Shown here: piece after piece, positions 1 to 44,076 of the stretch
How the letters are laid out: each line of letters opens with the position of its first letter
How positions within the stretch are numbered: position 1 is the first letter of the stretch
Notes under the pieces: model-generated
Seen by the model: only the letters and a program-made list of their open reading frames with translations
Databases searched by the model: none
Told to the model about the DNA's origin: nothing
NCBI GenBank assembly: GCA_964358615.1
Contig: CAYHOV010000002.1
Span: forward strand, 1 to 44,076
DNA from: Candidatus Woesearchaeota archaeon
GTDB taxonomy: Archaea > Nanobdellota > Nanobdellia > Pacearchaeales > GW2011-AR1
DNA: 44,076 nucleotides
Direction of reading: 5' to 3'
Made by a program: the position numbers and the translations under genes

Positions 1-70
1 TAAAAGTGAAATTTCCGTCGCTGATATTAAATTTATTAACAAAGCAAGTAACATTTGCACCACTTCCAAC

Positions 71-3000
71 TTATGTCATTGACTCATAAAATCCATACCA
101 ATCCAAAACACAAGAATCAACACCCACATTATTTGTCACACTCGCATTGATAATTGTCCAATTGTAATTTTGTATTGTATTATTTTCAGGTGTCGGGCTG
201 ATTAAATTTACCGTCGGAGGAGTTATATCAGTTGCAGTAACAGTATAAGTAATCACGCTTAAATCTGTTGCAGGGAAAGTGATTGTCTTCGAGGTAGTAT
301 TAATTAAAATTTGTGAAGTTATATCAAATGTTCCGCTTGAATTTGTGATATTTGCTTGTATGCCCCAATCATCAGGCACACCATAGTATGAATAATTCGT
401 CCAAGCAGTGATATTTGTAGTTATTGCGCGATAACCCTCTGCTACATAAATATCAGATATAGTTACTGTCCAAACTTTTTTTGCAGATACATTTTCTATA
501 ATATTTTCAGTATCTCTTAATGCATCCCTATATGTATGCCTTATCGTTTCGTTGATTGTAGTTAGTGCAGGTATGATCTCTGTTGTCCACATAATTTGAT
601 TATCAGAGTGTACCATCGCAGTATTTGGAGCTCCTGCTGATACATTATCCGATGCTAATAATTGCCCCGTACTATTGAAAATATAACTGGAATTTGGAAC
701 AATGCTATTTGGGTAGTCTGTCTGAATTTCTGATTTGTACCAGTATTCCAAAACTTCAGGAGTGCTTTGAGTATTGTTGAACCGTATTGTTGCTAATTTT
801 GTTGCATTTAATCTTTGATTTGGTCCTATGTAATATCCTGCATCTAATTGAGTTTCAGCTACTATTAATGTCTGTGTCTCAAAAGGTCGCAAATTATGAA
901 TCTCTATATTTGCGGGCTCATTTGTATAATTATAATATATACTCATTTCTTCATTTATCGCAGATGAACAATTAAGATGCAGATGAAATGATAAATAATC
1001 GTTTTGATCTAATGTTGTGTTTGATGTTATATTTTGTTCTATAAGCGTCGGCGTATTTGCCTCTATTGTCGACTCTGGTCCGCATTTATGGACTAAAGTG
1101 TTAAGATAATAATCTTCTACCTGGATACACAATATTGGTTTACATATTGTATCATTCAATGATAAATTCAAACGCAGGGTTTGTGTACCTATCAAATTAA
1201 TTGTTTTCATCAGAGACCCATTTATTCCTGAACCATAAAAAAATAATGTCAATTGATCTTCACTCATGCCTGCAGAGAGGCTTATATTTCTTGATAGAGT
1301 ATACACACTTCCTGTTGGTGGTTCTTTCCTCAACCAAGTTGTAGAGTAGTTATTAAATAAACTATAAGTTCTATTTTCCCATTCAGATAAATACATAAAT
1401 GCCCAAACGTTTGTCGACGTGCTATTGATGGCATTTACATAATTTGTTTTTGAACATGAGATATTAAATGTAACTATGTTGTACATCAAGTAATTATTTA
1501 TTTGTCCAGAATAATTTCCAGTAGTTGCATTATATGTTAGTTCTGTAACATCGTTAGTTTCATCATTAGTCACATCGCAAGTCGCTCCTGAAATCGGTAG
1601 TCCTGTTGAATTATCAACAAATCTTGCTTGGAATGGGATATAAATGTCATAACCATGATCCAGGCTTCTTCCCTGATGATACATTGTCTGGTTAACGCTG
1701 AATGTCAAGCTCGTCGGTCTCGACTGAACAATAAAACTCTGCAAGTCTGTCTGATTCGCATTTCCAACAGAATCATTCGCCCAGAAGAACCAACTTACAT
1801 TTGTTCCTGCCGTCGCTGTTATCAACGAAATATTCTGCGAAACATTTGTCGTCCCTGTAAATATGGTGTAAGAACTATTCACAAAATTTCCAGTCTGATT
1901 TATCGAGAATATATATCCTGCAAGCTGGGCATTTGTCCAAGTCGCATTGAAATTGACATTCATCCCATTATAAATAACGGTCTCATTTTTCTGTAAATTA
2001 GACCAAGATGGTTTTCCAGTATCTTTATAGAACGTTACCGTCGATGAATTCACATTTCCAGCAGAATCATTCGCCCAGACTCTCCAGGTATTTGATCCTT
2101 CAATTGAAGTTAATCCCGAAACATTCTGTCCGCAAGTTATAGTAGTGTTTGTAACTCCATTATCAAGCGAATACCAACAAGTTTGTGGATTAATATCTAG
2201 TAGAGTATAATTCAAATTCGAGACATTTACATTATAAGTTATATTTTGCGGATAGACTATATTTACTCCTGGATAGATTGTATCAATTGTTATAGTTTTA
2301 TTCGACGTCACAAAATAATTTCCAGCTCGGTCATAGGCTTTCCAGAACCAGGTATAAAATCCGTCGACAAGATTGACAAAAATTCCAAGTCCATATTCCA
2401 ACGGATTTCCGACGATATTTACCGTAGTTTGGTTGTAAAGTCCAGTTGTATTATAGATATTCAAAGTCGCATTTGCCAATCCCAAATTATCACTCAAGTT
2501 AACAGAGAAATTCTGATTAGAGATATTCGTCGCAGTTCCATTTATCGGATTTATTACTGTTGCATTCGGAGCAAATGTGTCGATTGTAACATTCCTAGTC
2601 TCAGTAGAATTACAGTTCAATGCATAATCGCAGGCAGTCGCATTGAAATAATAAACTCCATTAGCCAGCGACGTGAAATTCAAGAAGAGCTGACTTGTTG
2701 AGGTCATAGTCGAATTTACCAATCCAGTAGAATTATACAATCTGATTGTGACATTCGCTAAATTAGTATCATTCACACTAATATTAACAAGAATATTATT
2801 TCTTGTCAAAAGTATTGTTCCAGAAGTTTCACTAGGTAAAGTAAAATTTATTTGCGGAACAGTTGCATCTATATAGACATATCTTATGCTTGTCTGGTTA
2901 GTATTGCCGACAGTATCATTAGTCCATGCATAGAATGTATAATTGCCATCAGCCAGCCCAGTTTTATTTGACCAGTATATATCTCCAACATTATTCTGGA

Positions 3001-6000
3001 ATGATTCATTTGAGCCATTCCAATTTAAGAGGACAGTATCGATATTTGGATCAGATGCAGTTATATTGATGAACACCCAATTTTTATTAGACCAGGTGCT
3101 ATTTGATTGTGTATTTGGATTATAATATATCAAAGGATTTTGCGTATCCAAAGTAAATGTTCTCGAATCAGAATCAAAAGAATCTCCAAAACTATTATTA
3201 CAGCTTACATACCAATCATAATATCCATCTGAAAAATTTTGCTGGAAGTACAGAGTAGTTGAATTTGGAGGCGATTGTGTTGTCTTATTTATTTCTAAAT
3301 TTATCATAAGATTGCAAGAATCAGCCGCCGGACCAGTATAGTTATACGAGAATGTTACATTTGAAGTCAATATCTTTGCTAGATCATCAGGCGAGATTGT
3401 AGTTACCAGGGTCGGACCAGGCTCAGACGAATAAATTTTTATTGTTCTTGTTTCTGTTCTATTGGAATTTCCTGCTTCATCATAGAGTATAAAATAATAT
3501 CCATAATTTCCAGTGTATAGCACACTAGTATTCCCCGCCCAATCCGACGTTGTTCCTGTAAAATTAGCGCTAAAATTTTGCCATGTTCCTGAAAAATTAT
3601 TTGAAAAGATATAATTTGAAAGTTTATAGTTATCCGATACCTGGACCTGGAAACTTACCTCGCTATTATTATAAATTGGATCTGAAAGACTAGCACCATA
3701 GGTGTCATTATCATAACTTGGAGCCTGATTATCTATCCTTACTGGAATTGTCGAATAAAATAAATTATTCGCCGGAGTAGAATTATCATACACATAATAA
3801 TTTATATAATTTATTCCTGTTGCAGCGCCGTTGATTACTGCAGAGATATTCCATACGCTGATTTGATTTGCGCTCCTATTACCTGATTCAAAATTCATCG
3901 TTGCATTTCCAGTGCCATTCAAAAGAGTCAGATCAATCTTCGAGATGTTGATGCCCTCGCCGTTATCTGTAGCATTTACGCGGATTGTTAATGTTTGACT
4001 ATTTCTTATCGACGTAGCATTATTTGGATAAATAACAGAGTAAGTCGCTTTAGGTATGCCGAAAGCTATAGTATAATGTCTTGTTGGAATCGAACTATTG
4101 CAGTTTCCGCTTGTATCACACGGCAAGATCCGAACATCATATCCTTCAGTCGCGTTGCTGAAGCTTGAAGTGTCCCATAAACATTGATAAGGCGAATTTA
4201 TCTGGTCGCAATTCACAAAGTCTGTCCAATTTGATGTTGAATTTTTATACTGGAAAGATGCATAGGCTACATCAACATTGTCCGTAGCTGTTCCGAGGAT
4301 TGTTATGTTGCCATTTATCTGGATATTGTTTGGTGGCGATACAATGCTTCCTGTTGGATATTCATTGTCTATTATCGGTTCAGGATATATATAATATAAC
4401 AGCTCTTTGCAATTTATATTCCCGCTTGTATCATTTGCGCACCATCTGTAACTGTGCGTGGTGTCTGACACAGAGGGTATTGTTCTTACAACAGAAACTA
4501 TCGCTGATTTTGAATTGACAGGAATATATGTTGTATTTCCCCAACTAAAGTTGCCTGCCTTTATTGTGAAATATAAATCTCTTTTTGGTTTTACCCACCA
4601 TAATACGCCGCCAGACCTCATCAGACTGCCTCCGCTATACGGATTTAAAGCAGAATAATATGTCGCATAGGTCCAAGGAGAGGTGCTGGCTGGAGATTTT
4701 AATACTAAGGCATATAACACATTCGGATTGACTGCGATTGTTTTGCTGAAATTTCCGCAGAAAACTGTTTTGGTTGAACTTATCGACGTATTCAATATTG
4801 TAAAGTTTGTAAGCTCTAAACTTGGAGTTCCTTTTGCATTTACACTGTACAAACTTACGATTACATTTCCTTTTTTGCCTCGGTTATTGAATGCCAGTTC
4901 AACACAAGCTTCATATATATTTGTGCTGTTTAAAAATTTGAACTGTTGTCCTATCTTTGTCGTATCGCCAAATGTGTATTTTTTTGGATCAGATGTCTGT
5001 GATACATTACTGCCGTAGACCACGCCAAAATTATCTGTGAACCAAGCAGTATTTACCATTGTATTGTCTGCGACATTTGCAGAAAAATTTATCACTCTGT
5101 TAATAAGCCCATAGGACGAATTTGAAGTTAACTGAGTGATTGAAGGAGCAAAGCCATCATTTATCGTCGCTGTGTAATTTGTCGACGCAAATGAACACTG
5201 CGAAGAACTATCACATGCCCTGCAATTCCAGGAGATTGTCCCAACACTTAAATTTGTCCTGTTAAAACTTGTCTGATTAAAAATTCCAGTTACTGTTGTA
5301 GTTCCATTTGCAAGCCATGTTCCATTTTTATTCCAATAGAATGTGATGTTAACAAGATTATTATCGTCGGTCGCATTGCATGTAAAAGTAATATTATTAT
5401 TCGCACTGACATTCCCATTGTTTGGACTGATGAGAGTTACCGCAGGAGAATTGTCTACAGAAGGCGCACTAGTCGTCGTAGGAATTGGTCTGAATGCAAT
5501 AGAACTACAGTCATAGGTATTAACAGTCGTGGCTGCAGTTATTGAAGCATCACCATAATTACTAAAACTTGAACCATTCCAGCTGAAAGAACCAATCTCC
5601 GAAGTGCTGTCTAATCTTGCACCTAATATTCTTACAGAATCTGTTGAATTTGGATTTCTGTAAAGATTAAGATATCGTCCAGTTCCTACATAACTTGAAA
5701 TTGTCCAGATTGAATTATTGCATTTTGGCGTGCAATTAATCACACTTAGCGTAGTTCCAGCACTATCAGTATCCCAGACAAGTTTTCCTATAGAACCATT
5801 ATTTTCCCACTCAAAATCTCCAGCACGATTTGAGCCATCAGAATCTGAGTCTACATCTGTTACACTCCAGGAAGTTCCATTCCAGAAGATTGTTCTTAGA
5901 TAATTGACAGAATCCATTGCAACACCCTGCAGATAATTTGATGACGGATCTGCTTTTAATGTGACCCATCTTATGGTTTTACCAGGAGCAATATCTCCAA

Positions 6001-7903
6001 TATCAGCTCTTGCCCAAGAATTTCCATTCCAATATGCTCCACTAAGATTCCCGGGGTTAGATATATCTCCTGCAATGACCATTCCCTTTGTGCCGTCAGA
6101 AGTATATCTCACAGCAATGTCCTGATCTGCCCCAGTAGTATCTGTAGCAGCAACCGTAATCTGATTATTCCAAGAACTTCCATTCCAGACCCATGCAATA
6201 TTACGCCCATTAGTGCCATCATGGGCTACAGCAATTATCTCCTTGCTGTTGTTCAATGGATTCCTATCTGCAATAGTCCAACTATATTGCAAGTCCAAAG
6301 CAGAAGTATTATCATCTATACATTTTTCTTCACTAGCAGAAAAGTTAGTGCTGGCATTAAGTAAAACTTGGTATGCTAAATCGCAAGTAGTCGTAGAATT
6401 AAAAACAGAATAAACTAACATAGCATTTCCTGTTGAAGTTTCAAATGCAATATCATATTGTTGCTGACCTGGCGTACCTGCTGCGGCTTTTGCAAGATCA
6501 TTAGTTACCTGCCAGTTGCTTGCATTTGCACAATTTGCAGTGCAAACATATGCATCCAAAAATCCGTCGCTAGCTGTTGAAACAACTAAAACAAGCTTGT
6601 TCAATTGGGGAGACCATTTTAGCACTGCGTATCTCACACCAGTTCCTGCAGTTGGAAGTTCTACCTCACTTCCCCATGATCCCTGTCCTGCAGGATTCCA
6701 TGCTCTGACTTTTGGGCAGTTTACTCCACAGGTACCAGTACTTGAACGATAGGCAATAAAAGCCGAGGCATTGACTGCTAGTTCTGCATCATGTATATAA
6801 TCAAATTCCAAATACGCCGAAGAATTATTTTCAGCATTCACAACTTTTATATCAAAAACATTATTGCTTCCACTCATTCCACCGACAGTGATATCATACT
6901 GTCCTGTCGCTCCAATAACTGCCGTCGAACCAATAATCGTCGAAGAACCATTTTCATAGATATTTACCGACGTGTTCAGACTCTGATTATTCCTCAGATA
7001 AAGATTTATTACATTTCCATTTGTTAAATTACTTTCAAACGTAGCTCGGATATACTGATTGTGATAAATTGGTTCGCTCCAAATTCCATCCTGCGTTTTT
7101 GTCTGATTATAGACATCAGAAATAAATCCACGACTCGAGTTAAGATGTTCTGCCCGAGTGATATTTATTTCTGCAAATCCAGGATCTTCAGGAGTTAAAG
7201 TAAATGAATATTCCTGTCCAGGAGTTATATCCATTAATTTTATCCAAGTTCCAAGACATTCTTGATTTGCAAAATTCCAATCTTTGCACTTGTACAATTC
7301 ATTCCCTTTTGCGACAACAGTCACAGTCGCATCTGTGAAACTCAGGCTTGAAGGATCGATTGCATAGACTTCCACTGAATTCGAAGTTCCTTTGCTTTCA
7401 GGAACATTATCAATTCCCAGTTCGGTTGTTCCGCTTACAACAAGATTTTTCAATTCAATTTTTTTGATCGGTCCTGATTTAGGAGTCACATCCATATCAA
7501 CAATTTCATCATTGCCCTCTTGCTTGCTATTCTTCACAACACTATCAAAATCAACTTTGTCCTTGCTTTCTTTTGAATCTAATTTTCTCGTGCTCTTCGA
7601 GGTAATCACAATAGGAGCATCATCATGTCCTCCGCCCTTATATTTTTTAGTTTGGTTTGATATTTCTCCGACTACCGGCATTGATCCTCCGCTGACATTT
7701 ATCAATGTTTGGAGATCAGAAATATTCATCGAAAGATTATCAGAAATATTCTCAGAAATATTTTCCATTCCATCAAGCACACTGAATCCAGTCATCATCG
7801 GCTCGGCATAAAAAATCAAAGCCACAAGCACAAACATCAATAAAAATTTCAAAAATATTCCATTGCTTAAAATTCCACTAGGTCTATTTTTTCGGCTGCT
7901 CAT
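71..7903 (-). CDS. Giant (2610 aa) cell-surface adhesin-like protein: N-terminal membrane anchor/signal, WNGxSW propeller-like repeats, tandem Ig-like modules, very dense N-x-S/T sequons
   Basis: A single uninterrupted 7.8-kb ORF in an AT-rich genome. Hydrophobic N-terminus (GIFLKFLLMFVLVALIFYA). Repeated WNGSSW / WNGNSW / WNGTSW motifs. Modules shared with the 3497-aa ORF (CWYSLDNG..EGSNTW..NDSAGN; NCRACDSSSQC; LYNSTGLVNS). ATGA overlap with the upstream wHTH gene. Confidence 0.85.
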   Translation of the reverse strand: MSSRKNRPSGILSNGIFLKFLLMFVLVALIFYAEPMMTGFSVLDGMENISENISDNLSMNISDLQTLINVSGGSMPVVGEISNQTKKYKGGGHDDAPIVITSKSTRKLDSKESKDKVDFDSVVKNSKQEGNDEIVDMDVTPKSGPIKKIELKNLVVSGTTELGIDNVPESKGTSNSVEVYAIDPSSLSFTDATVTVVAKGNELYKCKDWNFANQECLGTWIKLMDITPGQEYSFTLTPEDPGFAEINITRAEHLNSSRGFISDVYNQTKTQDGIWSEPIYHNQYIRATFESNLTNGNVINLYLRNNQSLNTSVNIYENGSSTIIGSTAVIGATGQYDITVGGMSGSNNVFDIKVVNAENNSSAYLEFDYIHDAELAVNASAFIAYRSSTGTCGVNCPKVRAWNPAGQGSWGSEVELPTAGTGVRYAVLKWSPQLNKLVLVVSTASDGFLDAYVCTANCANASNWQVTNDLAKAAAGTPGQQQYDIAFETSTGNAMLVYSVFNSTTTCDLAYQVLLNASTNFSASEEKCIDDNTSALDLQYSWTIADRNPLNNSKEIIAVAHDGTNGRNIAWVWNGSSWNNQITVAATDTTGADQDIAVRYTSDGTKGMVIAGDISNPGNLSGAYWNGNSWARADIGDIAPGKTIRWVTLKADPSSNYLQGVAMDSVNYLRTIFWNGTSWSVTDVDSDSDGSNRAGDFEWENNGSIGKLVWDTDSAGTTLSVINCTPKCNNSIWTISSYVGTGRYLNLYRNPNSTDSVRILGARLDSTSEIGSFSWNGSSFSNYGDASITAATTVNTYDCSSIAFRPIPTTTSAPSVDNSPAVTLISPNNGNVSANNNITFTCNATDDNNLVNITFYWNKNGTWLANGTTTVTGIFNQTSFNRTNLSVGTISWNCRACDSSSQCSFASTNYTATINDGFAPSITQLTSNSSYGLINRVINFSANVADNTMVNTAWFTDNFGVVYGSNVSQTSDPKKYTFGDTTKIGQQFKFLNSTNIYEACVELAFNNRGKKGNVIVSLYSVNAKGTPSLELTNFTILNTSISSTKTVFCGNFSKTIAVNPNVLYALVLKSPASTSPWTYATYYSALNPYSGGSLMRSGGVLWWVKPKRDLYFTIKAGNFSWGNTTYIPVNSKSAIVSVVRTIPSVSDTTHSYRWCANDTSGNINCKELLYYIYPEPIIDNEYPTGSIVSPPNNIQINGNITILGTATDNVDVAYASFQYKNSTSNWTDFVNCDQINSPYQCLWDTSSFSNATEGYDVRILPCDTSGNCNSSIPTRHYTIAFGIPKATYSVIYPNNATSIRNSQTLTIRVNATDNGEGINISKIDLTLLNGTGNATMNFESGNRSANQISVWNISAVINGAATGINYINYYVYDNSTPANNLFYSTIPVRIDNQAPSYDNDTYGASLSDPIYNNSEVSFQVQVSDNYKLSNYIFSNNFSGTWQNFSANFTGTTSDWAGNTSVLYTGNYGYYFILYDEAGNSNRTETRTIKIYSSEPGPTLVTTISPDDLAKILTSNVTFSYNYTGPAADSCNLMINLEINKTTQSPPNSTTLYFQQNFSDGYYDWYVSCNNSFGDSFDSDSRTFTLDTQNPLIYYNPNTQSNSTWSNKNWVFINITASDPNIDTVLLNWNGSNESFQNNVGDIYWSNKTGLADGNYTFYAWTNDTVGNTNQTSIRYVYIDATVPQINFTLPSETSGTILLTRNNILVNISVNDTNLANVTIRLYNSTGLVNSTMTSTSQLFLNFTSLANGVYYFNATACDYALNCNSTETRNVTIDTFAPNATVINPINGTATNISNQNFSVNLSDNLGLANATLNIYNTTGLYNQTTVNIVGNPLEYGLGIFVNLVDGFYTWFWKAYDRAGNYFVTSNKTITIDTIYPGVNIVYPQNITYNVNVSNLNYTLLDINPQTCWYSLDNGVTNTTITCGQNVSGLTSIEGSNTWRVWANDSAGNVNSSTVTFYKDTGKPSWSNLQKNETVIYNGMNVNFNATWTNAQLAGYIFSINQTGNFVNSSYTIFTGTTNVSQNISLITATAGTNVSWFFWANDSVGNANQTDLQSFIVQSRPTSLTFSVNQTMYHQGRSLDHGYDIYIPFQARFVDNSTGLPISGATCDVTNDETNDVTELTYNATTGNYSGQINNYLMYNIVTFNISCSKTNYVNAINSTSTNVWAFMYLSEWENRTYSLFNNYSTTWLRKEPPTGSVYTLSRNISLSAGMSEDQLTLFFYGSGINGSLMKTINLIGTQTLRLNLSLNDTICKPILCIQVEDYYLNTLVHKCGPESTIEANTPTLIEQNITSNTTLDQNDYLSFHLHLNCSSAINEEMSIYYNYTNEPANIEIHNLRPFETQTLIVAETQLDAGYYIGPNQRLNATKLATIRFNNTQSTPEVLEYWYKSEIQTDYPNSIVPNSSYIFNSTGQLLASDNVSAGAPNTAMVHSDNQIMWTTEIIPALTTINETIRHTYRDALRDTENIIENVSAKKVWTVTISDIYVAEGYRAITTNITAWTNYSYYGVPDDWGIQANITNSSGTFDITSQILINTTSKTITFPATDLSVITYTVTATDITPPTVNLISPTPENNTIQNYNWTIINASVTNNVGVDSCVLDWYGFYESMT

Positions 7904-8145
7904 TTTGTACCTCCATTAGAATTTAATTTCTCACACCACCAGATCCAAGTTCCCTTTCCAGAACCGACCTGTTTTCCCTTGATCAAACCCTCACCACGCA
8001 GATTATTCAACCGGTACAAAAGCTTTACCCTAGTTATTCGCTTCAGAACAAGTTCAATCTCTTTCGTCTCGAGCGGTTCATTTACTTCTCTAAGAGTTTT
8101 AAGAATATCCTTACTAACTACATCATGCTCTTTTTTCATTGCCAT
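7900..8145 (-). CDS. Small winged-helix (wHTH) DNA-binding protein, translationally coupled to the giant gene
   Basis: 81 aa. The helix-rich segment LKTLREVNEPLETKEIELVLKRITRVKLLYRLNNLRGEGLI followed by a beta-wing (KGKQVGSGKGTWIWW) is typical of MarR/ArsR-like wHTH folds. Its stop overlaps the giant gene ATG by 4 nt. Confidence 0.55.
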   Translation of the reverse strand: MAMKKEHDVVSKDILKTLREVNEPLETKEIELVLKRITRVKLLYRLNNLRGEGLIKGKQVGSGKGTWIWWCEKLNSNGGTK

Positions 8146-8160
8146 TCTTACTCTTTTTTG

Positions 8161-8170
8161 CTTTTTAAAG
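8161..8170 (-). promoter_or_regulatory. TATA-like box (CTTTAAAAAG on the minus strand) about 24 nt upstream of the wHTH ATG
   Basis: Matches the TTTAAA(T/A)A box seen 22-30 nt upstream of many first-in-operon starts in this window. Confidence 0.45.
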
Positions 8171-8188
8171 ATATCTATCCATGAAGGT

Positions 8189-8236
8189 ACTCATACAGAC
8201 ACTCATACAGTCACTAATATAGTCACCAATACATTC
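8189..8236. repeat. Four tandem degenerate 12-mers (ACTCATACAGAC / ACTCATACAGTC / ACTAATATAGTC / ACCAATACATTC)
   Basis: Read directly. Exact 12-nt phasing, located just upstream of the wHTH/giant operon TATA box. Confidence 0.8.
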
Positions 8237-8505
8237 ATCGATAAAGAAATCTCCTCAGGATTTACAATCGGAAATTTCTACAGAGAATATTTTGTAATTC
8301 TCTGTCTGTTAAATTCCTGTTGGAATTTCCCATAATTGAAATTTTTGACAGAGATACTGAACCCAAAAAGGTAATAAACAAATTACGAAGACAAAGAACG
8401 CAAAAAAATACATGAAAACTTAGGTCAAAAAATAAAAAGTTACAAAAGCAAAATTTTTGCCCAATGAACCCGCAGATTTTCTAGAAGATCAAAAAAACCA
8501 AAACA

Positions 8506-8513
8506 TTTAAATA
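8506..8513 (+). promoter_or_regulatory. TATA box TTTAAATA, 29 nt upstream of the ATG at 8535 (leaderless or near-leaderless)
   Basis: Consensus TTTAAATA at conserved spacing. Confidence 0.5.
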
Positions 8514-8534
8514 GTAAGATTAATCTTACTAATC

Positions 8535-8804
8535 ATGGCAAGCATAAGCATAACCACGCTCAGTTCAAAAGGACAGATAGTCATACCGCAAGAGATGCGA
8601 GCAGGCATAAAAGAAGGTGACAAATTAATTTTAATAAAACAAGACAATAAAATAATCCTAAAAAAAATGGAAGATTTCGAAGAAAACATCGAAGAAGATT
8701 TAAAATTTGCAGAAAGAACAGAAAAAGCTTGGAAAGAATATGAACAAAGAACTTTTGTCTCCTTAAAAAAAGACGAGTTTATTAAAGAAATTGCAAAATG
8801 GTGA
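8535..8804 (+). CDS. AbrB/SpoVT-family antitoxin
   Basis: N-terminal SSKGQIVIPQEMRAGIKEGDKLILIK is the looped-hinge-helix SpoVT/AbrB signature. It overlaps the downstream toxin gene by 7 nt. Confidence 0.75.
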   Translation: MASISITTLSSKGQIVIPQEMRAGIKEGDKLILIKQDNKIILKKMEDFEENIEEDLKFAERTEKAWKEYEQRTFVSLKKDEFIKEIAKW

Positions 8805-9046
8805 TTATCGAATATAATTCTAAATTCAAGGAATTTATTGAGAAAATAAAAGACGGTTTACTAAAAGAAAGGATAAAAAAACAAATAATTAAGATTATTG
8901 AAAATCCCGAGATAGGAAAACCGATGAGATATGTAAGAAAAGATACGCGAGAAGTTTATATATCTCCATTCGGGCTTTCCTATGCCTATGTCAAAGAAAA
9001 TAACAAAATCATTTTCCTAGATATCTTTCATAAAGATGAGCAATAA
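8798..9046 (+). CDS. RelE/ParE-superfamily toxin
   Basis: 82 aa. The size, operon position after an antitoxin, and the C-terminal pattern (REVYISPFGLSYAYVKENNKIIFLDIFHKDE) are typical of RelE/ParE. Confidence 0.65.
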   Translation: MVIIEYNSKFKEFIEKIKDGLLKERIKKQIIKIIENPEIGKPMRYVRKDTREVYISPFGLSYAYVKENNKIIFLDIFHKDEQ

Positions 9047-9094
9047 CTACTTTCTTAAAAAATAAAAATTTCTTCTTAAGGCAAAATACAAAGA

Positions 9095-9102
9095 TTTAAA
9101 TA
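9095..9102 (+). promoter_or_regulatory. TATA box TTTAAATA, 27 nt upstream of the ATG at 9122
   Basis: Its presence and spacing support the small unlisted ORF at 9122 as the real first gene of the operon. Confidence 0.5.
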
Positions 9103-9121
9103 TACTCACGAATTCTAGTGT

Positions 9122-9289
9122 ATGCACAAAATGGCCACATTTACAGTCTCTATACCTGAAGATCTGAAGAAAAAGTTAGACGCGCATCCAGAGATAAATT
9201 GGCCAGAGTATTTAAAAAAAAGATTTGAGATAAGAATTAAAGAATTAAAAAAATTTGAAGAGTTGAAAAACTCAGGAAAATTAAGATGA
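9122..9289 (+). CDS. Small (55 aa) RHH/CopG-like putative antitoxin, absent from the ORF track because it is under 60 aa
   Basis: My translation is MHKMATFTVSIPEDLKKKLDAHPEINWPEYLKKRFEIRIKELKKFEELKNSGKLR. The beta-strand plus helix start (TFTVSIPEDLKKKL) is RHH-like. It is paralogous to the N-terminus of the next ORF and has an ATGA overlap with it. Confidence 0.6.
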   Translation: MHKMATFTVSIPEDLKKKLDAHPEINWPEYLKKRFEIRIKELKKFEELKNSGKLR

Positions 9290-9582
9290 CCAGTCTAACT
9301 CTATCACTCTCTGAAGATCTAAAAAATCAATTAAAATATTTTATGTGGGTCAATTGGAGCGAGATTGCTAGAGAAGAAACCATAAAGAAATTAATATTTG
9401 AAAGTTATTTGAAGACCGGAGATTTGACAGACGAAGAATGGAAATTTTGCGAGGAAATTGATTGGCATCCTGTAGACGAACTCCCTCTGAAAGAAGAATT
9501 TATCAAGAAATTAGATTCTATTAAAAAAGAAAAATCTATAAAGTATAAGTCTGTCTCAGATCTATTCAAAAAGATAAAATAG
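9286..9582 (+). CDS. RHH-like putative antitoxin, paralogue of the 9122 ORF with a C-terminal extension
   Basis: TSLTLSLSEDLKNQLKYFMWVNWSEIAREE aligns with TFTVSIPEDLKKKLDAHPEINWPEYLKKR of the preceding ORF. Confidence 0.55.
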   Translation: MTSLTLSLSEDLKNQLKYFMWVNWSEIAREETIKKLIFESYLKTGDLTDEEWKFCEEIDWHPVDELPLKEEFIKKLDSIKKEKSIKYKSVSDLFKKIK

Positions 9583-9591
9583 GGGTGCAGA

Positions 9592-9858
9592 ATGTATAAT
9601 CCAGAGATAAAACCATCATGTCAGGAAACCATTGAGAAATTATGTAAAAAGAATCCGGTTTTAAAAGAGGCTTTAGAAAAAAAGATGAGCGAGATTACTG
9701 AAAACCCGCAACATTACAAACCATTAAAATATGATTTCGCAGGAGAGCGTCGTGTCCATATAATGAAAAGTTTTGTATTAAAATTTGAGATCAACGAAGT
9801 CTCAAAAACAGTAACATTTATTTTCTTCGGGCATCACGACGAAGCTTATAGAAGATAA
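9592..9858 (+). CDS. RelE/YoeB-like toxin
   Basis: 88 aa. The pattern ..KPLKYDFAGERRVHIMKSFVLKFEINEVSKTVTFIFFGHHDEAY is typical of RelE-family mRNA interferases. Confidence 0.7.
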   Translation: MYNPEIKPSCQETIEKLCKKNPVLKEALEKKMSEITENPQHYKPLKYDFAGERRVHIMKSFVLKFEINEVSKTVTFIFFGHHDEAYRR

Positions 9859-9895
9859 ATCTATTTTTAGCATAAATCATCTAAATTTTAGACAG

Positions 9896-10150
9896 TCATA
9901 TTTCCCACTCGCCTTTTTCTTTTACCTTTTCAAGCACACTCTTAATATCCTCTTTTTTTAATGTCTTTCTTCCGTGCACAACCATCTCTTCCTTGAATGC
10001 AGGCAATAGATTAAGAACACTTTTACCAATATATTCTTCTAAAAATAAGATCGCTTCAGGATTTACTCTACCAATCCCATTTCTTTTCATTTCTGAAATA
10101 AGATTAATTCTTTTAATTAATGCATTATCCTTTTTATTGATTTTTACCAT
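9896..10150 (-). CDS. Histone-fold DNA-binding protein (archaeal histone-like)
   Basis: GRVNPEAILFLEEYIGKSVLNLLPAFKEEMVVHGRKTLKKEDIKSVLEK parallels the archaeal histone helix2-loop-helix3 region, including the HxGRKT(I/L)KxEDI motif. Confidence 0.6.
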   Translation of the reverse strand: MVKINKKDNALIKRINLISEMKRNGIGRVNPEAILFLEEYIGKSVLNLLPAFKEEMVVHGRKTLKKEDIKSVLEKVKEKGEWEI

Positions 10151-10156
10151 TTTTAT

Positions 10157-10687
10157 CTAATGTATTAAAACATAGAATTTTTTGAATTTTACTTTAGAGT
10201 TGATAAAAAATTGGCTAAAAATATGCTCTTGATCAATAGGGATAGTAAAAACTTGGTTAGCCAACCACTCACCAGAGTTCCCTTCAACAATTCCTTTTTC
10301 CTTTCCCTTTCCTCGGAGATTATTGACTACTTTCACTTTTGATGAGGCATCCAACGATGTTAATTCATATTTAAATAAAACTCGGCTGTTAAATCCATGC
10401 AATTCACAAAAATATTTATTATGCCTCAAGCTGTATCCTTCTCTCATTAAAGTATTGATTATCGAAATCGGTTTAAAAAAATCGCTAGACTTGACAATGC
10501 TTACATGAAAACCATCAATATCTGGAAGAATTTCCTTATCCGTTATAAACGCAATATCTATATCCCGGGGCATGGCTTTTCCTTTCATGACAGAACCAAA
10601 TACAATTAAATCTAAAATTTCTTTATCCTTTAGATAATTTGAAAGTTTATTTTTTATTATTGATATGGTCTTTGAGTCCATTTGCAT
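10157..10687 (-). CDS. Minimal nucleotidyltransferase (MNT-type) with a ~90-aa C-terminal extension
   Basis: Pol-beta NTase motif LIVFGSVMKGKAMPRDIDIAF. Overlaps the upstream HEPN gene by 41 nt. Confidence 0.75.
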   Translation of the reverse strand: MQMDSKTISIIKNKLSNYLKDKEILDLIVFGSVMKGKAMPRDIDIAFITDKEILPDIDGFHVSIVKSSDFFKPISIINTLMREGYSLRHNKYFCELHGFNSRVLFKYELTSLDASSKVKVVNNLRGKGKEKGIVEGNSGEWLANQVFTIPIDQEHIFSQFFINSKVKFKKFYVLIH

Positions 10688-10979
10688 ATTTCCTTAGTTT
10701 AATTGCATCAGCCTCGGAAAGCCGAAGATTATAAGATTTAGTATATGTCTTAAATAACAAAGAAACCTCGCCATAAATCTCCTTAAAATGTGTCTCTAAA
10801 ATACTGAATCTTTCAGCATGATTTTTTGGGACTGCCTTTATCTCTCTGTAGATAAGATAATCACATAAGATAACTATTGCCTTGAAAAAATCAGAAACCG
10901 CAGCATTGAATCTCTTTTTCTTTAGATTATCCTCTCCCGATTCTAAGAATTCATCAACATTTTTTAAAAGTTCTTCCAT
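10647..10979 (-). CDS. HEPN-domain protein, partner of the NTase
   Basis: Helical 110-aa protein with the PKNHAERF motif. Paralogous to the 35588..35947 ORF (SSHNDRF) and paired with an NTase. Confidence 0.65.
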   Translation of the reverse strand: MEELLKNVDEFLESGEDNLKKKRFNAAVSDFFKAIVILCDYLIYREIKAVPKNHAERFSILETHFKEIYGEVSLLFKTYTKSYNLRLSEADAIKLRKYANGLKDHINNKK

Positions 10980-11064
10980 TAATGCATTAGTAAAAAAGCA
11001 TATTTTTAAGGTTTTCGGTTAATAGATTAAAAGAATTATTTAAATTTTTCCGATCCTAGAAAGA

Positions 11065-11592
11065 TTACTCAGTAATTTTCTCTGCATCATAAATCAAAAT
11101 TTCCACTCCGCGCTTCCACTCATCTGCAGAAAGTCCTGCCTTTTCACACAGACTGGATAAAAAATTCTCTGCATCTGGAAGTTGTTCCCAGACCTGCGGC
11201 AGATATGTCGCAGAATGATATCCTTTTTTCAACACAACTCCCCGATTCTTGATTTTATTTTTCAGATCCTCTGAATTTTTATAATCTAATTTTTTGGGTT
11301 CAGTCAGAACAGAAATCTCAATTTTTATTTTTCCCAGCTCATTTTCTTCTAATGGAGGAAATCTAGGGTCATCAAATGCCGCATTCTTAGCATTTTCTAC
11401 AACATCTTTCCAAAGTTCCTGTCGAGCACTTAAGCTTCCAATACACCCTCGCAAATCGCCATTTTCAGTCAATGTAATAAAACACGCTCTTTTATCAGAA
11501 TATTTTTTCTTGAACGCCTCGTTAATGTGCAATTTCTTGCCAGTAAAATGTGTTTCCAGAGTCTGCCTTGCAAGTCTCAATAATTCTTTCAT
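11065..11592 (-). CDS. amrA: AMMECR1-domain protein (AmmeMemoRadiSam system protein A)
   Basis: Hallmark RACFITLTENGDLRGCIGS motif. The start is moved to the internal ATG (MKELLRLA) 1 nt after the amrS stop. Confidence 0.85.
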   Translation of the reverse strand: MKELLRLARQTLETHFTGKKLHINEAFKKKYSDKRACFITLTENGDLRGCIGSLSARQELWKDVVENAKNAAFDDPRFPPLEENELGKIKIEISVLTEPKKLDYKNSEDLKNKIKNRGVVLKKGYHSATYLPQVWEQLPDAENFLSSLCEKAGLSADEWKRGVEILIYDAEKITE

Positions 11593-11593
11593 A

Positions 11594-13813
11594 TTATATA
11601 TTCCCCAGATATACAAAATTTAAATATTTCTTCCCAATTTTATAAGCCCGTTCCAAAGTTTCCTTGGGAGTTATCTCTTTATCAGTCATCTTGTACATCG
11701 GAAAAAGTCTTGAGATATGCCATGGAATATTTTTGTCAACAGATGCGATAAATTTCGCGATCTTCTCAATTTCTTCCGAGCTGTCGTTAATTCCAGGCAC
11801 AATCAGCGTCGTCAATTCAATATGGATTCCTTTTTCATGGGCTCTTTTTATTGTTTCTAAAACCGGTTTAAGTTTCGCGCCGCAATATTTCTGGTGCACT
11901 CGCTCATCAAATCCTTTCAGATCAATATTCATAGCGTCGATAAAAGGTGCAATATAATCAAAACTTTCCTTTGTAAAATATCCATTTGTCACAAGTATGT
12001 TCTTCAATCCTTTTTTCTTCGCAATGACTGCTACATCTTTCACAAACTCGACAAAGATAGCAGGCTCATTGTAAGTATAGGAGATACTTTTACATCCCGT
12101 AGCCATAGCTTTTTCCACAATCTCTGGAGGTAATAATTTCTGTCCAAACACCACTCCTCGCTTCGAGGCCTGTGAGATATCAAAATTTTGGCAGTTTCCG
12201 ACACAAGCAAAATTTGCAAGATAGGAATGATCTTCTTCGACTTCCAGATTATAAACAGAGCCAGAGTACTTCCCGTTTTCTATTTTTCTAACAGGGATAT
12301 AAAAATATTTTTCATCCTCTAGAAATCGAGTATTTTCTCTGTTTTTTTTACTTATTTTTCCTTGTCCATTATAAAATTTATTTCTAAATTGTTCAGCATA
12401 TAATTTTACATAATATAAAGTTGATTGATTTACGATTCTTCCCTCAATTTCTTTTTTAGCAGGAGGATTCCAAACATAATAACAAGGTAAAAAATTAAGT
12501 TTTATCAGCAATGCAAAAAGTCCCAATGCTAAATCTTTTGAGATAGTATTCATACTGATAGGATGATTACTGCCCCTATTCCAACCATCTCCCAGATAAT
12601 AAGATCTCAAAAATTCATTTACAATTTTATTAGAGCAATTAAATAAAAAATAAGGAACTTTTTTATTTTTAGCCCCTGATCCGCAAAGTTTCTCAAAAAG
12701 TAAACCAATAGAAGTGTCTGTTATTCCGATAGAAGTAGAAGTTCTCCTATAAGTTTTATTAAGTTTCAATCCAAAAACATTATAAAACCGTCTAGAAACT
12801 TCTGCCATCATATTTCCTTCGTGTCTTCCAAAAGAAAATTCGATATGATAAGAATTTGGCCTATTCTTCAATTTACTGACGTGCCCTTCAGCACAATAAA
12901 ACCCCAGAAGTGCTGCTAAATCTTTATTTATGTTTAATCTTCTTTTAATTCCTAAATTTTTCTCTCCAACAAATCTAACATACTTTTCCCCTCTAAGTAA
13001 ATGTATTTTTCGATGGAAAAGAGAATCAGGATTCTTCTTTAATTTTGAGAAGAAATTTCTTACATAATTAGGATGCAAATCAAATCGCTTTCCGATTTCC
13101 TTAGAACTGGAACCATTAGCTTTCATCTTGATTAATTTATCAAAGACTAACGAAGTTTTCCTTACAGGAGAACCAACCTCAATACTATGATTTTTTAATA
13201 ATTTTTCAATATCAATATATTTTAATGGATTTTTAACCTCATGAATTTTTGGTACAAGAAGTAAATCGCCTTTTTTTAATTTATCCGCTCTTATTTTTTC
13301 AGTATTATTATTTCTCTTAATAAAAAATTCATGATAGGGAGTACAGATGATCTCCGGTAGATAGTTGGGCTTTATTTTTATAATCGGCCCGCGAGATTTA
13401 TGTTCAAATACATTCTTTATTTTTTTTAGTTCTCCAGTATGTGTTACAACTAAAGGCAAATGTTCTCCTTTTTGAGATATTTCAAACAAATCTTTTATAT
13501 TTATTGTTCCATTATTAGTGAATATACTCGTACTTGGATGAAAACACCAGTCGCACTTGAAATTACATCCCACTGTTCCGAAAGAAAAAGTTTTGCTTCC
13601 AGGCAAAAAATGAAAAAGTGGTTTTTTCTCAATAGGATCGGCGTGCATTCCAGTCACTTGGCCATACACTAGCAAAAAAAGTTCTCCTCCTATATTTTTT
13701 CTGACTCCACAGATTCCAGTTTTTCCCTCGGCAATCAAGCATTTATGACTGCAAGCCAAGCATCTAACCTTACCTTTCTCTTTTTTGAACAATTCACATT
13801 TTTTAATGGCCAT
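11594..13813 (-). CDS. amrS: AmmeMemoRadiSam-system radical SAM enzyme, interrupted by a 451-aa intein
   Basis: N-extein ends ..GTVGCNFKCDW and C-extein starts CQNFDISQ.., so the joined sequence GCNFKCDWCQNFDIS gives the canonical CX3CX2C-QN motif. N-terminal Cys cluster CLACSHKC..GICG. Flanked by AMMECR1 and MEMO genes. Confidence 0.85.
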   Translation of the reverse strand: MAIKKCELFKKEKGKVRCLACSHKCLIAEGKTGICGVRKNIGGELFLLVYGQVTGMHADPIEKKPLFHFLPGSKTFSFGTVGCNFKCDWCFHPSTSIFTNNGTINIKDLFEISQKGEHLPLVVTHTGELKKIKNVFEHKSRGPIIKIKPNYLPEIICTPYHEFFIKRNNNTEKIRADKLKKGDLLLVPKIHEVKNPLKYIDIEKLLKNHSIEVGSPVRKTSLVFDKLIKMKANGSSSKEIGKRFDLHPNYVRNFFSKLKKNPDSLFHRKIHLLRGEKYVRFVGEKNLGIKRRLNINKDLAALLGFYCAEGHVSKLKNRPNSYHIEFSFGRHEGNMMAEVSRRFYNVFGLKLNKTYRRTSTSIGITDTSIGLLFEKLCGSGAKNKKVPYFLFNCSNKIVNEFLRSYYLGDGWNRGSNHPISMNTISKDLALGLFALLIKLNFLPCYYVWNPPAKKEIEGRIVNQSTLYYVKLYAEQFRNKFYNGQGKISKKNRENTRFLEDEKYFYIPVRKIENGKYSGSVYNLEVEEDHSYLANFACVGNCQNFDISQASKRGVVFGQKLLPPEIVEKAMATGCKSISYTYNEPAIFVEFVKDVAVIAKKKGLKNILVTNGYFTKESFDYIAPFIDAMNIDLKGFDERVHQKYCGAKLKPVLETIKRAHEKGIHIELTTLIVPGINDSSEEIEKIAKFIASVDKNIPWHISRLFPMYKMTDKEITPKETLERAYKIGKKYLNFVYLGNI
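12194..13546 (-). mobile_element. Intein (aa 90-540 of amrS) carrying a LAGLIDADG homing-endonuclease domain
   Basis: Block A is CFHPSTSIFTNNG (Cys1) and block B is ICTPYHEF. LAGLIDADG motifs are LAALLGFYCAEGHV and EFLRSYYLGDGW. Blocks F/G are VYNLEVEEDHSYLANFACVGN, followed by Cys+1. I verified the coordinates codon by codon. Confidence 0.85.
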
Positions 13814-14523
13814 CAGAACCTTATCGAAGCATAGCCGACGACACTTTCCCTCTCGCCAGTTATATCTCCTGAATTTTTATACTCAATAAGTTTTGGTCTC
13901 CATTTCTTTATCTTACAGAGTTCCATCAATACCATCAAAGGAAATTGGCCACATGCATCCATTTTTTCAAGTTTAGAAAAATCCAGATCCTCTAAAATTT
14001 TTATCGTCTCCTTATCTTTTTTAACTGCTTTTTCATAGGACAAAAAATGACTCAGATCACTAGATACAATAAAAACTCCCTTGAAATCTTTTATCTTCTC
14101 TGCGATTTCTCTTGCTCCATTCAGATCAATTTGCCCGATCATCAACGGCAAAATTTCTCCAAATCCAAGTCTCTGTAAAAATGGGATTTGATTGTCTATA
14201 GCATGCTCACCAGAAATATCAATTCTCTTGAAACTACTCTCAATAATTTTTATCTTTCCAAAGACTGTTGCCCGCCATCTTTTATCATGAGTTACAGCTC
14301 CTTGAAGAGGAATATAATGCGACGGTGCAAGAATAATCGCTTTCTTTGCTTTCAAATTTTTTAGAAGTAAAAACGCATTTCCAGCAATTTCTCCAGAATA
14401 ATCATAGCCAGCATGAGGTACAACAATTCCGTGTACATCTTCCCGAATATCCAATTTTGCAGAAAAATATTTATCAATAATATTTCCAAGTTCAACCCTA
14501 TCAGAAGTATACCATTGGCCCAT
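13813..14523 (-). CDS. amrB: MEMO1-family protein (AmmeMemoRadiSam system protein B)
   Basis: HGIVVPHAGYDYSGEIAG and SSDLSHF motifs. Its stop overlaps the amrS start by 1 nt. Confidence 0.85.
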   Translation of the reverse strand: MGQWYTSDRVELGNIIDKYFSAKLDIREDVHGIVVPHAGYDYSGEIAGNAFLLLKNLKAKKAIILAPSHYIPLQGAVTHDKRWRATVFGKIKIIESSFKRIDISGEHAIDNQIPFLQRLGFGEILPLMIGQIDLNGAREIAEKIKDFKGVFIVSSDLSHFLSYEKAVKKDKETIKILEDLDFSKLEKMDACGQFPLMVLMELCKIKKWRPKLIEYKNSGDITGERESVVGYASIRF

Positions 14524-14581
14524 CCTATTAATAACAAATTCAACTTTTTATTCTTTATGATGTATCCTAAAAATAGATCTA

Positions 14582-14653
14582 AGCAACGGGCAGGAATTGC
14601 ACCTGCGCATGAGAGGGTTGCAGCCTCTTGCCTTACTGCTTGGCTACCGTTGC
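14582..14653 (-). tRNA. tRNA-Cys (GCA)
   Basis: Hand-folded cloverleaf: acceptor GCAACGG/CCGTTGC, discriminator U, anticodon arm AGAGG-CUGCAAC-CCUCU, T arm GCAGG-UGCAAUU-CCUGC (72 nt). The T-loop has G where U55 is normally found. Confidence 0.75.
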
Positions 14654-14794
14654 ATTTCTCTACAAAGTTTGGTGCATTTATAAAAATTGTTATTGGAATT
14701 TTTGGGTTAAAATTTCCGTCAAAAATTTCAATTAGAAATTGTCAATTTTAGGCAATTTCTTTATGCTCTCTCAAAAGAAAGTTTTCAGAGGATT

Positions 14795-15091
14795 CTAACC
14801 ATCGATTCTCTTCAACCAAAGAACTGCATACTTGCCGTCGCTATACTTTTTTCCTTTCTTTATGCTCTTCCTCATCTGTTCTGTCAAAATTTTATAGAAA
14901 GGATGGTCAGTCAGATTCTCAAAAACTTTTCTTTTAACAATTTTAACAGCCATATTTCTAAACAGATATTTATGATTTAATTTTAATCTAAAGAAATCCT
15001 TTGCACTTCTCGTCGTAGTAATCAAGCCCTCTTTTGTCAATATGCCTAAAACTTTTTTCTCCTCGATTTTAGGAAAAGATATTTTTTCCAT
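14795..15091 (-). CDS. Hypothetical protein (98 aa), possibly a small ASCH/PUA-like fold
   Basis: ORF with typical composition, 7 nt upstream of the phosphatase gene. Only weak motif resemblance (VLGILTKEGLITTTR). Confidence 0.4.
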   Translation of the reverse strand: MEKISFPKIEEKKVLGILTKEGLITTTRSAKDFFRLKLNHKYLFRNMAVKIVKRKVFENLTDHPFYKILTEQMRKSIKKGKKYSDGKYAVLWLKRIDG

Positions 15092-15098
15092 TTTTCTA

Positions 15099-15491
15099 TT
15101 ATTTTCCTAATTCTTTAACATTTTTTTCAATATCCAGAATAATTTTTTTTATACAAATAATATCGGAAGCATCACAATCCTCGATTTTCCAATGAATAAT
15201 CTCACCCTTAAAATCATGAAAAAAGTCAGGAGAAACATTATCCGCGACAATAACAATTTTGTCAAATTTTTTAACAAGTTCTCGCGTTAATTGTAGCGGT
15301 GTTCCAGTAATATCATACGCCATCTGTTTCATTATTCCAATAACATTCCCTTCGATAAAAGGCCTCGCATCATCCATGATCAGCCCAGCCGACTCTGCTG
15401 CAATATTTTTATTCTTATTCAGTTTATTAAAAATCGTTTCAGCTACCTTGCTTCTGAATCTGTTATGTTTGCATATAAATAAGATTTTCAT
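15099..15491 (-). CDS. Low-molecular-weight protein tyrosine phosphatase / ArsC-like
   Basis: MKILFICKHNRFRSKVAE contains the C-X5-R-S P-loop. The start is set to the ATG at 15491 because the ORF track begins at an upstream TTG. Confidence 0.75.
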   Translation of the reverse strand: MKILFICKHNRFRSKVAETIFNKLNKNKNIAAESAGLIMDDARPFIEGNVIGIMKQMAYDITGTPLQLTRELVKKFDKIVIVADNVSPDFFHDFKGEIIHWKIEDCDASDIICIKKIILDIEKNVKELGK

Positions 15492-15500
15492 TTTTAACAA

Positions 15501-15619
15501 TCTCCCGACAGCTCAGAAATTCTATCAAATTTCTGGGACATTCAAAACTTACGTTTTGAAGTGATTTGAACTGCAACACTGGATTGAAATCCAGTGCATG
15601 CAATCTTCGATTGCATATA
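15501..15619 (-). other. tRNA-Arg trailer: degenerate collinear copy of the tRNA 3' two-thirds, interleaved with four 7-8-bp hairpins
   Basis: Hairpins at 15514-15535, 15541-15560, 15577-15596 and 15598-15616. Blocks shared with tRNA-Arg, in the same order: ctcccgacag (15502-11 vs 15622-31), gatttgaac(c)tgc (15563-74 vs 15632-44), ccagtgc (15591-97 vs 15663-69). Confidence 0.6.
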
Positions 15620-15694
15620 CGCTCCCGACAGGATTTGAACCTGCGACCCCTGACTTAGAAGGCCAGTGCTCTATCCAGGCTGAGCTACGGGAGC
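15620..15694 (-). tRNA. tRNA-Arg (UCU)
   Basis: Acceptor GCUCCCG/CGGGAGC, D arm GCUC-AGCCUGGAUA-GAGC, anticodon arm CUGGC-CUUCUAA-GUCAG, T arm GCAGG-UUCAAAU-CCUGU. Confidence 0.9.
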
Positions 15695-15819
15695 CTATCC
15701 CTCAATCGCATTGTATTTATGGGGCAATCTCATGGGGCATTCTTACCTATACACTGAAAAGATGATATTAAAATCTTGCTGTTTAGAAAAAATTAAAAAG
15801 TAACAGATCTTAAAAAAAT

Positions 15820-16308
15820 ATGGCTCAATTAAGATTGCTGTTGATAAAATATTTCAATTCAGATAAAGAGATTTTGAAGATTGTGAATGAGACGATTAAG
15901 AAAATTAAACCAAAAATTATGACAATCTCCGACGCGCTTTTAGCTAACGAACTCTCAAAAATATCCAATTGGAGGACTGATTCTGGGAATATAATTTATC
16001 TCGCAAAGAAATATGATATAAAAAAGAAAAAATTATCCGAGGCCATTAAAGAATACTGGAAAATAGAAGATCTATTAAAAAAAGAATTTGGAAAACTAAA
16101 ATTTAGATATATAGATTACCAGCAAAACAAATTTATTATGGAAGGAGAAAAAGCAGTATTGAAGATTCATAAAAATAAGGATGATAATTTATCTATTAAT
16201 ATTTATAATTTTGAAAATCCTGAAAGATCAAAACACTCGGCAGAATTTAAGAAATATGCACGAGAAACAAGAAAAAAGATAGCAAAATTGCTAGATACTC
16301 CAGTTTAA
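15820..16308 (+). CDS. Hypothetical protein (162 aa)
   Basis: An ORF of reasonable length in an otherwise unoccupied region. No recognisable motif. Confidence 0.45.
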   Translation: MAQLRLLLIKYFNSDKEILKIVNETIKKIKPKIMTISDALLANELSKISNWRTDSGNIIYLAKKYDIKKKKLSEAIKEYWKIEDLLKKEFGKLKFRYIDYQQNKFIMEGEKAVLKIHKNKDDNLSINIYNFENPERSKHSAEFKKYARETRKKIAKLLDTPV

Positions 16309-16315
16309 GCAATAA

Positions 16316-16323
16316 TTTAAATA
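16316..16323 (+). promoter_or_regulatory. TATA box TTTAAATA, 29 nt upstream of the rnz ATG
   Basis: Consensus box and spacing. Confidence 0.5.
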
Positions 16324-16344
16324 TCTCCTCAAACATATACATTC

Positions 16345-17250
16345 ATGCCAGAAAAAATTAATCTAACATTTCTCGGAACAGGTTCTGCAATACCTACTGC
16401 TAGACGCAACCATCCATCAATACTTCTTTCCTATAAAGACGAGAACATTCTCGTCGATTGCGGCGAAGGCACTCAACGACAATTTCGCATCGCTCATCTA
16501 AACCCGTGTAAGATTACTCGAATTTTAATAACTCACTGGCACGGCGACCATGTTCTAGGATTACCCGGTCTATTCCAGACTCTCATGCTCAATGGATATA
16601 CAAAAACATTGCAGATCTATGGCCCACGAGGAACAGCGAGGATGATCCAAGTCTATCAGACTTTTTTCACGCATAAAGATAAATTATCTATTCAAGTCCA
16701 TGAGATAGAATCCGAAATTGTTTTTGAAAATTCAGAGTTCATAATAAATGCACAGCCGATGAACCACGAAACTCCCACACTGTCCTATTCATTTACAATA
16801 AAAGAAAAAAACAGGATAAATAAAGAAAAATTAGAAAAACTGAAAATCCCTTCAGGCCCGATGATAGCAGAATTAGCAAAAGGAAAGACAATTGAAGTCG
16901 ACGGCAAAAAAATATACGGCAAAAAATTGATTTTCACCGAGCCTCAAAGAAAAATATCTTTTATAGCAGACACGCTATACAACACGAACTGCATAAAACT
17001 TGCTCAAAATTCAGATATAGTTATATCCGAATCAACCTATGTCGACGAAGAATTAGACTTGGCCAAAGAACATCTTCACCTGACCTCAAGCCAAGCAGCA
17101 GAGATCGCAAAAAAATCAAAATCAAAACAGCTTATATTGACTCATTTATCCCAACGCTATGATTCAGATAATACTCAAGTTCTAAAACAAGCAAAAAAAG
17201 TTTTCAAGAATACTACCATCGCAAAAGACTTTGATACAGTAGAACTATGA
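16345..17250 (+). CDS. rnz: Ribonuclease Z (tRNA 3' endonuclease, metallo-beta-lactamase fold)
   Basis: LTFLGTGSAIPT..., the ILITHWHGDHVLGLPGL histidine motif, C-terminal LILTHLSQRY, length 301 aa. Confidence 0.85.
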   Translation: MPEKINLTFLGTGSAIPTARRNHPSILLSYKDENILVDCGEGTQRQFRIAHLNPCKITRILITHWHGDHVLGLPGLFQTLMLNGYTKTLQIYGPRGTARMIQVYQTFFTHKDKLSIQVHEIESEIVFENSEFIINAQPMNHETPTLSYSFTIKEKNRINKEKLEKLKIPSGPMIAELAKGKTIEVDGKKIYGKKLIFTEPQRKISFIADTLYNTNCIKLAQNSDIVISESTYVDEELDLAKEHLHLTSSQAAEIAKKSKSKQLILTHLSQRYDSDNTQVLKQAKKVFKNTTIAKDFDTVEL

Positions 17251-18131
17251 AAAAAAAATTATTTTTAAAAATCCTCTATGCTCCCTTTTGGTTAATTGGA
17301 AAGGTCGTCTGGCTCGTCGGAAAAGGCCTCTGGTTACTTGCTAAAGGAATTTATTCTGCATCAAAATACACATTCACAAAAGCCAGCGAATATCGTAAAA
17401 AAAATAAAATAAGAAAATCCAAGCCCCAATCTCCTCCGAGTCAGATAGAATTAAAAGAACTCAAGACTATTAAAGGAAATTTTGAAGAATTCCTCAAGAC
17501 ACTATATTCAAAAGGAAAAATAGGCATAATCCTCGGTGGCCGAGGCACAGGCAAATCTGTTCTTGGCATGAGAATTTTAGAAAATGTTGCTTCATCCGAA
17601 AATCCTTCCAATTCATCCGTTAGGATTTTTGGAAACAGAAAACCGCAGTTTTCTGTTAAAACCAAAGTCTATGCCATGGGCTTCGATGAATCAAAATTTC
17701 CAGAATGGATAACTCCAATCAACGATATAAAAGAGATAAAAAACGATTCCCTGGTCTTAATCGACGAATCCGGAATAACATTTTCATCTCGCGACGCCAT
17801 GAGCAGCTCCAATAAATTACTTTCAGAACTTCTGCTGATTACACGCCATAAAAACATTTCAGCACTGTTCATAGCACAAAATTCATCGAACATAGAAATA
17901 AATATCCTCAGGCAAGCAGATTATCTCCTGCTCAAACCGCACTCCCTGCTTCAGCTAGACTTTGAAAGAAAAATAATAAAATCCGTCTACGAAAAAATAT
18001 CAGCCCAATTCTCCAAATTCAAGGAAAGAGGCACAACTTACATTCACTCCAATGACTTCCAAGGTTTTATCTCCAACGAACTTCCAAGCTTCTGGTCCGA
18101 AGGATTAAGCAAGAGTTTCTCGAGTAAATAA
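17247..18131 (+). CDS. Membrane-anchored P-loop NTPase, Zot/pI-like
   Basis: N-terminal hydrophobic helix, Walker A GGRGTGKS, Walker B LVLIDESG, then ITRHKNISALFIAQNSSNIE resembling the Zot-family RH..D.i.i.Q block. ATGA overlap with rnz. Confidence 0.55.
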   Translation: MKKKLFLKILYAPFWLIGKVVWLVGKGLWLLAKGIYSASKYTFTKASEYRKKNKIRKSKPQSPPSQIELKELKTIKGNFEEFLKTLYSKGKIGIILGGRGTGKSVLGMRILENVASSENPSNSSVRIFGNRKPQFSVKTKVYAMGFDESKFPEWITPINDIKEIKNDSLVLIDESGITFSSRDAMSSSNKLLSELLLITRHKNISALFIAQNSSNIEINILRQADYLLLKPHSLLQLDFERKIIKSVYEKISAQFSKFKERGTTYIHSNDFQGFISNELPSFWSEGLSKSFSSK

Positions 18132-18243
18132 ATCACTTAATAACTCATTAAATATGGGATTAATTAGATAAAAAAATAAAAAGTTCCAACTAACCATAAA
18201 CACTAAAAACTCTGTGCCGTGCGAAAACAAAACCGGACAACGC

Positions 18244-18486
18244 TTACTCTTTTATGCTTGAAGGAGATATAAAAATAATCGTATCTCCCCTCAAAAAAGT
18301 AAGGCCGTAGTTTCTTGTCTGTTCACCGTTCTCTAGCTCTTTCGCATTGTCGACCACAATATTGATGTGGATGTCAAACGCCAAGAGCTTCCCTACCATT
18401 TGCTTTCCGCTTTTCAGCTGGATAAGGACTTCTTTTCCTTTTGCTGCATTTAGCAAGTCCAACGGTCTCTCTATGCCATTAACCAT
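18244..18486 (-). CDS. Sm-like (LSm) archaeal protein
   Basis: Sm1 motif GKLLAFDIHINIVVDNAKE and Sm2 motif TFLRGDTIIFISP. Confidence 0.85.
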   Translation of the reverse strand: MVNGIERPLDLLNAAKGKEVLIQLKSGKQMVGKLLAFDIHINIVVDNAKELENGEQTRNYGLTFLRGDTIIFISPSSIKE

Positions 18487-18586
18487 TCTCTAACTTAAGA
18501 AAAACACTTTTTAAACCTTATTCTGATTTTGTTGTCTTTTTCCGAGGTAAAAAATTTAAAAAACTACTCAGCCCGAGTATCATAAA

Positions 18587-18762
18587 GACCCTCTTGCGTA
18601 CCGCACCTTAAAAGAGGTAGTTTGTTCGAACAATTCGCTTTTGATATTATTCTTGATTTGTGAAAATCAAAAAGCAAATTGTGAGTAGTCGGATTTTTGG
18701 AGGACAGGAAAAAATCAGCATAACAAACCGCAGTCTAAAGACTGCGGATTTTTTCCTGTATT
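18587..18762 (+). ncRNA. Candidate structured sRNA, copy A of an intergenic element family
   Basis: TATA-like AAATTTAAAAAA at 18552-63. Core at 18704-18759: outer stem ACAGGAAAAAAT/ATTTTTTCCTGT enclosing hairpin CCGCAGTC-TAAA-GACTGCGG, followed by a T-run. About 90 percent identical to copy C across the core. Confidence 0.4.
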
Positions 18763-18922
18763 AACAATAATAAGAGGTAAAAACCTAACAAAACTCACTG
18801 CAAACCGGTTAAGTTATCATTAATTAATAGTCCGCGTTACCAGACGACTATTAAGGGGAACAAAATGCAGATTATATTTTCAAAAAATAATTCTAAAAAA
18901 TTATAGAGAATTCCATTCAAGA

Positions 18923-18959
18923 TAAAAAAAGAAAAAAGAAAAAAGAAAAAATAAGAAAA
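18923..18959 (-). terminator. Oligo-T tract terminator (minus strand TTTTCTTATTTTTTCTTTTTTCTTTTTTCTTTTTTT)
   Basis: Lies immediately after the stop of the 199-aa gene. Archaeal termination typically uses T-runs. Confidence 0.5.
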
Positions 18960-18960
18960 T

Positions 18961-19560
18961 TTAAATTGCAGTTGCAGTAGCCGTGATAAGATCGCCTTTT
19001 GCACCAGGAACCGCATCTGAAGGAATTACTATTCTAAAGTCAATTCTTAACTTGTCTTTTGTATTGTTATATACAAAATCGTTACAGATATTTAGATCTG
19101 CTGTCGTATTTACAGGATAAAATGATCCTTCAGTAACATTGACAACAGTACAGCTTCCAGCTTCAGCATTTGTGAAGTTCCATTGATATTCAGGATTAGT
19201 TCCGCCGATGAATTCAGCTGCAGTTTTTCCAGCTTTGAAGGCTAAAGTAACATTAGTATTGCCAATGTTCTCTAGGGTCAAACCCGTATTGTTTGCACTC
19301 CAATTTCCACCTGTTACAGTTCCGCTAGCAGTATTAATTGTAGCATTTGCTTGTCCATAAGCTACCTGCCCAGAACCAAAGTTGAGGTTGTCTATCGTAA
19401 AATTAATCGCAGTCAATGATTCTATAGTTAAATTCACAGTCGCTGTATCTGTTGCATAACCTGTTATTGTCCCGACTCTATCAAGACTGACGAACATGTT
19501 AAAAACAGCTACAATCACTGCAATGATTCCTAAAAGAAGTATAAAGTTATTACTCTCCAT
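18961..19560 (-). CDS. Membrane-anchored/secreted beta-rich protein (199 aa), possible fibre or pilin-like subunit
   Basis: N-terminal hydrophobic helix (FILLLGIIAVIVAVFNMFV), then a T/N/G-rich beta-type sequence ending in RIDFRIVIPSDAVPGAKGDLITATATA. 11-nt overlap with the upstream 69-aa gene. Confidence 0.6.
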   Translation of the reverse strand: MESNNFILLLGIIAVIVAVFNMFVSLDRVGTITGYATDTATVNLTIESLTAINFTIDNLNFGSGQVAYGQANATINTASGTVTGGNWSANNTGLTLENIGNTNVTLAFKAGKTAAEFIGGTNPEYQWNFTNAEAGSCTVVNVTEGSFYPVNTTADLNICNDFVYNNTKDKLRIDFRIVIPSDAVPGAKGDLITATATAI

Positions 19561-19759
19561 ACCACCATACCTCTTGAGAATCCTGTGCCTGCGGATATAC
19601 GATCAAACCAATAGTTCCTGCGCCCATATCTCCGCCCCAGGCTTTCGCCTTAGTCGATTGTAGATCATTGACATTCAACGTCAAAGTCACTGCAATCGAT
19701 ACAACGGATAATACTATAGCGATTACTAACAAGAAAACAATTGTTTTATCTGATACCAT
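19550..19759 (-). CDS. Small membrane-anchored protein (69 aa)
   Basis: N-terminal TM helix (IVFLLVIAIVLSVVSIAVTLTL). Overlaps the next gene. A TATA-like box lies about 20-28 nt upstream. Confidence 0.5.
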   Translation of the reverse strand: MVSDKTIVFLLVIAIVLSVVSIAVTLTLNVNDLQSTKAKAWGGDMGAGTIGLIVYPQAQDSQEVWWYGE

Positions 19760-19844
19760 CTCTTTTGTTTTTTTATAAAATTTAGTTAATTATAGATATA
19801 TATTCTCCTTTATAAATATTTGTTTTTCTCGAGGACATCAAAAA

Positions 19845-20036
19845 AACAATGGGGCACCGCACCATAAATGGTGCGGTTTGTAAAGCCCCTTGTTTTTGGA
19901 AAAAATTTCACTCTTGTTATCTTTATTTTTTTATTCTCAAGAGTAAAATTTTTTGAGACAGAAAACGGGAAGTTGCGAAGGCAACTTCCGCAGCCTAAAG
20001 GCTGCAGTTTAAGACCGTTTTCTGTATTATTTTTTC
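19845..20036 (+). ncRNA. Candidate structured sRNA, copy B of the element family
   Basis: TATA-like CTTTATAAATA at 19808-18. 5' module at 19851-19889: GGGGC[ACCGCACCA-TAAA-TGGTGCGGT]TTGTAAAGCCCC. Core at 19958-20025: outer stem ACAGAAAACGG/CCGTTTTCTGT enclosing hairpins GAAGTTGC-GAAG-GCAACTTC and GCAGCC-TAAA-GGCTGC, followed by a T-run. Confidence 0.4.
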
Positions 20037-21253
20037 CTTCTAGCCACTAGTCTTCTCCAGAAAACAAACCACAGAACATTAATTAATATTAGTATGATTA
20101 CAAATATCAGAATTACTTCTTTTATACTGATTGTAGAACCACTTTTAGCAGAACCAATGACATAACCCACTCCCTGAATATCCATATTATTTTGAGTAAT
20201 CTTCAATACTAAGTCCCTATCAGTACTTTTTTTATCATATTTTACTAAAAGTTTTCCACGATATTCTCCCTCTTGCACGCCCATAGTATCCCAGAAAGCG
20301 ATTAGCTCTTTTTTGCTTAATGCAGGCACACTTTCAGTGGCAGATTTTATATCAGCCACAGAATGTTCTTTATCGTCATAAACAAGAAGATTCGCAAACA
20401 CTGTCTTAAATTCCTCATCCCACTTATTTTCAACAGAAATACTTAGCTTAACAATTTCTCCCAATCTAAAGTCGTTGACAAATATCCTATCTATTGCTAA
20501 ACTCTCTTTTCCAAGTTCAAATTCTTTTTCAAAATCCTTGCTCTCTCCGTCATAAAATACTCTGACTTTGGCCAAATAATTTCCAGGAGTAGCATTCACA
20601 AACCATTTCGCAACAAGTTCTGCCCTGGCTCCTGCGATTACCGAAGAAGAATCACTTTCAATGCTCGCAATTTTTTCATTCTTCAGATTATAGATATCAA
20701 TTGTCGCTTTTGCGTCGTTAATTCCAAGCTTGCCTCTATTAATAATAGGAACTACAAATGTTGCTGTAGAATTCTGCTCTGCATTTACAACACTTAAGTC
20801 AATATCAATGCACTTTCCAGGACAAGGCACGTAAACAAATAATTGCGAGACAACCGCAACAGTTGCTCCGACAAAAGTTCCAGATTCTTCATCTGTTTTT
20901 GGGATCTCCATTACTACAATTTCAGCAACATGTAAACCCGGCTCTTTAGCAAGCCTATCAGGAAGTTTTATTTTATATTTCAACTGTTTTCTTTCCTCAT
21001 CAAAATTAAATTCCATCAAGTTCCTCGACAGAATTATAGAATCATTTAATTCACCCTGGACATAGATACTGGTTTTCATATCTTTATTCTTATTATTGAG
21101 AACATCGAGTGTGATCTCCTGCTCCTGTCCTCCTTTGTAATCAAGACTAATTCTGCCAGGAGTAATTCCTAAAGCAGAAATAAGAGAGATATTTGCTAGG
21201 ATTAAAAATACAAAGACAGATACTGCTGCTAAAAATCTATACTTTTTATCCAT
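20027..21253 (-). CDS. Surface protein with signal peptide, tandem beta-sandwich (CARDB/NEW3-like) domains and a C-terminal TM anchor
   Basis: The start is moved to MDKKYRFLAAVSVFVFLILANISLISALG, with GGAGG a few nt upstream. C-terminal anchor VILIFVIILILINVLWFVFWRRLVARRKK. 8-nt overlap with the upstream gene. Confidence 0.65.
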   Translation of the reverse strand: MDKKYRFLAAVSVFVFLILANISLISALGITPGRISLDYKGGQEQEITLDVLNNKNKDMKTSIYVQGELNDSIILSRNLMEFNFDEERKQLKYKIKLPDRLAKEPGLHVAEIVVMEIPKTDEESGTFVGATVAVVSQLFVYVPCPGKCIDIDLSVVNAEQNSTATFVVPIINRGKLGINDAKATIDIYNLKNEKIASIESDSSSVIAGARAELVAKWFVNATPGNYLAKVRVFYDGESKDFEKEFELGKESLAIDRIFVNDFRLGEIVKLSISVENKWDEEFKTVFANLLVYDDKEHSVADIKSATESVPALSKKELIAFWDTMGVQEGEYRGKLLVKYDKKSTDRDLVLKITQNNMDIQGVGYVIGSAKSGSTISIKEVILIFVIILILINVLWFVFWRRLVARRKK

Positions 21254-21716
21254 TCTGCCTCCCGACGTATTTTCCTTCATCTTCGATTGTTTGAGTTTCG
21301 TTTGGGTCAAGCACAATATGTCCCGCCAAAATACCGCCTTTATCTCTTGTGATATTTACTCTAACATTCCCCATATTTACAAGTTCTGTATCATTATTCT
21401 CCCTTTCTATATTCAACCCGACCTCACTGTCGACGCTAAATCTATTTTCAAAACCCTCGAGCAAATTATTTCTCGCTTTCCAATAATAAACTCCGGGTGC
21501 TAATCTTAAAGACAGATTTTCCTTGATCTCGACATATTTTGCATCTGAAAAATCCGGACTCTGAGAAATCACAATAATCTTTGTGTTACTCGAATTAAAA
21601 TTCACAACACTGCCCAAAACATTTACCGAAATCCGAGGATAAGAAGCAAACACAAACAGCAGAATTCCAAATATTAAGATCGCCTGCACAATCACAATTA
21701 TTTTTGTAGTTACCAT
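21246..21716 (-). CDS. Membrane-anchored small protein (156 aa)
   Basis: N-terminal TM helix (IIVIVQAILIFGILLFVFA). Its ATG directly abuts the giant gene stop (TAAATG). Confidence 0.55.
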   Translation of the reverse strand: MVTTKIIVIVQAILIFGILLFVFASYPRISVNVLGSVVNFNSSNTKIIVISQSPDFSDAKYVEIKENLSLRLAPGVYYWKARNNLLEGFENRFSVDSEVGLNIERENNDTELVNMGNVRVNITRDKGGILAGHIVLDPNETQTIEDEGKYVGRQNG

Positions 21717-24700
21717 TTAATCAATTCCAGTATAAGGTTCCCCCAAACTTCCTGTAAAGACTACTGTTGAAAGTTTATTTCCAGCAGGTTCATCTGCAGG
21801 AATTTTTACAAGCAGATCAACAGAGACATTATTGCAACCAGATTGATAACCCGACGTAAAATTCATACGATTTATTGCCCTCGCAGTCAACAACGGAGCA
21901 TCATTCCACGAGACCAATGTTCCCGAATCTACAAAACATCCTGAAGTAGTATTTCTTATCTTAAATTGGAAATAACTGCTAGGATTTGAAGCAGAAGAAA
22001 ATAAGTTAGTAAAATTTACAGAAATATTTGTCTGAACATTACCATCATTCTGCAATACAAAAGGCCGAGGGTCATCTAAGGAGGTATTTTTGCTCTCAGA
22101 TAAATTCATATTCTCAAACAAAATATAATCCGTAGGAAGGCTTATAACAATATTTGATTGTATTGAAATATTTCTCGGAACAGCCCATACTCCATAAACT
22201 TGGCCATCATTCGCCCTCGCAGTCCAATTATAATAATAACCATTATCAATTAAATACTCTAGATAAGCAGGCACAGTGTAGTTCGTAGACGAATTAATAG
22301 TATTGTTTTCATAATATCTATTTCCAAGAGAGCAGGTCCCGCCTCCACTATACAAGCAAGTCAAATTTAATTCATAGCTCAAAGCATCACCATCATCGTC
22401 GCTGCCGCTATAATAAAATGTCGGCGTTCTATTTGTCGTAATATTTCCATCATTTGGAGAAATTAGCGTTACTGTCGGAGGAGTATTTAATATTGTCAGG
22501 TTCCCGCTAAAACCAAAACTCGAATAATCAAGGCCATCAAACAACCTCAGACCGCAGCTCCAATTCTCCCCTTTTGTAGTATTCGCATCATCAAGAACAG
22601 CGATAAACAAACTTCCATTTGCATAACTATTATTATAATCCATCGTCAAATTCAAAGTTCCATTATTATACCATCTGACTGTAACATTCATCTTGTTGAG
22701 ATCTACATCAGTGATATTTGCAAAACAATTCAGATCAGCTTTTGTCCTGTTGCTTCCATCTGTTGAATTTATCGTCACTGCAGGAGTATTTGGTGCGGTA
22801 TTTCCTGCGATTATATCTAATGTTCTTATGTCTGTCATATTCTCTCGAGCATTTGTATCTTTAACATAGGAATAATAAGTATAATCTCCTAAACTTAAAT
22901 TACTTTTATTGACGCTAAACTGCCATTGATCAACATCTGTCCTATGTAAAGAAGAAGAATATAACATCCGGATTTCATCATCTGTCAAGCTTCTATTCCA
23001 AATTCTTAATTCGTCCAAACTTCCATTTATTCCAGCTCCGCCAGTGCCTCCGCCAATATTAAGATTACCCAATGAAGAATTGACAACTCCGGTAAAATTA
23101 TCAGAAGTTCCTTCTACGCCATTCATGAATATCCTCAGGTCAGTTCCATTGTAAGTAGCAACTACATAATTCCAACTATTAAGCGGAACCGCAGAGAAAT
23201 AAGCTTTGTTATTGATATAATGATTGACATAGAAATTTAAAGTACCATCCTCAAAAAAGAAAAGCCCATAGCCATCAGTCCAACTATATACAGAAGTCTT
23301 CATAGCTAAAATACCATACTGAGTAGTAGATCCTACCTTAAACCAAGTAGCCAAAGTCATTTCTCTGCTGATATTCAGCGAAGGAGAATTAGAGATATTA
23401 AAATAAGGGCCGGTATTAACCGAACCAAAGCTATACGCTCCTCGATAATGTCCTCCAGAAATATCAAACGAAATATTACCCGTAGCTGTTGCATCATTAT
23501 TATATTTACTCAAATCTTTTACATAAGTGCTATTCTCACCTAAACTTGAAATATTATCAAAATCCATCATCAGCGCAAGACTCTCGTCGAATAAAGTATA
23601 GTTTGTAGAATTCCAATTGAATATAAATTTATCAATCCCCATTTCAGTTATAGAAACATTGAATATGAAAGATCTATTTGACGTCGTTGTTCCATTTGCG
23701 GGCGTCGGATCACTAAATGAAATAAGGGGATAAGCAGTATCAACAAAAATTCTTCGCGTTTCAGTAGAATTATAATTTCCAAGATTATCATAGGCATCTG
23801 CACTCAGCAGATAAACTCCGTCGCTAAGCCCGCTAAAATTTATAAATAATGGCGAGCTTGTCGAGTTGCTCCAATTTACAAGACTGCCAGTTGAATTGTA
23901 AAGATAAATACTTACATTTTTCAAACTCGACTCAATCGCAGTCACATTCGCTAAAATATAATTTCTATAGACAAAACCAGCACTATCTGTAGGAGTTACA
24001 AAATCTATTTGAGGCGGAGTGAGATCCCGGATAAACCAACGAGTCTCAGTAGTATTTTCATTACCTAAAGAATCTTTTGCCGACGAGAAATAATTATATA
24101 TTCCCTCGTCCAATCCGCTAGTTAAATTTTTAGTCTGATTCACTTGAAGATACCATTGGCTATTATTATATTTTTCCAAATTCATTTGATAATTTTGAAC
24201 AACTTCGTCTTCACTCAAACTTCTATTCCAGATCCTTACTTCATCAATCATTCCGTCCCACCATCCACCAGGCCAATCACCAAGATTTCCTCCAATCCTT
24301 ATGCTGCCAGTATTGGGAATATTTCCAGAATAAGCAGCATCTGTTCCTTTTTTGCCGTTGACATAGATTCTAAGTGTAGTCCCATTGTAAACTCCGACGA
24401 CCTGAGCCCATTCACCAGTATTGATTCCAGCAGATGCTTTCGGACTTCCACTTGAACCGACGTAAAAATATATAGCATCAGCCCAATAAAATCCCCAGCC
24501 ATTCCCCCAACCACTATCAGCATCTCTTCCAATTATAGTCTTATAGACGCTAAAACTATTAGCATAGACCCATGAAGAAACAGTCATCGCAGTCCCGTTA
24601 GTATTATTTACCGAACCTAAATTAATATAGTCTCCATTTCCGTCGAACTCGATCGCTCCGCCGTATTTTCCGCTCTTAGTTGGCTTTGCATTGATGATAG

Positions 24701-27700
24701 TTCCATTCGTCGAGCTAGCTACGTCAACAGCATAGGTCGAATTTTCACCGATAGCAGAATTATTATTGAAATTGAACATTGTCTTCAATGTCGAATCAAA
24801 AATTGTATAGTTCGTCCCATTCCAATTATATTTTACTTCTGCTAAATTTGCTTCTGTTATTGAGACATTAATTTGTACAGTGGTATTTGTCATCGCTGTA
24901 CCATTGGCCGGCGTAGGATCTACAAAATTTATTCCAGGAGGAGTCCCATCTCCTGCTTCTCCATTTAAAGTGATGCTGTTTGTCAATAATTTTGGCGGGA
25001 ATGGCCCGATAGCAGTAGTGAGATTCACCATATACTGGACATAATTTCTAGGCAATAGGCTAGAGATATCAGAATAAGTATTGTTTTTCACGACAATATC
25101 CCACCCGCTTTTATCTGAACAATCAGAAGTTGTACAAGATCTGATAGCGATGCTGATATTATTTATTGTACTATTAAAATCCGCGTCCCAGGAAATATTT
25201 TTCCATGCAACAGCAGTTCCCATATTTTTTACATTCGAATGATAATAACCTTCATACATTGAATTAGTTATAAAAATAAAATGAGAGGTCTGATTAAATT
25301 CTGCTTCAGAGTAATTTCCTAAATTCCAGCCGCTGAAACTGTAATTTGAATCTGCAAATCCGCATGCTCCAGAACTATCGCATGCTCTACAATTCCAGAT
25401 ATATTCAGAATCCTTTACAGAATAATTGCCGACGACATTTTTCATATCAAAACTAAAATTACTCGAGTTGGAAGTTCCTGAAATATTTTTTGTTTCATTC
25501 AAATACCAAGAACCGCCGATATTTGTATACAGAGAAATATTTACAAGATTATTAGTTGAATTAACAGAGCAATTGAGCGTGACATTTCCTAAAAGATTGA
25601 TGGTATGATTGTTATTCTGCGGATAATTTAAAGTCACATTAATTCCAATGACTTCGATAATTTCTTGACTTATTGTCACATTCCACGTCGAAGTCATATT
25701 GCCCACATTCATTCCCGCAGTCAGATTTGCAAAAACAAAAAACTCATAACTATCATTAATGTTTCCTGTAGCATTCACAAAAAAAGTCACAAGCCGTGAT
25801 TCTCCATTGTTCAAAGTAAGATTATATGGATTTTGTGTAATTGTATAAAATGGGGTTTCAGAAGAATTCATTGAAATCAATCCCTTGACAAATACTTGTT
25901 TTATTATTACATAACCGTCTCCTAAATTTATTCCAGATAAATTTGTCTGATTAGCTCCAGTATTATACGAGCCTGCTCCTCCCCCTTGTCCATGGCCAGC
26001 CCATCCTCCTCCGCCGCCTCCTGAATATCCTCCGCCGCCCCCTGCTCCGACATAAGTTCCTGCTCCTCCTCCAAATCCTCCGTCATGCCCACCATTATCT
26101 CCTGCTCCTCCTGCTCCTCCTTCTAAAAAACGTTTTCCTCCACGAGAACTACTGCCGCCGTTAGTTAACCAACCAGCTCCTCCTCCACTATAAACGCCCG
26201 CACCGCCTCCGCTTCCATTAAGACTGCCGACGCCAAACTGGCTGACTGTCCCATTCATTCCCTGAGTAGTATTTTGACCATCTGCATCACTTGTCGTCGA
26301 GTAATCGCCTCCGCCTCCGCCGCCTCCGGCGATGATCAATGGATTATTATTTTTTACTACAAAAGTTCCACCACCCCCGCCAACGCCTCTTGTACCTCCA
26401 GTATTGTTTGTTCCAGCTTGTCCGACTAATATTTGAAGTACTTCCCCCTGGACTAAATAAAAATAACCTTGTATTCTTGCACCTTTTCCTCCGGGATATT
26501 GCGGAGGATTTCTAGCACCTTCAGCTCCATAGACATCAATAAAATAAGTTCCATTTGCAGGAACAGTCCAATTTTGTATTCCATTGCTTACGTCGACAAG
26601 TCCGGATAAAGTTGTCCCAGAATAATTAGAATTGCATAAAGTTTGATTTGGTCCAAGTCTTCCGGATTTATTACAGGTCGTAAATCTATATTCTGTAAAA
26701 TTTGTAGGATCAAGACTTACATTTATCTCTCCGCAATTTCCACCAGAACAAGAAACATTTAAAGTCACATTAAATAGTTTATATCGCGAAACATTTACAT
26801 TTGTCGTCGGATAGATCAAATCCAATCCAATTCTGAGAGAAGTTAAAGTAAAAGTTACATTCGTAGAATTCTCATTTCCACGCGAATCATTACAATATAC
26901 TGTCCAAGTATTTGAACCTTCAACACTATACGCATTTGTAAAATTAGTCCCCATTGCAACAGCACTCGAGTTTGTCAATCCTCCGTCGATAGAATACCAG
27001 CAATAAGCTTTATTCAATTCAATAAAAGTATAATTTAATTCGCTGATGTTATAATAATAGATAGTATTCTGCGGATAGATTATATTCATCGCAGGATAAA
27101 TTACGTCAAGTATCTTCAATGGCAAGAAATCCGTGATTCCGCCTGTAGTGTAATTCGTATCGCAGATGCTGTCTCCATCGACATCAGTGCAATTATCTGA
27201 AAATCCCTGCGAAGAAAGATTTGTCCAGAAATTCCCGCCAAGATAACTTCCATTCACAATACTTGTTCCTGCTGTTTTTGTAGTGTTCCAGAAAGAAGCA
27301 GAACTGGTCGCAGAAATTATTTTATTTATAAATCCAATATAATTATTAAATATTCTATTCGAAGTACTCGATGATAATAAGATAGCATAGCCAGTATTAG
27401 AATAAAATGTGTTTGAAGTGATATTATTTAGATCTCCGGTAGCGATATTTAATCCGTCGCCAGTATTAGAACTGATTGTATTAGCAGTAACAATATGACC
27501 TCCATTAGTGACCATAGTTATTCCATTTCCAGCATTTGAACTAATATTATTTCCAGAAATATTGCTGCCTATTCCCGAGACATAAACTCCAGCACTTCGA
27601 CCATTTGAAATATTATTATTAAAGACAACAGGATTATTTCCAGCTAAACTAAGACCATAACCTCCATTTGAGCCAATAGTATTATTATATATAAAAAGTC

Positions 27701-30700
27701 CGGGAGTACTAGTTAAAGCATTTATTCCCCTAAGTAAATTAGAACTGATTGTACTTGATTTTATAGTAAGATTTTTATTTCCCCCATCAGTATATATTCC
27801 ATCCAGGCTATTGTTATTCGCAATAACAGAATCCAAAGTATAATTAGATAATGCAGAATAAGCACTGAAAAACCAAAATCCATAATAATTATAGCTAGAG
27901 TTGACATTCGTAAATGTAAGATTAGTAGTCTCTATGATAGATATAGCATTATTCAATAGAGTATCAGAACCACTGACCGTCACATTGGTAATACGTGAAT
28001 TAGATGCGCTAACTCCTACAAAAAGTAATTGTGAAAAATTTTGATTTGATATGTTCACAGTTTGATTATAATAGCCGATCAATCTTCTACCAGAACCATA
28101 GCAATTGTCAAATATGTCATTGTAGATAGCAGGAGCACCATAGGTATAGACATCCATCTGTGCGCTTTCTGTAAAATTAGAATTATTCATGACATTCGCA
28201 CCATTGCTATTAAGATAAATTCCATACTGCTCATTAGAATTAGCCGAGACATAATTAAGATTATTTTTAAGTCCACTGACCCTGAATCCATAAAGATTAT
28301 AATCCGCACTGACAGAAGTTAAATTATTGTTATTTGAACTGAGTATCCAAACTCCATATTGAGTATTATTATCTGCACTCATATTTGTCACAAGATTAAG
28401 ATTCGAAGACGTTGTAAGATAAGCCCCATTAACATTATTTATATTGACACTTATATCACTAAGATTATTCTTTGAAGAAGCAGTAAGATAAACACCAGTA
28501 TTCGAATTATTATCTGCAAAAATCGAATTCAGCAGATTATTATGGCTTGTATCCAAATAAACCCCATAGGTATTATTATGGGTAGTTATATTTGTCAAAC
28601 TTGAATTTCCTGCAGAAAGCAACGATATCCCGTCCTGAGCATTATAAATAGAAATAATATTCTTGAGCGTATCATTGGTGCTTGTCTGGATATAGACTCC
28701 TGCATAATAATTCCTATCAAATATCGAAGAAGTTATATTTGTGAAAGAGCTTGATGAAAAATAAATTCCATAATCTCCTCTGCTTGAATTTACATTATCT
28801 ATAGTTCCATATTTATTAGATAAGAAATAAATTCCATATCTGCCCAAGCCATTACCTGGCGCTGTTCCTTTTTGAACTCTGCAATTTTTTACATGAGTAT
28901 TATTATAATTTGAGGAAATTCCAGCATAAAGCGTCGACACAGTATTATTTCCGTAGATGATAAGATTATCCCAGCTCTGACAATCTAGAGTTACATTATC
29001 TGCAGTCACATTGAAGCAAGTAAAATTTGTAGAAACACTATTAGCTAAAGTATAGGTAGTATTGGCGATGCTGAGCGGTCTGCACGAATCAATATTTGTG
29101 CCCATATTCCTATTGAATATTACGCTCGTCGAATTAAAATTTCCAGCAGAATCATTGCAATATAAATTCCAAGTATTAGAACCCTCAACACTCGGCACAT
29201 CTGTGAAATTTGTTCCCATTACAGCATTGCTTGAATTAGTGATTCCTCCGTCAACAGAATACCAGCAGAAACCGCCGTCAGGATCATCAGAAGTATATGT
29301 CAAAGTAGATACATTAAGATACCATGTTGAGTTGGAAGGATAGACAATTCTCAGCGACGGTGCAATAGTCGAAATAAACTTTAAGCAGACAGAGATATTT
29401 TCAGGAGTATTATTGCAGCTTGAGACATGGGCATTTGTTTGATTCGACAGAGTGAATGCGCAGACCCAACCAGTAGGACAGGTTCCGTTTAGAGGCTGGA
29501 AACTTACATTCGCAGTATAATCAGTAGTGTTAGACCCAAAATAAATCAGATAAGGATAATCGTCACTGCTCATATTCCCCATCTCAGCATGAGCATTTGT
29601 ATAATTTGAAAGTCTGGCGATAGTCACGCCAGTATTATTTTTTACAGCGACGACGTTTCTCGTATCTCTGCAACAAGAAGAACGGCCATAATCCGCACTG
29701 CTCTGATTCACAACTTCTGCATGGGCATTTGTATAATTGCTCATTCTCAGCATCACGGTCCAGCCAGCAGGACAATTTCCAGTTACGACCTGGCAAGTCA
29801 GATTTGGAGCAATAGGATCGACGACATAATCCAAGTCTACATTTCCGATCATCCTCAGATCAAAAACATCCTCAGGAACAGTTAAATTAGTCAGATAGAC
29901 TTTATACCAGCTCTCTCCAGAAACATTTTCAAATACAGCAATAGTTTCATTCTGATTATTTACATAGACCTCGATGCTTGTAGAATTTCCATCACTCGAT
30001 CTTCCATAGATACTGATATCCTTTGAGCTGTCCAATTCCTGCTCAAACGTTACTCTCAGATAATGTCCACTAGGGATCGTCGTCCAATTATTATCCTGCG
30101 CCTTGACATAATCATATACTTCTTCGATAAAAGTTCGATTTTCGTCAAGATGTTCTGCTTTTGTGATATAGATCACATCATATGTCTGATTCGATAGATG
30201 TTCAACATTCCACTCAATATAATCAATAAAACCGTCGCTGTCAAGATCAGAAGCATTAAAATCAACTTCAACTCGCACAATCTCGCTTAAATTTTCCCGA
30301 GTGTCAATATTTTCAGTAGGAGAAATAATATCTAAAGTATTATTTATTTCTTCAGTCAAGTTCAAAGATATATTTTCAATGACTTGACCAGTCATAATTA
30401 CTCGGAAATCTTCAGAAGAATTTGTAATATTTTCAGAAACATTGTTGCTATTGATTAAAGATTCATTGCTACTATTGTTCTCAGAAATAATATCGCTAAA
30501 ATTATAAATATTAATACTATCATTAAAGGTCAGATTATTTAGATTACTTGAATTACTCTTATTAAGAATAATCCATTCACTTGAATTAGTCAAATTCTCT
30601 TCGAAAATAATAACCGAATTATTTGCAACATTGTTTGTAATATTAATATAACCATACTTGATTGCGTCTGCCCGTGTAGTATACCAATAAACTTTTATTC

Positions 30701-32210
30701 TTGAAATATAATCATTCTTTATTGTTGAACTCTCTATGAGAGTATAGGCCAAAACATTGCTATAATTTAATTCATCAGCCGCACCGACAATGACTTTTTT
30801 TCCCGTTCTCATATCTTCCTCAAAAGCCCGCGCAGCAGGAGTATAGTATTCAACCGCAACCTCGTCAACATTTTGTTCTTTAGCGATTTTATCTGCGTCG
30901 ATTATTTTCTTGTTCTCCACTTCAATAATGCTATCACTAAAATTATTTTCCTCGAATATTGAAGCGCCAGTTATTGGCCAAAACGAAAAAAAGCTGAATA
31001 ACTTACCGAATATTGAATTCTCCAGATTAAAAATAATCCCGCCGGTGATAGTTGATCCAAAATTATTGGACGTTTCTGCCTCGCTGAAAGCTCTTTCTGC
31101 TTCATTGCCGGTTTTGATAGTGATATTCTCTGCCTCTTTTGGGATTTCTATATTGACATTCTGATCTCCAATGATGCTTGCTTTCTTGATCCACTTGACA
31201 GGCCTTCCGATGACTGCTCTGAATTGCCTTACGCTGATATTTCCAGAATCTTGCGTCAGATTAAAAAAACTTTCATTTTTTAGAGTTTCATTAAACAGAG
31301 TATAATTAAAAAGAGTTTGATTTGTCTGATTAAGATTGATCTCGCTCTGGTTTATTTCAATACTCATAATACTCATATTTGTACTGAAATTAAAGAATCT
31401 CAAACTTTGATTAGTAATATTTTCATTTAAAAGACTTTCATTATTTGCAGTGTTTGAGATATTTAGAGTTAAGTTGCCCGACCCCCCGCTGCCAACAAGA
31501 GTTTCATTTTCAACAAGTATATTTTCAGAAGAATTATTGCCAGAATTGTTAGAACTGATATTTGTTTGACTGAAATTTTGATTTATTGTGGGATTTATTG
31601 TTTGGTTCAGGTCTACACTCTCATTGACCAAAATATTTTCATTTCCGCTATTATTTGATATAGAAATAATTTCAGGATTTTCAACTGGCTGTTCTGTTTC
31701 TGGATCGATATAAGCTGCTTCCTGCAATTGATTTTCAGTACTTGTATCTTGAGAATTAGTAGATTCTTGAGAGCTTGTATCTGGGCCTTGTGTAGAAGTA
31801 CTTTCAGAAGATGATGGTGTCTCTTCTGAAGATGTAGAAGAACTCTCCCTGCTTGAAACACTTGAACTTGATTGAGTCTCAGGATTATATTCAGAACTTG
31901 TCTCAGTTCCTTCTAAAACCAATCCAGATATTTTATTATAGACCGAGTCTGTTAAACCAACAATACTTTTCAAGATGACCTCTGGAAATTTTTGACTAGA
32001 ATTAATTTCACTATGTAGAACAACCATAAAAACAGATAATGAAATAAGGACGACAAGAAAGCTTGGTATCAAAATTTTTTTGCTTACTGAAAAAGTTTTT
32101 GCTTTTCCTAGATATCTTTTTTTTACCTTGCCATTTTTGTCTCGATAACTCTCATAGATGTAGGGGCCATAGGTCTTACCTCTTTTTGTAACAACTCTTT
32201 TATGACTCAT
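21717..32210 (-). CDS. Giant (3497 aa) mosaic surface protein: basic cytoplasmic N-terminus, TM helix, S/T-rich linker, Cys-bracketed NAH repeats, Ig-like modules, a long parallel beta-helix (PbH1-like) region, an ALK-like glycine-rich domain and two LamG/ConA-like domains
   Basis: Uninterrupted 10.5-kb ORF. N-terminus KRGKTYGPYIYESYRDKNGKVKKRYLGK followed by a TM helix. Beta-helix repeats (NTYGVYLDTSHNNL.., NTQYGVWILSSNNNNL..) at about 27230-29090. LamG-like ends IDEVRIWNRSLSEDEV (about 24200-24700) and LDELRIWNRSLTDDEI (about 22970-23480). Sequons throughout. Confidence 0.9.
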   Translation of the reverse strand: MSHKRVVTKRGKTYGPYIYESYRDKNGKVKKRYLGKAKTFSVSKKILIPSFLVVLISLSVFMVVLHSEINSSQKFPEVILKSIVGLTDSVYNKISGLVLEGTETSSEYNPETQSSSSVSSRESSSTSSEETPSSSESTSTQGPDTSSQESTNSQDTSTENQLQEAAYIDPETEQPVENPEIISISNNSGNENILVNESVDLNQTINPTINQNFSQTNISSNNSGNNSSENILVENETLVGSGGSGNLTLNISNTANNESLLNENITNQSLRFFNFSTNMSIMSIEINQSEINLNQTNQTLFNYTLFNETLKNESFFNLTQDSGNISVRQFRAVIGRPVKWIKKASIIGDQNVNIEIPKEAENITIKTGNEAERAFSEAETSNNFGSTITGGIIFNLENSIFGKLFSFFSFWPITGASIFEENNFSDSIIEVENKKIIDADKIAKEQNVDEVAVEYYTPAARAFEEDMRTGKKVIVGAADELNYSNVLAYTLIESSTIKNDYISRIKVYWYTTRADAIKYGYINITNNVANNSVIIFEENLTNSSEWIILNKSNSSNLNNLTFNDSINIYNFSDIISENNSSNESLINSNNVSENITNSSEDFRVIMTGQVIENISLNLTEEINNTLDIISPTENIDTRENLSEIVRVEVDFNASDLDSDGFIDYIEWNVEHLSNQTYDVIYITKAEHLDENRTFIEEVYDYVKAQDNNWTTIPSGHYLRVTFEQELDSSKDISIYGRSSDGNSTSIEVYVNNQNETIAVFENVSGESWYKVYLTNLTVPEDVFDLRMIGNVDLDYVVDPIAPNLTCQVVTGNCPAGWTVMLRMSNYTNAHAEVVNQSSADYGRSSCCRDTRNVVAVKNNTGVTIARLSNYTNAHAEMGNMSSDDYPYLIYFGSNTTDYTANVSFQPLNGTCPTGWVCAFTLSNQTNAHVSSCNNTPENISVCLKFISTIAPSLRIVYPSNSTWYLNVSTLTYTSDDPDGGFCWYSVDGGITNSSNAVMGTNFTDVPSVEGSNTWNLYCNDSAGNFNSTSVIFNRNMGTNIDSCRPLSIANTTYTLANSVSTNFTCFNVTADNVTLDCQSWDNLIIYGNNTVSTLYAGISSNYNNTHVKNCRVQKGTAPGNGLGRYGIYFLSNKYGTIDNVNSSRGDYGIYFSSSSFTNITSSIFDRNYYAGVYIQTSTNDTLKNIISIYNAQDGISLLSAGNSSLTNITTHNNTYGVYLDTSHNNLLNSIFADNNSNTGVYLTASSKNNLSDISVNINNVNGAYLTTSSNLNLVTNMSADNNTQYGVWILSSNNNNLTSVSADYNLYGFRVSGLKNNLNYVSANSNEQYGIYLNSNGANVMNNSNFTESAQMDVYTYGAPAIYNDIFDNCYGSGRRLIGYYNQTVNISNQNFSQLLFVGVSASNSRITNVTVSGSDTLLNNAISIIETTNLTFTNVNSSYNYYGFWFFSAYSALSNYTLDSVIANNNSLDGIYTDGGNKNLTIKSSTISSNLLRGINALTSTPGLFIYNNTIGSNGGYGLSLAGNNPVVFNNNISNGRSAGVYVSGIGSNISGNNISSNAGNGITMVTNGGHIVTANTISSNTGDGLNIATGDLNNITSNTFYSNTGYAILLSSSTSNRIFNNYIGFINKIISATSSASFWNTTKTAGTSIVNGSYLGGNFWTNLSSQGFSDNCTDVDGDSICDTNYTTGGITDFLPLKILDVIYPAMNIIYPQNTIYYYNISELNYTFIELNKAYCWYSIDGGLTNSSAVAMGTNFTNAYSVEGSNTWTVYCNDSRGNENSTNVTFTLTSLRIGLDLIYPTTNVNVSRYKLFNVTLNVSCSGGNCGEINVSLDPTNFTEYRFTTCNKSGRLGPNQTLCNSNYSGTTLSGLVDVSNGIQNWTVPANGTYFIDVYGAEGARNPPQYPGGKGARIQGYFYLVQGEVLQILVGQAGTNNTGGTRGVGGGGGTFVVKNNNPLIIAGGGGGGGDYSTTSDADGQNTTQGMNGTVSQFGVGSLNGSGGGAGVYSGGGAGWLTNGGSSSRGGKRFLEGGAGGAGDNGGHDGGFGGGAGTYVGAGGGGGYSGGGGGGWAGHGQGGGAGSYNTGANQTNLSGINLGDGYVIIKQVFVKGLISMNSSETPFYTITQNPYNLTLNNGESRLVTFFVNATGNINDSYEFFVFANLTAGMNVGNMTSTWNVTISQEIIEVIGINVTLNYPQNNNHTINLLGNVTLNCSVNSTNNLVNISLYTNIGGSWYLNETKNISGTSNSSNFSFDMKNVVGNYSVKDSEYIWNCRACDSSGACGFADSNYSFSGWNLGNYSEAEFNQTSHFIFITNSMYEGYYHSNVKNMGTAVAWKNISWDADFNSTINNISIAIRSCTTSDCSDKSGWDIVVKNNTYSDISSLLPRNYVQYMVNLTTAIGPFPPKLLTNSITLNGEAGDGTPPGINFVDPTPANGTAMTNTTVQINVSITEANLAEVKYNWNGTNYTIFDSTLKTMFNFNNNSAIGENSTYAVDVASSTNGTIINAKPTKSGKYGGAIEFDGNGDYINLGSVNNTNGTAMTVSSWVYANSFSVYKTIIGRDADSGWGNGWGFYWADAIYFYVGSSGSPKASAGINTGEWAQVVGVYNGTTLRIYVNGKKGTDAAYSGNIPNTGSIRIGGNLGDWPGGWWDGMIDEVRIWNRSLSEDEVVQNYQMNLEKYNNSQWYLQVNQTKNLTSGLDEGIYNYFSSAKDSLGNENTTETRWFIRDLTPPQIDFVTPTDSAGFVYRNYILANVTAIESSLKNVSIYLYNSTGSLVNWSNSTSSPLFINFSGLSDGVYLLSADAYDNLGNYNSTETRRIFVDTAYPLISFSDPTPANGTTTSNRSFIFNVSITEMGIDKFIFNWNSTNYTLFDESLALMMDFDNISSLGENSTYVKDLSKYNNDATATGNISFDISGGHYRGAYSFGSVNTGPYFNISNSPSLNISREMTLATWFKVGSTTQYGILAMKTSVYSWTDGYGLFFFEDGTLNFYVNHYINNKAYFSAVPLNSWNYVVATYNGTDLRIFMNGVEGTSDNFTGVVNSSLGNLNIGGGTGGAGINGSLDELRIWNRSLTDDEIRMLYSSSLHRTDVDQWQFSVNKSNLSLGDYTYYSYVKDTNARENMTDIRTLDIIAGNTAPNTPAVTINSTDGSNRTKADLNCFANITDVDLNKMNVTVRWYNNGTLNLTMDYNNSYANGSLFIAVLDDANTTKGENWSCGLRLFDGLDYSSFGFSGNLTILNTPPTVTLISPNDGNITTNRTPTFYYSGSDDDGDALSYELNLTCLYSGGGTCSLGNRYYENNTINSSTNYTVPAYLEYLIDNGYYYNWTARANDGQVYGVWAVPRNISIQSNIVISLPTDYILFENMNLSESKNTSLDDPRPFVLQNDGNVQTNISVNFTNLFSSASNPSSYFQFKIRNTTSGCFVDSGTLVSWNDAPLLTARAINRMNFTSGYQSGCNNVSVDLLVKIPADEPAGNKLSTVVFTGSLGEPYTGID
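25893..26699 (-). other. Domain within the giant protein (aa 1838-2106): TNF-like plus glycine-rich (polyglycine) module resembling the ALK/LTK extracellular TG domain
   Basis: FTTCNKSGRLGPNQTLCNSNY, GIQNWTVPANGTYFIDVYGAEG, LQILVGQAG, GGGGGTFVVKNNNPLIIAGGGGGGG, GGGGGYSGGGGGGW, DGYVIIKQV. A local GC-rich island in an AT-rich gene. Confidence 0.6.
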
Positions 32211-32240
32211 TCAGAAAAAAACCACCAATTTTCATATAAT

Positions 32241-32341
32241 TTTGTAGAACAACCAATTTAAATAGGTTTTGCTCTGCAAAACCTTTCATTCAATTAAAAC
32301 TAGACTTAAAATTTCCAGAAATTTTTGTAGAACAACCAATT
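32241..32341. repeat. Perfect 18-nt direct repeat (tttgtagaacaaccaatt) at 32241-32258 and 32324-32341, each abutting a TATA-like AATTTAAA/AATTAAAA box upstream of the giant gene
   Basis: Read directly. 83-nt spacing. On the coding (minus) strand each unit reads T(T)TAAATTGGTTGTTCTACAAA. Confidence 0.8.
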
Positions 32342-32389
32342 AAAAGATTAAGAATTCTCTTTGTTATCACCAACTCTCTCTTTCAAATC

Positions 32390-32512
32390 ACAAAACCCTC
32401 TTTGTATACTGCCCTTTAAAAGGTGTGGTTTGTTTGTTGGGTTTTGGGAAGACAGGAAAAAATCTGCATAACAAACTGCGGTCTAAAGGCTGCGGATTTT
32501 TTACTGTATTCA
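32390..32512 (+). ncRNA. Candidate structured sRNA, copy C of the element family
   Basis: Core at 32452-32507 aligns base for base with copy A. All three differences in the inner stem are transitions that create G-U pairs on the plus-strand RNA only. Confidence 0.4.
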
Positions 32513-32591
32513 TCAATTTCTCCTTGAAACCTCTCTATTTCTTTTCTCCAATAATCACAAAAACCGGGTTAATTTATTCGGTTTTTGGGAG

Positions 32592-32615
32592 ACAGAAAAC
32601 AATTTTGTTTTCTGT
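32592..32615 (+). repeat. Minimal member (copy D) of the element family: hairpin ACAGAAAACAA-TT-TTGTTTTCTGT with the family 5' flank TTTTTGGGAG
   Basis: Shares the TTTTTGGGAGACAGAAAAC...GTTTTCTGTAT termini with copies A-C. Confidence 0.6.
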
Positions 32616-32703
32616 ATCATGGTAGTGTCTTTTCTACCAGAAAGAGTTTTCAATTTCAGTTTATGCTTTTCTTTTTGCCTTTCCAGACCCTCAATTCTCT
32701 TTT

Positions 32704-33522
32704 TCAATTGTTTTTCTCTTTTATCCATCTTTCCTGTTGTTCTATTTTTTCCTTTACATAATCAAAGACTCTTTTTGCTCCTTTCAGATCAATTATCTTT
32801 TTTGTACTCTTGGCTTCTTTGGTTTTCCTATAAGAATCATAAATCTCAATCGAGCCATAGATCTTCTTGATTATTTTTCGCAATTCTTTATTATTAAATC
32901 TCTTGCATTTCATCAAACACTCAACAATATAGGCTTCCCTAAGCCGTAGGATTAGGGGATATGCCAGATTTTCAGACAACATCTCTTTATCTTTCTCAGC
33001 CATATCAATCATTTTTTTAATTAACTGGAGTGAAGATAGAGTAGTCTCAAAATGAAATTTTAGATTTTTCTGATTTAATTCAGTTTTTTTGTATTTTTCG
33101 ACCAACTCCTTGTTCAATATCGCTTTTGCTTCCACAATCATGGCCAGCCAGGGAAGAATATTTTCTTTAAGCTGTTCTTCTAATCTCTCCTGCGAGATGA
33201 GAATAATTTTATACTTTCCTCTATCAATTTCAAGGTTAGTACTATTTGTGACTGCCAAAATATCAACATCGCTCTCGATAGTCTGTTCGCCTCGCGCATA
33301 GCTTCCTACAAGATATAGTCCTTTTATCTCAGACAAATATTTAGACAGAAATAAGAAAACATCTCGCTCTAGACTTTTTAGATTATTTGGTTTTCTGACT
33401 AGGATTATTCTGGCCTCTCCATTGATCCATTCCCTCGGCAAAACCACTCCTGCTGAATTTCCTACGCGTACAATAGGCCTTATCAATTCTATTTTTTCCA
33501 TTTTATTTTTATTAGATTGCAA
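32704..33522 (-). CDS. Fusion protein: AbrB/SpoVT-like N-terminal domain, nucleotidyltransferase, helical C-terminal domain
   Basis: IVRVGNSAGVVLPREWINGEARIILV (AbrB-like). LYLVGSYARGEQTIESDVDILAV (NTase G-S..D.D motif). About 150-aa helical tail. The true start may be the internal MEKIELIRP. Confidence 0.65.
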   Translation of the reverse strand: MQSNKNKMEKIELIRPIVRVGNSAGVVLPREWINGEARIILVRKPNNLKSLERDVFLFLSKYLSEIKGLYLVGSYARGEQTIESDVDILAVTNSTNLEIDRGKYKIILISQERLEEQLKENILPWLAMIVEAKAILNKELVEKYKKTELNQKNLKFHFETTLSSLQLIKKMIDMAEKDKEMLSENLAYPLILRLREAYIVECLMKCKRFNNKELRKIIKKIYGSIEIYDSYRKTKEAKSTKKIIDLKGAKRVFDYVKEKIEQQERWIKEKNN

Positions 33523-33535
33523 TTGTATTGCAACA

Positions 33536-33558
33536 AAGTTATAACATTGTTATAACTT
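33536..33558. promoter_or_regulatory. Perfect inverted repeat AAGTTATAAC-ATT-GTTATAACTT beside a TTTATAAA box in the divergent intergenic region
   Basis: Read directly. It lies between the TATA-like box (33558-33566) and the start of the AbrB-NTase gene. Confidence 0.5.
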
Positions 33559-33621
33559 TATAAATCTATGTTTTCATCTTTTTTTCATAGCTAGCCTATT
33601 CCACAAAAATCCTAAGAAATC

Positions 33622-33629
33622 TTTATAAA
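33622..33629 (+). promoter_or_regulatory. TATA box TTTATAAA, 30 nt upstream of the ATG at 33652
   Basis: Consensus-like box and spacing. Confidence 0.45.
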
Positions 33630-33651
33630 TCCATCATATATATTATATAAC

Positions 33652-35058
33652 ATGCAAAAAAGAGTTGATAATAAGCAAGTTAGTTTTATCTTTTCAATAA
33701 TTTTAATTTTATTGGTTCTTTCAATATCTCAAGTTTTCGCACTTGTAGGCCACACAGCATCTCAGATCACTGGCGGCGCCCTGGGTTCTGGAAATTATAC
33801 CTATTCAGACAGTATATTTGTAATGAATAATATTGGAGTTAATACTACTCTCCCCCATGCAGCACTAGATGTAAATGGAACAGCGGTAGTAAATAAATTC
33901 TATACGGCAGGAAATAATACAAGGAATACTGGCGATGCCCAAGCAGCAGATATAGTAATCGGTTCTTCTGCTGTAGGTGGAATAAGGCACAATGGTAACA
34001 TAATGTTCTGGACATTAGCCGGAGCCGGAAACATATTAGCTGACGATAGTAGCGGAGCAAGAACATTACATCTTCAAGAATGGAGTTCATCAAGTGACGG
34101 GGTAACACTTCCTTTCAATGCAGGCGGAACAAGTTATTTTTCAGGCAACGTCGGCATCGGCACAACAAATCCCGGTGTTAAATTAACAACTCAAGGAACA
34201 AATGGCGCACCTGCAACATCCGGATCTGCACAAACCTTTGGCGGATTTAGAATCGAGAATCAAGCAAATAATTATGTTCTTGACTTTGGTATAAATGGTG
34301 GAAATCCTTGGTTACAATCATATACCGATAAAACAAATTTAGCCACCTATAGTGGTATATTATTAAATCCAAATGGCGGCAACGTCGGCATCGGAACCAC
34401 AAGCCCATCACAAAAACTCGACGTATTCGACGGCAACAACCACGTCACTATCGGAGAAGGCGGCAATGGCGCAATAATCCGATTAAACAGTACTGGAAAT
34501 TATGTACAGCAGATTAGTTTTGCAAGCAATAGCGTCGATGGAGTTAAGCTCAGAGGATCTGGCTATGGTCTTGCAATTCAAGGAGTTGCTCCTTATCTAA
34601 ACATTGGCTATGCAGACGCAGCATATAATGTCCCTCTTGTCGTCAACGGCACTGTTGCTATAAACAGAACAACAGCAGTATCTGGTTATATCCTAGCTGT
34701 CAACGGCCAAATCTGTGAAACAGATACTTCCTTAAGCGCTTGTTCTTCAGACGCTCGATTAAAATATAATATAAAACCAATTGCCAGCGGACTAGACATA
34801 ATAATGAAACTAAAACCAAAAACATTCAGCTTCAGCCCTGACGGACAAATCCAAGGCGGACTAATTGCCCAAGATCTTCAAGTCTCAAATCCAGACTGGG
34901 TAGTCTACAAAGACGACGGCTACATGACCTACAATGACCACGACTTTATAAAATTCTCAACAGTTCGAGCAATCCAAGAACTCAAGCAAGAAAATGACGT
35001 CTTGAAATCCGAGCTTTGCAAAAAAGATCCAACCTATTCTTTCTGTAAGAAAAAATAA
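33652..35058 (+). CDS. Tail-fibre-like surface protein with a C-terminal intramolecular chaperone auto-processing (peptidase S74-like) domain
   Basis: N-terminal TM/signal segment. Repeated GNVGIGTTNPGVKL / GNVGIGTTSPSQKLDV motifs. C-terminal CSSDARLKYNIKPI..GLDIIMKLKPKTFSF..GGLIAQDL..IQELKQEN matches the S-D-x-R-x-K ... G.IAQE ... IQEL pattern of endosialidase/tailspike chaperone domains. Confidence 0.7.
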   Translation: MQKRVDNKQVSFIFSIILILLVLSISQVFALVGHTASQITGGALGSGNYTYSDSIFVMNNIGVNTTLPHAALDVNGTAVVNKFYTAGNNTRNTGDAQAADIVIGSSAVGGIRHNGNIMFWTLAGAGNILADDSSGARTLHLQEWSSSSDGVTLPFNAGGTSYFSGNVGIGTTNPGVKLTTQGTNGAPATSGSAQTFGGFRIENQANNYVLDFGINGGNPWLQSYTDKTNLATYSGILLNPNGGNVGIGTTSPSQKLDVFDGNNHVTIGEGGNGAIIRLNSTGNYVQQISFASNSVDGVKLRGSGYGLAIQGVAPYLNIGYADAAYNVPLVVNGTVAINRTTAVSGYILAVNGQICETDTSLSACSSDARLKYNIKPIASGLDIIMKLKPKTFSFSPDGQIQGGLIAQDLQVSNPDWVVYKDDGYMTYNDHDFIKFSTVRAIQELKQENDVLKSELCKKDPTYSFCKKK

Positions 35059-35064
35059 AAATAG

Positions 35065-35628
35065 TTATTTACTCAAGAAAACTTTCTTAATTTCAAAATT
35101 TGAAGTTATCTCTTTCATAGCGTCACTAAAAATCTTCTCATGTTCAGGCAATATTTCAATCAGGCCCGGACTCAAAAGCCGACCCTGATTCTCTCTTAAC
35201 AATCCATATTTTCCTTTTTTTCCATTAAGCAGGTAATTAAAGCGTACCTTATCTTTTTTCTTTAATTTTGTGAGAGAATAAAAAATATGCACCCGCGAAA
35301 TCAATCCCATTGACTCTGAAAAATAATTTCCAGATAGCAGACTCTTTCCATAGAATAATATCGATTCTCTCGCAAAATTCCCCTTATCAAACAAAGAATA
35401 AAGATCATAAGATTTTATATGAATCGGCTTATCAAAAAATAATTCTAGTTGCTTTTTTATTTTCTGTGATTCCTCAAGTTGCTGTTTAAGAGTAATTTTT
35501 TTAAAGATTACTGCGATATCAATATCATTAGGTATATTTCCTTCTAATACTGACGAGCCAAATTTAACAATATCAATTACATCGTCGCTATAATTTAATT
35601 CCAACTTTTCCTGCGATTTCTTCTGCAT
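35065..35628 (-). CDS. Minimal nucleotidyltransferase (MNT-type) with a C-terminal extension, paralogue of 10157..10687
   Basis: IVKFGSSVLEGNIPNDIDIAVIF motif. 41-nt overlap with the upstream HEPN gene, identical to the other pair. Confidence 0.75.
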   Translation of the reverse strand: MQKKSQEKLELNYSDDVIDIVKFGSSVLEGNIPNDIDIAVIFKKITLKQQLEESQKIKKQLELFFDKPIHIKSYDLYSLFDKGNFARESILFYGKSLLSGNYFSESMGLISRVHIFYSLTKLKKKDKVRFNYLLNGKKGKYGLLRENQGRLLSPGLIEILPEHEKIFSDAMKEITSNFEIKKVFLSK

Positions 35629-35947
35629 CTTCTCTTATCACCTCCGCCAATTCTTTGCTCATAAGAATATTATAACTATCCTGATAAAAAGGAAAATCCT
35701 TATCTAAAATATTATATACTTCTGGAAATTTTTCTCTAGTGATTTTAAATCGATCATTGTGAGAAGAAGGGGTTTCTCCGATATTTTTTAAGACATATAA
35801 ATCAGCTAAAGCAACAACTGATTTGAAAAATAAGACAACTGCAGAATTATACCTTTCCTTACCAAATTCATCTATAGCAGAGCGATAATATTCTCTCGCT
35901 GTTTTGCTTAATATCTCAAATTTTCCATTGTTATTCTCTTTATCCAT
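35588..35947 (-). CDS. HEPN-domain protein, partner of the NTase
   Basis: Helical 119 aa. ERYNSAVVLFFKSVVALADLYVL...SSHNDRF parallels the 10647..10979 protein. Confidence 0.65.
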   Translation of the reverse strand: MDKENNNGKFEILSKTAREYYRSAIDEFGKERYNSAVVLFFKSVVALADLYVLKNIGETPSSHNDRFKITREKFPEVYNILDKDFPFYQDSYNILMSKELAEVIREDAEEIAGKVGIKL

Positions 35948-35979
35948 AAAAATAAGAGTAAAACTTTATTTTTAAATCT

Positions 35980-36076
35980 TTCTTACCCAGTAAGAAATAA
36001 ATAAAAAACAAATGTATTATTCTTACCCGGTAATAAAAATAGAATGAATTGAAGAGTATTTCTTACCCGACAAGAA
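35980..36076. promoter_or_regulatory. Three copies of the palindromic box TTCTTACCC(A/G)(G/A)(T/C)AA(G/T)AA at exactly 40-bp spacing (35980, 36020, 36060), each followed by a TAAATA(G)-like box
   Basis: Read directly. Copy 1 is a perfect 7-3-7 palindrome, TTCTTAC-CCA-GTAAGAA. Located in the divergent region between the HEPN/NTase operon and rps8e. Confidence 0.7.
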
Positions 36077-36136
36077 TAAATAGTCAATTAATTTCGAGCT
36101 ATCGACGATTGATGATTTTTTCTCAATAAAAAACTA

Positions 36137-36143
36137 TTTAAAC
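36137..36143 (+). promoter_or_regulatory. TATA-like box TTTAAAC, 27 nt upstream of the rps8e ATG
   Basis: Consensus-like box and spacing. Confidence 0.45.
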
Positions 36144-36163
36144 CATCTTTTCTCAAAAATCCT

Positions 36164-36526
36164 ATGAAAGGAAAAAGAAAAATAACAGGCGGAAGATACA
36201 AAAAAGCTAGAAAGAGAAAGCTCTATGAAAAACGTAGTCAATCAAGAGTTGTAAAACTTGGCCAAAGAAAATCCAAGTTCATGCATGTCCGCGGCGGAGC
36301 TAGAAAAATAGTTCTATTATCCGAGAATAAGACAAACTTGATGTACAAAGGAAAATCAAAAATAGCGACGATAAAAAATGTTATCGAGACACCCTGCAAT
36401 CGTTTCCTTGCAAGACAGAATGTTCTTGTAAAAGGTGCTATAATCGAGACAGACATGGGAAAAGCAAGGATAACCAATCGCCCATCCCAGGAAGGAATGG
36501 TCCAATCAATCCTTATCGAACAATAA
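36164..36526 (+). CDS. rps8e: 30S ribosomal protein S8e (eS8)
   Basis: KGKRKITGGRYKKARKRKLYEKRS and VRGGARKIVLL blocks are typical of archaeal S8e. 120 aa. Confidence 0.8.
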   Translation: MKGKRKITGGRYKKARKRKLYEKRSQSRVVKLGQRKSKFMHVRGGARKIVLLSENKTNLMYKGKSKIATIKNVIETPCNRFLARQNVLVKGAIIETDMGKARITNRPSQEGMVQSILIEQ

Positions 36527-36577
36527 TTCTCAGTTTCAATTCAAAAAACTTATATAGCTCCAGTTGTTGAATAATAT

Positions 36578-37414
36578 ATGGCCCGAAGAAGAGGATCAAA
36601 ACTTACAATATTTATTCTGCTGGTTATAATTTCATTCATAACCTATCAGTTTGATCTAATACCAAAAATAACTTCCCGAGAAAAAATAGATATAACTCCC
36701 GAATTAAATCCCTATTGCAACACAACAACAGGCTCGATAAAAATCGCGAATTGGAATCTCCAGATTTTCGGAGAAAAAAAATCTTCGAATCAAGAATTGA
36801 TGAATACCTATTCAGACCTGATAAAAAACTATGATATAATTTTTGTCCAAGAGATACGTGATTCCTCGGGCCAAGCATTTCCAAAACTCTGCACAATGTT
36901 GCCAGAATATAATTGTAAAATTTCAAGCCCTGCCGGCCGATCGACAAGCAAAGAACAATATGGAATAATCTACAAAAAATCCATAGAATTAACCGAGTTC
37001 CAAGATTTCAATCCTGACTCTCAAGATAGATGGGAAAGACCTCCAATAAAAACAGTGTTTTTAGCAGACGGCAAATTATTGACAATCTATAATATTCACG
37101 CAAAACCCGAAGACGTAAAGAACGAACTCGACTATCTTCAACAAATAATACCTCAGACAATCGAGCCTGTAATAATCCTTGGAGATCTAAACGCCGACTG
37201 TTCCTACTATTCTGCTGAAAAAGAAACAGAATTTGACTCATGGAAATGGGTAATAAAAGACACCGACGACACAACAGTATCTGCTTCAGACTGTGCCTAT
37301 GACAGAATAATACTTGATGAAGACGCACAAAAATTCTACAAGTCCAACGGAATATACAAAGACATTATTGAAAAACAATCAGACCATTATTTGGTCTGTG
37401 TAGAACTCAAATAA
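36578..37414 (+). CDS. Secreted/membrane-anchored DNase I-family nuclease (EEP fold)
   Basis: N-terminal TM helix. Block-by-block similarity to DNase I: IKIANWNLQIFGEKK, YDIIFVQEIRD, KEQYGIIYK, ERPPIKTVF, IHAKPEDV, ILGDLNADCSY, DTTVSASDCAYDRII, SDHYLVCVEL. Confidence 0.9.
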   Translation: MARRRGSKLTIFILLVIISFITYQFDLIPKITSREKIDITPELNPYCNTTTGSIKIANWNLQIFGEKKSSNQELMNTYSDLIKNYDIIFVQEIRDSSGQAFPKLCTMLPEYNCKISSPAGRSTSKEQYGIIYKKSIELTEFQDFNPDSQDRWERPPIKTVFLADGKLLTIYNIHAKPEDVKNELDYLQQIIPQTIEPVIILGDLNADCSYYSAEKETEFDSWKWVIKDTDDTTVSASDCAYDRIILDEDAQKFYKSNGIYKDIIEKQSDHYLVCVELK

Positions 37415-37470
37415 TCCAACTCATATTTATGGCGTCAAATTAATGACCCCGTCGATAACATGGCGAAAAC

Positions 37471-37478
37471 TTTAAAAA
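37471..37478 (+). promoter_or_regulatory. TATA box TTTAAAAA preceded by an A-rich BRE-like AAAAC, 33 nt upstream of the tfb ATG
   Basis: Consensus-like. A second GTTTAAAC box at 37488-95 is too close to the ATG to be the main TATA. Confidence 0.4.
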
Positions 37479-37503
37479 GACAAAAAAGTTTAAACTCCTA
37501 CTA

Positions 37504-38448
37504 ATGGTGAGTGTTAAACGATGTCCTGAGTGTGGAAGTTCTAATCTTACCTATGATGAATCTCAGGGAGAATTGATTTGCAGTGATTGTGGCCTTCTGG
37601 TTGAAGAAAAAATGGTTGATACTTCTCACGAACTTCGTGCTTTTGATAAGACCGAGAAAAAGAGTCGTGGTGGACCGCCAAGCTCGATGCAAAAATTTGA
37701 CAAAGGATTGACGACCAACGTCGGAGAAATCTCCGATATTTACAAATTAAATTCAGCTCAACAGACTCGAAAATATTTAAGACTGAAAAAATGGCAAGAG
37801 CGAGTTTCAACATCCATAGAAAGAAATTTGCGATTAGCAATGTCAGAACTAAGACGAGTAGCATCATTCTTAGATCTCCCAAATGTAGTAAGAGAAGAAA
37901 CAGCAAGAATTTATAATTTTGTTTTACAAAGAGGGATGGTCCGTGGCCGAAACATGGAATCAGTTATTGCAGCTTGTATTTACACTGCCTGCCGTTCTTA
38001 TAATCTCCCAAGAACCCTCGACGAAATATCTGCAGCATCAGAAGTCGAGAGAAAAGAAATAGGCCGGACCTATCGTTTCATAATAAGAAAAATGGGAATC
38101 AAAGTAACACCTTCATCTCCAAAAGATTATATCTCAAGATTTTCAGCAGTTTTGCATCTCTCTCCAAAAACCCAGAATGAAGCGCTTAGAATTCTAAAAA
38201 AAGCCGAGATTTCAGAATTGACTTCTGGCCGGGGGCCAGCAGGAATCGCTGCAGCAGCGCTCTATGTGGCATCACTGTTGAACGACGAGAAAAAGACTCA
38301 ACGAGAGGTTGCAGATGTAGCCGGCATTACAGAAGTAACCATAAGAAATAGATACAAAGAATTACTTGAAAAACTAGGATTAGAAGAACAAATAAAAATA
38401 AAAGAAATAGAAGAAAAAAGAGAAAAAGCAAAAGAAAAAGAAAAATAA
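37504..38448 (+). CDS. tfb: Transcription initiation factor IIB (TFB)
   Basis: Zn ribbon CPECGS..CSDCG, B-reader/linker, two cyclin repeats (AACIYTACRSYNLPRTLDEI; GIAAAALYVASLL). Lys/Glu-rich C-terminal tail. Confidence 0.92.
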   Translation: MVSVKRCPECGSSNLTYDESQGELICSDCGLLVEEKMVDTSHELRAFDKTEKKSRGGPPSSMQKFDKGLTTNVGEISDIYKLNSAQQTRKYLRLKKWQERVSTSIERNLRLAMSELRRVASFLDLPNVVREETARIYNFVLQRGMVRGRNMESVIAACIYTACRSYNLPRTLDEISAASEVERKEIGRTYRFIIRKMGIKVTPSSPKDYISRFSAVLHLSPKTQNEALRILKKAEISELTSGRGPAGIAAAALYVASLLNDEKKTQREVADVAGITEVTIRNRYKELLEKLGLEEQIKIKEIEEKREKAKEKEK

Positions 38449-38473
38449 TTTCTAAATCATAAATATTCTCCAG

Positions 38474-39232
38474 ATGAAAATTCTTATAGTAACAAAAAAT
38501 GAAGATTGTTTAGAGTCTGAAAAAATAAAAAAAGATTTCAAAGAATTAAATATCTCTATAACATCTCTTCAAGATCTTAAACTGCAACACTTCAAAGATA
38601 AAGATTTAGTAATCACTGTCGGAGGAGATGGAACTTTTCTTTCAGCGTCGCATTATACAGACAATCAGCTAATTCTCGGAGTTAATTCAAATAAAGAAAA
38701 AAGCGAAGGAGCGCTCTGCCCAATAACAATTTCAGAGTTACCTAAAAAATTAAAAAAAATTATTAACAAAGAATTAAATGTAAAAGAATATGTTCGGGAA
38801 AAAGTTTGCATAACCAAAAAGGAAAAATGTATAATTACAGAACAGGCGCTGAATGAGACCTACATCGGAAACCAAAATCCCCACCATCCTTCAAATTATA
38901 TTCTCGAATATAAAGATAAGACCGAAACTCAAAGAAGTTCTGGAATTCTTATAACCACTGGAACAGGCTCAACAGCCTGGTATAAGACCATGGGCGGTTG
39001 GCCATTTTCCAGAATAAAACAACAACTGAGATTCAGAGTCCGCGAACCATACACTCGAAGGATTCACAAATCAACAATCCTCAACGGAAAAATAGAACTC
39101 GGTGAAAAAATAAAAATAACTTCCACGATGAATCATGGCCTTGTAGCAATTGATTCAATAAGAACCTATCCTCTCGAGTTAGATGATAAAATCGAGATCT
39201 CGATAGGAACCCCATTAAGAGCAATACAATAA
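38474..39232 (+). CDS. nadK: NAD kinase
   Basis: LVITVGGDGTFL (GGDGT motif), NE..IG block, TTGTGSTAWYKTMGG (the TGSTAY motif). Confidence 0.8.
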   Translation: MKILIVTKNEDCLESEKIKKDFKELNISITSLQDLKLQHFKDKDLVITVGGDGTFLSASHYTDNQLILGVNSNKEKSEGALCPITISELPKKLKKIINKELNVKEYVREKVCITKKEKCIITEQALNETYIGNQNPHHPSNYILEYKDKTETQRSSGILITTGTGSTAWYKTMGGWPFSRIKQQLRFRVREPYTRRIHKSTILNGKIELGEKIKITSTMNHGLVAIDSIRTYPLELDDKIEISIGTPLRAIQ

Positions 39233-39264
39233 GTTTTTATACAATTCTTTTCTGCTATTTTCAT

Positions 39265-39360
39265 GCGGAGGTACCGAAGTGGTCAAACGGGTCAGCCTTA
39301 GGAACAAGTTAAGAAAGCTGATGGCTTCTGCCTTCAGGGGTTCGAATCCTCTCCTCCGCA
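39265..39360 (+). tRNA. tRNA-Leu (UAG), class II, with a ~13-nt intron at the canonical 37/38 position (about 39303-39315)
   Basis: Acceptor GCGGAGG/CCUCCGC plus A. 3-bp D stem CCG/CGG. Anticodon stem UCAGC/GCUGA with 20 nt between the strands (7-nt loop CUUAGGA plus intron). 14-nt variable arm. T arm AGGGG-UUCGAAU-CCUCU. Intron UUAAG can pair with anticodon-loop CUUAG. Confidence 0.8.
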
Positions 39361-39364
39361 TTTT

Positions 39365-40429
39365 TTAAGTTACAGTAGCCCAATCATACTTAAATTCAGC
39401 AAGACTAAATCTTCTCAGATTATCTGCATCAGGGCTTGTCTTCACAGTCTGCGCATATTCATATGCCGTCGATGTTTCATAATCTCCTCCGAGCTCTTTC
39501 GCAACAAGATTAAAGAATTTCTGGGATCGATCCAATTGCCATTGCATAAATTTTCGAGTCTTGATTCCGTCTTCACTTTCCCAATACTGCGGATACTTAT
39601 CTTTTAATGCCATCCCAGTGCAAAGAGCATAGACTTCCATCTCTCTAAAAAAAATCAGATTAGAATAAACAACATCCCAATCCCTATTTTGAAAAGCCGC
39701 CAAATCTCCGGAATAATAAGCAACCCATTCATCAAAAGGATACAAAACATTTTCCGGATCTCCGGCCGTACTTCTTCTAGAAATATATGTATCAAAAGAA
39801 CTACCTTGCAAAGATGGAGGAACATAACTCGACGTGACAAACCGATCCATCGAGACAGTATACAGATCTATCATCTTGCTATTTAATAAATATAAAGATT
39901 GAGTGATATCGTCGCCATAGGAAGATTCAAAATTCAGATGATGGATATGCTCGTGTGCCCTTACTCTTATATCCGGATCATTCAAAAAAGTGAGCTTGCT
40001 AGTATCATCAAAATGACTCTCAACATCGTCGACAATCCAATTGCCAGACGACGCTTTTCTTTCAGGAGCAAAATCATAGGTTCCAGGAGGATAATCTCCA
40101 ATATCTCCCAGATCAACAGGAGGATAATATCGATATTCATTCGCATTTTTTGAATCAGTTGAAGTTCCAGAACCTGCAGAAGTTTCAGAATTTTTAGAAT
40201 TTTTGACCTGGTCGCAGACCGAACAACAAGCAGTACAAACCTTGTTATTCGGCAATGGGGGATAATTACTTACAAAAGAACTATTCTTATCATTAGAAGA
40301 AATATTGCCCGACAAGTTAAAATAAGCGACTATTGCTACGGCAACAATCATAGCAAGAAAAATAAATAAAGTGACCTGCGCTCTTGAATTAAACCTCTTA
40401 GCTGATAAATCCATTAAACTTAAAAACAA
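39365..40429 (-). CDS. Membrane-anchored/secreted putative zinc metallopeptidase (HExxH)
   Basis: N-terminal TM helix (VTLFIFLAMIVAVAIVAYF), Cys cluster CTACCSVCDQ, S/T linker, and the HEHIH motif in RVRAHEHIHHLNF. Confidence 0.5.
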   Translation of the reverse strand: MFLSLMDLSAKRFNSRAQVTLFIFLAMIVAVAIVAYFNLSGNISSNDKNSSFVSNYPPLPNNKVCTACCSVCDQVKNSKNSETSAGSGTSTDSKNANEYRYYPPVDLGDIGDYPPGTYDFAPERKASSGNWIVDDVESHFDDTSKLTFLNDPDIRVRAHEHIHHLNFESSYGDDITQSLYLLNSKMIDLYTVSMDRFVTSSYVPPSLQGSSFDTYISRRSTAGDPENVLYPFDEWVAYYSGDLAAFQNRDWDVVYSNLIFFREMEVYALCTGMALKDKYPQYWESEDGIKTRKFMQWQLDRSQKFFNLVAKELGGDYETSTAYEYAQTVKTSPDADNLRRFSLAEFKYDWATVT

Positions 40430-40465
40430 ATAAGATATTTAAACATTATCTACTCTCCAAATTTA

Positions 40466-40580
40466 GGGTCCCATAGTATAGTGGCAGAACAGCTCTTTGA
40501 CGAATTCATGAGATTTCAGGAATTTCCAGAAATCTTGATTTCAAGATGGAGCAAGCCCAGGTTCAATCCCTGGTGGGACC
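40466..40580 (+). tRNA. tRNA-Val (GAC) with a ~44-nt intron (about 40502-40545)
   Basis: Acceptor GGUCCCA/UGGGACC plus A. D arm GUAU-AGUGGCA-GAAC (one mismatch). Anticodon stem GCUCU/GGAGC, loop UUGACG.. T arm CCAGG-UUCAAUC-CCUGG. The intron boundaries and anticodon assignment are hand-derived and less certain. Confidence 0.65.
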
Positions 40581-40583
40581 ATA

Positions 40584-40631
40584 AATGGAGCGAGCCCAGG
40601 TTCAATCCCCTTCAATTCGCAAGAATTGGAG
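40584..40631 (+). repeat. Truncated duplicate of the tRNA-Val 3' half (25 nt, 1 mismatch) capped by a 10-bp GCAA-tetraloop hairpin
   Basis: atggagcGagcccaggttcaatccc (40584-40608) compared with atggagcAagcccaggttcaatccc (40545-40569). Hairpin CCTTCAATTC-GCAA-GAATTGGAGG at 40608-40631 contains one G-U pair. Confidence 0.75.
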
Positions 40632-40704
40632 GATCAGAACAGAATTTACCAAACAGAAATTTTTCTAATCTAACAAAAAACCAACATTTTAAAAAATAAA
40701 AATT

Positions 40705-42096
40705 CTACGAAGCTGGCGTCGTAAAAATTATCTCTTTGCTTTTCAAAACCTGGATAACTTCTCTTTTTGAAGCATCAAGTCTATTTAAGAACATTCTACA
40801 ACTATATTTAGTATTTGGACTAAGTTTCAGAATACCAAAAGAATTTTTATCTTCCATAAATTGCCCTCTCAATCCTTGTAGAGGATTCGGGCTACATTGG
40901 CCAACATAAAATTCTCCGTCGGCCAAAACATTAACGGTCGTCAAAGTAACCGAATCTTTTCTCAAGTCCTTAAAAGAAGCAGAAAATCTTTGTGATTCCA
41001 GATATGCATATGGATCCTGTTTTAACCAGCCAATCTCATAAGCGGTTTGGGAATTTATTCCAAGATTATCAAACGCGACATCCGATGCGCAAAAGAGATC
41101 ATTTTGATATTCATTCCCTGCCTCGTCAAGTTGACAATCAGGGGAAAAAAGAGTATATTTATCTGTAGCTCCGAGTTTATGAAAAAATTCGTGAGTAAAA
41201 ACAAAAGGAATGTAAGGATTTGGGCCCTCACTCAACCAAAAAAATTCCCCAGATTCTCCAGGATTTCTCGACGTCAGCAGGTTCAGATAAAGATATTTTG
41301 TTCCCCGTATAGCTGTGCTCATTATATTCGCAGAACTGCGTCCAAAAATAAGCACATTGATATAATTATAATTCTTGACATCAGGATAATTATTTTCCAA
41401 CCATTCCTCAAATCGAGGCTCGCCATCACTCGAAAAGACCACTGCAGGGCTTGACTCAGTTCTATAATTTGGATTAAGAAATTCCTGTGGAATTTTTATT
41501 TGCTGAGGATAGATTACAAATTGTGGTTTAAAATCAACATTATATTTTGCAGCCTGTCTCGCAGACCAAATCTTAGAATAAGCAATAGAAGTTTTACTGT
41601 TCCCATAGTCGATAGTCTTTAGCCGAATATCTTCTGGAAGAGGATCATCAATATAGGCAAAAACAAATAAAATCTTATCTTGAAAAATGATTCTCGAGCT
41701 CACGCACTTCCCACCACTACATTTCTCTCCGATCTTGCACAAAGCTCCATTACAACAAATCCTCCCTTTACTACTTACCTTCGTCGACGCTAACTTATTA
41801 TTGCTGCAATAGAATTCACATAAAAAATTACTGCTCGCCGAAGCCTTAGCATTTTTACAATTAGAAGCCGAAACACTCGCACTAACGCACCGATCTGCAT
41901 AAGATTGTGTTCCCATTCTGGTGATTCCAAATTTATCATAATTTCTTCCTTGAATCGCAAGAGAAAAATCTTTATCATTCTCACTGCAACTGCTTGTAGA
42001 AGTCGAAGCCACTGAATTTCCAGTCATAACATTGATTGCCGACACAAATCCAACTAGCAAAACAAGAAATAATACAATAATCGCCAACCTTTTCAT
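40705..42096 (-). CDS. Secreted putative zinc metallopeptidase (HExxH) with a Cys-rich N-terminal region
   Basis: Signal-like N-terminus (LAIIVLFLVLLVGFVSA), many Cys in the first ~130 aa, and the HEFFH motif in PFVFTHEFFHKLGATDKY. Confidence 0.55.
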   Translation of the reverse strand: MKRLAIIVLFLVLLVGFVSAINVMTGNSVASTSTSSCSENDKDFSLAIQGRNYDKFGITRMGTQSYADRCVSASVSASNCKNAKASASSNFLCEFYCSNNKLASTKVSSKGRICCNGALCKIGEKCSGGKCVSSRIIFQDKILFVFAYIDDPLPEDIRLKTIDYGNSKTSIAYSKIWSARQAAKYNVDFKPQFVIYPQQIKIPQEFLNPNYRTESSPAVVFSSDGEPRFEEWLENNYPDVKNYNYINVLIFGRSSANIMSTAIRGTKYLYLNLLTSRNPGESGEFFWLSEGPNPYIPFVFTHEFFHKLGATDKYTLFSPDCQLDEAGNEYQNDLFCASDVAFDNLGINSQTAYEIGWLKQDPYAYLESQRFSASFKDLRKDSVTLTTVNVLADGEFYVGQCSPNPLQGLRGQFMEDKNSFGILKLSPNTKYSCRMFLNRLDASKREVIQVLKSKEIIFTTPAS

Positions 42097-42117
42097 GGCT
42101 ATTCATTATTTTTCTAA

Positions 42118-42125
42118 TTTAAATA
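42118..42125 (-). promoter_or_regulatory. Near-palindromic TATA box (A)TTTAAAT(A), about 25-29 nt upstream of the minus-strand start at 42096
   Basis: Consensus box and spacing. A separate TTAAAAAT box at 42151-58 lies 28 nt upstream of the plus-strand GINS-like gene. Confidence 0.45.
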
Positions 42126-42178
42126 TCCTCCCAAACCATCACAACAATCCTTAAAAATCTCTTCCCATTTCCAGGAAC

Positions 42179-42742
42179 ATGATAACTTACAATGAACTCT
42201 ACGAAATACTTAGAAAAGAACGCTACTCAGAAACACTTCAACCACTTCCAAAAAATTTCCTCGAAGACATAGCAGAATACCTAAAAAATAAAAAAGAGTT
42301 CAGTGATAAACAAGAAGACTTATTTTCAGATCTAGCCATAAAGAACAAGAAAAAATTCGAGAATGCCATAGTTCTTTTCAAAGAAGTTATTCTCCGCAGA
42401 AGGAAAAAAATCTTACAGCTTTCGTTTATAGCGTCGGAAACCGGCATATCGAAAAAAGATTTTGAAAATCTCATGCCCTTTGAAAAAGAACTTTTTGAGA
42501 CCATCGCAAAGAGCTTGGAAAAATCCGAGAAGACAATGAACTCAATGCTGACCGGAACTCCGCAAGAACAACAGCAGAAAAAACACCGTCTTGCCCGTTT
42601 TCTCGAGAGTGTTTCAGAGTTGATGACCATGGAAGGAGAGGCCATCGGCCCATTTGAAAAAGGCGAAGTCGCAAACCTTGAAAAAGAGATCGCAGATATT
42701 TTATTTCAGGATAAAAAAATAGAGATTATCGAAGAAGAATGA
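42179..42742 (+). CDS. GINS-family DNA replication factor (Gins51-like)
   Basis: N-terminal YNELYEILRKERYSETLQPLPKNFLEDIAEYL and central ILRRRKKILQLSF...LMPFEKELFETI follow the archaeal GINS (COG1711) pattern as I recall it. Confidence 0.6.
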   Translation: MITYNELYEILRKERYSETLQPLPKNFLEDIAEYLKNKKEFSDKQEDLFSDLAIKNKKKFENAIVLFKEVILRRRKKILQLSFIASETGISKKDFENLMPFEKELFETIAKSLEKSEKTMNSMLTGTPQEQQQKKHRLARFLESVSELMTMEGEAIGPFEKGEVANLEKEIADILFQDKKIEIIEEE

Positions 42743-42958
42743 TCAATCAGCCAAAACATCATCTAAAATTCTATCTGCTTCCTCACGAGTGAGAGGCCTA
42801 CTTGGAGGAGGCATATCTCTCTGCCAAGCATAACCATCCCTAATCCTATCTAAAGCAATTTTCCTAAGTTCACCAACAGGCGTATCTATTACTTGTGCAG
42901 TTCCAAAACCATGCATTCTCACCATTTCATCATTCATCGCAACATCATATCTTTCCAT
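42743..42958 (-). CDS. Hypothetical small protein (71 aa from the internal ATG), compositionally atypical
   Basis: The ORF-track N-terminus (MKLFLFLFSN...) runs to within 7 nt of tRNA-Thr, so the start is moved to MERYDVAMNDEM. R/D/P/G-rich, unlike the K/N/I-rich neighbours. Its stop codon directly abuts the GINS stop. Confidence 0.4.
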   Translation of the reverse strand: MERYDVAMNDEMVRMHGFGTAQVIDTPVGELRKIALDRIRDGYAWQRDMPPPSRPLTREEADRILDDVLAD

Positions 42959-43039
42959 AAAGTATCTTAACAATAGAATTATATAAATCTTCCTAAAAAA
43001 TAGATTACTGAAAAGAAATAAGAACAATTTCAAAGAAAA

Positions 43040-43112
43040 AGCCTGCAGAGGGATTCAAACCCCCGACCCCAAGTTTACAAAACTTGTGCTCTATCAACTG
43101 AGCTATGCAGGC
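43040..43112 (-). tRNA. tRNA-Thr (UGU)
   Basis: Acceptor GCCUGCA/UGCAGGC plus U. D arm GCUC-AGUUGAUA-GAGC. Anticodon arm CAAGU-UUUGUAA-ACUUG. T arm GGGGG-UUUGAAU-CCCUC, with U at position 56. Confidence 0.8.
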
Positions 43113-43157
43113 CTAAAAAATTATCGGAAAATCAATTTAAAAATCTATTTGAGAGTA

Positions 43158-43679
43158 CTAATTCCACTCAACGCTCTCACATTCTTTTTTGACTTTCTTC
43201 ACAGGATATAAATCCATAACAATCTCTAAAGGTTTGAACCACAACTTTATTTCTCTCTCGGCATTTTGCTCTGAATCCGAAGCATGGATGCAATTTTCCA
43301 GAACACCCGTCTTAGAATTTATTCTTCCATATTTTCCTCTGATAGAGATAGGATCAGCATCTTCAGGATTTGTTTTTCCTACAATATCTCGAACTTTTGC
43401 AATCGCGTCCTCGCCATAATAAACCAATGCAAGAACTCTTCGTGTATGGAACTCTCCCATAATATATTTTATTGTCGCCTCAAAAACATGTGGCTTTTTT
43501 TGTTTTAATTCAGAATAATGATTCTCTGCAAGTTCTTTTGTAACAGAAACGATTTTCGCACCGATAATTTTTAATTTTGTCTCAGATAAAGCGCTGATAA
43601 TATTTCCTGTCAAAGATTTCAGCAATCCGTCGGGTTTGATGATGATCAAACACACCTGATTTTTTTTGTCTTCAGCCAT
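43158..43679 (-). CDS. ndk: Nucleoside diphosphate kinase
   Basis: CLIIIKPDG, YYGEDAIAKVRDIVG and NCIHASDS (catalytic His motif). It has a C-terminal extension. Confidence 0.85.
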   Translation of the reverse strand: MAEDKKNQVCLIIIKPDGLLKSLTGNIISALSETKLKIIGAKIVSVTKELAENHYSELKQKKPHVFEATIKYIMGEFHTRRVLALVYYGEDAIAKVRDIVGKTNPEDADPISIRGKYGRINSKTGVLENCIHASDSEQNAEREIKLWFKPLEIVMDLYPVKKVKKECESVEWN

Positions 43680-43681
43680 GA

Positions 43682-44076
43682 TTACTCCTTTTTATCACTT
43701 TCTTCTTCACTATCTTTTTCTTTCGAAACCTTTTCTCTAGGTTCTTCTTCAAAAATCTCCTGTTCATAATTCTCTTCGATCTTATTATCTTTTTTCTTTT
43801 CAAACTCGGCCATCGAGTTTGCTAAATCTATTTTCTCAAGCTCCTTGCCCTCAAAAACTCGGATATCACAAAAAGAAAGAGGATAAACCTTTTTCAATTT
43901 AGGAAGTAAAACTCTCTGCAATTCAGAAGAATAAATCCCATAGCAAACATCTGCATAATTTCTTTCTTTCAGATGCTCAATTAAAAATTCTCTGCAAGTA
44001 TTTCTCAAATTTTTTCTTATTGCCCTCGAGACTCGCTTTCGTGTGATTAAAAATGGTTTTATAATAACCTTTATAT
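43682..44076 (-). CDS. Hypothetical protein with an acidic C-terminal tail, 5'-truncated by the window edge
   Basis: The frame stays open upstream of the ORF-track TTG start all the way to position 44076 (..IKVIIKPFLITRKRVSRAIRKNLRNTCREF..). Its stop lies 2 nt before the ndk ATG. Confidence 0.5.
   Translation of the reverse strand, partial: IKVIIKPFLITRKRVSRAIRKNLRNTCREFLIEHLKERNYADVCYGIYSSELQRVLLPKLKKVYPLSFCDIRVFEGKELEKIDLANSMAEFEKKKDNKIEENYEQEIFEEEPREKVSKEKDSEEESDKKE

Follow-up and report, generated by a model that had tools for sequence, protein, structure and literature searches.

A probable homing intein between the second and third cluster-ligating cysteines of an archaeal AmrS radical SAM enzyme

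Inteins in radical SAM proteins, including one that functions as a redox trap, are already known, and the AmrS copy described here adds one member to them. One of the closest described cases is the intein of Pyrococcus abyssi MoaA, for which disulfide control by a natural Cys-3/Cys1 redox trap has been demonstrated (Callahan et al. 2011, summarised in PMC3922620 and PMC10663303). The MoaA system resembles the present one in having a radical SAM, oxygen-labile Fe-S protein as the host, a CxxC of Cys-3 and Cys1 that spans the N-junction and an active enzyme that needs splicing, the last of which is presumed for AmrS. The host differs (MoaA versus AmrS), and the MoaA insertion may be located at the third Cys of CX3CX2C or in another Cys motif. 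The curated NCBIfam collection, too, acknowledges radical SAM enzymes as intein hosts, in two "exception" models, NF045703 (tetraether lipid synthase Tes, intein-containing) and NF038136 (intein-containing Rv2578c family radical SAM protein); among the curated NCBIfam models of intein-containing radical SAM proteins, none is for AmrS. The intein under study and its relatives match NF045703, the match extending in our protein over residues 128–606, that is, from the intein colinearly through the C-junction into the radical SAM core, and beginning at the cluster motif in relatives such as P0019. This pattern is consistent with an equivalent insertion point. The scores for the two models are, however, far under the family cut-offs (58 versus 1700 bits), and the protein is thus neither Tes nor Rv2578c. 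Among solved structures, the best sequence and structure matches were PI-PkoII (Thermococcus kodakarensis Pol-2 intein, PDB 2cw7) and the TliVMA/PhoVMA inteins (7qsu, 7qss, 7qst), which likewise consist of a Hint domain and a double-motif LAGLIDADG endonuclease, whereas their hosts are DNA polymerase and V-ATPase and the identity is only 15–18%. In a literature search that covered few subscription journals, no report of an intein in AmrS or in a 4Fe-4S motif turned up.

The gene of interest lies in the window, by which we mean the whole 44,076-nucleotide stretch of DNA analysed, and encodes a 739-aa protein. We consider residues 90–540 of this protein to be a class-1 intein with a double-motif LAGLIDADG homing endonuclease, inserted in the CX3CX2C motif of AmrS, with a probability of roughly 0.88. 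The features, all on the minus strand, are as follows.

13813..14523, minus strand: AmmeMemoRadiSam system protein B (MEMO-like); TIGR04336 169.4 bits; its stop overlaps the amrS start
11594..13813, minus strand: amrS precursor ORF, 739 aa plus stop; intein-split AmrS radical SAM enzyme; TIGR04337 277.3 bits
13547..13813, minus strand: N-extein, aa 1–89
13565..13567 and 13553..13555, minus strand: C83 and C87, the first two radical SAM cysteines, in the N-extein
12194..13546, minus strand: intein, precursor residues 90–540; 451 aa, 52.3 kDa, pI 9.8, class 1, LAGLIDADG endonuclease
13508..13546, minus strand: block A, CFHPSTSIFTNNG; Cys1 (13544..13546) is the putative first splice nucleophile, at the place of the third cluster Cys
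13319..13354, minus strand: block B, EIICTPYHEFFI, with the T-x-x-H motif (T158-P-Y-H161 of the precursor)
13034..13144, minus strand: three-helix HTH-like insert, FDKLIKMKANGSSSKEIGKRFDLHPNYVRNFFSKLKK; helices 224–232, 237–243 and 248–260
12884..12919, minus strand: LAGLIDADG motif 1, LAALLGFYCAEG, with the catalytic Glu (E220 and G221 invariant)
12584..12613, minus strand: LAGLIDADG motif 2, FLRSYYLGDG, with the catalytic Asp (D320 and G321 invariant)
12215..12256, minus strand: block F, VYNLEVEEDHSYLA; Asn522 where Asp is usual, block F His conserved
12194..12214, minus strand: block G, NFACVGN; penultimate Gly539, terminal Asn540; matched by TIGR01443
12191..12193, minus strand: Cys541, first residue of the C-extein; putative +1 nucleophile and third [4Fe-4S] ligand
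11597..12193, minus strand: C-extein, aa 541–739; after Cys541, the radical SAM barrel (PFL-AE 3c8f, TMt 0.66)
11065..11616, minus strand: AmmeMemoRadiSam system protein A (AMMECR1-like); TIGR04335 202.5 bits

The first-pass annotation of this DNA had placed a 451-aa intein at 12194–13546, between the second and third Cys of CX3CX2C, and translation gave the same boundaries, exact to the base. The N-junction reads GCNFKCDW and then CFHPSTS, beginning at residue 90; the C-junction reads ANFACVGN, ending at residue 540, and then CQNFDISQ; and the extein sequence once joined is GCNFKCDWCQNFDISQ. Two other claims held equally well: both LAGLIDADG motifs are present, and the third cluster Cys is the +1 nucleophile position (Cys541), with the intein Cys1 (Cys90) filling its place in the precursor. 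Each of the two motifs ends with an acidic residue and Gly.

The identity of the segment was supported by profile comparison, which had been proposed as a check. The splicing profile Intein_splicing (PF14890; E 1.3e-18, 67.7 bits versus a cut-off of 35.8), the N-terminal profile TIGR01445 intein_Nterm (37.9 versus 24.5 bits), the C-terminal profile TIGR01443 intein_Cterm (20.8 versus 15.6 bits, with Asn540 followed by Cys541) and LAGLIDADG_3 (PF14528; E 1.8e-7, 31.8 versus 22.5 bits) all scored above their curated cut-offs, and these scores are far above chance. The nearest solved structure by sequence was PI-PkoII (E 3.8e-20). The AlphaFold (AF2) model of the precursor had a pLDDT of 90.3, with values under 50 only at residues 83–86 and 544–551, which represent the split cluster loop. 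In Foldseek searches, the intein part matched PI-PkoII (1.2e-25), the TliVMA intein (TMt 0.77), PI-PfuI and PI-SceI, with E-values from 1e-25 to 1e-11, and also I-DmoI, I-SceI and I-Tsp061I, which represent the endonuclease fold, while the extein part matched PFL-activase. Residue conservation was judged by aligning the intein with 12 relatives; in these 13 sequences, Cys1, the block B His (H72), the terminal Asn, the LAGLIDADG Glu and Asp and one Lys were invariant and the block B Thr (T69) was present in at least 90% of the sequences. Cys1 was found in 23 of 23 aligned full-length copies. The three-helix insert is kept in most relatives and deleted in some; it presumably serves in DNA binding as an accessory module, and a Pfam scan of it gave HTH matches at sub-threshold level only.

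The host gene is, by its profile match, that of the AmmeMemoRadiSam radical SAM enzyme AmrS. Against the curated TIGR04337 cut-off of 220 bits, the precursor scored 277.3 bits in two pieces and the spliced form 298.3 bits in one continuous match covering model positions 7–286, the match becoming stronger and continuous once the 451 aa were taken out. The in-silico spliced protein reads CNFKCDWCQN, that is, CX3CX2C followed by QN, and its N-extein carries an N-terminal Cys cluster (C18, C21, C25 and C35). The assignment to an AMMECR1/MEMO/radical SAM operon, made earlier from the letters, was borne out by the TIGR04335, TIGR04336 and TIGR04337 matches in overlapping genes. The operon partners of amrS are intact and translationally coupled; the gene for system protein A shares 23 nt with the 3' end of amrS, as it likewise does in the intein-free locus L120. 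In annotation, the 739-aa protein should be split into an AmrS of 288 aa and a homing intein of 451 aa and not be entered as a novel fusion enzyme. The finding of the intein brings the function of the AMMECR1/MEMO/AmrS system no nearer to a solution.

By analogy with the family, a splicing mechanism can be proposed. The intein interrupts the radical SAM fold in its beta1-alpha1 cluster loop, after the second Cys of CX3CX2C and before the third, and its Hint domain (blocks A, B, F and G) would juxtapose the two junctions. An N-S acyl shift of Cys90 at Trp89-Cys90 would then generate a thioester to be attacked by Cys541, after which Asn540 would cyclise with the aid of the block F His and other residues in place of a penultimate His, and an S-N shift would restore the Trp-Cys peptide bond. 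Splicing would yield an AmrS of 288 aa (32.5 kDa), with the motif CNFKCDWCQN restored, and release the endonuclease as a 52-kDa protein. Cys541 would thus serve as a nucleophile first and as an iron ligand afterwards. Because of this order of roles and the 451 aa that separate Cys541 from C83 and C87, the canonical [4Fe-4S]/SAM site should not form until splicing has taken place. It is reasonable to suppose, as had been claimed, that no canonical site exists before splicing and that the activity strictly depends on it. That no cluster at all is present before splicing is something we infer only, since the precursor keeps a formal CX3CX2C made of C83, C87 and the intein C90. The anatomy of the sequence, its homology, the predicted fold, the relatives at the same site and the empty alleles are established here; splicing competence, endonuclease activity and the order of splicing and cluster assembly are all to be understood in this conditional sense.

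As an addition to this explanation, rather than an exclusive rival of it, splicing may be conditional. A disulfide in the CxxC across the N-junction (C87-D-W-C90), that is, between C87 and Cys1, or iron or a cluster bound by C83, C87 and C90, could block the first splicing step, and the block could be lifted under reducing conditions or by the right cluster supply, so that an oxygen-labile enzyme would be under the control of a post-translational switch, the intein. The combination of Cys-3 and Cys1 has the geometry of engineered redox traps and of the natural one in P. abyssi MoaA (PMC3922620, PMC10663303). Cys1 is found at every readable same-site N-junction, and the cluster loop is the sole low-confidence part of the precursor model. 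However, Cys1 and Cys+1 are in any case the nucleophiles most often used by inteins, and the host motif dictates Cys-3 and Cys+1, so that the Cys-3/Cys1 arrangement is an automatic consequence of where the intein is inserted. The organism is, furthermore, a groundwater one and probably an anaerobe, in which the trap may rarely close, and selfish homing alone explains the choice of site. We regard gating of splicing by redox or metal as a tentative proposal that is unlikely on balance. The same-site inteins offer many natural test cases for the order of splicing and Fe-S cluster insertion and for the generality of Cys-3/Cys1 redox trapping.

The first-pass annotation had implied that such an insertion is rare, which did not hold. 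Using a degenerate DNA pattern of the C-junction, we found that exactly the same site holds homologous inteins in no fewer than 110 species-representative genomes, archaeal and bacterial in about equal shares; in these at least 110 further copies, the junction reading frames are intact. The same-site copies include 15 mini-inteins, which represent endonuclease loss. The same site is also occupied in other radical SAM families, namely, PflX-like, B12-binding (HpnJ/BchE-like) and PA0069/Rv2578c-like proteins, and, as noted above, curated models of radical SAM proteins with inteins exist. The inteins in these families are homologous to ours (27–45% identity) and lie directly after CX3CX2 or CX4CX2, with Cys1 replacing the third Cys and the third Cys being the +1 residue wherever the C-junction could also be read; they differ in having exteins of other families, and many of them have a penultimate His. 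The AmrS intein is not unusual but an ordinary representative of a large intein lineage that has specialised on the position of the third Cys in radical SAM motifs. The survey shows that the CX3CX2C loop recurs as a landing site for inteins in archaea and bacteria alike, where a cluster-ligating Cys doubles as a splice nucleophile. In an extended form of the gating proposal, the lineage would be specialised on the third Cys across the radical SAM superfamily, its invariant Cys1 would act as a stand-in ligand or disulfide partner, the redox state or the Fe-S supply would gate splicing and with it the activation of these oxygen-labile enzymes, and the block F Asn together with the lack of a penultimate His would be an adaptation to such gated chemistry. 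We find this combination doubtful.

The intein may alternatively be decayed and unable to splice, so that this amrS copy would effectively be a pseudogene or yield cleavage products only. The intein lacks both the usual penultimate His and the usual block F Asp, having Gly539 and Asn522 instead. The Gly-Asn ending, which had been singled out as a departure from the usual His-Asn, is indeed present, but it is no oddity of this copy: the penultimate residue in the 110 homologous same-site inteins is Ser in 37, Ala in 27, Gly in 18, His in only 12, Lys in 10, Cys in 5 and Arg in 1, and Asn stands in place of the block F Asp (as Y/F-N) in 109 of the 110. The same substitutions are thus found in about 90–99% of the homologues, in both prokaryotic domains, which points to a functional trait of the lineage, and since both are conserved lineage-wide, they are less damaging to the intein reading than they would otherwise be. 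Natural inteins with a penultimate Gly or Phe that still splice have been reported, such as the PEP synthase and RNA polymerase A' inteins of Methanocaldococcus jannaschii and the ClpP intein of Chlamydomonas. Our intein shares with them a residue other than His before the terminal Asn, and differs in that about 89% of the large lineage to which it belongs have this trait, which goes together with Asn where block F usually has Asp. Against decay also stand the 739-codon frame, which is unbroken in a genome of 35% GC, the conservation of all the other catalytic residues and the intact, coupled operon partners. The Gly-Asn ending is a lineage trait, and because of its presence throughout the homologues we rejected it as a sign of decay; decay itself is quite improbable.

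That the segment is a native AmrS insertion domain other than an intein, or an assembly chimera, has a negligible probability, as the former is contradicted by Hint blocks A, B, F and G and LAGLIDADG profiles above cut-off, a fold of solved intein endonucleases and orthologues that lack the segment, and the latter by Logan contigs of independent origin (the groundwater metagenome runs X1 and X2), which cross both junctions with 0 mismatches. The intein was present in none of the 120 closest AmrS orthologues, all of which align ungapped across the site. The spliced sequence showed 66–75% identity over 99–100% of the length to 286-aa intein-free AmrS proteins, of which the named ones are from Pacearchaeota, and the joined motif GCNFKCDWCQNFDISQ is verbatim in 4 of the 120. 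An alignment of this kind, suggested earlier as the way to settle the insertion point, placed it as annotated, with the joined extein matching the conserved CX3CX2C-QN context, and the suggested survey of relatives found both empty and occupied alleles. Locus L120 carries an intein-free amrS allele in the same operon context, with GGCTGCAATTTTAAATGCCTCTGG and TGCCAAAATTACGACATTTCGCAG on either side of the insertion point, and a diverged empty allele was found in the same groundwater sample.

The homing intein favoured here is probably mobile. The GC3 of the intein was 0.197, compared with 0.367 for the extein and 0.26–0.39 in 23 host ORFs, and in comparison with PflX-like hosts, the identity of the intein (36–38%) was higher than that of the extein (27–35%). 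Sporadic distribution, deviant GC3 and an intein more conserved than its extein across host families are indirect signs of mobility from sequence comparison, and the low GC3 could reflect weak codon selection instead of recent transfer. In homing, the cut made by the endonuclease would fall within the DNA of the conserved motif in intein-free amrS alleles (...TGC GAC TGG/TGC CAA AAT...), and the intein would spread in this way.

Four same-site cases apparently without Cys1 were found to be tandem inteins. In some Thermoplasmata relatives, two inteins are present in one cluster motif with three extein residues between them, which is the most striking by-product of the survey.

Translation of the amrS ORF in the window, a precursor of 739 aa, placed an insert of 451 aa at residues 90-540, beginning with CFHPSTS and ending with CVGN, exactly at the codons that the first-pass annotation had claimed for a LAGLIDADG intein.

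Features of the amrS operon in the window
13813..14523, minus strand, AmmeMemoRadiSam protein B, MEMO-like (NCBIfam); its stop overlaps the amrS start (13811..13815)
11594..13813, minus strand, amrS precursor (ORF listing of the window)
12194..13546, minus strand, insert (codons 13546..12194)
11065..11616, minus strand, AmmeMemoRadiSam protein A, AMMECR1-like (NCBIfam); overlaps the amrS 3' end by 23 nt (11594..11616)

The N-junction reads GCNFKCDW/CFHPSTS and the C-junction ANFACVGN/CQNFDISQ, and the joined extein of 288 aa reads GCNFKCDWCQNFDISQ. The NCBIfam AmrS model, TIGR04337, matched the precursor in two separate pieces (277.3 bits) and the protein spliced in silico in a single piece (model positions 7-286, 298.3 bits), and the host was found to be a member of the AmrS family. 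The AmrS of this clade is short (286-288 aa), stopping at position 286 of the 349 in the model. A search with the spliced sequence returned 7999 relatives at E <=1e-30, and the best 120 of them, in which the named proteins are AmrS of Candidatus Pacearchaeota, were 273-315 aa long (median 286) and shared 66-75% identity with the query across 95-100% of its length (99-100% in nearly all cases). The insert was absent from all of these 120, whose cluster motif is CNF[KR]Cxx CQN[FWY][DE]ISQ, with CNFKCDWCQNFDISQ found verbatim in four. The alignment to intein-free orthologues thus upheld the insertion point, together with the earlier claim that the +1 Cys after the intein (Cys541) is the third cluster ligand in the joined CX3CX2C-QN motif. 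The closest intein-free orthologue, P0082 (75% identity), is encoded on contig L120 with the identical 23-nt overlap with the AMMECR1 gene, and the L120 DNA across the insertion site matches the joined window sequence at 37 of 48 positions. The overlaps of amrS with the genes for the AMMECR1-like and MEMO-like proteins suggest translational coupling.

Profile searches identified the insert as an intein. Pfam Intein_splicing matched insert residues 9-446 (E 1.3e-18; 67.7 bits vs a cut-off of 35.8), LAGLIDADG_3 was matched at 1.8e-7, and the NCBIfam models intein_Nterm (residues 1-76) and intein_Cterm (431-451) each exceeded their cut-offs. PI-PkoII headed the solved structures ranked by sequence (E 3.8e-20), ahead of the M. 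jannaschii KlbA intein and VMA inteins. The whole precursor was modelled with AlphaFold2 from 48 aligned sequences; the mean pLDDT was 90.3, and values fell below 50 only in the two parts into which the cluster loop is split (residues 83-86 and 544-551). Foldseek against the PDB retrieved PI-PkoII (1.2e-25), the TliVMA intein (TMt 0.77), the PhoVMA intein, PI-PfuI, and PI-SceI for the intein part, and pyruvate formate-lyase activating enzyme (TMt 0.66), NifB, viperin, and RlmN for the extein part. Taken together, the HMM matches, the continuous AmrS match after excision, and the structural results indicate that the insert is a Hint domain with a double-motif LAGLIDADG endonuclease, located in the beta1-alpha1 cluster loop of the radical SAM barrel. 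The insert was found to have the features of an intein and a LAGLIDADG endonuclease, bar the penultimate His and the block F Asp, neither of which is universal.

Alignments of the window intein with 22 full-length relatives, and a 13-sequence summary made from these, indicated that Cys1, the T-P-x-H of block B, the block F His (DHSY), the terminal Asn, the LAGLIDADG acidic residues E220 and D320, and the Lys K295 are invariant or nearly so. Block F has Asn (VYNLEV) at the position where Asp is usual, a departure conserved in the window (12194..12256) and its relatives, with Y/F-N in 109 of 110 same-site copies among the genome-scan matches listed. The Gly-Asn end without a penultimate His, as read in the first-pass annotation, was borne out, but His is present in only 12 of the 110 same-site copies among the matches listed, the other 98 having Ser (37), Ala (27), Gly (18), Lys (10), Cys (5), or Arg (1). 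The rarity of His makes this ending a lineage trait rather than a lesion of the window copy. Between its Hint N-lobe and endonuclease, the window intein has three helices that form an HTH-like segment (precursor residues 224-260, intein residues 135-171, window 13034..13144, minus strand). Most relatives have this segment, and several lack it through a precise deletion (P0009, P0022-24, and P0026). A Pfam scan of the segment gave only sub-threshold HTH matches, and it is a putative accessory DNA-binding module.

Given an unbroken frame of 739 codons at a genomic GC of 35%, and partner genes that are apparently translationally coupled, we infer that the intein is splicing-competent, and it would work like any class-1 homing intein. 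In the standard class-1 pathway, assigned from the family, an N-S acyl shift at Trp89-Cys90 would be followed by trans-thioesterification with Cys541 as the attacker, cyclisation of Asn540, and an S-N shift, which would yield AmrS (32.5 kDa) and a basic endonuclease (52.3 kDa, pI 9.8). Cys541 doubles as +1 nucleophile and third cluster ligand position, and 451 residues separate it in the chain from C83/C87, so the canonical cluster site should form only after splicing; a formal CX3CX2C is still spelled in the precursor, with the intein Cys1 as its third Cys. In the Pyrococcus abyssi MoaA intein, a CxxC pair of Cys-3 and Cys1 forms a reversible redox trap (PMC3922620; PMC10663303). C87/C90 of the window are the same pair and, by this analogy, redox or metal gating of splicing is plausible.

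An intein-only protein search found about 31 proteins with a homologous intein (30-56% identity), and all of their readable N- or C-junctions were at the identical site. One genome per GTDB species was scanned for a degenerate C-junction DNA pattern, H-[ST]-Y-x-A-x6-N/C-Q-N, which gave at least 119 loci, at least 110 of them true intein C-junctions. The 110 among the matches listed were from 54 archaeal MAGs (Asgard, Micrarchaeota, Iainarchaeota, Woesearchaeota, Nitrososphaerales, Thermoproteota, Thermoplasmata, and Methanomassiliicoccales) and 56 bacterial MAGs (Chloroflexota, Rokubacteria, Methylomirabilota, Bipolaricaulota, Actinomycetota, Acidobacteriota, Planctomycetota, Armatimonadota, Gammaproteobacteria, and CPR). 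Both junctions were readable in 70 copies among the matches listed, comprising 54 full-length inteins (359-547 aa), 15 mini-inteins (154-196 aa), and one of 267 aa, a mixture that reflects the usual endonuclease-loss cycle. Furthermore, phmmer with the intein against 1.84 billion representatives gave 5558 matches (71 at E <=1e-30), and the intein directly follows CX3CX2 or CX4CX2 of the radical SAM motif in 62 of the 124 with a readable N-junction. The hosts of such inteins include AmrS, a PflX-like family failing TIGR04337, B12-binding HpnJ/BchE-like proteins, and the PA0069/Rv2578c family; proteins of other families with inteins just before the third Cys of CX3CX2C/CX4CX2C include P0236, P0240, P0245, P0247, P0254, P0258, P0261, P0265, and P0307, among others. 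NCBIfam has "exception" models for Tes and Rv2578c radical SAM proteins that contain an intein, and the alignment of the window intein with the Tes model is colinear through the C-junction and on into the radical SAM core. The cluster loop is an intein hot spot throughout the radical SAM superfamily.

The most unusual observation of the analysis lies outside the window. In 12 related loci among the matches listed, from Thermoplasmata/Methanomassiliicoccales MAGs (L012, L014, L023, L024, L029, L037, L054, L059, L087, L110, L111, and L112), the AmrS motif carries two inteins with three extein residues between them (GCNWL/CHPAGT...VVHN/C-R-Y/CFLPGT...AVAN/CQN), so arranged that the two +1 nucleophiles would be the second and third cysteines of the cluster motif. 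The upstream element matches the intein parts of the NCBIfam intein-containing models and has the size of a mini-intein (about 175-200 aa), except in L012, where it is larger and has an extra nuclease-like insert; the sister genomes L027, L056, and L085 have the downstream intein only. We know of no described case of so short a middle extein.

P0001 carries the nearest intein, with 56% identity in the intein and 66% in the extein. For PflX-like hosts the intein identity (36-38%) exceeds that of the extein (27-35%). The GC3 of the intein (12194..13546) is 0.197, lower than that of the extein (0.367) and of all 23 other window ORFs examined (0.26-0.39), a compositional mark of an element that is foreign or under weak selection. 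The window locus is present in groundwater metagenomes, where independent contigs from sequencing runs X1 and X2 span the two intein junctions with 0 mismatches. A 151-nt contig from run X4 has the extein flanks joined without the intein at about 92% identity (single low-depth contig, depth 2.3), matching window 12169..12193 and 13602..13633 with 55 diverged letters in place of 13547..13601, and suggests that a related organism in the same aquifer has an intein-free amrS allele. The intein-free best relatives, the higher conservation of intein than extein relative to PflX-like hosts, the low GC3, and the empty allele may be read as signs of mobility.

A search of a literature collection with few subscription journals found no publication coupling inteins with AmmeMemoRadiSam and, beyond MoaA, none on inteins that interrupt the 4Fe-4S motif of a radical SAM enzyme. 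Despite this, the window intein is a further member of an already-known kind, with many copies in public databases, some annotated by NCBI as AmrS or LAGLIDADG endonuclease.

Among the other genes of the window, those for ribosomal protein S8e, TFIIB/TFB, a Gins51-like protein, a tRNA, and two giant surface proteins fit a DPANN archaeon. The tRNA at 40467..40581 on the plus strand (Rfam, 45.2 bits over 115 nt; no ARAGORN call) is probably an intron-containing archaeal tRNA. The two giant ORFs on the minus strand (71..7903, 2610 aa; 21717..32210, 3497 aa) contain Ig-like (Big_7, Big_13), Laminin_G_3, and beta-helix domains, which are typical of the large surface proteins of DPANN archaea. A 468-aa ORF (33652..35058, plus strand) ends in a Peptidase_S74 domain, an intramolecular chaperone of the endosialidase or tail-fibre type, and is a phage-tail-fibre-like feature on an archaeal contig. 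Three small nucleotidyltransferase-fold ORFs (Polbeta/NTP_transf_2), dispersed over the window at 10157..10687, 32704..33522, and 35065..35628, all on the minus strand, may be toxin-antitoxin-type modules.

Follow-up and report, generated by a model that had tools for sequence, protein, structure and literature searches.

The four structured intergenic elements A to D in the window, the whole 44,076-nucleotide stretch of archaeal DNA analysed here, are probably (about 60%, by our estimate) copies of a small, non-coding, modular hairpin repeat that occurs throughout the DPANN archaea and behaves as non-autonomous mobile DNA. Its copies have precise ends and have spread to sites that are unrelated; the repeat is common to many lineages and of unusual design, with an invariant hairpin, no inverted ends and no duplications. 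The genomes of DPANN archaea are tiny, and these organisms presumably rely on contacts between their cell surface and their hosts. The repeat offers a concrete route to surface-protein variation between strains, since direct copies bound cassettes and one recombinant junction has been caught in the window. It can also pass for a small RNA (sRNA) gene, and its 26-nt core hairpin serves as a specific marker for further copies and, eventually, for the mobilising enzyme. In a review of MITEs in prokaryotes the archaeal examples are confined to Sulfolobus, Halobacterium, Haloquadratum and Desulfurococcus (PMC10969869), so the DPANN repeat would be a new archaeal interspersed repeat.

Architecture of the repeat and of its copies in the window

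Units are typically about 120 nt long, within a range of about 70-250 nt, and begin with ATCA followed by an A-run. The 5' domain comprises a closing helix, P1, around a nearly invariant hairpin, P2 (ACCGCACC-TTAAAA-GGTGCGG-TTTGT), the middle of the unit holds 0-3 extra hairpins, and in the terminal domain an outer stem, P3, with a conserved one-base bulge at its foot, encloses P4, a hairpin with a TAAA loop and T's after it. CATAA closes the unit in the family, ATTAA or ATCA in the window subtype. Extra hairpins sit in loops (L126, L337) and between domains, and hairpin insertion into loops is a typical growth mode of structured RNAs. The sequences of P1, P3 and P4 vary between genomes while pairing is retained, and such free covariation argues that hairpin formation is under selection. 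A census of 133 distinct helix versions gave 1125 Watson-Crick pairs out of 1159, and RNAalifold recovered P1, P2, P4 and a closing helix ATC/GAT; of 29 pairs, 13 show compensatory change. The analysis of the family used nhmmer and a symmetric helix parser.

The features of the window are as follows.

18555-18562, plus strand: TATA-like box TTTAAAAA, 24 nt upstream of the ATCA start of copy A
18579-18765, plus strand: copy A, with 5' domain, middle module and terminal domain (nhmmer E = 6e-07)
18579-18625, plus strand: 5' domain of copy A, with ATCA, P1 and a degenerate P2
18620-18663, no strand assigned: crossover interval in copy A, the window being identical to strain copy Y (L121/L122) on its left and to strain copy X (L125-L127) on its right
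18626-18695, plus strand: middle module of copy A
Within copy A, plus strand: terminal domain, with outer stem ACAGGAAAAAATC/GATTTTTTCCTGT, inner hairpin CCGCAGTC-TAAA-GACTGCGG and tail ATTAA
18795-18820 (about), plus strand: 5' half of a truncated mini-copy (TCACTGCAAACCGGTTAAGTTATC), homologous to the start of copy D (ATCACAAAAACCGGGTTAATTTATTCGG)
19809-19818, plus strand: TATA-like box TTTATAAATA, 28 nt upstream of the ATCA start of copy B
19837-20030, plus strand: copy B, with intact 5' domain, inserted long hairpin and three-way terminal domain (E = 2.5e-18)
Within copy B, plus strand: intact 5' domain, with P1 GGGGC/GCCCC and P2 ACCGCACCA-TAAA-TGGTGCGGT
19900-19957, plus strand: inserted long hairpin of copy B
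Within copy B, plus strand: three-way terminal domain, with outer stem ACAGAAAACGG/CCGTTTTCTGT
32387-32512, plus strand: copy C, decayed (E = 8e-12)
32554-32620, plus strand: copy D, a complete miniature two-hairpin element (z = -6.3)
Within copy D, plus strand: 5' part, with ATCA, a P1-like hairpin AAAAACCG/CGGTTTTT, no P2, then GGGAG
Within copy D, plus strand: 3' part, with an outer-stem hairpin ACAGAAAACAA/TTGTTTTCTGT lacking the inner hairpin, and tail ATCAT

Much of what a first-pass annotation had described from the sequence is borne out. The TAAA-loop inner hairpins are there, and all copies fold far better than shuffled sequences (z-scores from -3.7 to -8.6); the termini, held to pair as an 11-13-bp outer stem, form stems of 13 bp in A, 11 bp in B, 12/13 bp in C (one G.A mismatch) and 10-11 bp in D; and the core identity of A and C, put at about 90 percent, measures 88% over 75 nt. 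Its 5' module corresponds to the conserved 5' domain, and a profile built from relatives finds A, B and C alone in the window (nhmmer). The elements were correctly located, but family limits place the conserved ATCA start 3-8 nt earlier; the piece described as a 3' module of A belongs to the truncated mini-copy near 18795-18820; and the minimal copy D exists, although it extends over a complete two-hairpin miniature. Solo hairpins resembling D occur at other DPANN loci. The terminal motif is found five times in the window against 0.44 expected, and TAAA-loop hairpins there are nearly confined to the elements, which rules out a generic terminator of this organism. A T-run had been ascribed to the end of every copy, but it follows the stem in B only and lies inside the 3' arm in the others. 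At 8280-8305 the proposed fifth hairpin does exist (9 bp), yet it lacks the features of the family, and no family copy accompanies the second giant gene of the window, to which a link had been drawn. A 148-nt internal repeat of the giant gene is a domain duplication.

The window copies are old and partly decayed. P2 of copy A is broken, its 3' arm reading AGGTAG where GGTGCGG is expected. Copy C has many C-to-T changes, with three G-U pairs and one mismatch in P2 and three G-U pairs in the inner hairpin, the latter as originally reported; its relative L368, from the same metagenome, is intact.

Distribution, copy number and inferred mobility

The exact 26-nt core hairpin ACCGCACCTTAAAAGGTGCGGTTTGT occurs at 59 loci in GTDB genomes, all archaeal (Nano-, Woese- and Pacearchaeota or unclassified archaea) and none bacterial, and in 74 metagenome contigs, Hainich H43/H51 samples among them; in viral contigs there were zero matches. 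About 24 of these 74 contigs, or a third, end inside the element, so that the repeat is a place where metagenome assemblies break, and a 3.5-kb contig (L338) carries direct copies at both ends. Among GTDB representatives, a search with the pattern TGCGGATTTTTTNCTGTAT for window-type copies gave chance bacterial matches only, from which the source genome would lie outside these representatives; an N-containing inner-hairpin pattern proved too generic and returned mostly bacterial hairpins.

A signature of mobility is seen in the genome BMS3Abin17, which has 34 copies of 117-120 nt with a mean identity of 99.1%, unrelated flanks and invariant, sharp ends (ATCA...CATAA). The element thus shares with classical MITEs the trait of being small, non-coding, multi-copy and near-identical at unrelated sites. 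It has no terminal inverted repeats, however: ATCAAAAAG... at one end shows no complementarity to ...GGCATAA at the other, and the stems are internal to the domains. No target-site duplication, nor any left-flank consensus, appeared across the flanks of the 34 copies. About 140 copies, each taken with 330 nt of downstream sequence, included no autonomous element with the same ends, and the 8-kb pieces around copies (63 loci) yielded no autonomous partner, transposase-like neighbour family, recurrent tnpA/tnpB candidate or other candidate for a mobilising enzyme. Transposition is inferred from copy identity and unrelated flanks, and not observed, there being no empty site among the compared loci. 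The mobiliser would presumably be an enzyme acting in trans on the element as a folded single strand, which it would know chiefly by the invariant P2 hairpin and by the base of P4, which resembles P2. About 70 nt of the 5' domain are near-invariant across archaeal orders, which is unusual for selfish DNA and would suit a functional RNA or a protein-binding site as well.

The family was rightly called undescribed, being genuine and absent from Rfam 15, but it is no locus-specific set of small RNAs. In the window, tRNAs alone pass the Rfam 15 gathering score, and permissive scans of A/B, C/D, a BMS3Abin17 copy and a Pacearchaeota copy gave sub-threshold chance matches only, which rules out a known RNA family; the core sequence was not found in the literature. 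Other identities are ruled out as well: H/ACA or C/D sRNAs by the lack of a two-sided pocket, a conserved ACA or C/D boxes; the target hairpin of a diversity-generating retroelement by the absence of a reverse transcriptase; and a small ORF after AGGATG by its peptides of 4-17 aa, which are not conserved.

Relation to known structured repeats

Closest in general character are BOX, RUP and SPRITE of Streptococcus pneumoniae, which are likewise small, non-coding, multi-copy, intergenic and highly structured; SPRITE is terminator-like, and the three insert into one another (PMC10969869). They differ in being bacterial and unrelated in sequence, and BOX has mutually complementary ends and no counterpart of the 26-nt hairpin that stays invariant across orders, whereas the ends of the DPANN repeat are not inverted repeats. 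BOX is built of modules, with boxA, then boxB in varying number, then boxC, much as the DPANN repeat joins its 5' domain to its terminal domain with 0-3 extra hairpins between them. The REP/BIME repeats of Enterobacteria and Pseudomonas are hairpin-forming intergenic sequences, arranged in mosaics and conserved in structure, that can stabilise mRNA 3' ends and act as recombination substrates, and their presumed mobiliser in trans is RAYT, an HUH enzyme that recognises the single-strand hairpin. Structured intergenic hairpins, mosaic arrangement and use as a recombination substrate are shared with the DPANN repeat, but REPs are 20-40 nt long, have a GTAG head and are species-specific, unlike the defined two-domain unit of about 120 nt, and no RAYT-like gene was seen in its 63 loci.

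IS200/IS605-derived elements (such as the PATEs of Haloquadratum) and TnpB omega-RNA scaffolds resemble the repeat in their lack of inverted repeats and duplications, in a short conserved boundary sequence (here ATCA) and in subterminal hairpins of the same orientation, since P2 and many P4 bases share ACCRC...GYGGT followed by T's. Against this, no tnpA or tnpB was seen in the 8-kb pieces around the 63 loci, and P4 stands anywhere from 18 to 24 nt before the 3' end, at odds with fixed cleavage-site spacing. In IS200/IS605 a guide tetranucleotide pairs with the end at the cleavage site; here the four nucleotides 5' of P2 vary (TTTT versus GGGC) and the ATCA end is constant, which does not fit that rule. 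Rickettsia palindromic elements (RPEs), mitochondrial GC clusters and double-hairpin elements are G+C-rich hairpins of A+T-rich, reduced genomes, 100-150 nt long, multi-copy, of double-hairpin layout and of unknown mobility mechanism. The DPANN repeat, too, is a multi-copy, G+C-rich double hairpin in a reduced AT-rich genome, but whereas RPEs often insert in frame into genes, its copies are intergenic or clip only gene ends, and host lineages and sequences are unrelated. Integron attC sites, finally, share conserved ends around a variable centre, a single-strand fold with extrahelical bases and a position at cassette 3' ends; they differ in their RYYYAAC/GTTRRRY core and integrase-linked arrays, both absent here, and copies of the DPANN repeat are mostly solitary and dispersed over many contigs in either orientation.

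Surface cassettes, orientation and rival readings

In the window the copies do sit, as first described, at the borders of the surface locus and at its internal junction, but this tie does not extend to the family, for which an ORF of at least 800 aa lies within 2.5 kb at just 9 of 63 loci and copies are dispersed with no link to surface genes. Most neighbours are housekeeping genes, among them (names read from the ORF sequences) S6e, eIF2-gamma-like, MetK-like, endonuclease III-like and CDC48-like genes and tRNAs. No recurrent neighbour family or conserved synteny was found in the 63 loci; the recurring aminoacyl-tRNA-synthetase-like neighbours are paralogues at differing distances.

Comparison with a co-occurring strain, which has an 8.7-kb surface cassette (ORFs of 396, 156 and 1761 aa) between direct copies X and Y, demonstrates that the elements are homologous joints for gain and loss of surface cassettes between co-occurring strains. 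The layouts between direct copies are C/D-(giant, 156, 429)-B-(69, 199)-A in the window and X-(396, 156, 1761)-Y in the strain, and copy A is the recombinant of X and Y, with the crossover within 18620-18663. Cassettes bounded by direct copies in window and strain alike, and direct copies at both ends of contig L338, would also suit an integron-like system in which a recombinase recognises invariant P2 and moves element-bounded surface-gene cassettes, as would the geometry of P2, that of a tyrosine-recombinase core site with two 8-9-bp inverted arms and a 4-6-bp spacer, and the conserved bulge at the foot of P3. We consider such a system very unlikely. The single mapped crossover falls in a 44-nt identical stretch beside P2 and outside the spacer, where plain homologous recombination suffices; most copies elsewhere are solitary, beside housekeeping genes and in either orientation; no recurrent integrase lies nearby (63 loci); and the attC-type GTTRRRY core is absent. 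Nor do we give much weight to a broader idea, that the element is the nucleic-acid part, as a transcribed, structured RNA or as folded single-stranded DNA, of an undiscovered hairpin-directed DPANN system. It is similarly improbable that a conserved protein binds the invariant 26-nt hairpin within a system that both moves the element and exchanges surface cassettes between strains. If real, such a system would parallel, in archaea, cassette recombination of the RNA-guided or attC type, while being unrelated in sequence to any system known.

The elements had originally been taken for plus-strand sRNAs, and one may imagine structured transcripts of 120-200 nt with their own archaeal promoters that regulate surface genes, for example as antisense to the 3' ends of convergent minus-strand genes. 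This we regard as improbable and, on the present evidence, unsupported. The argument had been that substitutions preserve pairing only if the plus strand is the RNA, and copy C does keep its pairing by plus-strand G-U pairs (six, against no A-C) and folds at -38.7 kcal/mol on the plus strand versus -29.5 on the minus, a gap of 9 kcal/mol. But C is the only biased copy and the only exception to equal folding of both strands, and in the 1159 helix pairs of 122 distinct members G-U pairs number 15 and A-C pairs 19, so that no strand-specific wobble excess exists family-wide. Relative to L368, changes in C are dominated by plus-strand C-to-T transitions, five at CpG and two unpaired, and this mutational bias explains its G-U pairs as well as selection on an RNA does. 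The compensatory T-A to C-G change noted in copy B is correct, but a C.A mismatch in its stem, G-U if read on the minus strand, had been overlooked. TATA-like boxes do stand well placed before A and B, yet they are no feature of the family, since 7 of 72 copies have the motif at -34 to -22 while control offsets give 8 and 5, and copy C has no convincing TATA. Covarying helices, plus-strand T-runs after P2 and after P4, and the terminal domain of strain copy A', which overlaps a 1761-aa gene in antisense over its last 12 codons, would agree with an RNA; the broken P2 of copy A would not, and 34 near-identical copies beside unrelated genes in one genome are unlike a regulator of one gene class.

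A role in cis on the minus strand is unlikely too, though the least so of these alternatives. The element would be a structure in the 3' flank, where it would terminate the mRNA upstream of it or make that mRNA more stable, and would insulate the promoter that follows; it reads as stop codon, ATACAG... hairpin domain, P1/P2 domain and then TTTTT(TT)GAT. Every copy in the window has the stop codon of one minus-strand unit on one side and the promoter of the following unit on the other, minus-strand T-runs are T7 at the end of B and T4-T5 at those of C and D, and the tail of B provides the TAA at 20027-20029 with which the 429-aa minus-strand ORF stops. Of 15 window-type terminal hairpins, 13 point towards the 3' end of a gene on the opposite strand (9 to 0 in tandem regions), a sample that is small, not independent and inclusive of the five copies of the window lineage from which the idea arose. 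The larger alpha subtype has no such bias, with 26 co-oriented and 23 anti-oriented copies in tandem intergenic regions, and a further 23 copies lie between divergent genes, where a terminator is needless; moreover, T-runs suffice for archaeal termination, leaving the elaborate conserved structure unexplained. A minus-strand cis role could also be an exaptation of the mobile repeat. Within the mobile-repeat reading, which we prefer, the elements may in addition act as bidirectional terminators or insulators, since there is a hairpin plus T-run on each strand; terminator-like sites are called on both strands, the minus strand included. Two smaller observations may be added: the orientation bias of the window-type hairpins hints at function and not at neutral insertion, and the box TTTATAAATA is nearly palindromic and sits in the promoter region of minus-strand pilin-like genes.

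Hairpin repeats in the window and across DPANN archaea

The structured elements of the window are, with a probability that we place near 60%, copies of a hairpin repeat that is new, non-autonomous and spread across DPANN archaea, and that serves as a recombination joint at this locus. The window has archaeal gene content (TFIIB, ribosomal protein S8e, an Sm protein, and an intein-containing radical-SAM enzyme), and contigs from the groundwater of Hainich well H43 encode proteins identical to its own. All four elements reported in the first-pass annotation were found in its sequence, and they are described below on the strand that was called plus there, the minus strand being the coding strand for every gene in 18244-33522.

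Copy A, 18579-18765, plus strand: long element with a broken P2 hairpin in its 5′ domain
Copy B, 19837-20030, plus strand: long element whose tail provides a stop codon
Copy C, 32387-32512, plus strand: long element
Copy D, 32554-32620, plus strand: complete miniature unit without hairpins P2 and P4

The motif TTTKGRRGACAGRAAAA occurs five times in the window against 0.44 expected, the outer stems are 10-13 bp long, and folding is far more favourable for each of the copies than for shuffled sequence. A 5′-domain profile search of the 44-kb window matched A, B and C only. The copies all sit in gaps that separate the stop of a minus-strand unit from the promoter of the following one. The “3′ module” described after A is present and turns out to be the truncated start of a mini-unit similar to D, while the weaker fifth hairpin at 8280-8305 is unrelated to the family. 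A D-like 10-bp hairpin, TTTTTGGAAACAGAAAAC-CGCA-GTTTTCTGTT, at 17634-17657 lies within the coding region of a 294-aa P-loop protein, a single extra motif match that is within chance expectation.

Species-representative genomes were searched with the 5′ hairpin plus its trailing GGTTTGT, which returned chance bacterial terminators together with many archaeal matches containing an exact 26-mer, ACCGCACCTTAAAAGGTGCGGTTTGT. This 26-mer occurs at 59 genome loci, all in Nano-, Woese- or Pacearchaeota or in archaea unclassified by NCBI, and on 74 metagenome contigs, many of which stem from the Hainich wells H51 and H43; it was absent from the viral contigs searched and appeared in no paper in a literature search, and no subtype of the repeat matched a model in Rfam scans. 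The unit reads as follows on the plus strand.

5′ end: ATCA, then an A-run
5′ domain: helix P1 closing around hairpin P2 (loop TTAAAA or TAAA), then TTTGT
Alpha (common) subtype: the initial ATC additionally pairs with GAT of a conserved AGGATG
Middle: 0-3 extra hairpins possible
Terminal domain: outer stem P3 (a single bulged base at its foot) around hairpin P4 (loop TAAA or TGAA), then T’s
Tail: CATAA

The window copies belong to a second (beta) subtype, with GGGAG-ACAG...CTGT-ATTAA in place of AGGATG-Y-TCAG...CTGA-CATAA, whose relatives are found in a Pacearchaeota genome (L237), H51 bins (L261, L268) and H43 contigs (L355, L368, L391, L392). Extra hairpins of 108 nt (L126, 2967-3074) and about 48 nt (P4 loop of L337) sit exactly within the TAAA/TTAAAA loops of P2 and P4, places that apparently favour insertion or template switching. 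Solo D-like hairpins (T-rich, GAG, ACAG-stem...stem-CTGT, AT) occur in several DPANN genomes (L331, L353, L363, L365, L148, L221, L379). Between a tRNA-Arg and a phosphatase gene, a string of four hairpins (15505-15570, minus strand) resembles the family’s intermediate-hairpin modules (ATCA-CTTCAAAAC-GTAA-GTTTTGAA-TG-T-CCCAGAAATT...AATTTCTGAG), and 45 nt of it are 97.8% identical to an intergenic stretch of H43 contig L355 (3453-3496).

Dispersal of the repeat and the joint at the surface locus

Archaeon BMS3Abin17 carries 34 copies of 117-120 nt with differing flanks and a mean identity of 99.1%, all starting at ATCA and ending at CATAA, among which terminal inverted repeats, target duplications and a flank consensus are absent. 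They adjoin unrelated genes, including what we take, by reading of ORFs, to be S6e-like and eIF2-gamma-like genes. Orientation is unbiased among 136 distinct alpha copies (26 co-oriented versus 23 anti-oriented in tandem intergenic regions; 23 lie between divergent genes, 9 between convergent ones); neighbours of family copies show no recurrent family and no synteny. Of the 74 metagenome contigs, about 24 stop within an element. One contig, L338 (1-3455, 3455 nt), bears an element at both ends, with a 115-nt exact terminal overlap inside it, which leaves two possibilities, a circular molecule or a pair of direct copies with 3.2 kb between them; the 3.2 kb presumably encode, from the ORFs, a MinD/ParA-like ATPase, a chorismate-mutase-like protein and a tRNA-binding-domain protein. 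These features speak for mobile DNA. Since no autonomous partner was found at 63 loci and no empty site among the loci compared, transposition is inferred, not observed.

Contigs of co-occurring strains have the assembled order [408/429 aa] [69 aa] [199 aa] - X - [396 aa] [156 aa] [1761 aa] - Y - Sm, where X and Y are direct copies of the element flanking an 8.7-kb surface-protein cassette, and at this place the window carries just [199 aa] - A - Sm. Copy A matches Y without a difference to the left of 18620 and X, equally without a difference, from an A/G site directly after 18663 onwards; over the 44 nt in between, all three agree. Copy A therefore either arose by recombination between the direct copies X and Y or served as its substrate. 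Likewise, A on one side and C/D on the other enclose the whole 13.7-kb locus of the window as direct repeats, and B stands at its internal junction. The proposed tie to giant surface genes is therefore a structural fact in the window, where the repeats are cassette joints, but not a property of the family: an ORF of at least 800 aa lies within 2.5 kb at only 9 of 63 loci.

The giant surface proteins (71-7903 and 21717-32210) have several common domains at 28-53% identity, and the [396/429 aa][156 aa][giant] cassettes are paralogous between strains, with differing gene order. Directly upstream of the 3497-aa gene start lies a 36-nt direct repeat (32227-32262 and 32310-32345; 86% identical, 83 nt apart) with TATA-like TTTAAAT/TTTTAAT on the minus strand, a content compatible with tandem promoters or regulator sites, as which the repeat may serve; a 9-bp hairpin (32264-32284) stands between its copies.

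Strand and possible function

The first-pass annotation read the elements as a family of plus-strand sRNAs or regulatory elements tied to the giant surface genes; the underlying observation is confirmed, and this interpretation is only partly supported. The sequence of P1, P3 and P4 varies between genomes with complementarity kept, and RNAalifold finds double changes in 13 of 29 pairs. Tolerance of G-U pairs, the argument for a plus-strand RNA, would need G-U far above A-C; 133 distinct helix versions, parsed with G-U and A-C treated alike when defining helices, hold, read on the plus strand, 15 G-U and 19 A-C pairs next to 1125 Watson-Crick pairs, so the family lacks such an excess. In A, B, D and a BMS3Abin17 copy neither strand folds better than the other, and the inner stem of B has a C.A mismatch that had been overlooked. 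The structure is selected, with neither strand favoured. TATA-like motifs lie at archaeal promoter distance in 7 of 72 copies, no more often than at control offsets (8 and 5).

One copy, C, fits the G-U argument, with six G-U pairs, zero A-C and a plus strand 9 kcal/mol more stable. Its intact relative L368, from the same metagenome, shares its tail with C and its perfect inner stem with A, and it contains the 26-mer unchanged. Counted by hand relative to L368, C has seven C-to-T changes (five at CpG, two in unpaired positions) besides 2 G-to-A, 2 A-to-G, 1 T-to-C and 2 transversions. A bias towards C-to-T decay of the plus strand thus accounts for the G-U pairs without RNA-level selection, although such selection may have acted as well; a plus-strand sRNA function, the less likely reading, has no family-level support.

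Hairpin-plus-T-run signals are present on both strands: P2 then TTTGT and P4 then T’s on the plus strand, and the P1/P2 domain then TTTTTGAT on the minus strand, with a T7 run in B. Of 15 terminal hairpins of the window type, a small and partly non-independent sample that also covers solo hairpins in other genomes, 13 point towards the 3′ end of a gene on the opposite strand, and solo hairpins usually turn their CTGTAT side towards such an end. This suggests a terminator or 3′-end role on the gene strand for the window subtype.

Elsewhere in the window, an intein with a LAGLIDADG homing-endonuclease domain (11594-13813) interrupts the radical-SAM protein, and a 115-nt tRNA match at 40467-40581, made by Rfam and not by ARAGORN and long enough for an intron, is probably an intron-containing tRNA.

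Follow-up and report, generated by a model that had tools for sequence, protein, structure and literature searches.

A five-gene cluster conserved among DPANN archaea may encode a surface display module for a giant protein with a recurrent C-terminal domain

The window, that is, the whole 44,076-nucleotide stretch of DNA analysed here, carries five co-directional genes on the minus strand, which encode, from upstream to downstream, proteins of 3497, 156, 408, 69 and 199 residues (Table 1). A preliminary description had proposed these genes as a candidate surface-attachment apparatus, and its account of the gene order holds: all five open reading frames are present, the stop codon of the giant gene abuts the start codon of the 156-residue gene (TAA-ATG, read directly from the sequence), the 156-residue gene overlaps the third gene by 8 nt (ATGGATAA), with GGGAGG located 5 nt upstream of the ATG of the latter, and the 69- and 199-residue genes overlap by 11 nt. 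A hydrophobic N-terminal segment is likewise present in all five products. The third protein, previously given as 429 residues, has to be shortened, because that length derives from a mechanical open reading frame beginning at an upstream TTG at position 21316; with the ATG in the 8-nt overlap the protein comprises 408 residues, in agreement with a 99%-identical database protein of 408 residues and with relatives of 398–448 residues.

Table 1. Genes and sequence elements of the cluster and its surroundings, in window coordinates.
Feature	Position	Strand	Remarks
Giant X-tailed surface protein gene	21717..32210	minus	3497 residues; ORF 32210..21717
X domain of the giant	21750..22181	minus	C-terminal, residues ~3344-3487
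156-residue protein gene	21246..21716	minus	ORF
408-residue protein gene (third gene)	20027..21253	minus	ORF
Structured spacer	19760..20026	minus	267 nt
TATA-like box	~19809-19817		Within the spacer
69-residue protein gene	19550..19759	minus	ORF
Strand motif of the 69-residue protein	19592-19618		GTIGLIVYP
199-residue protein gene	18961..19560	minus	ORF
Conserved strand of the 199-residue protein	19417-19449		TDTATVNLTIE
Hairpin repeat element	18688..18762	minus	Downstream of the 199-residue gene
Hairpin repeat copy	32436..32510	minus	Between the preceding nucleotidyltransferase gene and the promoter region of the giant
Further hairpin repeat copies	~32587-32620; ~19950-20026		
P-loop protein gene	17247-18131		Zot-like at sub-threshold score

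The spacer that separates the third gene from the 69/199 pair had been described as structured, and it is strongly so, with an RNA folding energy of −86.1 kcal/mol versus −43.8 ± 4.4 kcal/mol for shuffled sequences (z = −9.65). Within it are hairpin elements, namely a branched one, a long AU one and a GC one with a U-run after it, and the TATA-like box TTTATAAA. Since these terminator-like hairpins are followed by a TATA-like box, the five genes probably form two transcription units and not one operon, and the spacer would comprise a terminator or attenuator together with a separate promoter for the 69/199 pair. The same gap in relatives is only ~80–105 nt long. The hairpin repeat occurs four times in the same orientation, flanking the cluster and dividing it; the 75-nt direct repeats share 88% identity and have inverted arms, and the hairpin motif TTTTYCTGTMYYCC has three matches versus 0.23 expected. 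The element is absent from all 82 related loci and has no match in the GTDB genome collection, and an Rfam search of the window returned tRNAs only. The cluster is unlikely to be a mobile element with the 75-nt repeats as its borders, as there is no integrase, its synteny with LSm and RNase Z is common to loci L001 and L002, and a third and a fourth copy of the repeat sit within the cluster and upstream of it. The nearby P-loop protein was considered as a dedicated assembly ATPase and rejected, being missing from all 82 related loci, and no ATPase is conserved near the module in these loci. The earlier statement that neither an archaeal type IV pilin signal nor an assembly ATPase is present can therefore be retained: the class III prepilin site ([KR]G followed by a hydrophobic residue) is absent from the N-termini of the cluster proteins, and the P-loop gene is confined to this locus among those compared.

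When all five proteins were compared with Pfam (at E up to 1) and NCBIfam, the only matches above threshold were passenger domains in the giant; the four small proteins had none. The five translated proteins lack an LPXTG motif at their C-termini, and searches of the cluster proteins gave no match to sortase or to another family. The giant begins with a basic cytoplasmic head of 44 residues carrying the conserved motif KRGKTYGPYIYESYRDKNGKVKKRYLG, which is common to the giants in loci L001, L032, L034, L037, L049 and L071, and continues with a single transmembrane segment (residues ~44–66). Its passenger region is a mosaic of β-helix repeats, two Laminin_G_3 domains, Ig-like domains and a glycine-rich region (Pfam Laminin_G_3, 4e-45; Beta_helix, 3e-30), and the protein holds 227 N-x-S/T sequons, or 6.5 per 100 residues, versus 0.7–1.4 in cytoplasmic controls.

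Focusing on the C-terminus of the giant, the last ~145 residues, here called X, are homologous to the whole mature 199-residue protein, including its leading strand (RNISIQS in the giant). The profile of the 199-residue family aligned with the tail of the giant with a probability of 94% and an E-value of 1.4e-7 in hhalign, a profile of 51 tails aligned with the 199-residue family over 138 columns (probability 99%, E 3.9e-18), and an HMM of the tails matched the 199-residue protein of the window at 3.2e-10. This homology, as judged from sequence profiles, is a new finding. In the relatives X always lies 0–10 residues from the C-terminus, and a protein with an X tail is found upstream of the homologue of the 408-residue protein in 63 of 66 loci. 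Because these X-tailed partners span 422 to more than 3300 residues, it is the X tail that is constant and not the size of the giant, and the giant gene, which had been taken as the centre of the locus, is not an obligatory part of it.

The 408-residue protein is the most conserved component. Its AF2 model is a confident, ordered β-fold (pLDDT 86.7), as is that of the 199-residue protein (pLDDT 90.1), in line with the folds proposed earlier for both. The model consists of a signal/transmembrane helix, three Ig-like β-sandwiches (residues 33–142, 149–248 and 252–360) and a C-terminal transmembrane helix (residues 377–407) that ends in the basic tail WRRLVARRKK; the anchor and the basic tail of the preliminary description thus stand, whereas its two tandem domains become three. 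The relatives are 50–61% identical, with a mean column identity of 61% and a median dN/dS of 0.11. The protein contains only 1.0 sequon per 100 residues, a cytoplasm-like value, versus 5–6.5 in the giant and the 199-residue protein, which suggests a shielded, membrane-proximal machine beneath exposed outer parts. Sub-threshold Pfam matches recur in its family, namely WxLIP_HBD in 20 of 44 members (best 4e-5), CARDB in 18 of 44 and WxLIP_PGBD in 4 of 44 (best 3.4e-4), CARDB scoring as well as the two WxLIP families and all of them staying below the Pfam threshold. A Foldseek search with the model found the WxLIP of Enterococcus faecium (PDB entries 9i1y and 9i25; E 9e-8, TM ~0.4) among generic tandem-Ig matches, and this match is no better than those to ciliary ASH proteins, complement and RbmA; a profile search of the PDB sequences with the family gave no match at E up to 10. 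The 408-residue protein was therefore not assigned as a specific WxLIP homologue, the matches being recurrent but sub-threshold and no better than those to CARDB or generic Ig-like domains.

The 199-residue protein has a signal/transmembrane helix (residues 3–28) and a β-sandwich (residues 52–198) with two conserved cysteines, and its C-terminus is as quoted in the earlier account. A conserved TG[YF]A motif is the likely signal-peptidase site, at which the precursor would be cleaved. In the monomer model the conserved strand region (residues 29–51) does not pack as a strand. The protein is heavily decorated with sequons. Its model is closest in the PDB to the folds of TLP-1a/b (E 1e-3), followed by PapE, CS20, FimF/G/A and Caf1, although these Foldseek matches are weak (E 1e-3 to 0.15, with 5e-3 to 0.15 for the pilins; TM 0.35–0.5), and a profile search of the PDB sequences with the family returned nothing meaningful. 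Membership of the WxL, TasA/camelysin, SCPU or fimbrial families was considered and dropped, as neither the window protein nor 42 family members had a Pfam match to any of them. The family is large, with 2177 clusters at 50% identity in 1.84 billion representatives, and a locus carries 0–4 copies of the gene. Of the 47 loci for which 5 kb or more of downstream DNA is available, 10 lack an adjacent copy, and the obligatory pair is therefore the X tail and the 408-residue protein, not a polymer subunit.

In the 69-residue protein, an N-terminal transmembrane helix (MVS[ED]K...) is joined by a variable linker to a conserved amphipathic strand of the form G-x-[VI]-x-[LV]-x-[IV] with a short tail after it, and the protein has no sequons. 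This strand is the same short β-strand motif as that at the start of the mature 199-residue protein, and the jackhmmer profile of the 69-residue family also matches the first ~60 residues of proteins of the 199-residue family. The helix and the strand are conserved in the alignment and the linker is not, and such a membrane protein cannot fold alone, which argues for strand addition in trans. The family occurs in 43 of the 62 loci with enough downstream DNA, usually directly upstream of each gene of the 199-residue family, and the two are duplicated together, in tandem, up to three to four times in relatives. The 156-residue protein has an N-terminal transmembrane helix and a β-rich ectodomain, and its family is present in 61 of 72 loci, adjacent in 52. 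It is probably a paralogue of the penultimate Ig-like domain of the giant together with the connecting strand and the first strands of X, as its alignment with the last 330 residues of the giants suggests with moderate support (hhalign probability 74%, E 2.9e-5, 105 columns). A Pfam scan of the family gave no consistent match, kinship to the 408- or 199-residue proteins was rejected since the profile comparisons gave similarity in the transmembrane helix only, and an apparent fusion to a giant in locus L079 was reread as this homology to the tails of giants.

That the small genes stay syntenic with a large gene upstream, as the preliminary description had anticipated, holds across dozens of species. 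The five-gene order is found in more than 60 species-level DPANN genomes of the Pacearchaeota/Woesearchaeota type and the module in at least 117 species-level genomes, with more than 249 homologues of the 408-residue protein and 79 of the 199-residue protein; all of the relatives are DPANN archaea. Even where the 408-residue protein is down to 32% identical, the gene order, the abutting or overlapping coding sequences and the strictly C-terminal position of X are retained, an arrangement far beyond chance. In some genomes the module occurs twice, in divergent copies (L007 and L045 in one MAG, L009 and L052 in another). The related loci showed no additional conserved gene in the module, and no earlier description of the module in DPANN archaea was found in the literature searched. 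Purifying selection acts on the 408-residue gene and also on the 199-residue (dN/dS 0.09–0.34) and 156-residue (median dN/dS 0.14) genes, with values of ~0.1–0.3 overall; for the 69-residue gene the case is made by conservation of its family and motif only. The refuting conditions named in the preliminary description, on synteny, folds and selection, all turned out in its favour.

The reading that we lean towards, although tentatively, is that the cluster encodes a conserved DPANN surface display module, Sec-dependent and without an ATPase of its own, the logic of which parallels that of the WxL/Csc complex. The giant would be a large, highly variable, glycan-coated passenger acting as an adhesin, X would be the invariant ~145-residue C-terminal β-sandwich of the passenger protein, and the 408-residue protein would be a membrane-proximal dock or tethered chaperone capturing X. 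The small proteins would be paralogous pieces of the tail of the giant, with the 156-residue protein corresponding to a transmembrane helix, an Ig-like domain and the start of X, the 199-residue protein to the strand and X, and the 69-residue protein to a transmembrane helix and the strand. These pieces may join the giant and the dock by intermolecular β-strand complementation, and the product would be a membrane-anchored hetero-oligomer presenting the passenger outward. Against this reading, the strand in the giant may belong, as its final strand, to the Ig-like domain before X, in which case it need not be exchanged, and the giant, having its own N-terminal transmembrane segment, might need no separate anchor. 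We infer that the five proteins associate physically and pair in this manner, and that the role of the module is adhesive or one of host contact.

It is possible, though rather unlikely, that the cluster instead encodes a true donor-strand-exchange pilus, a new archaeal fibre with neither usher nor ATPase. The 199-residue subunits would then polymerize head to tail, the N-terminal strand (TDTGTVNLTI) being donated to the X sandwich of a neighbour; the X-tailed giant would sit at the tip as the adhesin, comparable to FimH or PapG with their pilin domain; the 69-residue protein, with its transmembrane helix and strand, would plug the last subunit and tie the fibre to the membrane; and the 408-residue protein would be a chaperone tethered to the membrane, or a platform for assembly, with the 156-residue protein as an adaptor. 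The preliminary description had likened the 199-residue protein to fibre or pilin subunits built by strand complementation, and its best PDB folds, TLP-1, PapE and Fim (E 1e-3 to 0.1), lend this idea weak support, all of the best matches being subunits that undergo donor-strand exchange. However, none has an E-value better than 1e-3, and TM stays at 0.35–0.5. The strongly conserved N-terminal strand that is left unpacked in the monomer model and the existence of a strand-only paralogue would both suit a fibre, but only four residues separate the strand of the 199-residue protein from the next strand, so that it may pair in cis, and the tail of the giant holds the same strand in cis. The placement of the 69/199 pair behind terminator-like hairpins and a TATA-like box, and its tandem duplication, resemble what is seen for major and minor pilin genes, and all parts are paralogous modules, as in chaperone–usher operons; the 199-residue protein is also as sequon-rich as the giant and is therefore probably exposed. 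Against this, about a quarter of the loci have no adjacent 199-residue gene, none of the PapD-like chaperone, usher, TasA, SCPU and fimbrial families is matched in Pfam, and the 408-residue protein has a permanent transmembrane anchor, unlike soluble chaperones. The stronger claim of a new class of host-attachment organelle, namely a usher-less and ATP-independent donor-strand-exchange pilus that carries a giant adhesin through X, uses a triple-Ig chaperone and is fixed by the 69-residue protein, we consider doubtful.

Improbable in our view is an S-layer-like lattice or coat, in which the X-only 199-residue proteins would be the tiles, the X-tailed proteins occasional decorated tiles and the 408-residue protein the membrane stalk. 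The layout of the 408-residue protein is SlaB-like (signal, β-sandwiches and C-terminal transmembrane helix), the X-only family is abundant and rich in glycan sequons, and the module is highly conserved across the lineage, but a mature subunit of 17 kDa would be remarkably small for an S-layer, many clusters have no X-only gene beside them, the copy number varying from 0 to 4, some genomes carry two divergent module copies, and the cluster proteins have no S-layer family match in Pfam or NCBIfam. Very unlikely is a mere neighbourhood of independent secreted and membrane proteins, sharing Ig-like domains through local duplication and kept together by co-regulation or inertia, since, although Ig-like domains duplicate easily and two transcription units probably make up the cluster, the gene order, the abutting or overlapping coding sequences and the C-terminal X persist in distant relatives, the 69-residue protein has no plausible autonomous function and the 69/199 pair is duplicated as a unit.

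Giant surface proteins of uncultivated DPANN archaea such as Pacearchaeota and Woesearchaeota are usually noted only as curiosities. This study places one such giant in a defined and conserved five-component module, no component of which was annotated, with a grammar that consists of a universal C-terminal, putatively docking domain, domain-only and strand-only paralogues of it, and a highly conserved triple-Ig membrane partner. The module is a concrete candidate for the means by which tiny archaea of symbiotic type hold their hosts, and its grammar yields testable hypotheses on the binding partners of each domain and on whether a complex or a fibre is formed. The 408-residue protein and the X domain offer handles for antibodies, cryo-ET labelling and metaproteomics, and a rule for finding variable adhesins in metagenomes follows, namely any protein ending in X.

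Among known systems, the environmental fibrils TLP-1a/b (PDB entries 9ikj and 9ikk; CryoSeek) are built by n+4 donor-strand exchange, the subunit being secreted with an N-terminal strand that is disordered in AF2 predictions and complements a neighbour's Ig-like domain in the fibril (PMC11494351). The 199-residue protein is also secreted, with its N-terminal strand unpacked in the AF2 monomer, and TLP-1 is its top PDB fold, although marginally so (E 1.1e-3, TM 0.35–0.40); the relatives of TLP-1 are bacterial (Flavobacteriales), and there is no detectable sequence relationship. As in the chaperone–usher pili (Fim, Pap, Caf1 and CS20), the structural parts are all paralogous Ig-like modules, the candidate adhesin repeats the subunit fold at its C-terminus, hydrophobic residues alternate along the N-terminal strand, and assembly would occur outside the membrane without an ATPase. 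Unlike in those pili, an outer membrane is lacking, the chaperone candidate is a three-domain protein anchored in the membrane, the structures are only weakly similar, and an usher or a PapD-family chaperone (PapD_N/C; PF00345 and PF02753) is absent, according to Pfam, from the cluster proteins and from 44 members of the 408-residue family. Archaeal filaments built by chaperone-free donor-strand exchange comprise the TasA-like bundling pili of Pyrobaculum, the threads of Sulfolobus and the cannulae of Pyrodictium (for part of these, PMC12518558). They are Sec-exported, independent of an ATPase and formed by strand complementation, as proposed here; no AbpA, thread or CanA subunit appeared in the Foldseek top 50 of the 199-residue model, and TasA/Peptidase_M73 had no Pfam match in the window proteins or in 42 members of the 199-residue family. 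We know of no archaeal donor-strand filament with a giant adhesin ending in the subunit fold or with a triple-Ig membrane partner. Partial parallels are offered by SlaB of Sulfolobales, a β-sandwich stalk with a C-terminal transmembrane helix that holds the large outer protein SlaA, and by the T9SS, in which a conserved Ig-like C-terminal domain tags very large and variable cargo; domain-only small paralogues and a strand-only protein are, to our knowledge, found in neither.

The comparison with the WxL/Csc system of Enterococcus, Lactobacillus and Listeria, which consists of small WxL and large WxL proteins, a WxLIP with the layout DUF916–DUF3324–transmembrane helix and a small LPXTG protein, had been drawn in the preliminary description and can be kept in part: the logic of a domain shared by a large and a small protein, and the anchored tandem-Ig partner, are found here, but the cluster is not a WxL locus. 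The WxL domain (PF13731, with two Trp-x-Leu motifs) had no Pfam match at E up to 1 in the five window proteins or in 42 members of the 199-residue family, no W-x-L pair is visible in the 199-residue sequence, and the Foldseek top 50 of its model include no WxL chain. DPANN archaea lack murein, and in contrast to the WxL system the host is thus an archaeon without peptidoglycan, there is neither LPXTG nor sortase, the partner has three Ig-like domains and not two, and for the 69-residue strand-only protein no equivalent has been described in WxL systems. What defines a WxL cluster is the presence of a WxLIP, a small WxL protein and a large one with the WxL domain at its C-terminus, and AF2 predicts strand insertion between WxLIP and WxL (PMC10599100). 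The present cluster is alike in that the last domain of the large protein equals the whole mature small protein, the shared domain being X and not WxL; in having one or more domain-only small proteins, a partner composed of a signal, tandem Ig-like domains and a C-terminal transmembrane helix, and small anchored proteins; and in the faint similarity of the 408-residue protein to WxLIP in sequence and fold. If this parallel reflects either common ancestry or convergence, it would inform our understanding of non-covalent surface display by wall-less or S-layer cells.

All five open reading frames named in the preliminary description were found, every one on the minus strand, and each product bears the hydrophobic N-terminal segment attributed to it. 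The giant gene and the 156-aa gene abut (TAA followed directly by ATG, as read in the sequence), the third gene overlaps its predecessor by 8 nt (ATGGATAA) with GGGAGG upstream, and a 267-nt spacer leads to the 69-aa and 199-aa genes, which overlap by 11 nt. The length of 429 aa formerly given for the third protein has to be revised: it came from a mechanical ORF beginning at a TTG at 21316, whereas the overlapping ATG gives 408 aa, and since this agrees with a 99%-identical database protein of 408 aa and with its relatives, the protein is taken as 408 aa.

Features of the cluster and its surroundings in contig CAYHOV010000002.1
Feature	Position	Strand
Giant gene (3497 aa)	32210..21717	minus
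Basic head motif (giant residues 1-44)	32079-32210	
Gly-rich block (giant residues ~1940-2085)	~25960-26390	
156-aa gene	21716..21246	minus
Third gene (408 aa)	21253..20027	minus
69-aa gene	19759..19550	minus
199-aa gene	19560..18961	minus
TG[YFKRN][AS] site, 199-aa protein (residues 33-36)	19453-19464	
TG[YFKRN][AS] site, 2610-aa giant	7775-7786	
Hairpin element	18688-18762	minus
Hairpin element	~19950-20026	minus
Hairpin element	32436-32510	minus
Hairpin element	~32587-32620	minus
36-nt direct repeat, two copies	32227-32262 and 32310-32345	
Second giant gene (2610 aa)	71-7903	minus
Radical-SAM ORF (739 aa)	11594-13813	minus
P-loop NTPase gene	17247-18131	plus
468-aa gene	33652-35058	plus
tRNA matches	39265-39360 and 40467-40581	

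The window has a GC content of ~35%, and the named relatives all come from Pacearchaeota, Woesearchaeota or Nanoarchaeota MAGs, which identifies its source as a DPANN archaeon. Because the flanks are housekeeping genes (LSm, RNase Z, nucleotidyltransferases and tRNAs), two of which, LSm and RNase Z, keep their synteny with the cluster in two related loci (L001 and L002), the cluster is chromosomal rather than mobile. The two tRNA matches, of 96 and 115 nt, suggest intron-containing archaeal tRNA genes, and an AmmeMemoRadiSam-type radical-SAM ORF between AMMECR1-like and Memo-like ORFs apparently holds, as judged by eye, an intein inside its Cys motif; part of this intein, LLGFYCAEGHV, is LAGLIDADG-like. 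The 468-aa protein adjoining the cluster, with weak relatives in L081 and L027, ends in a Peptidase_S74 intramolecular-chaperone domain (E = 1.3e-11); as such domains are typical of tail-spike and fibre proteins, its gene is probably a further surface fibre gene.

The 408-aa protein has >249 full-length homologues at 50–61% identity and the 199-aa protein has 79 in a word-indexed search; when 1.84 billion representatives were scanned in full with an HMM, the latter family yielded 2177 clusters at 50% identity. Pfam domains and informative names are lacking in all homologues of both proteins. A relative is encoded in 117 species-level genomes, and two long contigs show the identical order of large gene, ~155 aa, ~410 aa, ~63 aa and ~200 aa. 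Synteny was scored with family HMMs on stop-to-stop translations of 78 loci from distinct species-level genomes. Of 72 loci, 61 have a member of the 156-aa family ≤2.5 kb upstream of the 408-aa homologue (adjacent in 52); downstream, out of 62 loci, the 199-aa family is present in 46 and the 69-aa family in 43. The 69-aa and 199-aa genes often form tandem duplicates as a pair, with 0–4 copies of the latter per locus. Rough dN/dS values (NG86; dS often saturated) are ~0.11 (408-aa gene), 0.14 (156-aa gene) and 0.09–0.34 (199-aa gene). The apparatus proposed earlier was to fall if synteny, ordered folds or selection were lacking; the small genes keep their synteny with an upstream large gene, the models of the 408-aa and 199-aa proteins are ordered and confident, and dN/dS is ~0.1–0.3 in the three genes analysed. 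In the most divergent loci (L073–L082, 32–35% identity) the 156-aa gene was undetected and the X-tailed gene (see below) abuts the 408-aa gene at 3–81 nt. Two MAGs each hold two divergent copies of the module (L007 and L045 in JAHIEM01; L009 and L052 in CAZJPU01), their 408-aa homologues being ~57% and ~36–39% identical to that of the window, so that these small genomes maintain two or more paralogous systems.

The last ~150 residues of the giant resemble the 199-aa protein by eye (LQNDGN and LENIGN; IPADEPAG and IPSDAVPG). The 199-aa family profile matched this tail sequence (Prob 94%, E = 1.4e-7), a profile of 51 upstream-protein tails matched the 199-aa family more strongly (Prob 99%, E = 3.9e-18, 138 columns), over residues 40–196 of the 199-aa protein, essentially its entire mature part, and the tail HMM matched the window's 199-aa protein directly (E = 3.2e-10). 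An ORF ending in this domain, termed X, lies upstream of the 408-aa gene in 63 of the 66 loci with enough upstream DNA, and X is always followed by 0–10 residues before the stop codon. Complete X-tailed ORFs are 422 to 3497 aa long, and many further ones are incomplete at >3000 aa; what is conserved is therefore a protein that ends in X and has a variable passenger, and giant size is not the constant. The 2610-aa giant has repeat modules in common with the 3497-aa gene and lacks an X tail; on its downstream side the window ends, so that any partner genes lie outside view. In the giants a conserved basic motif, K(R/N)GKxYGPYxYE(S/T)xRxxGKVxxxYLG, occupies the cytoplasmic head before the TM segment; it is seen also in L001, L032, L034, L037, L049 and L071, is missing from the shorter X-tailed proteins and resembles the N-terminal hairpins of some transposases. 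The Gly-rich block of the giant (GGGGG runs and repeats) has no Pfam match and resembles glycine-rich domains of ALK/LTK-type or phage proteins.

The small proteins of 69, 156 and 199 aa appear to be pieces of the giant's own tail. Members of the 69-aa family have a conserved TM helix, a linker that varies, an amphipathic strand that is again conserved (G-x-[VI]-x-[LV]-x-[IV]) and a few further residues. The same motif stands at the start of the mature 199-aa-family proteins, where it too is conserved (TDTGTVNLTI), and the 69-aa profile also matches the first ~60 residues of these proteins. In the giants the equivalent strand, RNISIQS, joins a conserved Ig-like domain (YYYNWTVRAxDG..YG.W) to X, and the 156-aa family, for which no other family relationship was found, aligns with the giants' penultimate domain, this strand and the first strands of X (Prob 74%, E = 2.9e-5, 105 columns). 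A TGxA motif just after the N-terminal helix is common to the 199-aa family and the giants and missing from the 69-aa family; it may mark where signal peptidase cuts in this lineage, or act as a sorting signal that these proteins share. Its fuller form, TG[YFKRN][AS], followed directly by a short alternating beta-strand, occurs in large surface proteins and the 199-aa family, in the window and in relatives.

In the AF2 model of the 408-aa protein (pLDDT 86.7), three beta-sandwiches lie between an N-terminal helix and a C-terminal TM helix, so that the tandem sandwiches and anchor described earlier are retained with their number set at three. Foldseek against the PDB returned hundreds of tandem-Ig matches (ciliary ASH-type proteins, complement MG domains, RbmA and factor XIII among them), of which WxLIP of E. 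faecium (9i1y and 9i25), the anchored Ig-like partner protein of Gram-positive WxL clusters, ranks 18–21 (E ~1e-7, TM ~0.4); among 44 family members, recurrent sub-threshold Pfam matches were to WxLIP_HBD (20), CARDB (18) and WxLIP_PGBD (4). The model of the 199-aa protein (pLDDT 90.1) shows a helix, an unpacked segment holding the conserved strand, and a beta-sandwich. Its best PDB matches are TLP-1a/b, an environmental donor-strand-exchange fibril (PMC11494351), and then the chaperone–usher pilins PapE, CS20, FimF/G/A and Caf1, which agrees with the suggested pilin-like strand complementation, although all are weak (E 1e-3 to 0.15, TM 0.35–0.5); no WxL, TasA, thread or cannula subunit is among the top 50. 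N-glycosylation sequons per 100 aa number 6.5 in the giant, 5.0 in the 199-aa, 3.2 in the 156-aa, 1.0 in the 408-aa and 0 in the 69-aa protein (cytoplasmic controls, 0.7–1.4). Together with the conservation levels, these densities suggest that the giant and the 199-aa protein are exposed, glycan-coated outer parts and that the conserved 408-aa and 69-aa proteins lie shielded close to the membrane.

The 267-nt spacer is indeed structured (−86.1 versus −43.8 ± 4.4 kcal/mol for shuffled sequences, z = −9.65), with three strong hairpins, a U-run after the last and then a TTTATAAA box ~50 nt before the 69-aa start, which suggests two putative transcription units, giant–156–408 and 69–199; the equivalent gap in relatives is only ~80–105 nt. 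A hairpin element (outer stem ACAGRAAAA...TTTTYCTGTCYTCC, inner hairpin CTGCRG..CTGCGG) occurs in four copies solely around and inside the cluster, all in gene orientation; the rest of the window and the related loci have none. Two of the copies, each of 75 nt, are 88% identical. These elements look like terminators or attenuators but could be a lineage-specific repeat or RNA motif. Directly upstream of the giant gene start lie two direct copies of a 36-nt sequence, 86% identical and 83 nt apart, whose minus-strand core is TTAATTGGTTGTTCTACAAAA; they may be a duplicated promoter or regulator-binding site.

We tentatively favour a membrane-anchored display complex without an ATPase, analogous to WxL clusters, in which X would dock on the 408-aa membrane anchor and the paralogous strand and X modules would co-assemble via beta-strand complementation. 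The reported absence of a known assembly ATPase holds in that none is dedicated to the module: the adjacent membrane-associated P-loop NTPase gene (just below the Zot threshold, E = 7e-4; overlapping the RNase Z stop codon) was rejected for this role and as a part of the module because it is unique to this genome, being near the module in none of 82 related loci. The main rival, somewhat unlikely, is a true donor-strand-exchange pilus in which the giant would be the adhesin at the tip and the 199-aa protein the major subunit, while the 69-aa protein would anchor the base and the 408-aa protein would serve as a tethered chaperone; the pilin-like fold matches, the strand-only gene, the putative separate promoter and the tandem duplication of subunit genes speak for it, but the strictly conserved pair is the X tail and the 408-aa protein, the 199-aa gene is missing beside ~1/4 of clusters and the 408-aa protein has a predicted permanent anchor, all of which favours the display complex over a pure fibre. 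A coat or S-layer-like lattice is improbable beside these two, and mere co-location of the genes slightly more so. Host attachment would be plausible in a DPANN archaeon.

In WxL clusters, WxLIP has a TM helix and two Ig-like domains, and it is predicted to pair with WxL by strand insertion (PMC10599100). The gene layout of the module mirrors that of these clusters as defined there, and to this extent the likeness to WxL/DUF916 loci stands; however, the WxL domain, peptidoglycan and LPXTG are all missing, so the module is not a WxL cluster. Nor is it a chaperone–usher system, since the usher and the PapD family are missing, a TasA-type filament or, in line with the earlier failure to recognize an archaeal type IV pilin signal or a known assembly ATPase, a type IV pilus. 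In its workings it resembles these systems in outline only, and no prior description was found in the literature searched. It is viewed as a surface system, for display or as a fibre, whose parts are paralogous Ig-like modules; the strand-only anchored peptide and the triple-Ig tail-anchored partner are its unusual features.

Follow-up and report, generated by a model that had tools for sequence, protein, structure and literature searches.

The window analyzed here, a stretch of 44,076 nucleotides, carries on its minus strand a giant surface-protein gene (21717..32210) whose translation, taken from the list of open reading frames, is 3,497 amino acids (aa) long. The gene lies in a chromosomal archaeal context with housekeeping genes on its flanks. 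The first-pass annotation had called the host archaeal, and the window indeed encodes the archaeal markers TFB and GINS51 together with an intron-bearing tRNA. The TFB is 85% identical to proteins from Nanoarchaeota and Pacearchaeota metagenome-assembled genomes; on the basis of this similarity, we assign the host, a groundwater organism, to the DPANN archaea as a Nanoarchaeota/Pacearchaeota-like lineage. A tail-fibre-like gene is located 1.4 kb from the giant gene.

Domain architecture of the giant protein

As read from the translation, the protein begins with a basic, putatively cytoplasmic tail and a single hydrophobic span (32013..32210, minus strand; span at about aa 45 to 65, ILIPSFLVVLISLSVFMVVL). 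This N-terminal span is a putative membrane anchor, which would place all downstream parts outside the cell. N-x-S/T sequons for N-glycosylation number 227 in the 3,497-aa chain, compared to 94 ± 8 in shuffled sequences (16 SD above). The span and the sequon excess agree with the earlier designation of the product as a surface protein and suggest that it is exposed and heavily glycosylated. Pfam searches of 350-aa tiles identified a right-handed beta-helix/NosD-like region at about aa 1170 to 1666 (27213..28703, minus strand; Beta_helix, 1.6e-19 and 1.4e-17; NosD, 3.4e-15 and 7.3e-26). A first Laminin_G_3 (LamG) domain, of the ConA-like lectin fold, was found at aa 2523 to 2670 (24201..24644, minus strand; Pfam, 8.1e-27), and a second was found at aa 2933 to 3080 (22971..23414, minus strand; 3.4e-24). 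A further Pfam match was a weak one to Big_13, and the protein also contains Ig-like modules. Neither EGF-like nor kinase domains were detected by Pfam anywhere in the protein, whether the whole chain or the tiles were searched. These data point to a sequon-rich, multidomain adhesin anchored in the membrane at its N terminus and probably displayed on the cell surface.

In its length, hydrophobic span, sequon content, two LamG domains, beta-helix, and Ig-like modules, the protein has the features of a DPANN giant surface adhesin. The nanohaloarchaeal "SPEARE" proteins, which span several thousand residues, are likewise membrane anchored, combine Ig-like and LamG domains, and have been proposed to mediate host attachment (PMC10266531). 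The published description of the SPEARE proteins includes a VirB4/TraG-like ATPase domain but not the domain that is the subject of this report (PMC10266531); a Pfam search of the giant protein found no ATPase domain.

A glycine-rich segment resembling the TG supradomain

Between Ig-like modules lies a segment (aa 1838 to 2106; 25893..26699, minus strand) that the first-pass annotation had likened to the TNF-like plus glycine-rich (TG) supradomain of the receptor kinases ALK and LTK. The boundaries first given for it were exact, with residue 1838 beginning at base 26699 and residue 2106 finishing at base 25893, and every motif that had been listed is present in the listed order. From the N to the C terminus, these are FTTCNKSGRLGPNQTLCNSNY, GIQNWTVPANGTYFIDVYGAEG, LQILVGQAG, GGGGGTFVVKNNNPLIIAGGGGGGG, GGGAGW, GGFGGGAG, GGGGGYSGGGGGGW, and GDGYVIIK. 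One detail needed correction: in GGGGGTFVVKNNNPLIIAGGGGGGG, the K and P are separated by three residues, not two. A family HMM detected one TG copy in the window, confined to aa 1838 to 2106.

The segment opens with the N-terminal half of the TNF-like subdomain (FTTC...ILVGQAG; aa 1838 to 1935; 26406..26699, minus strand). This half contains the sole cysteines of the TG domain, Cys1846 and Cys1859, which form an FTTC-x12-C motif and align with the FTTC...QC pair of ALK; the archaeal domain thus appears to retain one disulfide-type pair (putative disulfide). The glycine-rich subdomain follows (aa 1940 to 2082; 25965..26393, minus strand), with pLDDT values mostly of 90 to 98 and the DSSP state "-", broken by the short strands TFVVK and PLIIAG. 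In a conservation map of 61 aligned TG domains, the longest and most variable of the loops between its predicted polyglycine-II (PGII) segments is aa 1969 to 1995 (DYSTTSDADGQNTTQGMNGTVSQFGVG; 26226..26306, minus strand), a candidate specificity determinant. The domain closes with C-terminal strands (aa 2086 to 2106, ending in GDGYVIIK; 25893..25955, minus strand; model strands 262 to 271 and 276 to 282), in which a family-conserved G.G.V.I aligns with EGHGEVNIK of ALK.

The segment had also been described as a GC-rich island in an AT-rich gene, and the island is real: the GC content is 0.48 to 0.55 at positions 25850 to 26450, compared to about 0.30 to 0.37 in the surroundings. Glycine makes up 30.9% of the TG domain versus 7.3% of the remainder of the protein. 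From this composition, combined with the codon usage of the gene itself, a GC content of 0.48 is expected for the TG domain, and 0.462 was observed. GC3 is 0.238 in the TG domain and 0.283 in the rest of the gene, and the choice of glycine codons matches as well. The island is therefore fully explained by its glycine-rich composition; on the grounds of the glycine content and of a GC3 and codon usage native to the gene, we reject a foreign origin of the island.

The segment is a homologue of the ALK/LTK TG supradomain

A phmmer search of the TG segment against PDB chains returned ALK (4.1e-17), LTK (1.9e-16), and SCD-2 (1.7e-5), and chains of these three proteins were its only PDB sequence matches. 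With a profile of 46 homologues, the ALK/LTK structures were matched at 2.4e-49. The likeness suspected at first pass is thus strong both for the single sequence and for the profile, at about 31% identity to the human ALK/LTK TG domains. Glycine bias alone, with no true TG domain behind it, could be suspected of producing such matches, given that the Gly-rich part of the alignment with ALK contributed 15.3 bits with a bias of 38.7, that the Pfam score fell below its cut-off (see below), and that tblastn of the whole TG domain against GenBank phages returned no match, probably because of low-complexity filtering. However, the non-glycine TNF-like half scored 54.7 bits against ALK chain 7lrz_A with a bias of 0.5 (phmmer), and 106.8 bits with a bias of 0.3 when the profile was used. 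A residue-shuffled TG domain had no PDB match at E ≤ 10, and a block shuffle that kept each G-run and inter-run block had no ALK match. These scores and shuffles, together with a fold match across the whole supradomain, refute a low-complexity explanation, the probability of which we consider practically nil. When the TNF-like half was used in tblastn against GenBank phages, four records were matched, one of them annotated "ALK tyrosine kinase receptor."

The sole Pfam family match on the segment was PF12810 (ALK_LTK_GRD, formerly Gly_rich). This is the family named in advance as the appropriate check, although the score, 20.0 bits (E 7.2e-4), does not reach the gathering cut-off of 24.5, and the match vanishes once the tile ends at aa 2100. 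Relatives that are 47 to 55% identical to the segment do exceed the cut-off (L001, 48.7 bits; P0241, 83.6; P0242, 49.2; P0244, 27.0; P0252, 34.3). Since these close homologues pass, the shortfall reflects the sensitivity of the model and is no argument against homology. An NCBIfam scan of the TG segment and of both giant proteins gave no match. We conclude that aa 1838 to 2106 constitute a true homologue of the ALK/LTK TG supradomain, as supported by sequence, profile, and fold. The first-pass interpretation withstood the refuting checks that had been named for it. The segment is a homologue at the level of the domain, not an ALK orthologue, and an additional member of the known family covered by PF12810.

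Comparison with the human TG structures (7lrz, 7n00, 7nx1, and 7nx3) shows the same motif order and first Cys pair, a two-part sandwich closed by C-terminal strands, and alignment of 14 PGII segments. The archaeal TG domain lacks the ~32-aa insert that follows ILVGQQGED in ALK, as well as its extra cysteines, and at about 270 aa represents a compact "prokaryotic" TG form. Unlike ALK and LTK, the archaeal protein has no EGF-like domain after TG, no MAM/LDLa or kinase domain, and no known ALKAL-type ligand.

Predicted structure of the TG domain

A template-free AF2 model of the TG domain was of high confidence (pLDDT 92.5; pTM 0.91). AF2 places strands in the N-terminal half at aa 1840 to 1843, 1872 to 1882, 1887 to 1894, 1910 to 1919, and 1924 to 1928, with a total of seven strands in aa 1840 to 1961 and two in aa 2086 to 2106. 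In the model, these N- and C-terminal strands build a two-sheet TNF-like sandwich, the feature that had been singled out for an AlphaFold check. Foldseek aligned the model with LTK (7nx1; E 4.8e-17) and ALK (7lrz; TM 0.76/0.72). Superposition on LTK 7nx1 and ALK 7lrz/7nx3 gave TM scores of 0.70 to 0.76 (E 5e-17 to 1e-14) over 315 to 340 aligned columns, corresponding to the whole supradomain. The best 21 Foldseek matches were all ALK, LTK, or SCD-2, as were all significant PDB fold matches; TNF-family ligands appeared only as weak partial matches (E 0.6 to 2; probability ≤0.23). The AF2 weights are older than the 2021 ALK/LTK structures, and the agreement between model and structures is therefore independent.

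All 14 PGII segments of ALK, for which coordinates have been published (Table 1 of PMC13243192), align to Gly-rich stretches of the archaeal TG domain. From the ALK/LTK superposition and from stretches modelled with high confidence as neither alpha helix nor beta strand, the glycine-rich subdomain is predicted to form an ordered PGII lattice. The first ~100 and last ~20 residues would form the sandwich, from which about 14 PGII helices would project. In the model, the C-terminal strands rejoin the TNF-like sandwich, so the chain is predicted to enter and exit on one side; with this arrangement, TG could be threaded into the Ig-like string as a binding head projecting sideways.

Springtail antifreeze proteins likewise bind ice through PGII bundles, and the source of the DNA is apparently cold groundwater. 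A flat PGII surface could conceivably bind ice or a mineral, in the manner of the snow-flea antifreeze proteins. We regard such a role as very improbable and reject it on the fold matches: significant ones were to ALK, LTK, and SCD-2, with no sequence or fold likeness to antifreeze proteins. Moreover, the TG lattice is multilayered and loop capped, and aquifers do not freeze.

TG domains are widespread in prokaryotic and viral surface proteins

Directly upstream of TG are two small beta modules (aa about 1700 to 1835; 26706..27113, minus strand), identified by comparison of cassettes: an Ig-like "CWYS" module and a "NVSCSGGNCGEINVSLDP" module. Together with TG they form a recurring cassette, which also precedes the TG copies of another archaeal giant protein, L001 (four copies; 48 to 51% identity over the cassette). 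Of the 139 top representatives of the family, 16 contain the pre-TG motif C[GS].I[ND]V.LDP, all of them sequon-rich giant proteins. A further DPANN-type giant relative, P0253, is encoded on an archaeal contig of 884 kb. A scan of GTDB genomes, a set from which the window's own genome is absent, with a single-protein query that captures close relatives only, returned four loci.

The family as a whole is far larger. TG-family matches were found in 5,829 cluster representatives at 50% identity, and members include Bacteroidota type IX secretion (T9SS) proteins, pilin-like proteins, phage tail-fibre modules, and proteins of giant viruses and corals in addition to the DPANN giants. Relatives carry up to 4 to 6 TG copies per chain, and those that are 42 to 55% identical to the archaeal copy are assigned to PF12810 and directed to the surface by T9SS, PEP-CTERM, prepilin, or PEF/TM anchors; the bacterial relatives bear sorting signals of the T9SS, PEP-CTERM, or prepilin type. 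P0258 combines three TG domains with a Peptidase_S74 domain. On the phage side, P0011 sits within a block of tail-fibre genes, PHROG matches (phrog_22713 and phrog_7388) extend down to 3.2e-37, and the TG model has 71 BFVD fold matches at E ≤ 1e-3. The TG domain thus recurs very frequently as a module of surface proteins in prokaryotes and of tail fibres in phages. With thousands of prokaryotic and viral copies, the archaeal TG is not a singular find, and the weight that the first-pass annotation gave to a lone archaeal homologue for the origin of the fold was overstated.

We considered whether the archaeal gene had recently gained TG by horizontal transfer from a bacterium or a phage tail fibre. 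At face value the GC island seems foreign, P0011 (50% identical) is among the nearest sequences, the nearby tail-fibre-like gene could be read in the same way, and in a neighbor-joining tree of 61 TG domains the window copy stands apart from the L001 copies. However, glycine codons account for the GC content in full, and GC3 and glycine codon choice are native to the gene. The cassette and TG are retained in other DPANN giants at about 50% identity. The tree itself is star-like and carries no support values, so it permits no conclusion as to donor or recipient. Recent transfer is, in our judgment, improbable.

The precomputed annotation of the window archaeon and of P0253 omits the TG domain; the sub-threshold Pfam score and the absence of TG from precomputed domain lists explain why standard annotation misses it. 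No discussion of prokaryotic ALK-domain homologues was found in the papers on ALK evolution and PPII bundles that we searched, and the single paper retrieved for PF12810, on a fungal genome, states that the family has no known function.

Discussion

By analogy with its relatives, the archaeal TG domain is likely to be a recognition head in which a PGII scaffold presents variable loops. The glycine lattice would provide a rigid, compact scaffold, and the inter-helix loops, chiefly aa 1969 to 1995, would form a recognition surface for a molecule on the envelope of a partner (host) cell or on a substrate. Parallels are the binding of ALKAL cytokines by ALK/LTK and of host receptors by the tips of phage tail fibres.

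The tail-fibre tip of cyanophage Pam3, gp24, consists of TNF-like and Gly-rich parts, resembles C. elegans ALK (7LIR), and has been assigned to host recognition (PMC9608196). Its two-part architecture is common to the archaeal TG, but the gp24 domain is trimeric, lies at the C-terminal tip, and depends on a chaperone, whereas the archaeal domain is single, internal (aa 1838 to 2106 of 3,497), and part of a membrane-anchored cellular protein encoded by a chromosomal gene; it is therefore not a tail-fibre tip of the Pam3 type. Gp38 of Salmonella phage S16 and the T-even phages likewise uses a PGII lattice as a conserved scaffold, with variable segments between the motifs recognizing the receptor. 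In gp38, the lattice packs on a beta-helix, whereas that of the archaeal TG is predicted to pack on the TNF-like sandwich, and the TG domain had no sequence or fold match to the gp38 structure 6F45.

Alternatively, a true TG domain could serve as a structural or oligomerization element, either a rigid spacer or a TNF-like trimerization node that bundles chains. TNF-fold domains and the Pam3 gp24 tip are trimeric, TG is internal to the chain, and the 4 to 6 copies in relatives would suit a repeated bead; the beta-helix and LamG domains of the same protein could then do the binding. However, the TNF-like and Gly-rich parts of Pam3 gp24 make only loose contacts between subunits, trimerization being driven by the N-terminal helices (PMC9608196). 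TG is the recognition element in both contexts studied experimentally, ALK/LTK and the phage fibre tip. Furthermore, across the 61 aligned domains the Gly core is conserved and the loops that link its parts vary, as would be expected if the scaffold served to present binding loops. We therefore consider a purely structural role unlikely and favor the recognition head.

Two human receptor kinases are usually the setting in which the TG fold is described, as an oddity of theirs. Seen instead as a surface module made in great numbers, the fold gives the ligand-binding domain of ALK/LTK an evolutionary context, and the prokaryotic copies offer protein design small, kinase-free, naturally diverse versions of the fold. 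For DPANN biology, a candidate recognition module is flagged in proteins for which a role in host attachment has been proposed. Nothing in the TG finding sets this window apart, and the weight of the single locus is limited accordingly. The prokaryotic PF12810 members called "glycine-rich protein" belong to the same homologous family; the bacterial ones are proteins of 300 to 600 aa, whereas the archaeal TG resides in a DPANN giant adhesin.

A broader reading is possible, if doubtful: DPANN TG domains would act as phage-like, interchangeable host-recognition heads, and the metazoan ALK/LTK domain would derive from the prokaryote/phage pool of compact TG modules. We met neither idea in the papers on ALK structure or evolution that we read. 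Under this broader reading, one or several heads may be strung along a giant adhesin, partner specificity being set by the inter-PGII loops. Cnidarian secreted proteins that combine PAN and TG would then represent a surviving intermediate; they share 42% identity with the archaeal copy and are without the ALK insert.

Homology and fold of the glycine-rich segment

Translation placed residues 1838 to 2106 of the 3,497-aa giant protein (10.5-kb open reading frame [ORF] in the ORF list, 21717 to 32210, minus strand) exactly at 25893 to 26699, the interval that the first-pass annotation had assigned to a TNF-like plus glycine-rich (TG) supradomain of the ALK/LTK type. All of the motifs it listed were found in the order described, except that the spacing from GGGGGTFVVK to PLIIAGGGGGGG is 3 residues and not 2. 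The proposed homology was borne out: the segment matched the PDB chains of ALK (4.1e-17), LTK (1.9e-16), and Caenorhabditis elegans SCD-2 (1.7e-5) and no others. This alignment fell into two parts, a non-glycine N-terminal stretch (54.7 bits; bias 0.5) and a glycine-rich stretch (15 bits; high bias). When 45 homologs were added to the segment, the resulting profile reached 2.4e-49 against PDB chains, with 106.8 bits in the non-glycine part (bias 0.3). Full residue shuffling of the segment left zero PDB matches at an E of ≤10, and scrambling of block order with all G-runs and inter-run blocks kept left zero ALK matches; pure glycine bias, or a compositional artifact, is excluded by these two controls. 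PF12810 (ALK_LTK_GRD), the family expected under the name Gly_rich, was indeed the sole Pfam match on the segment, but a weak one (20 bits; E of 7e-4; gathering score, 24.5) that was lost when the query ended at residue 2100; NCBIfam gave no match on the segment. We conclude that residues 1838 to 2106 almost certainly constitute a TG domain.

An AlphaFold2 model of the segment, run without templates on an alignment of the segment and its homologs, was obtained with high confidence (mean pLDDT, 92.5; pTM, 0.91). The model has beta strands at either end, and the long middle is confidently ordered but is neither helix nor strand. A structural likeness to ALK/LTK had also been predicted, and all 21 significant Foldseek matches in the PDB were ALK, LTK, or SCD-2 (LTK TG 7nx1, E of 4.8e-17, TM 0.70/0.72; ALK 7lrz, TM 0.76/0.72). 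The ALK/LTK alignments had about 31% identity over 315 to 340 columns, that is, the whole supradomain, while TNF, 4-1BBL, CD70, and similar ligands followed at lower ranks with partial and weak matches. Training of the AlphaFold2 weights drew on structures that predate the 2021 ALK/LTK entries, so the agreement of model and structures amounts to an independent prediction. The FTTC...C cysteine pair of ALK is kept (C1846 and C1859, the only cysteines of the domain), whereas the ~32-residue insert that follows ILVGQQGED in ALK is absent. Fourteen polyglycine-II (PGII) helices have been published for human ALK, with coordinates (Table 1 in PMC13243192). Mapped through alignments, 14 of 14 have a glycine-rich counterpart here, and the modeled middle region probably shares the PGII geometry.

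The conspicuous GC-rich island was confirmed (GC of 0.48 to 0.55 versus about 0.30 to 0.37 nearby) and results from the glycine content of the segment, 30.9% compared to 7.3% in the remainder of the protein. Given its amino acid composition and the codon usage of this gene, the segment is expected to have a GC of 0.48, and 0.462 was observed; GC3 (0.238) is not above that of the remaining gene (0.283), which also shows the same preferences among glycine codons. There is no DNA-level sign of foreign origin. Recent horizontal capture of the domain is disfavored both by this native codon usage and by conservation in other DPANN giant proteins of a cassette comprising the TG domain and the two small beta modules directly upstream.

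Host and architecture of the giant protein

The flanking genes encode TFB, a GINS51-like protein, an AMMECR1/Memo/radical-SAM trio, and an apparently intron-bearing tRNA, and the host is therefore archaeal. The TFB shares 80 to 85% identity with proteins named Nanoarchaeota, Pacearchaeota, and Woesearchaeota, which points to a DPANN archaeon; contigs with identical TFB genes occur in an ENA sample labeled Hain_H43_02um, and the host apparently came from groundwater. By translation, the giant protein starts with a basic tail and a single hydrophobic span, followed by a Ser/Thr/Asn-rich stretch, uncharacterized modules, a Pfam-detected beta-helix/NosD-like region (aa about 1170 to 1666), the two small beta modules, the TG domain, Ig-like modules, and two Pfam Laminin_G_3 domains (aa 2523 to 2670 and 2933 to 3080). 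It carries 227 N-x-S/T sequons (94 ± 8 in shuffles), and a family HMM detected a single TG copy across the window. These features fit an N-terminally anchored, heavily N-glycosylated surface adhesin; with archaeal flanking genes, the N-terminal span, and the sequon excess, the description of the TG carrier as an archaeal giant surface protein held up. DPANN giant surface proteins with Ig-like and LamG domains are known, and host attachment has been proposed for them (PMC10266531). Three copies of a short module with cysteine (CP.GW ... SN[YQ]TNAH[AV]) precede the first "CWYS" Ig-like module (aa ~808 to 945; ~29380 to 29790, minus strand); this uncharacterized repeat has no Pfam match.

Cellular relatives

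The TG domain is very common. In a word-indexed search, only 8,000 scored candidates yielded at least 1,544 clusters at 90% identity, the best about 50% identical to the window's domain; many carried precomputed PF12810 together with T9SS sorting domains, prepilin N termini, PEP-CTERM, FN3, or Big domains. Exhaustive phmmer against 1.84 billion representatives at 50% identity matched 5,829 proteins at an E of ≤1e-3 (3,369 at ≤1e-10; 447 at ≤1e-30). Among 139 new top representatives, 112 were at least 1,000 aa long, 51 at least 2,000 aa, and 97 had 2 to 6 TG copies. Sixteen of the 139 had, like the window's giant protein, the pre-TG motif C[GS].I[ND]V.LDP and a high sequon density. One of these (P0253; 4,323 aa) is encoded on an 884-kb contig that also carries RFC, FEN1, and Trm5/TYW2, gene content that indicates a small archaeal genome.

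Locus L001, from a GTDB archaeal MAG (uncultured archaeon LFW-165_1), encodes a 3,830-aa protein with four TG copies, four LamG domains, and PF12810 above threshold; the two-module cassette precedes each TG copy tested, at 48 to 51% identity to the window's cassette. At 18452 to 18460 of this locus, the fourth copy is truncated by the stop codon, and the next ORF (18455 to 20419) opens with the C-terminal portion that this copy lacks (TG profile positions 269 to 314; 1.4e-10), which could reflect a pseudogene, a sequencing error, or read-through. A much smaller archaeal protein (P0005; 480 aa) has its TG domain between a signal peptide and a C-terminal anchor, and its gene adjoins those for TFB and an ATP-dependent DNA ligase. 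In two Bacteroidota MAGs (Flavobacteriales/Bacteroidia), four to five paralogous genes stand in tandem (L003, 5772 to 12585; L004, 7452 to 14263) and encode proteins of about 560 to 590 aa with the TG domain at the end, and a more divergent copy lies upstream; the arrays look like a diversifying surface-protein family.

PF12810 is already curated in Pfam, where its many members include prokaryotic and viral ones; for one phage member, a structure has been solved and its ALK likeness is in print, and giant adhesins have been described in DPANN. The new part is small: the window's TG copy and others in DPANN giant proteins escape standard annotation, and TG modules are a recurrent component of these proteins, a recurrence nowhere discussed in the literature searched.

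Viral and coral relatives

In BFVD, 71 viral models matched at an E of ≤1e-3, including cyanophage virion and tail-fiber proteins and giant-virus proteins; IMG/VR contigs and two PHROG families of unannotated function (3.2e-37) also matched the domain. The gene for one homolog (P0011), 50% identical to the window's domain, lies within a block of tail-fiber genes. By cryo-EM, the tail fiber gp24 of cyanophage Pam3 has a TNF-like plus glycine-rich tip, for which similarity to C. elegans ALK (7LIR) was reported and host recognition assigned (PMC9608196). Several of the BFVD-matched phage and giant-virus proteins are automatically named "receptor protein-tyrosine kinase," and an Actinomycetia phage gene (OQ999401.1, 116024 to 116317) is labeled "ALK tyrosine kinase receptor"; all of them lack a kinase, and this viral misannotation propagates because of the domain's name.

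Coral proteins from Acropora and Oculina (P0108, P0113, and P0118), encoded on scaffolds of 2 to 30 Mb, combine PAN/Apple (and kringle) domains with a compact TG domain and lack a kinase. Their identity to the archaeal copy is 42%, compared to about 31% for human ALK, and they do not have the ALK insert. A neighbor-joining tree placed coral TG domains among prokaryote-type sequences, with human ALK as the longest branch; however, the tree is star-like and unsupported, so it allows no firm conclusion on either placement. The coral proteins may be relevant to the origin of the metazoan ALK ectodomain.

Proposed function

In the two contexts studied so far, the TG fold is the recognition element: in ALK/LTK, where it binds cytokines, and at the phage fiber tip, where it binds a host receptor. 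Across 61 aligned TG domains, the glycine lattice and sandwich core are conserved and the inter-PGII connectors are variable, most of all at aa 1969 to 1995, a pattern of conserved scaffold and variable loops known from gp38-type adhesins. On these grounds we propose that the domain may serve as a rigid head for binding, carried on the stalk of the adhesin. Since its N- and C-terminal strands lie in one sandwich, it can be inserted into a chain of Ig-like modules and, spliced in this way, would project sideways. The neighboring LamG and beta-helix domains suggest that its target would be a glycan or glycoprotein on a partner cell envelope. We give a binding role an even chance; the leading alternative is that the domain acts as a structural or oligomerization element. 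The joint reading, in which DPANN adhesins would owe their host specificity to TG heads and the ALK domain of metazoans would derive from a prokaryote/phage pool, we consider doubtful.

Other features of the window

A second giant ORF (71 to 7903, minus strand; 2,610 aa) encodes Ig-like domains (Big_13 and Big_7) and lacks a TG domain; with two such ORFs, this small-genome archaeon spends at least 18 kb of the 44-kb window on giant surface proteins. Directly downstream of the TG-bearing giant gene, three ORFs (18961 to 21716, minus strand; 156, 429, and 199 aa), none with a Pfam match, each have an N-terminal hydrophobic span, and the 429-aa ORF has a C-terminal one too; together with the giant gene, they may make up an operon for surface proteins. 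A divergently transcribed gene at 33652 to 35058 (plus strand), surrounded by housekeeping genes, lies about 1.4 kb away from the giant-gene start. Its 468-aa product has a hydrophobic span at the N terminus, repeats rich in glycine (GNVGIGTT...), and, at the C terminus, a Peptidase_S74 intramolecular-chaperone domain (1.3e-11). This protein has matches in many PHROG tail-fiber families (down to 1.6e-14) and is either a cellular fiber built like a phage tail fiber or a viral remnant. The radical-SAM gene (11594 to 13813, minus strand; trio mates at 11065 to 11616 and 13813 to 14523) contains an intein (Intein_splicing, 4.5e-18) with a LAGLIDADG homing-endonuclease domain (LAGLIDADG_3, 6.6e-7). 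At 40467 to 40581 (plus strand), Rfam detected a 115-nt tRNA (45.2 bits) that ARAGORN missed, consistent with an intron-containing archaeal tRNA.
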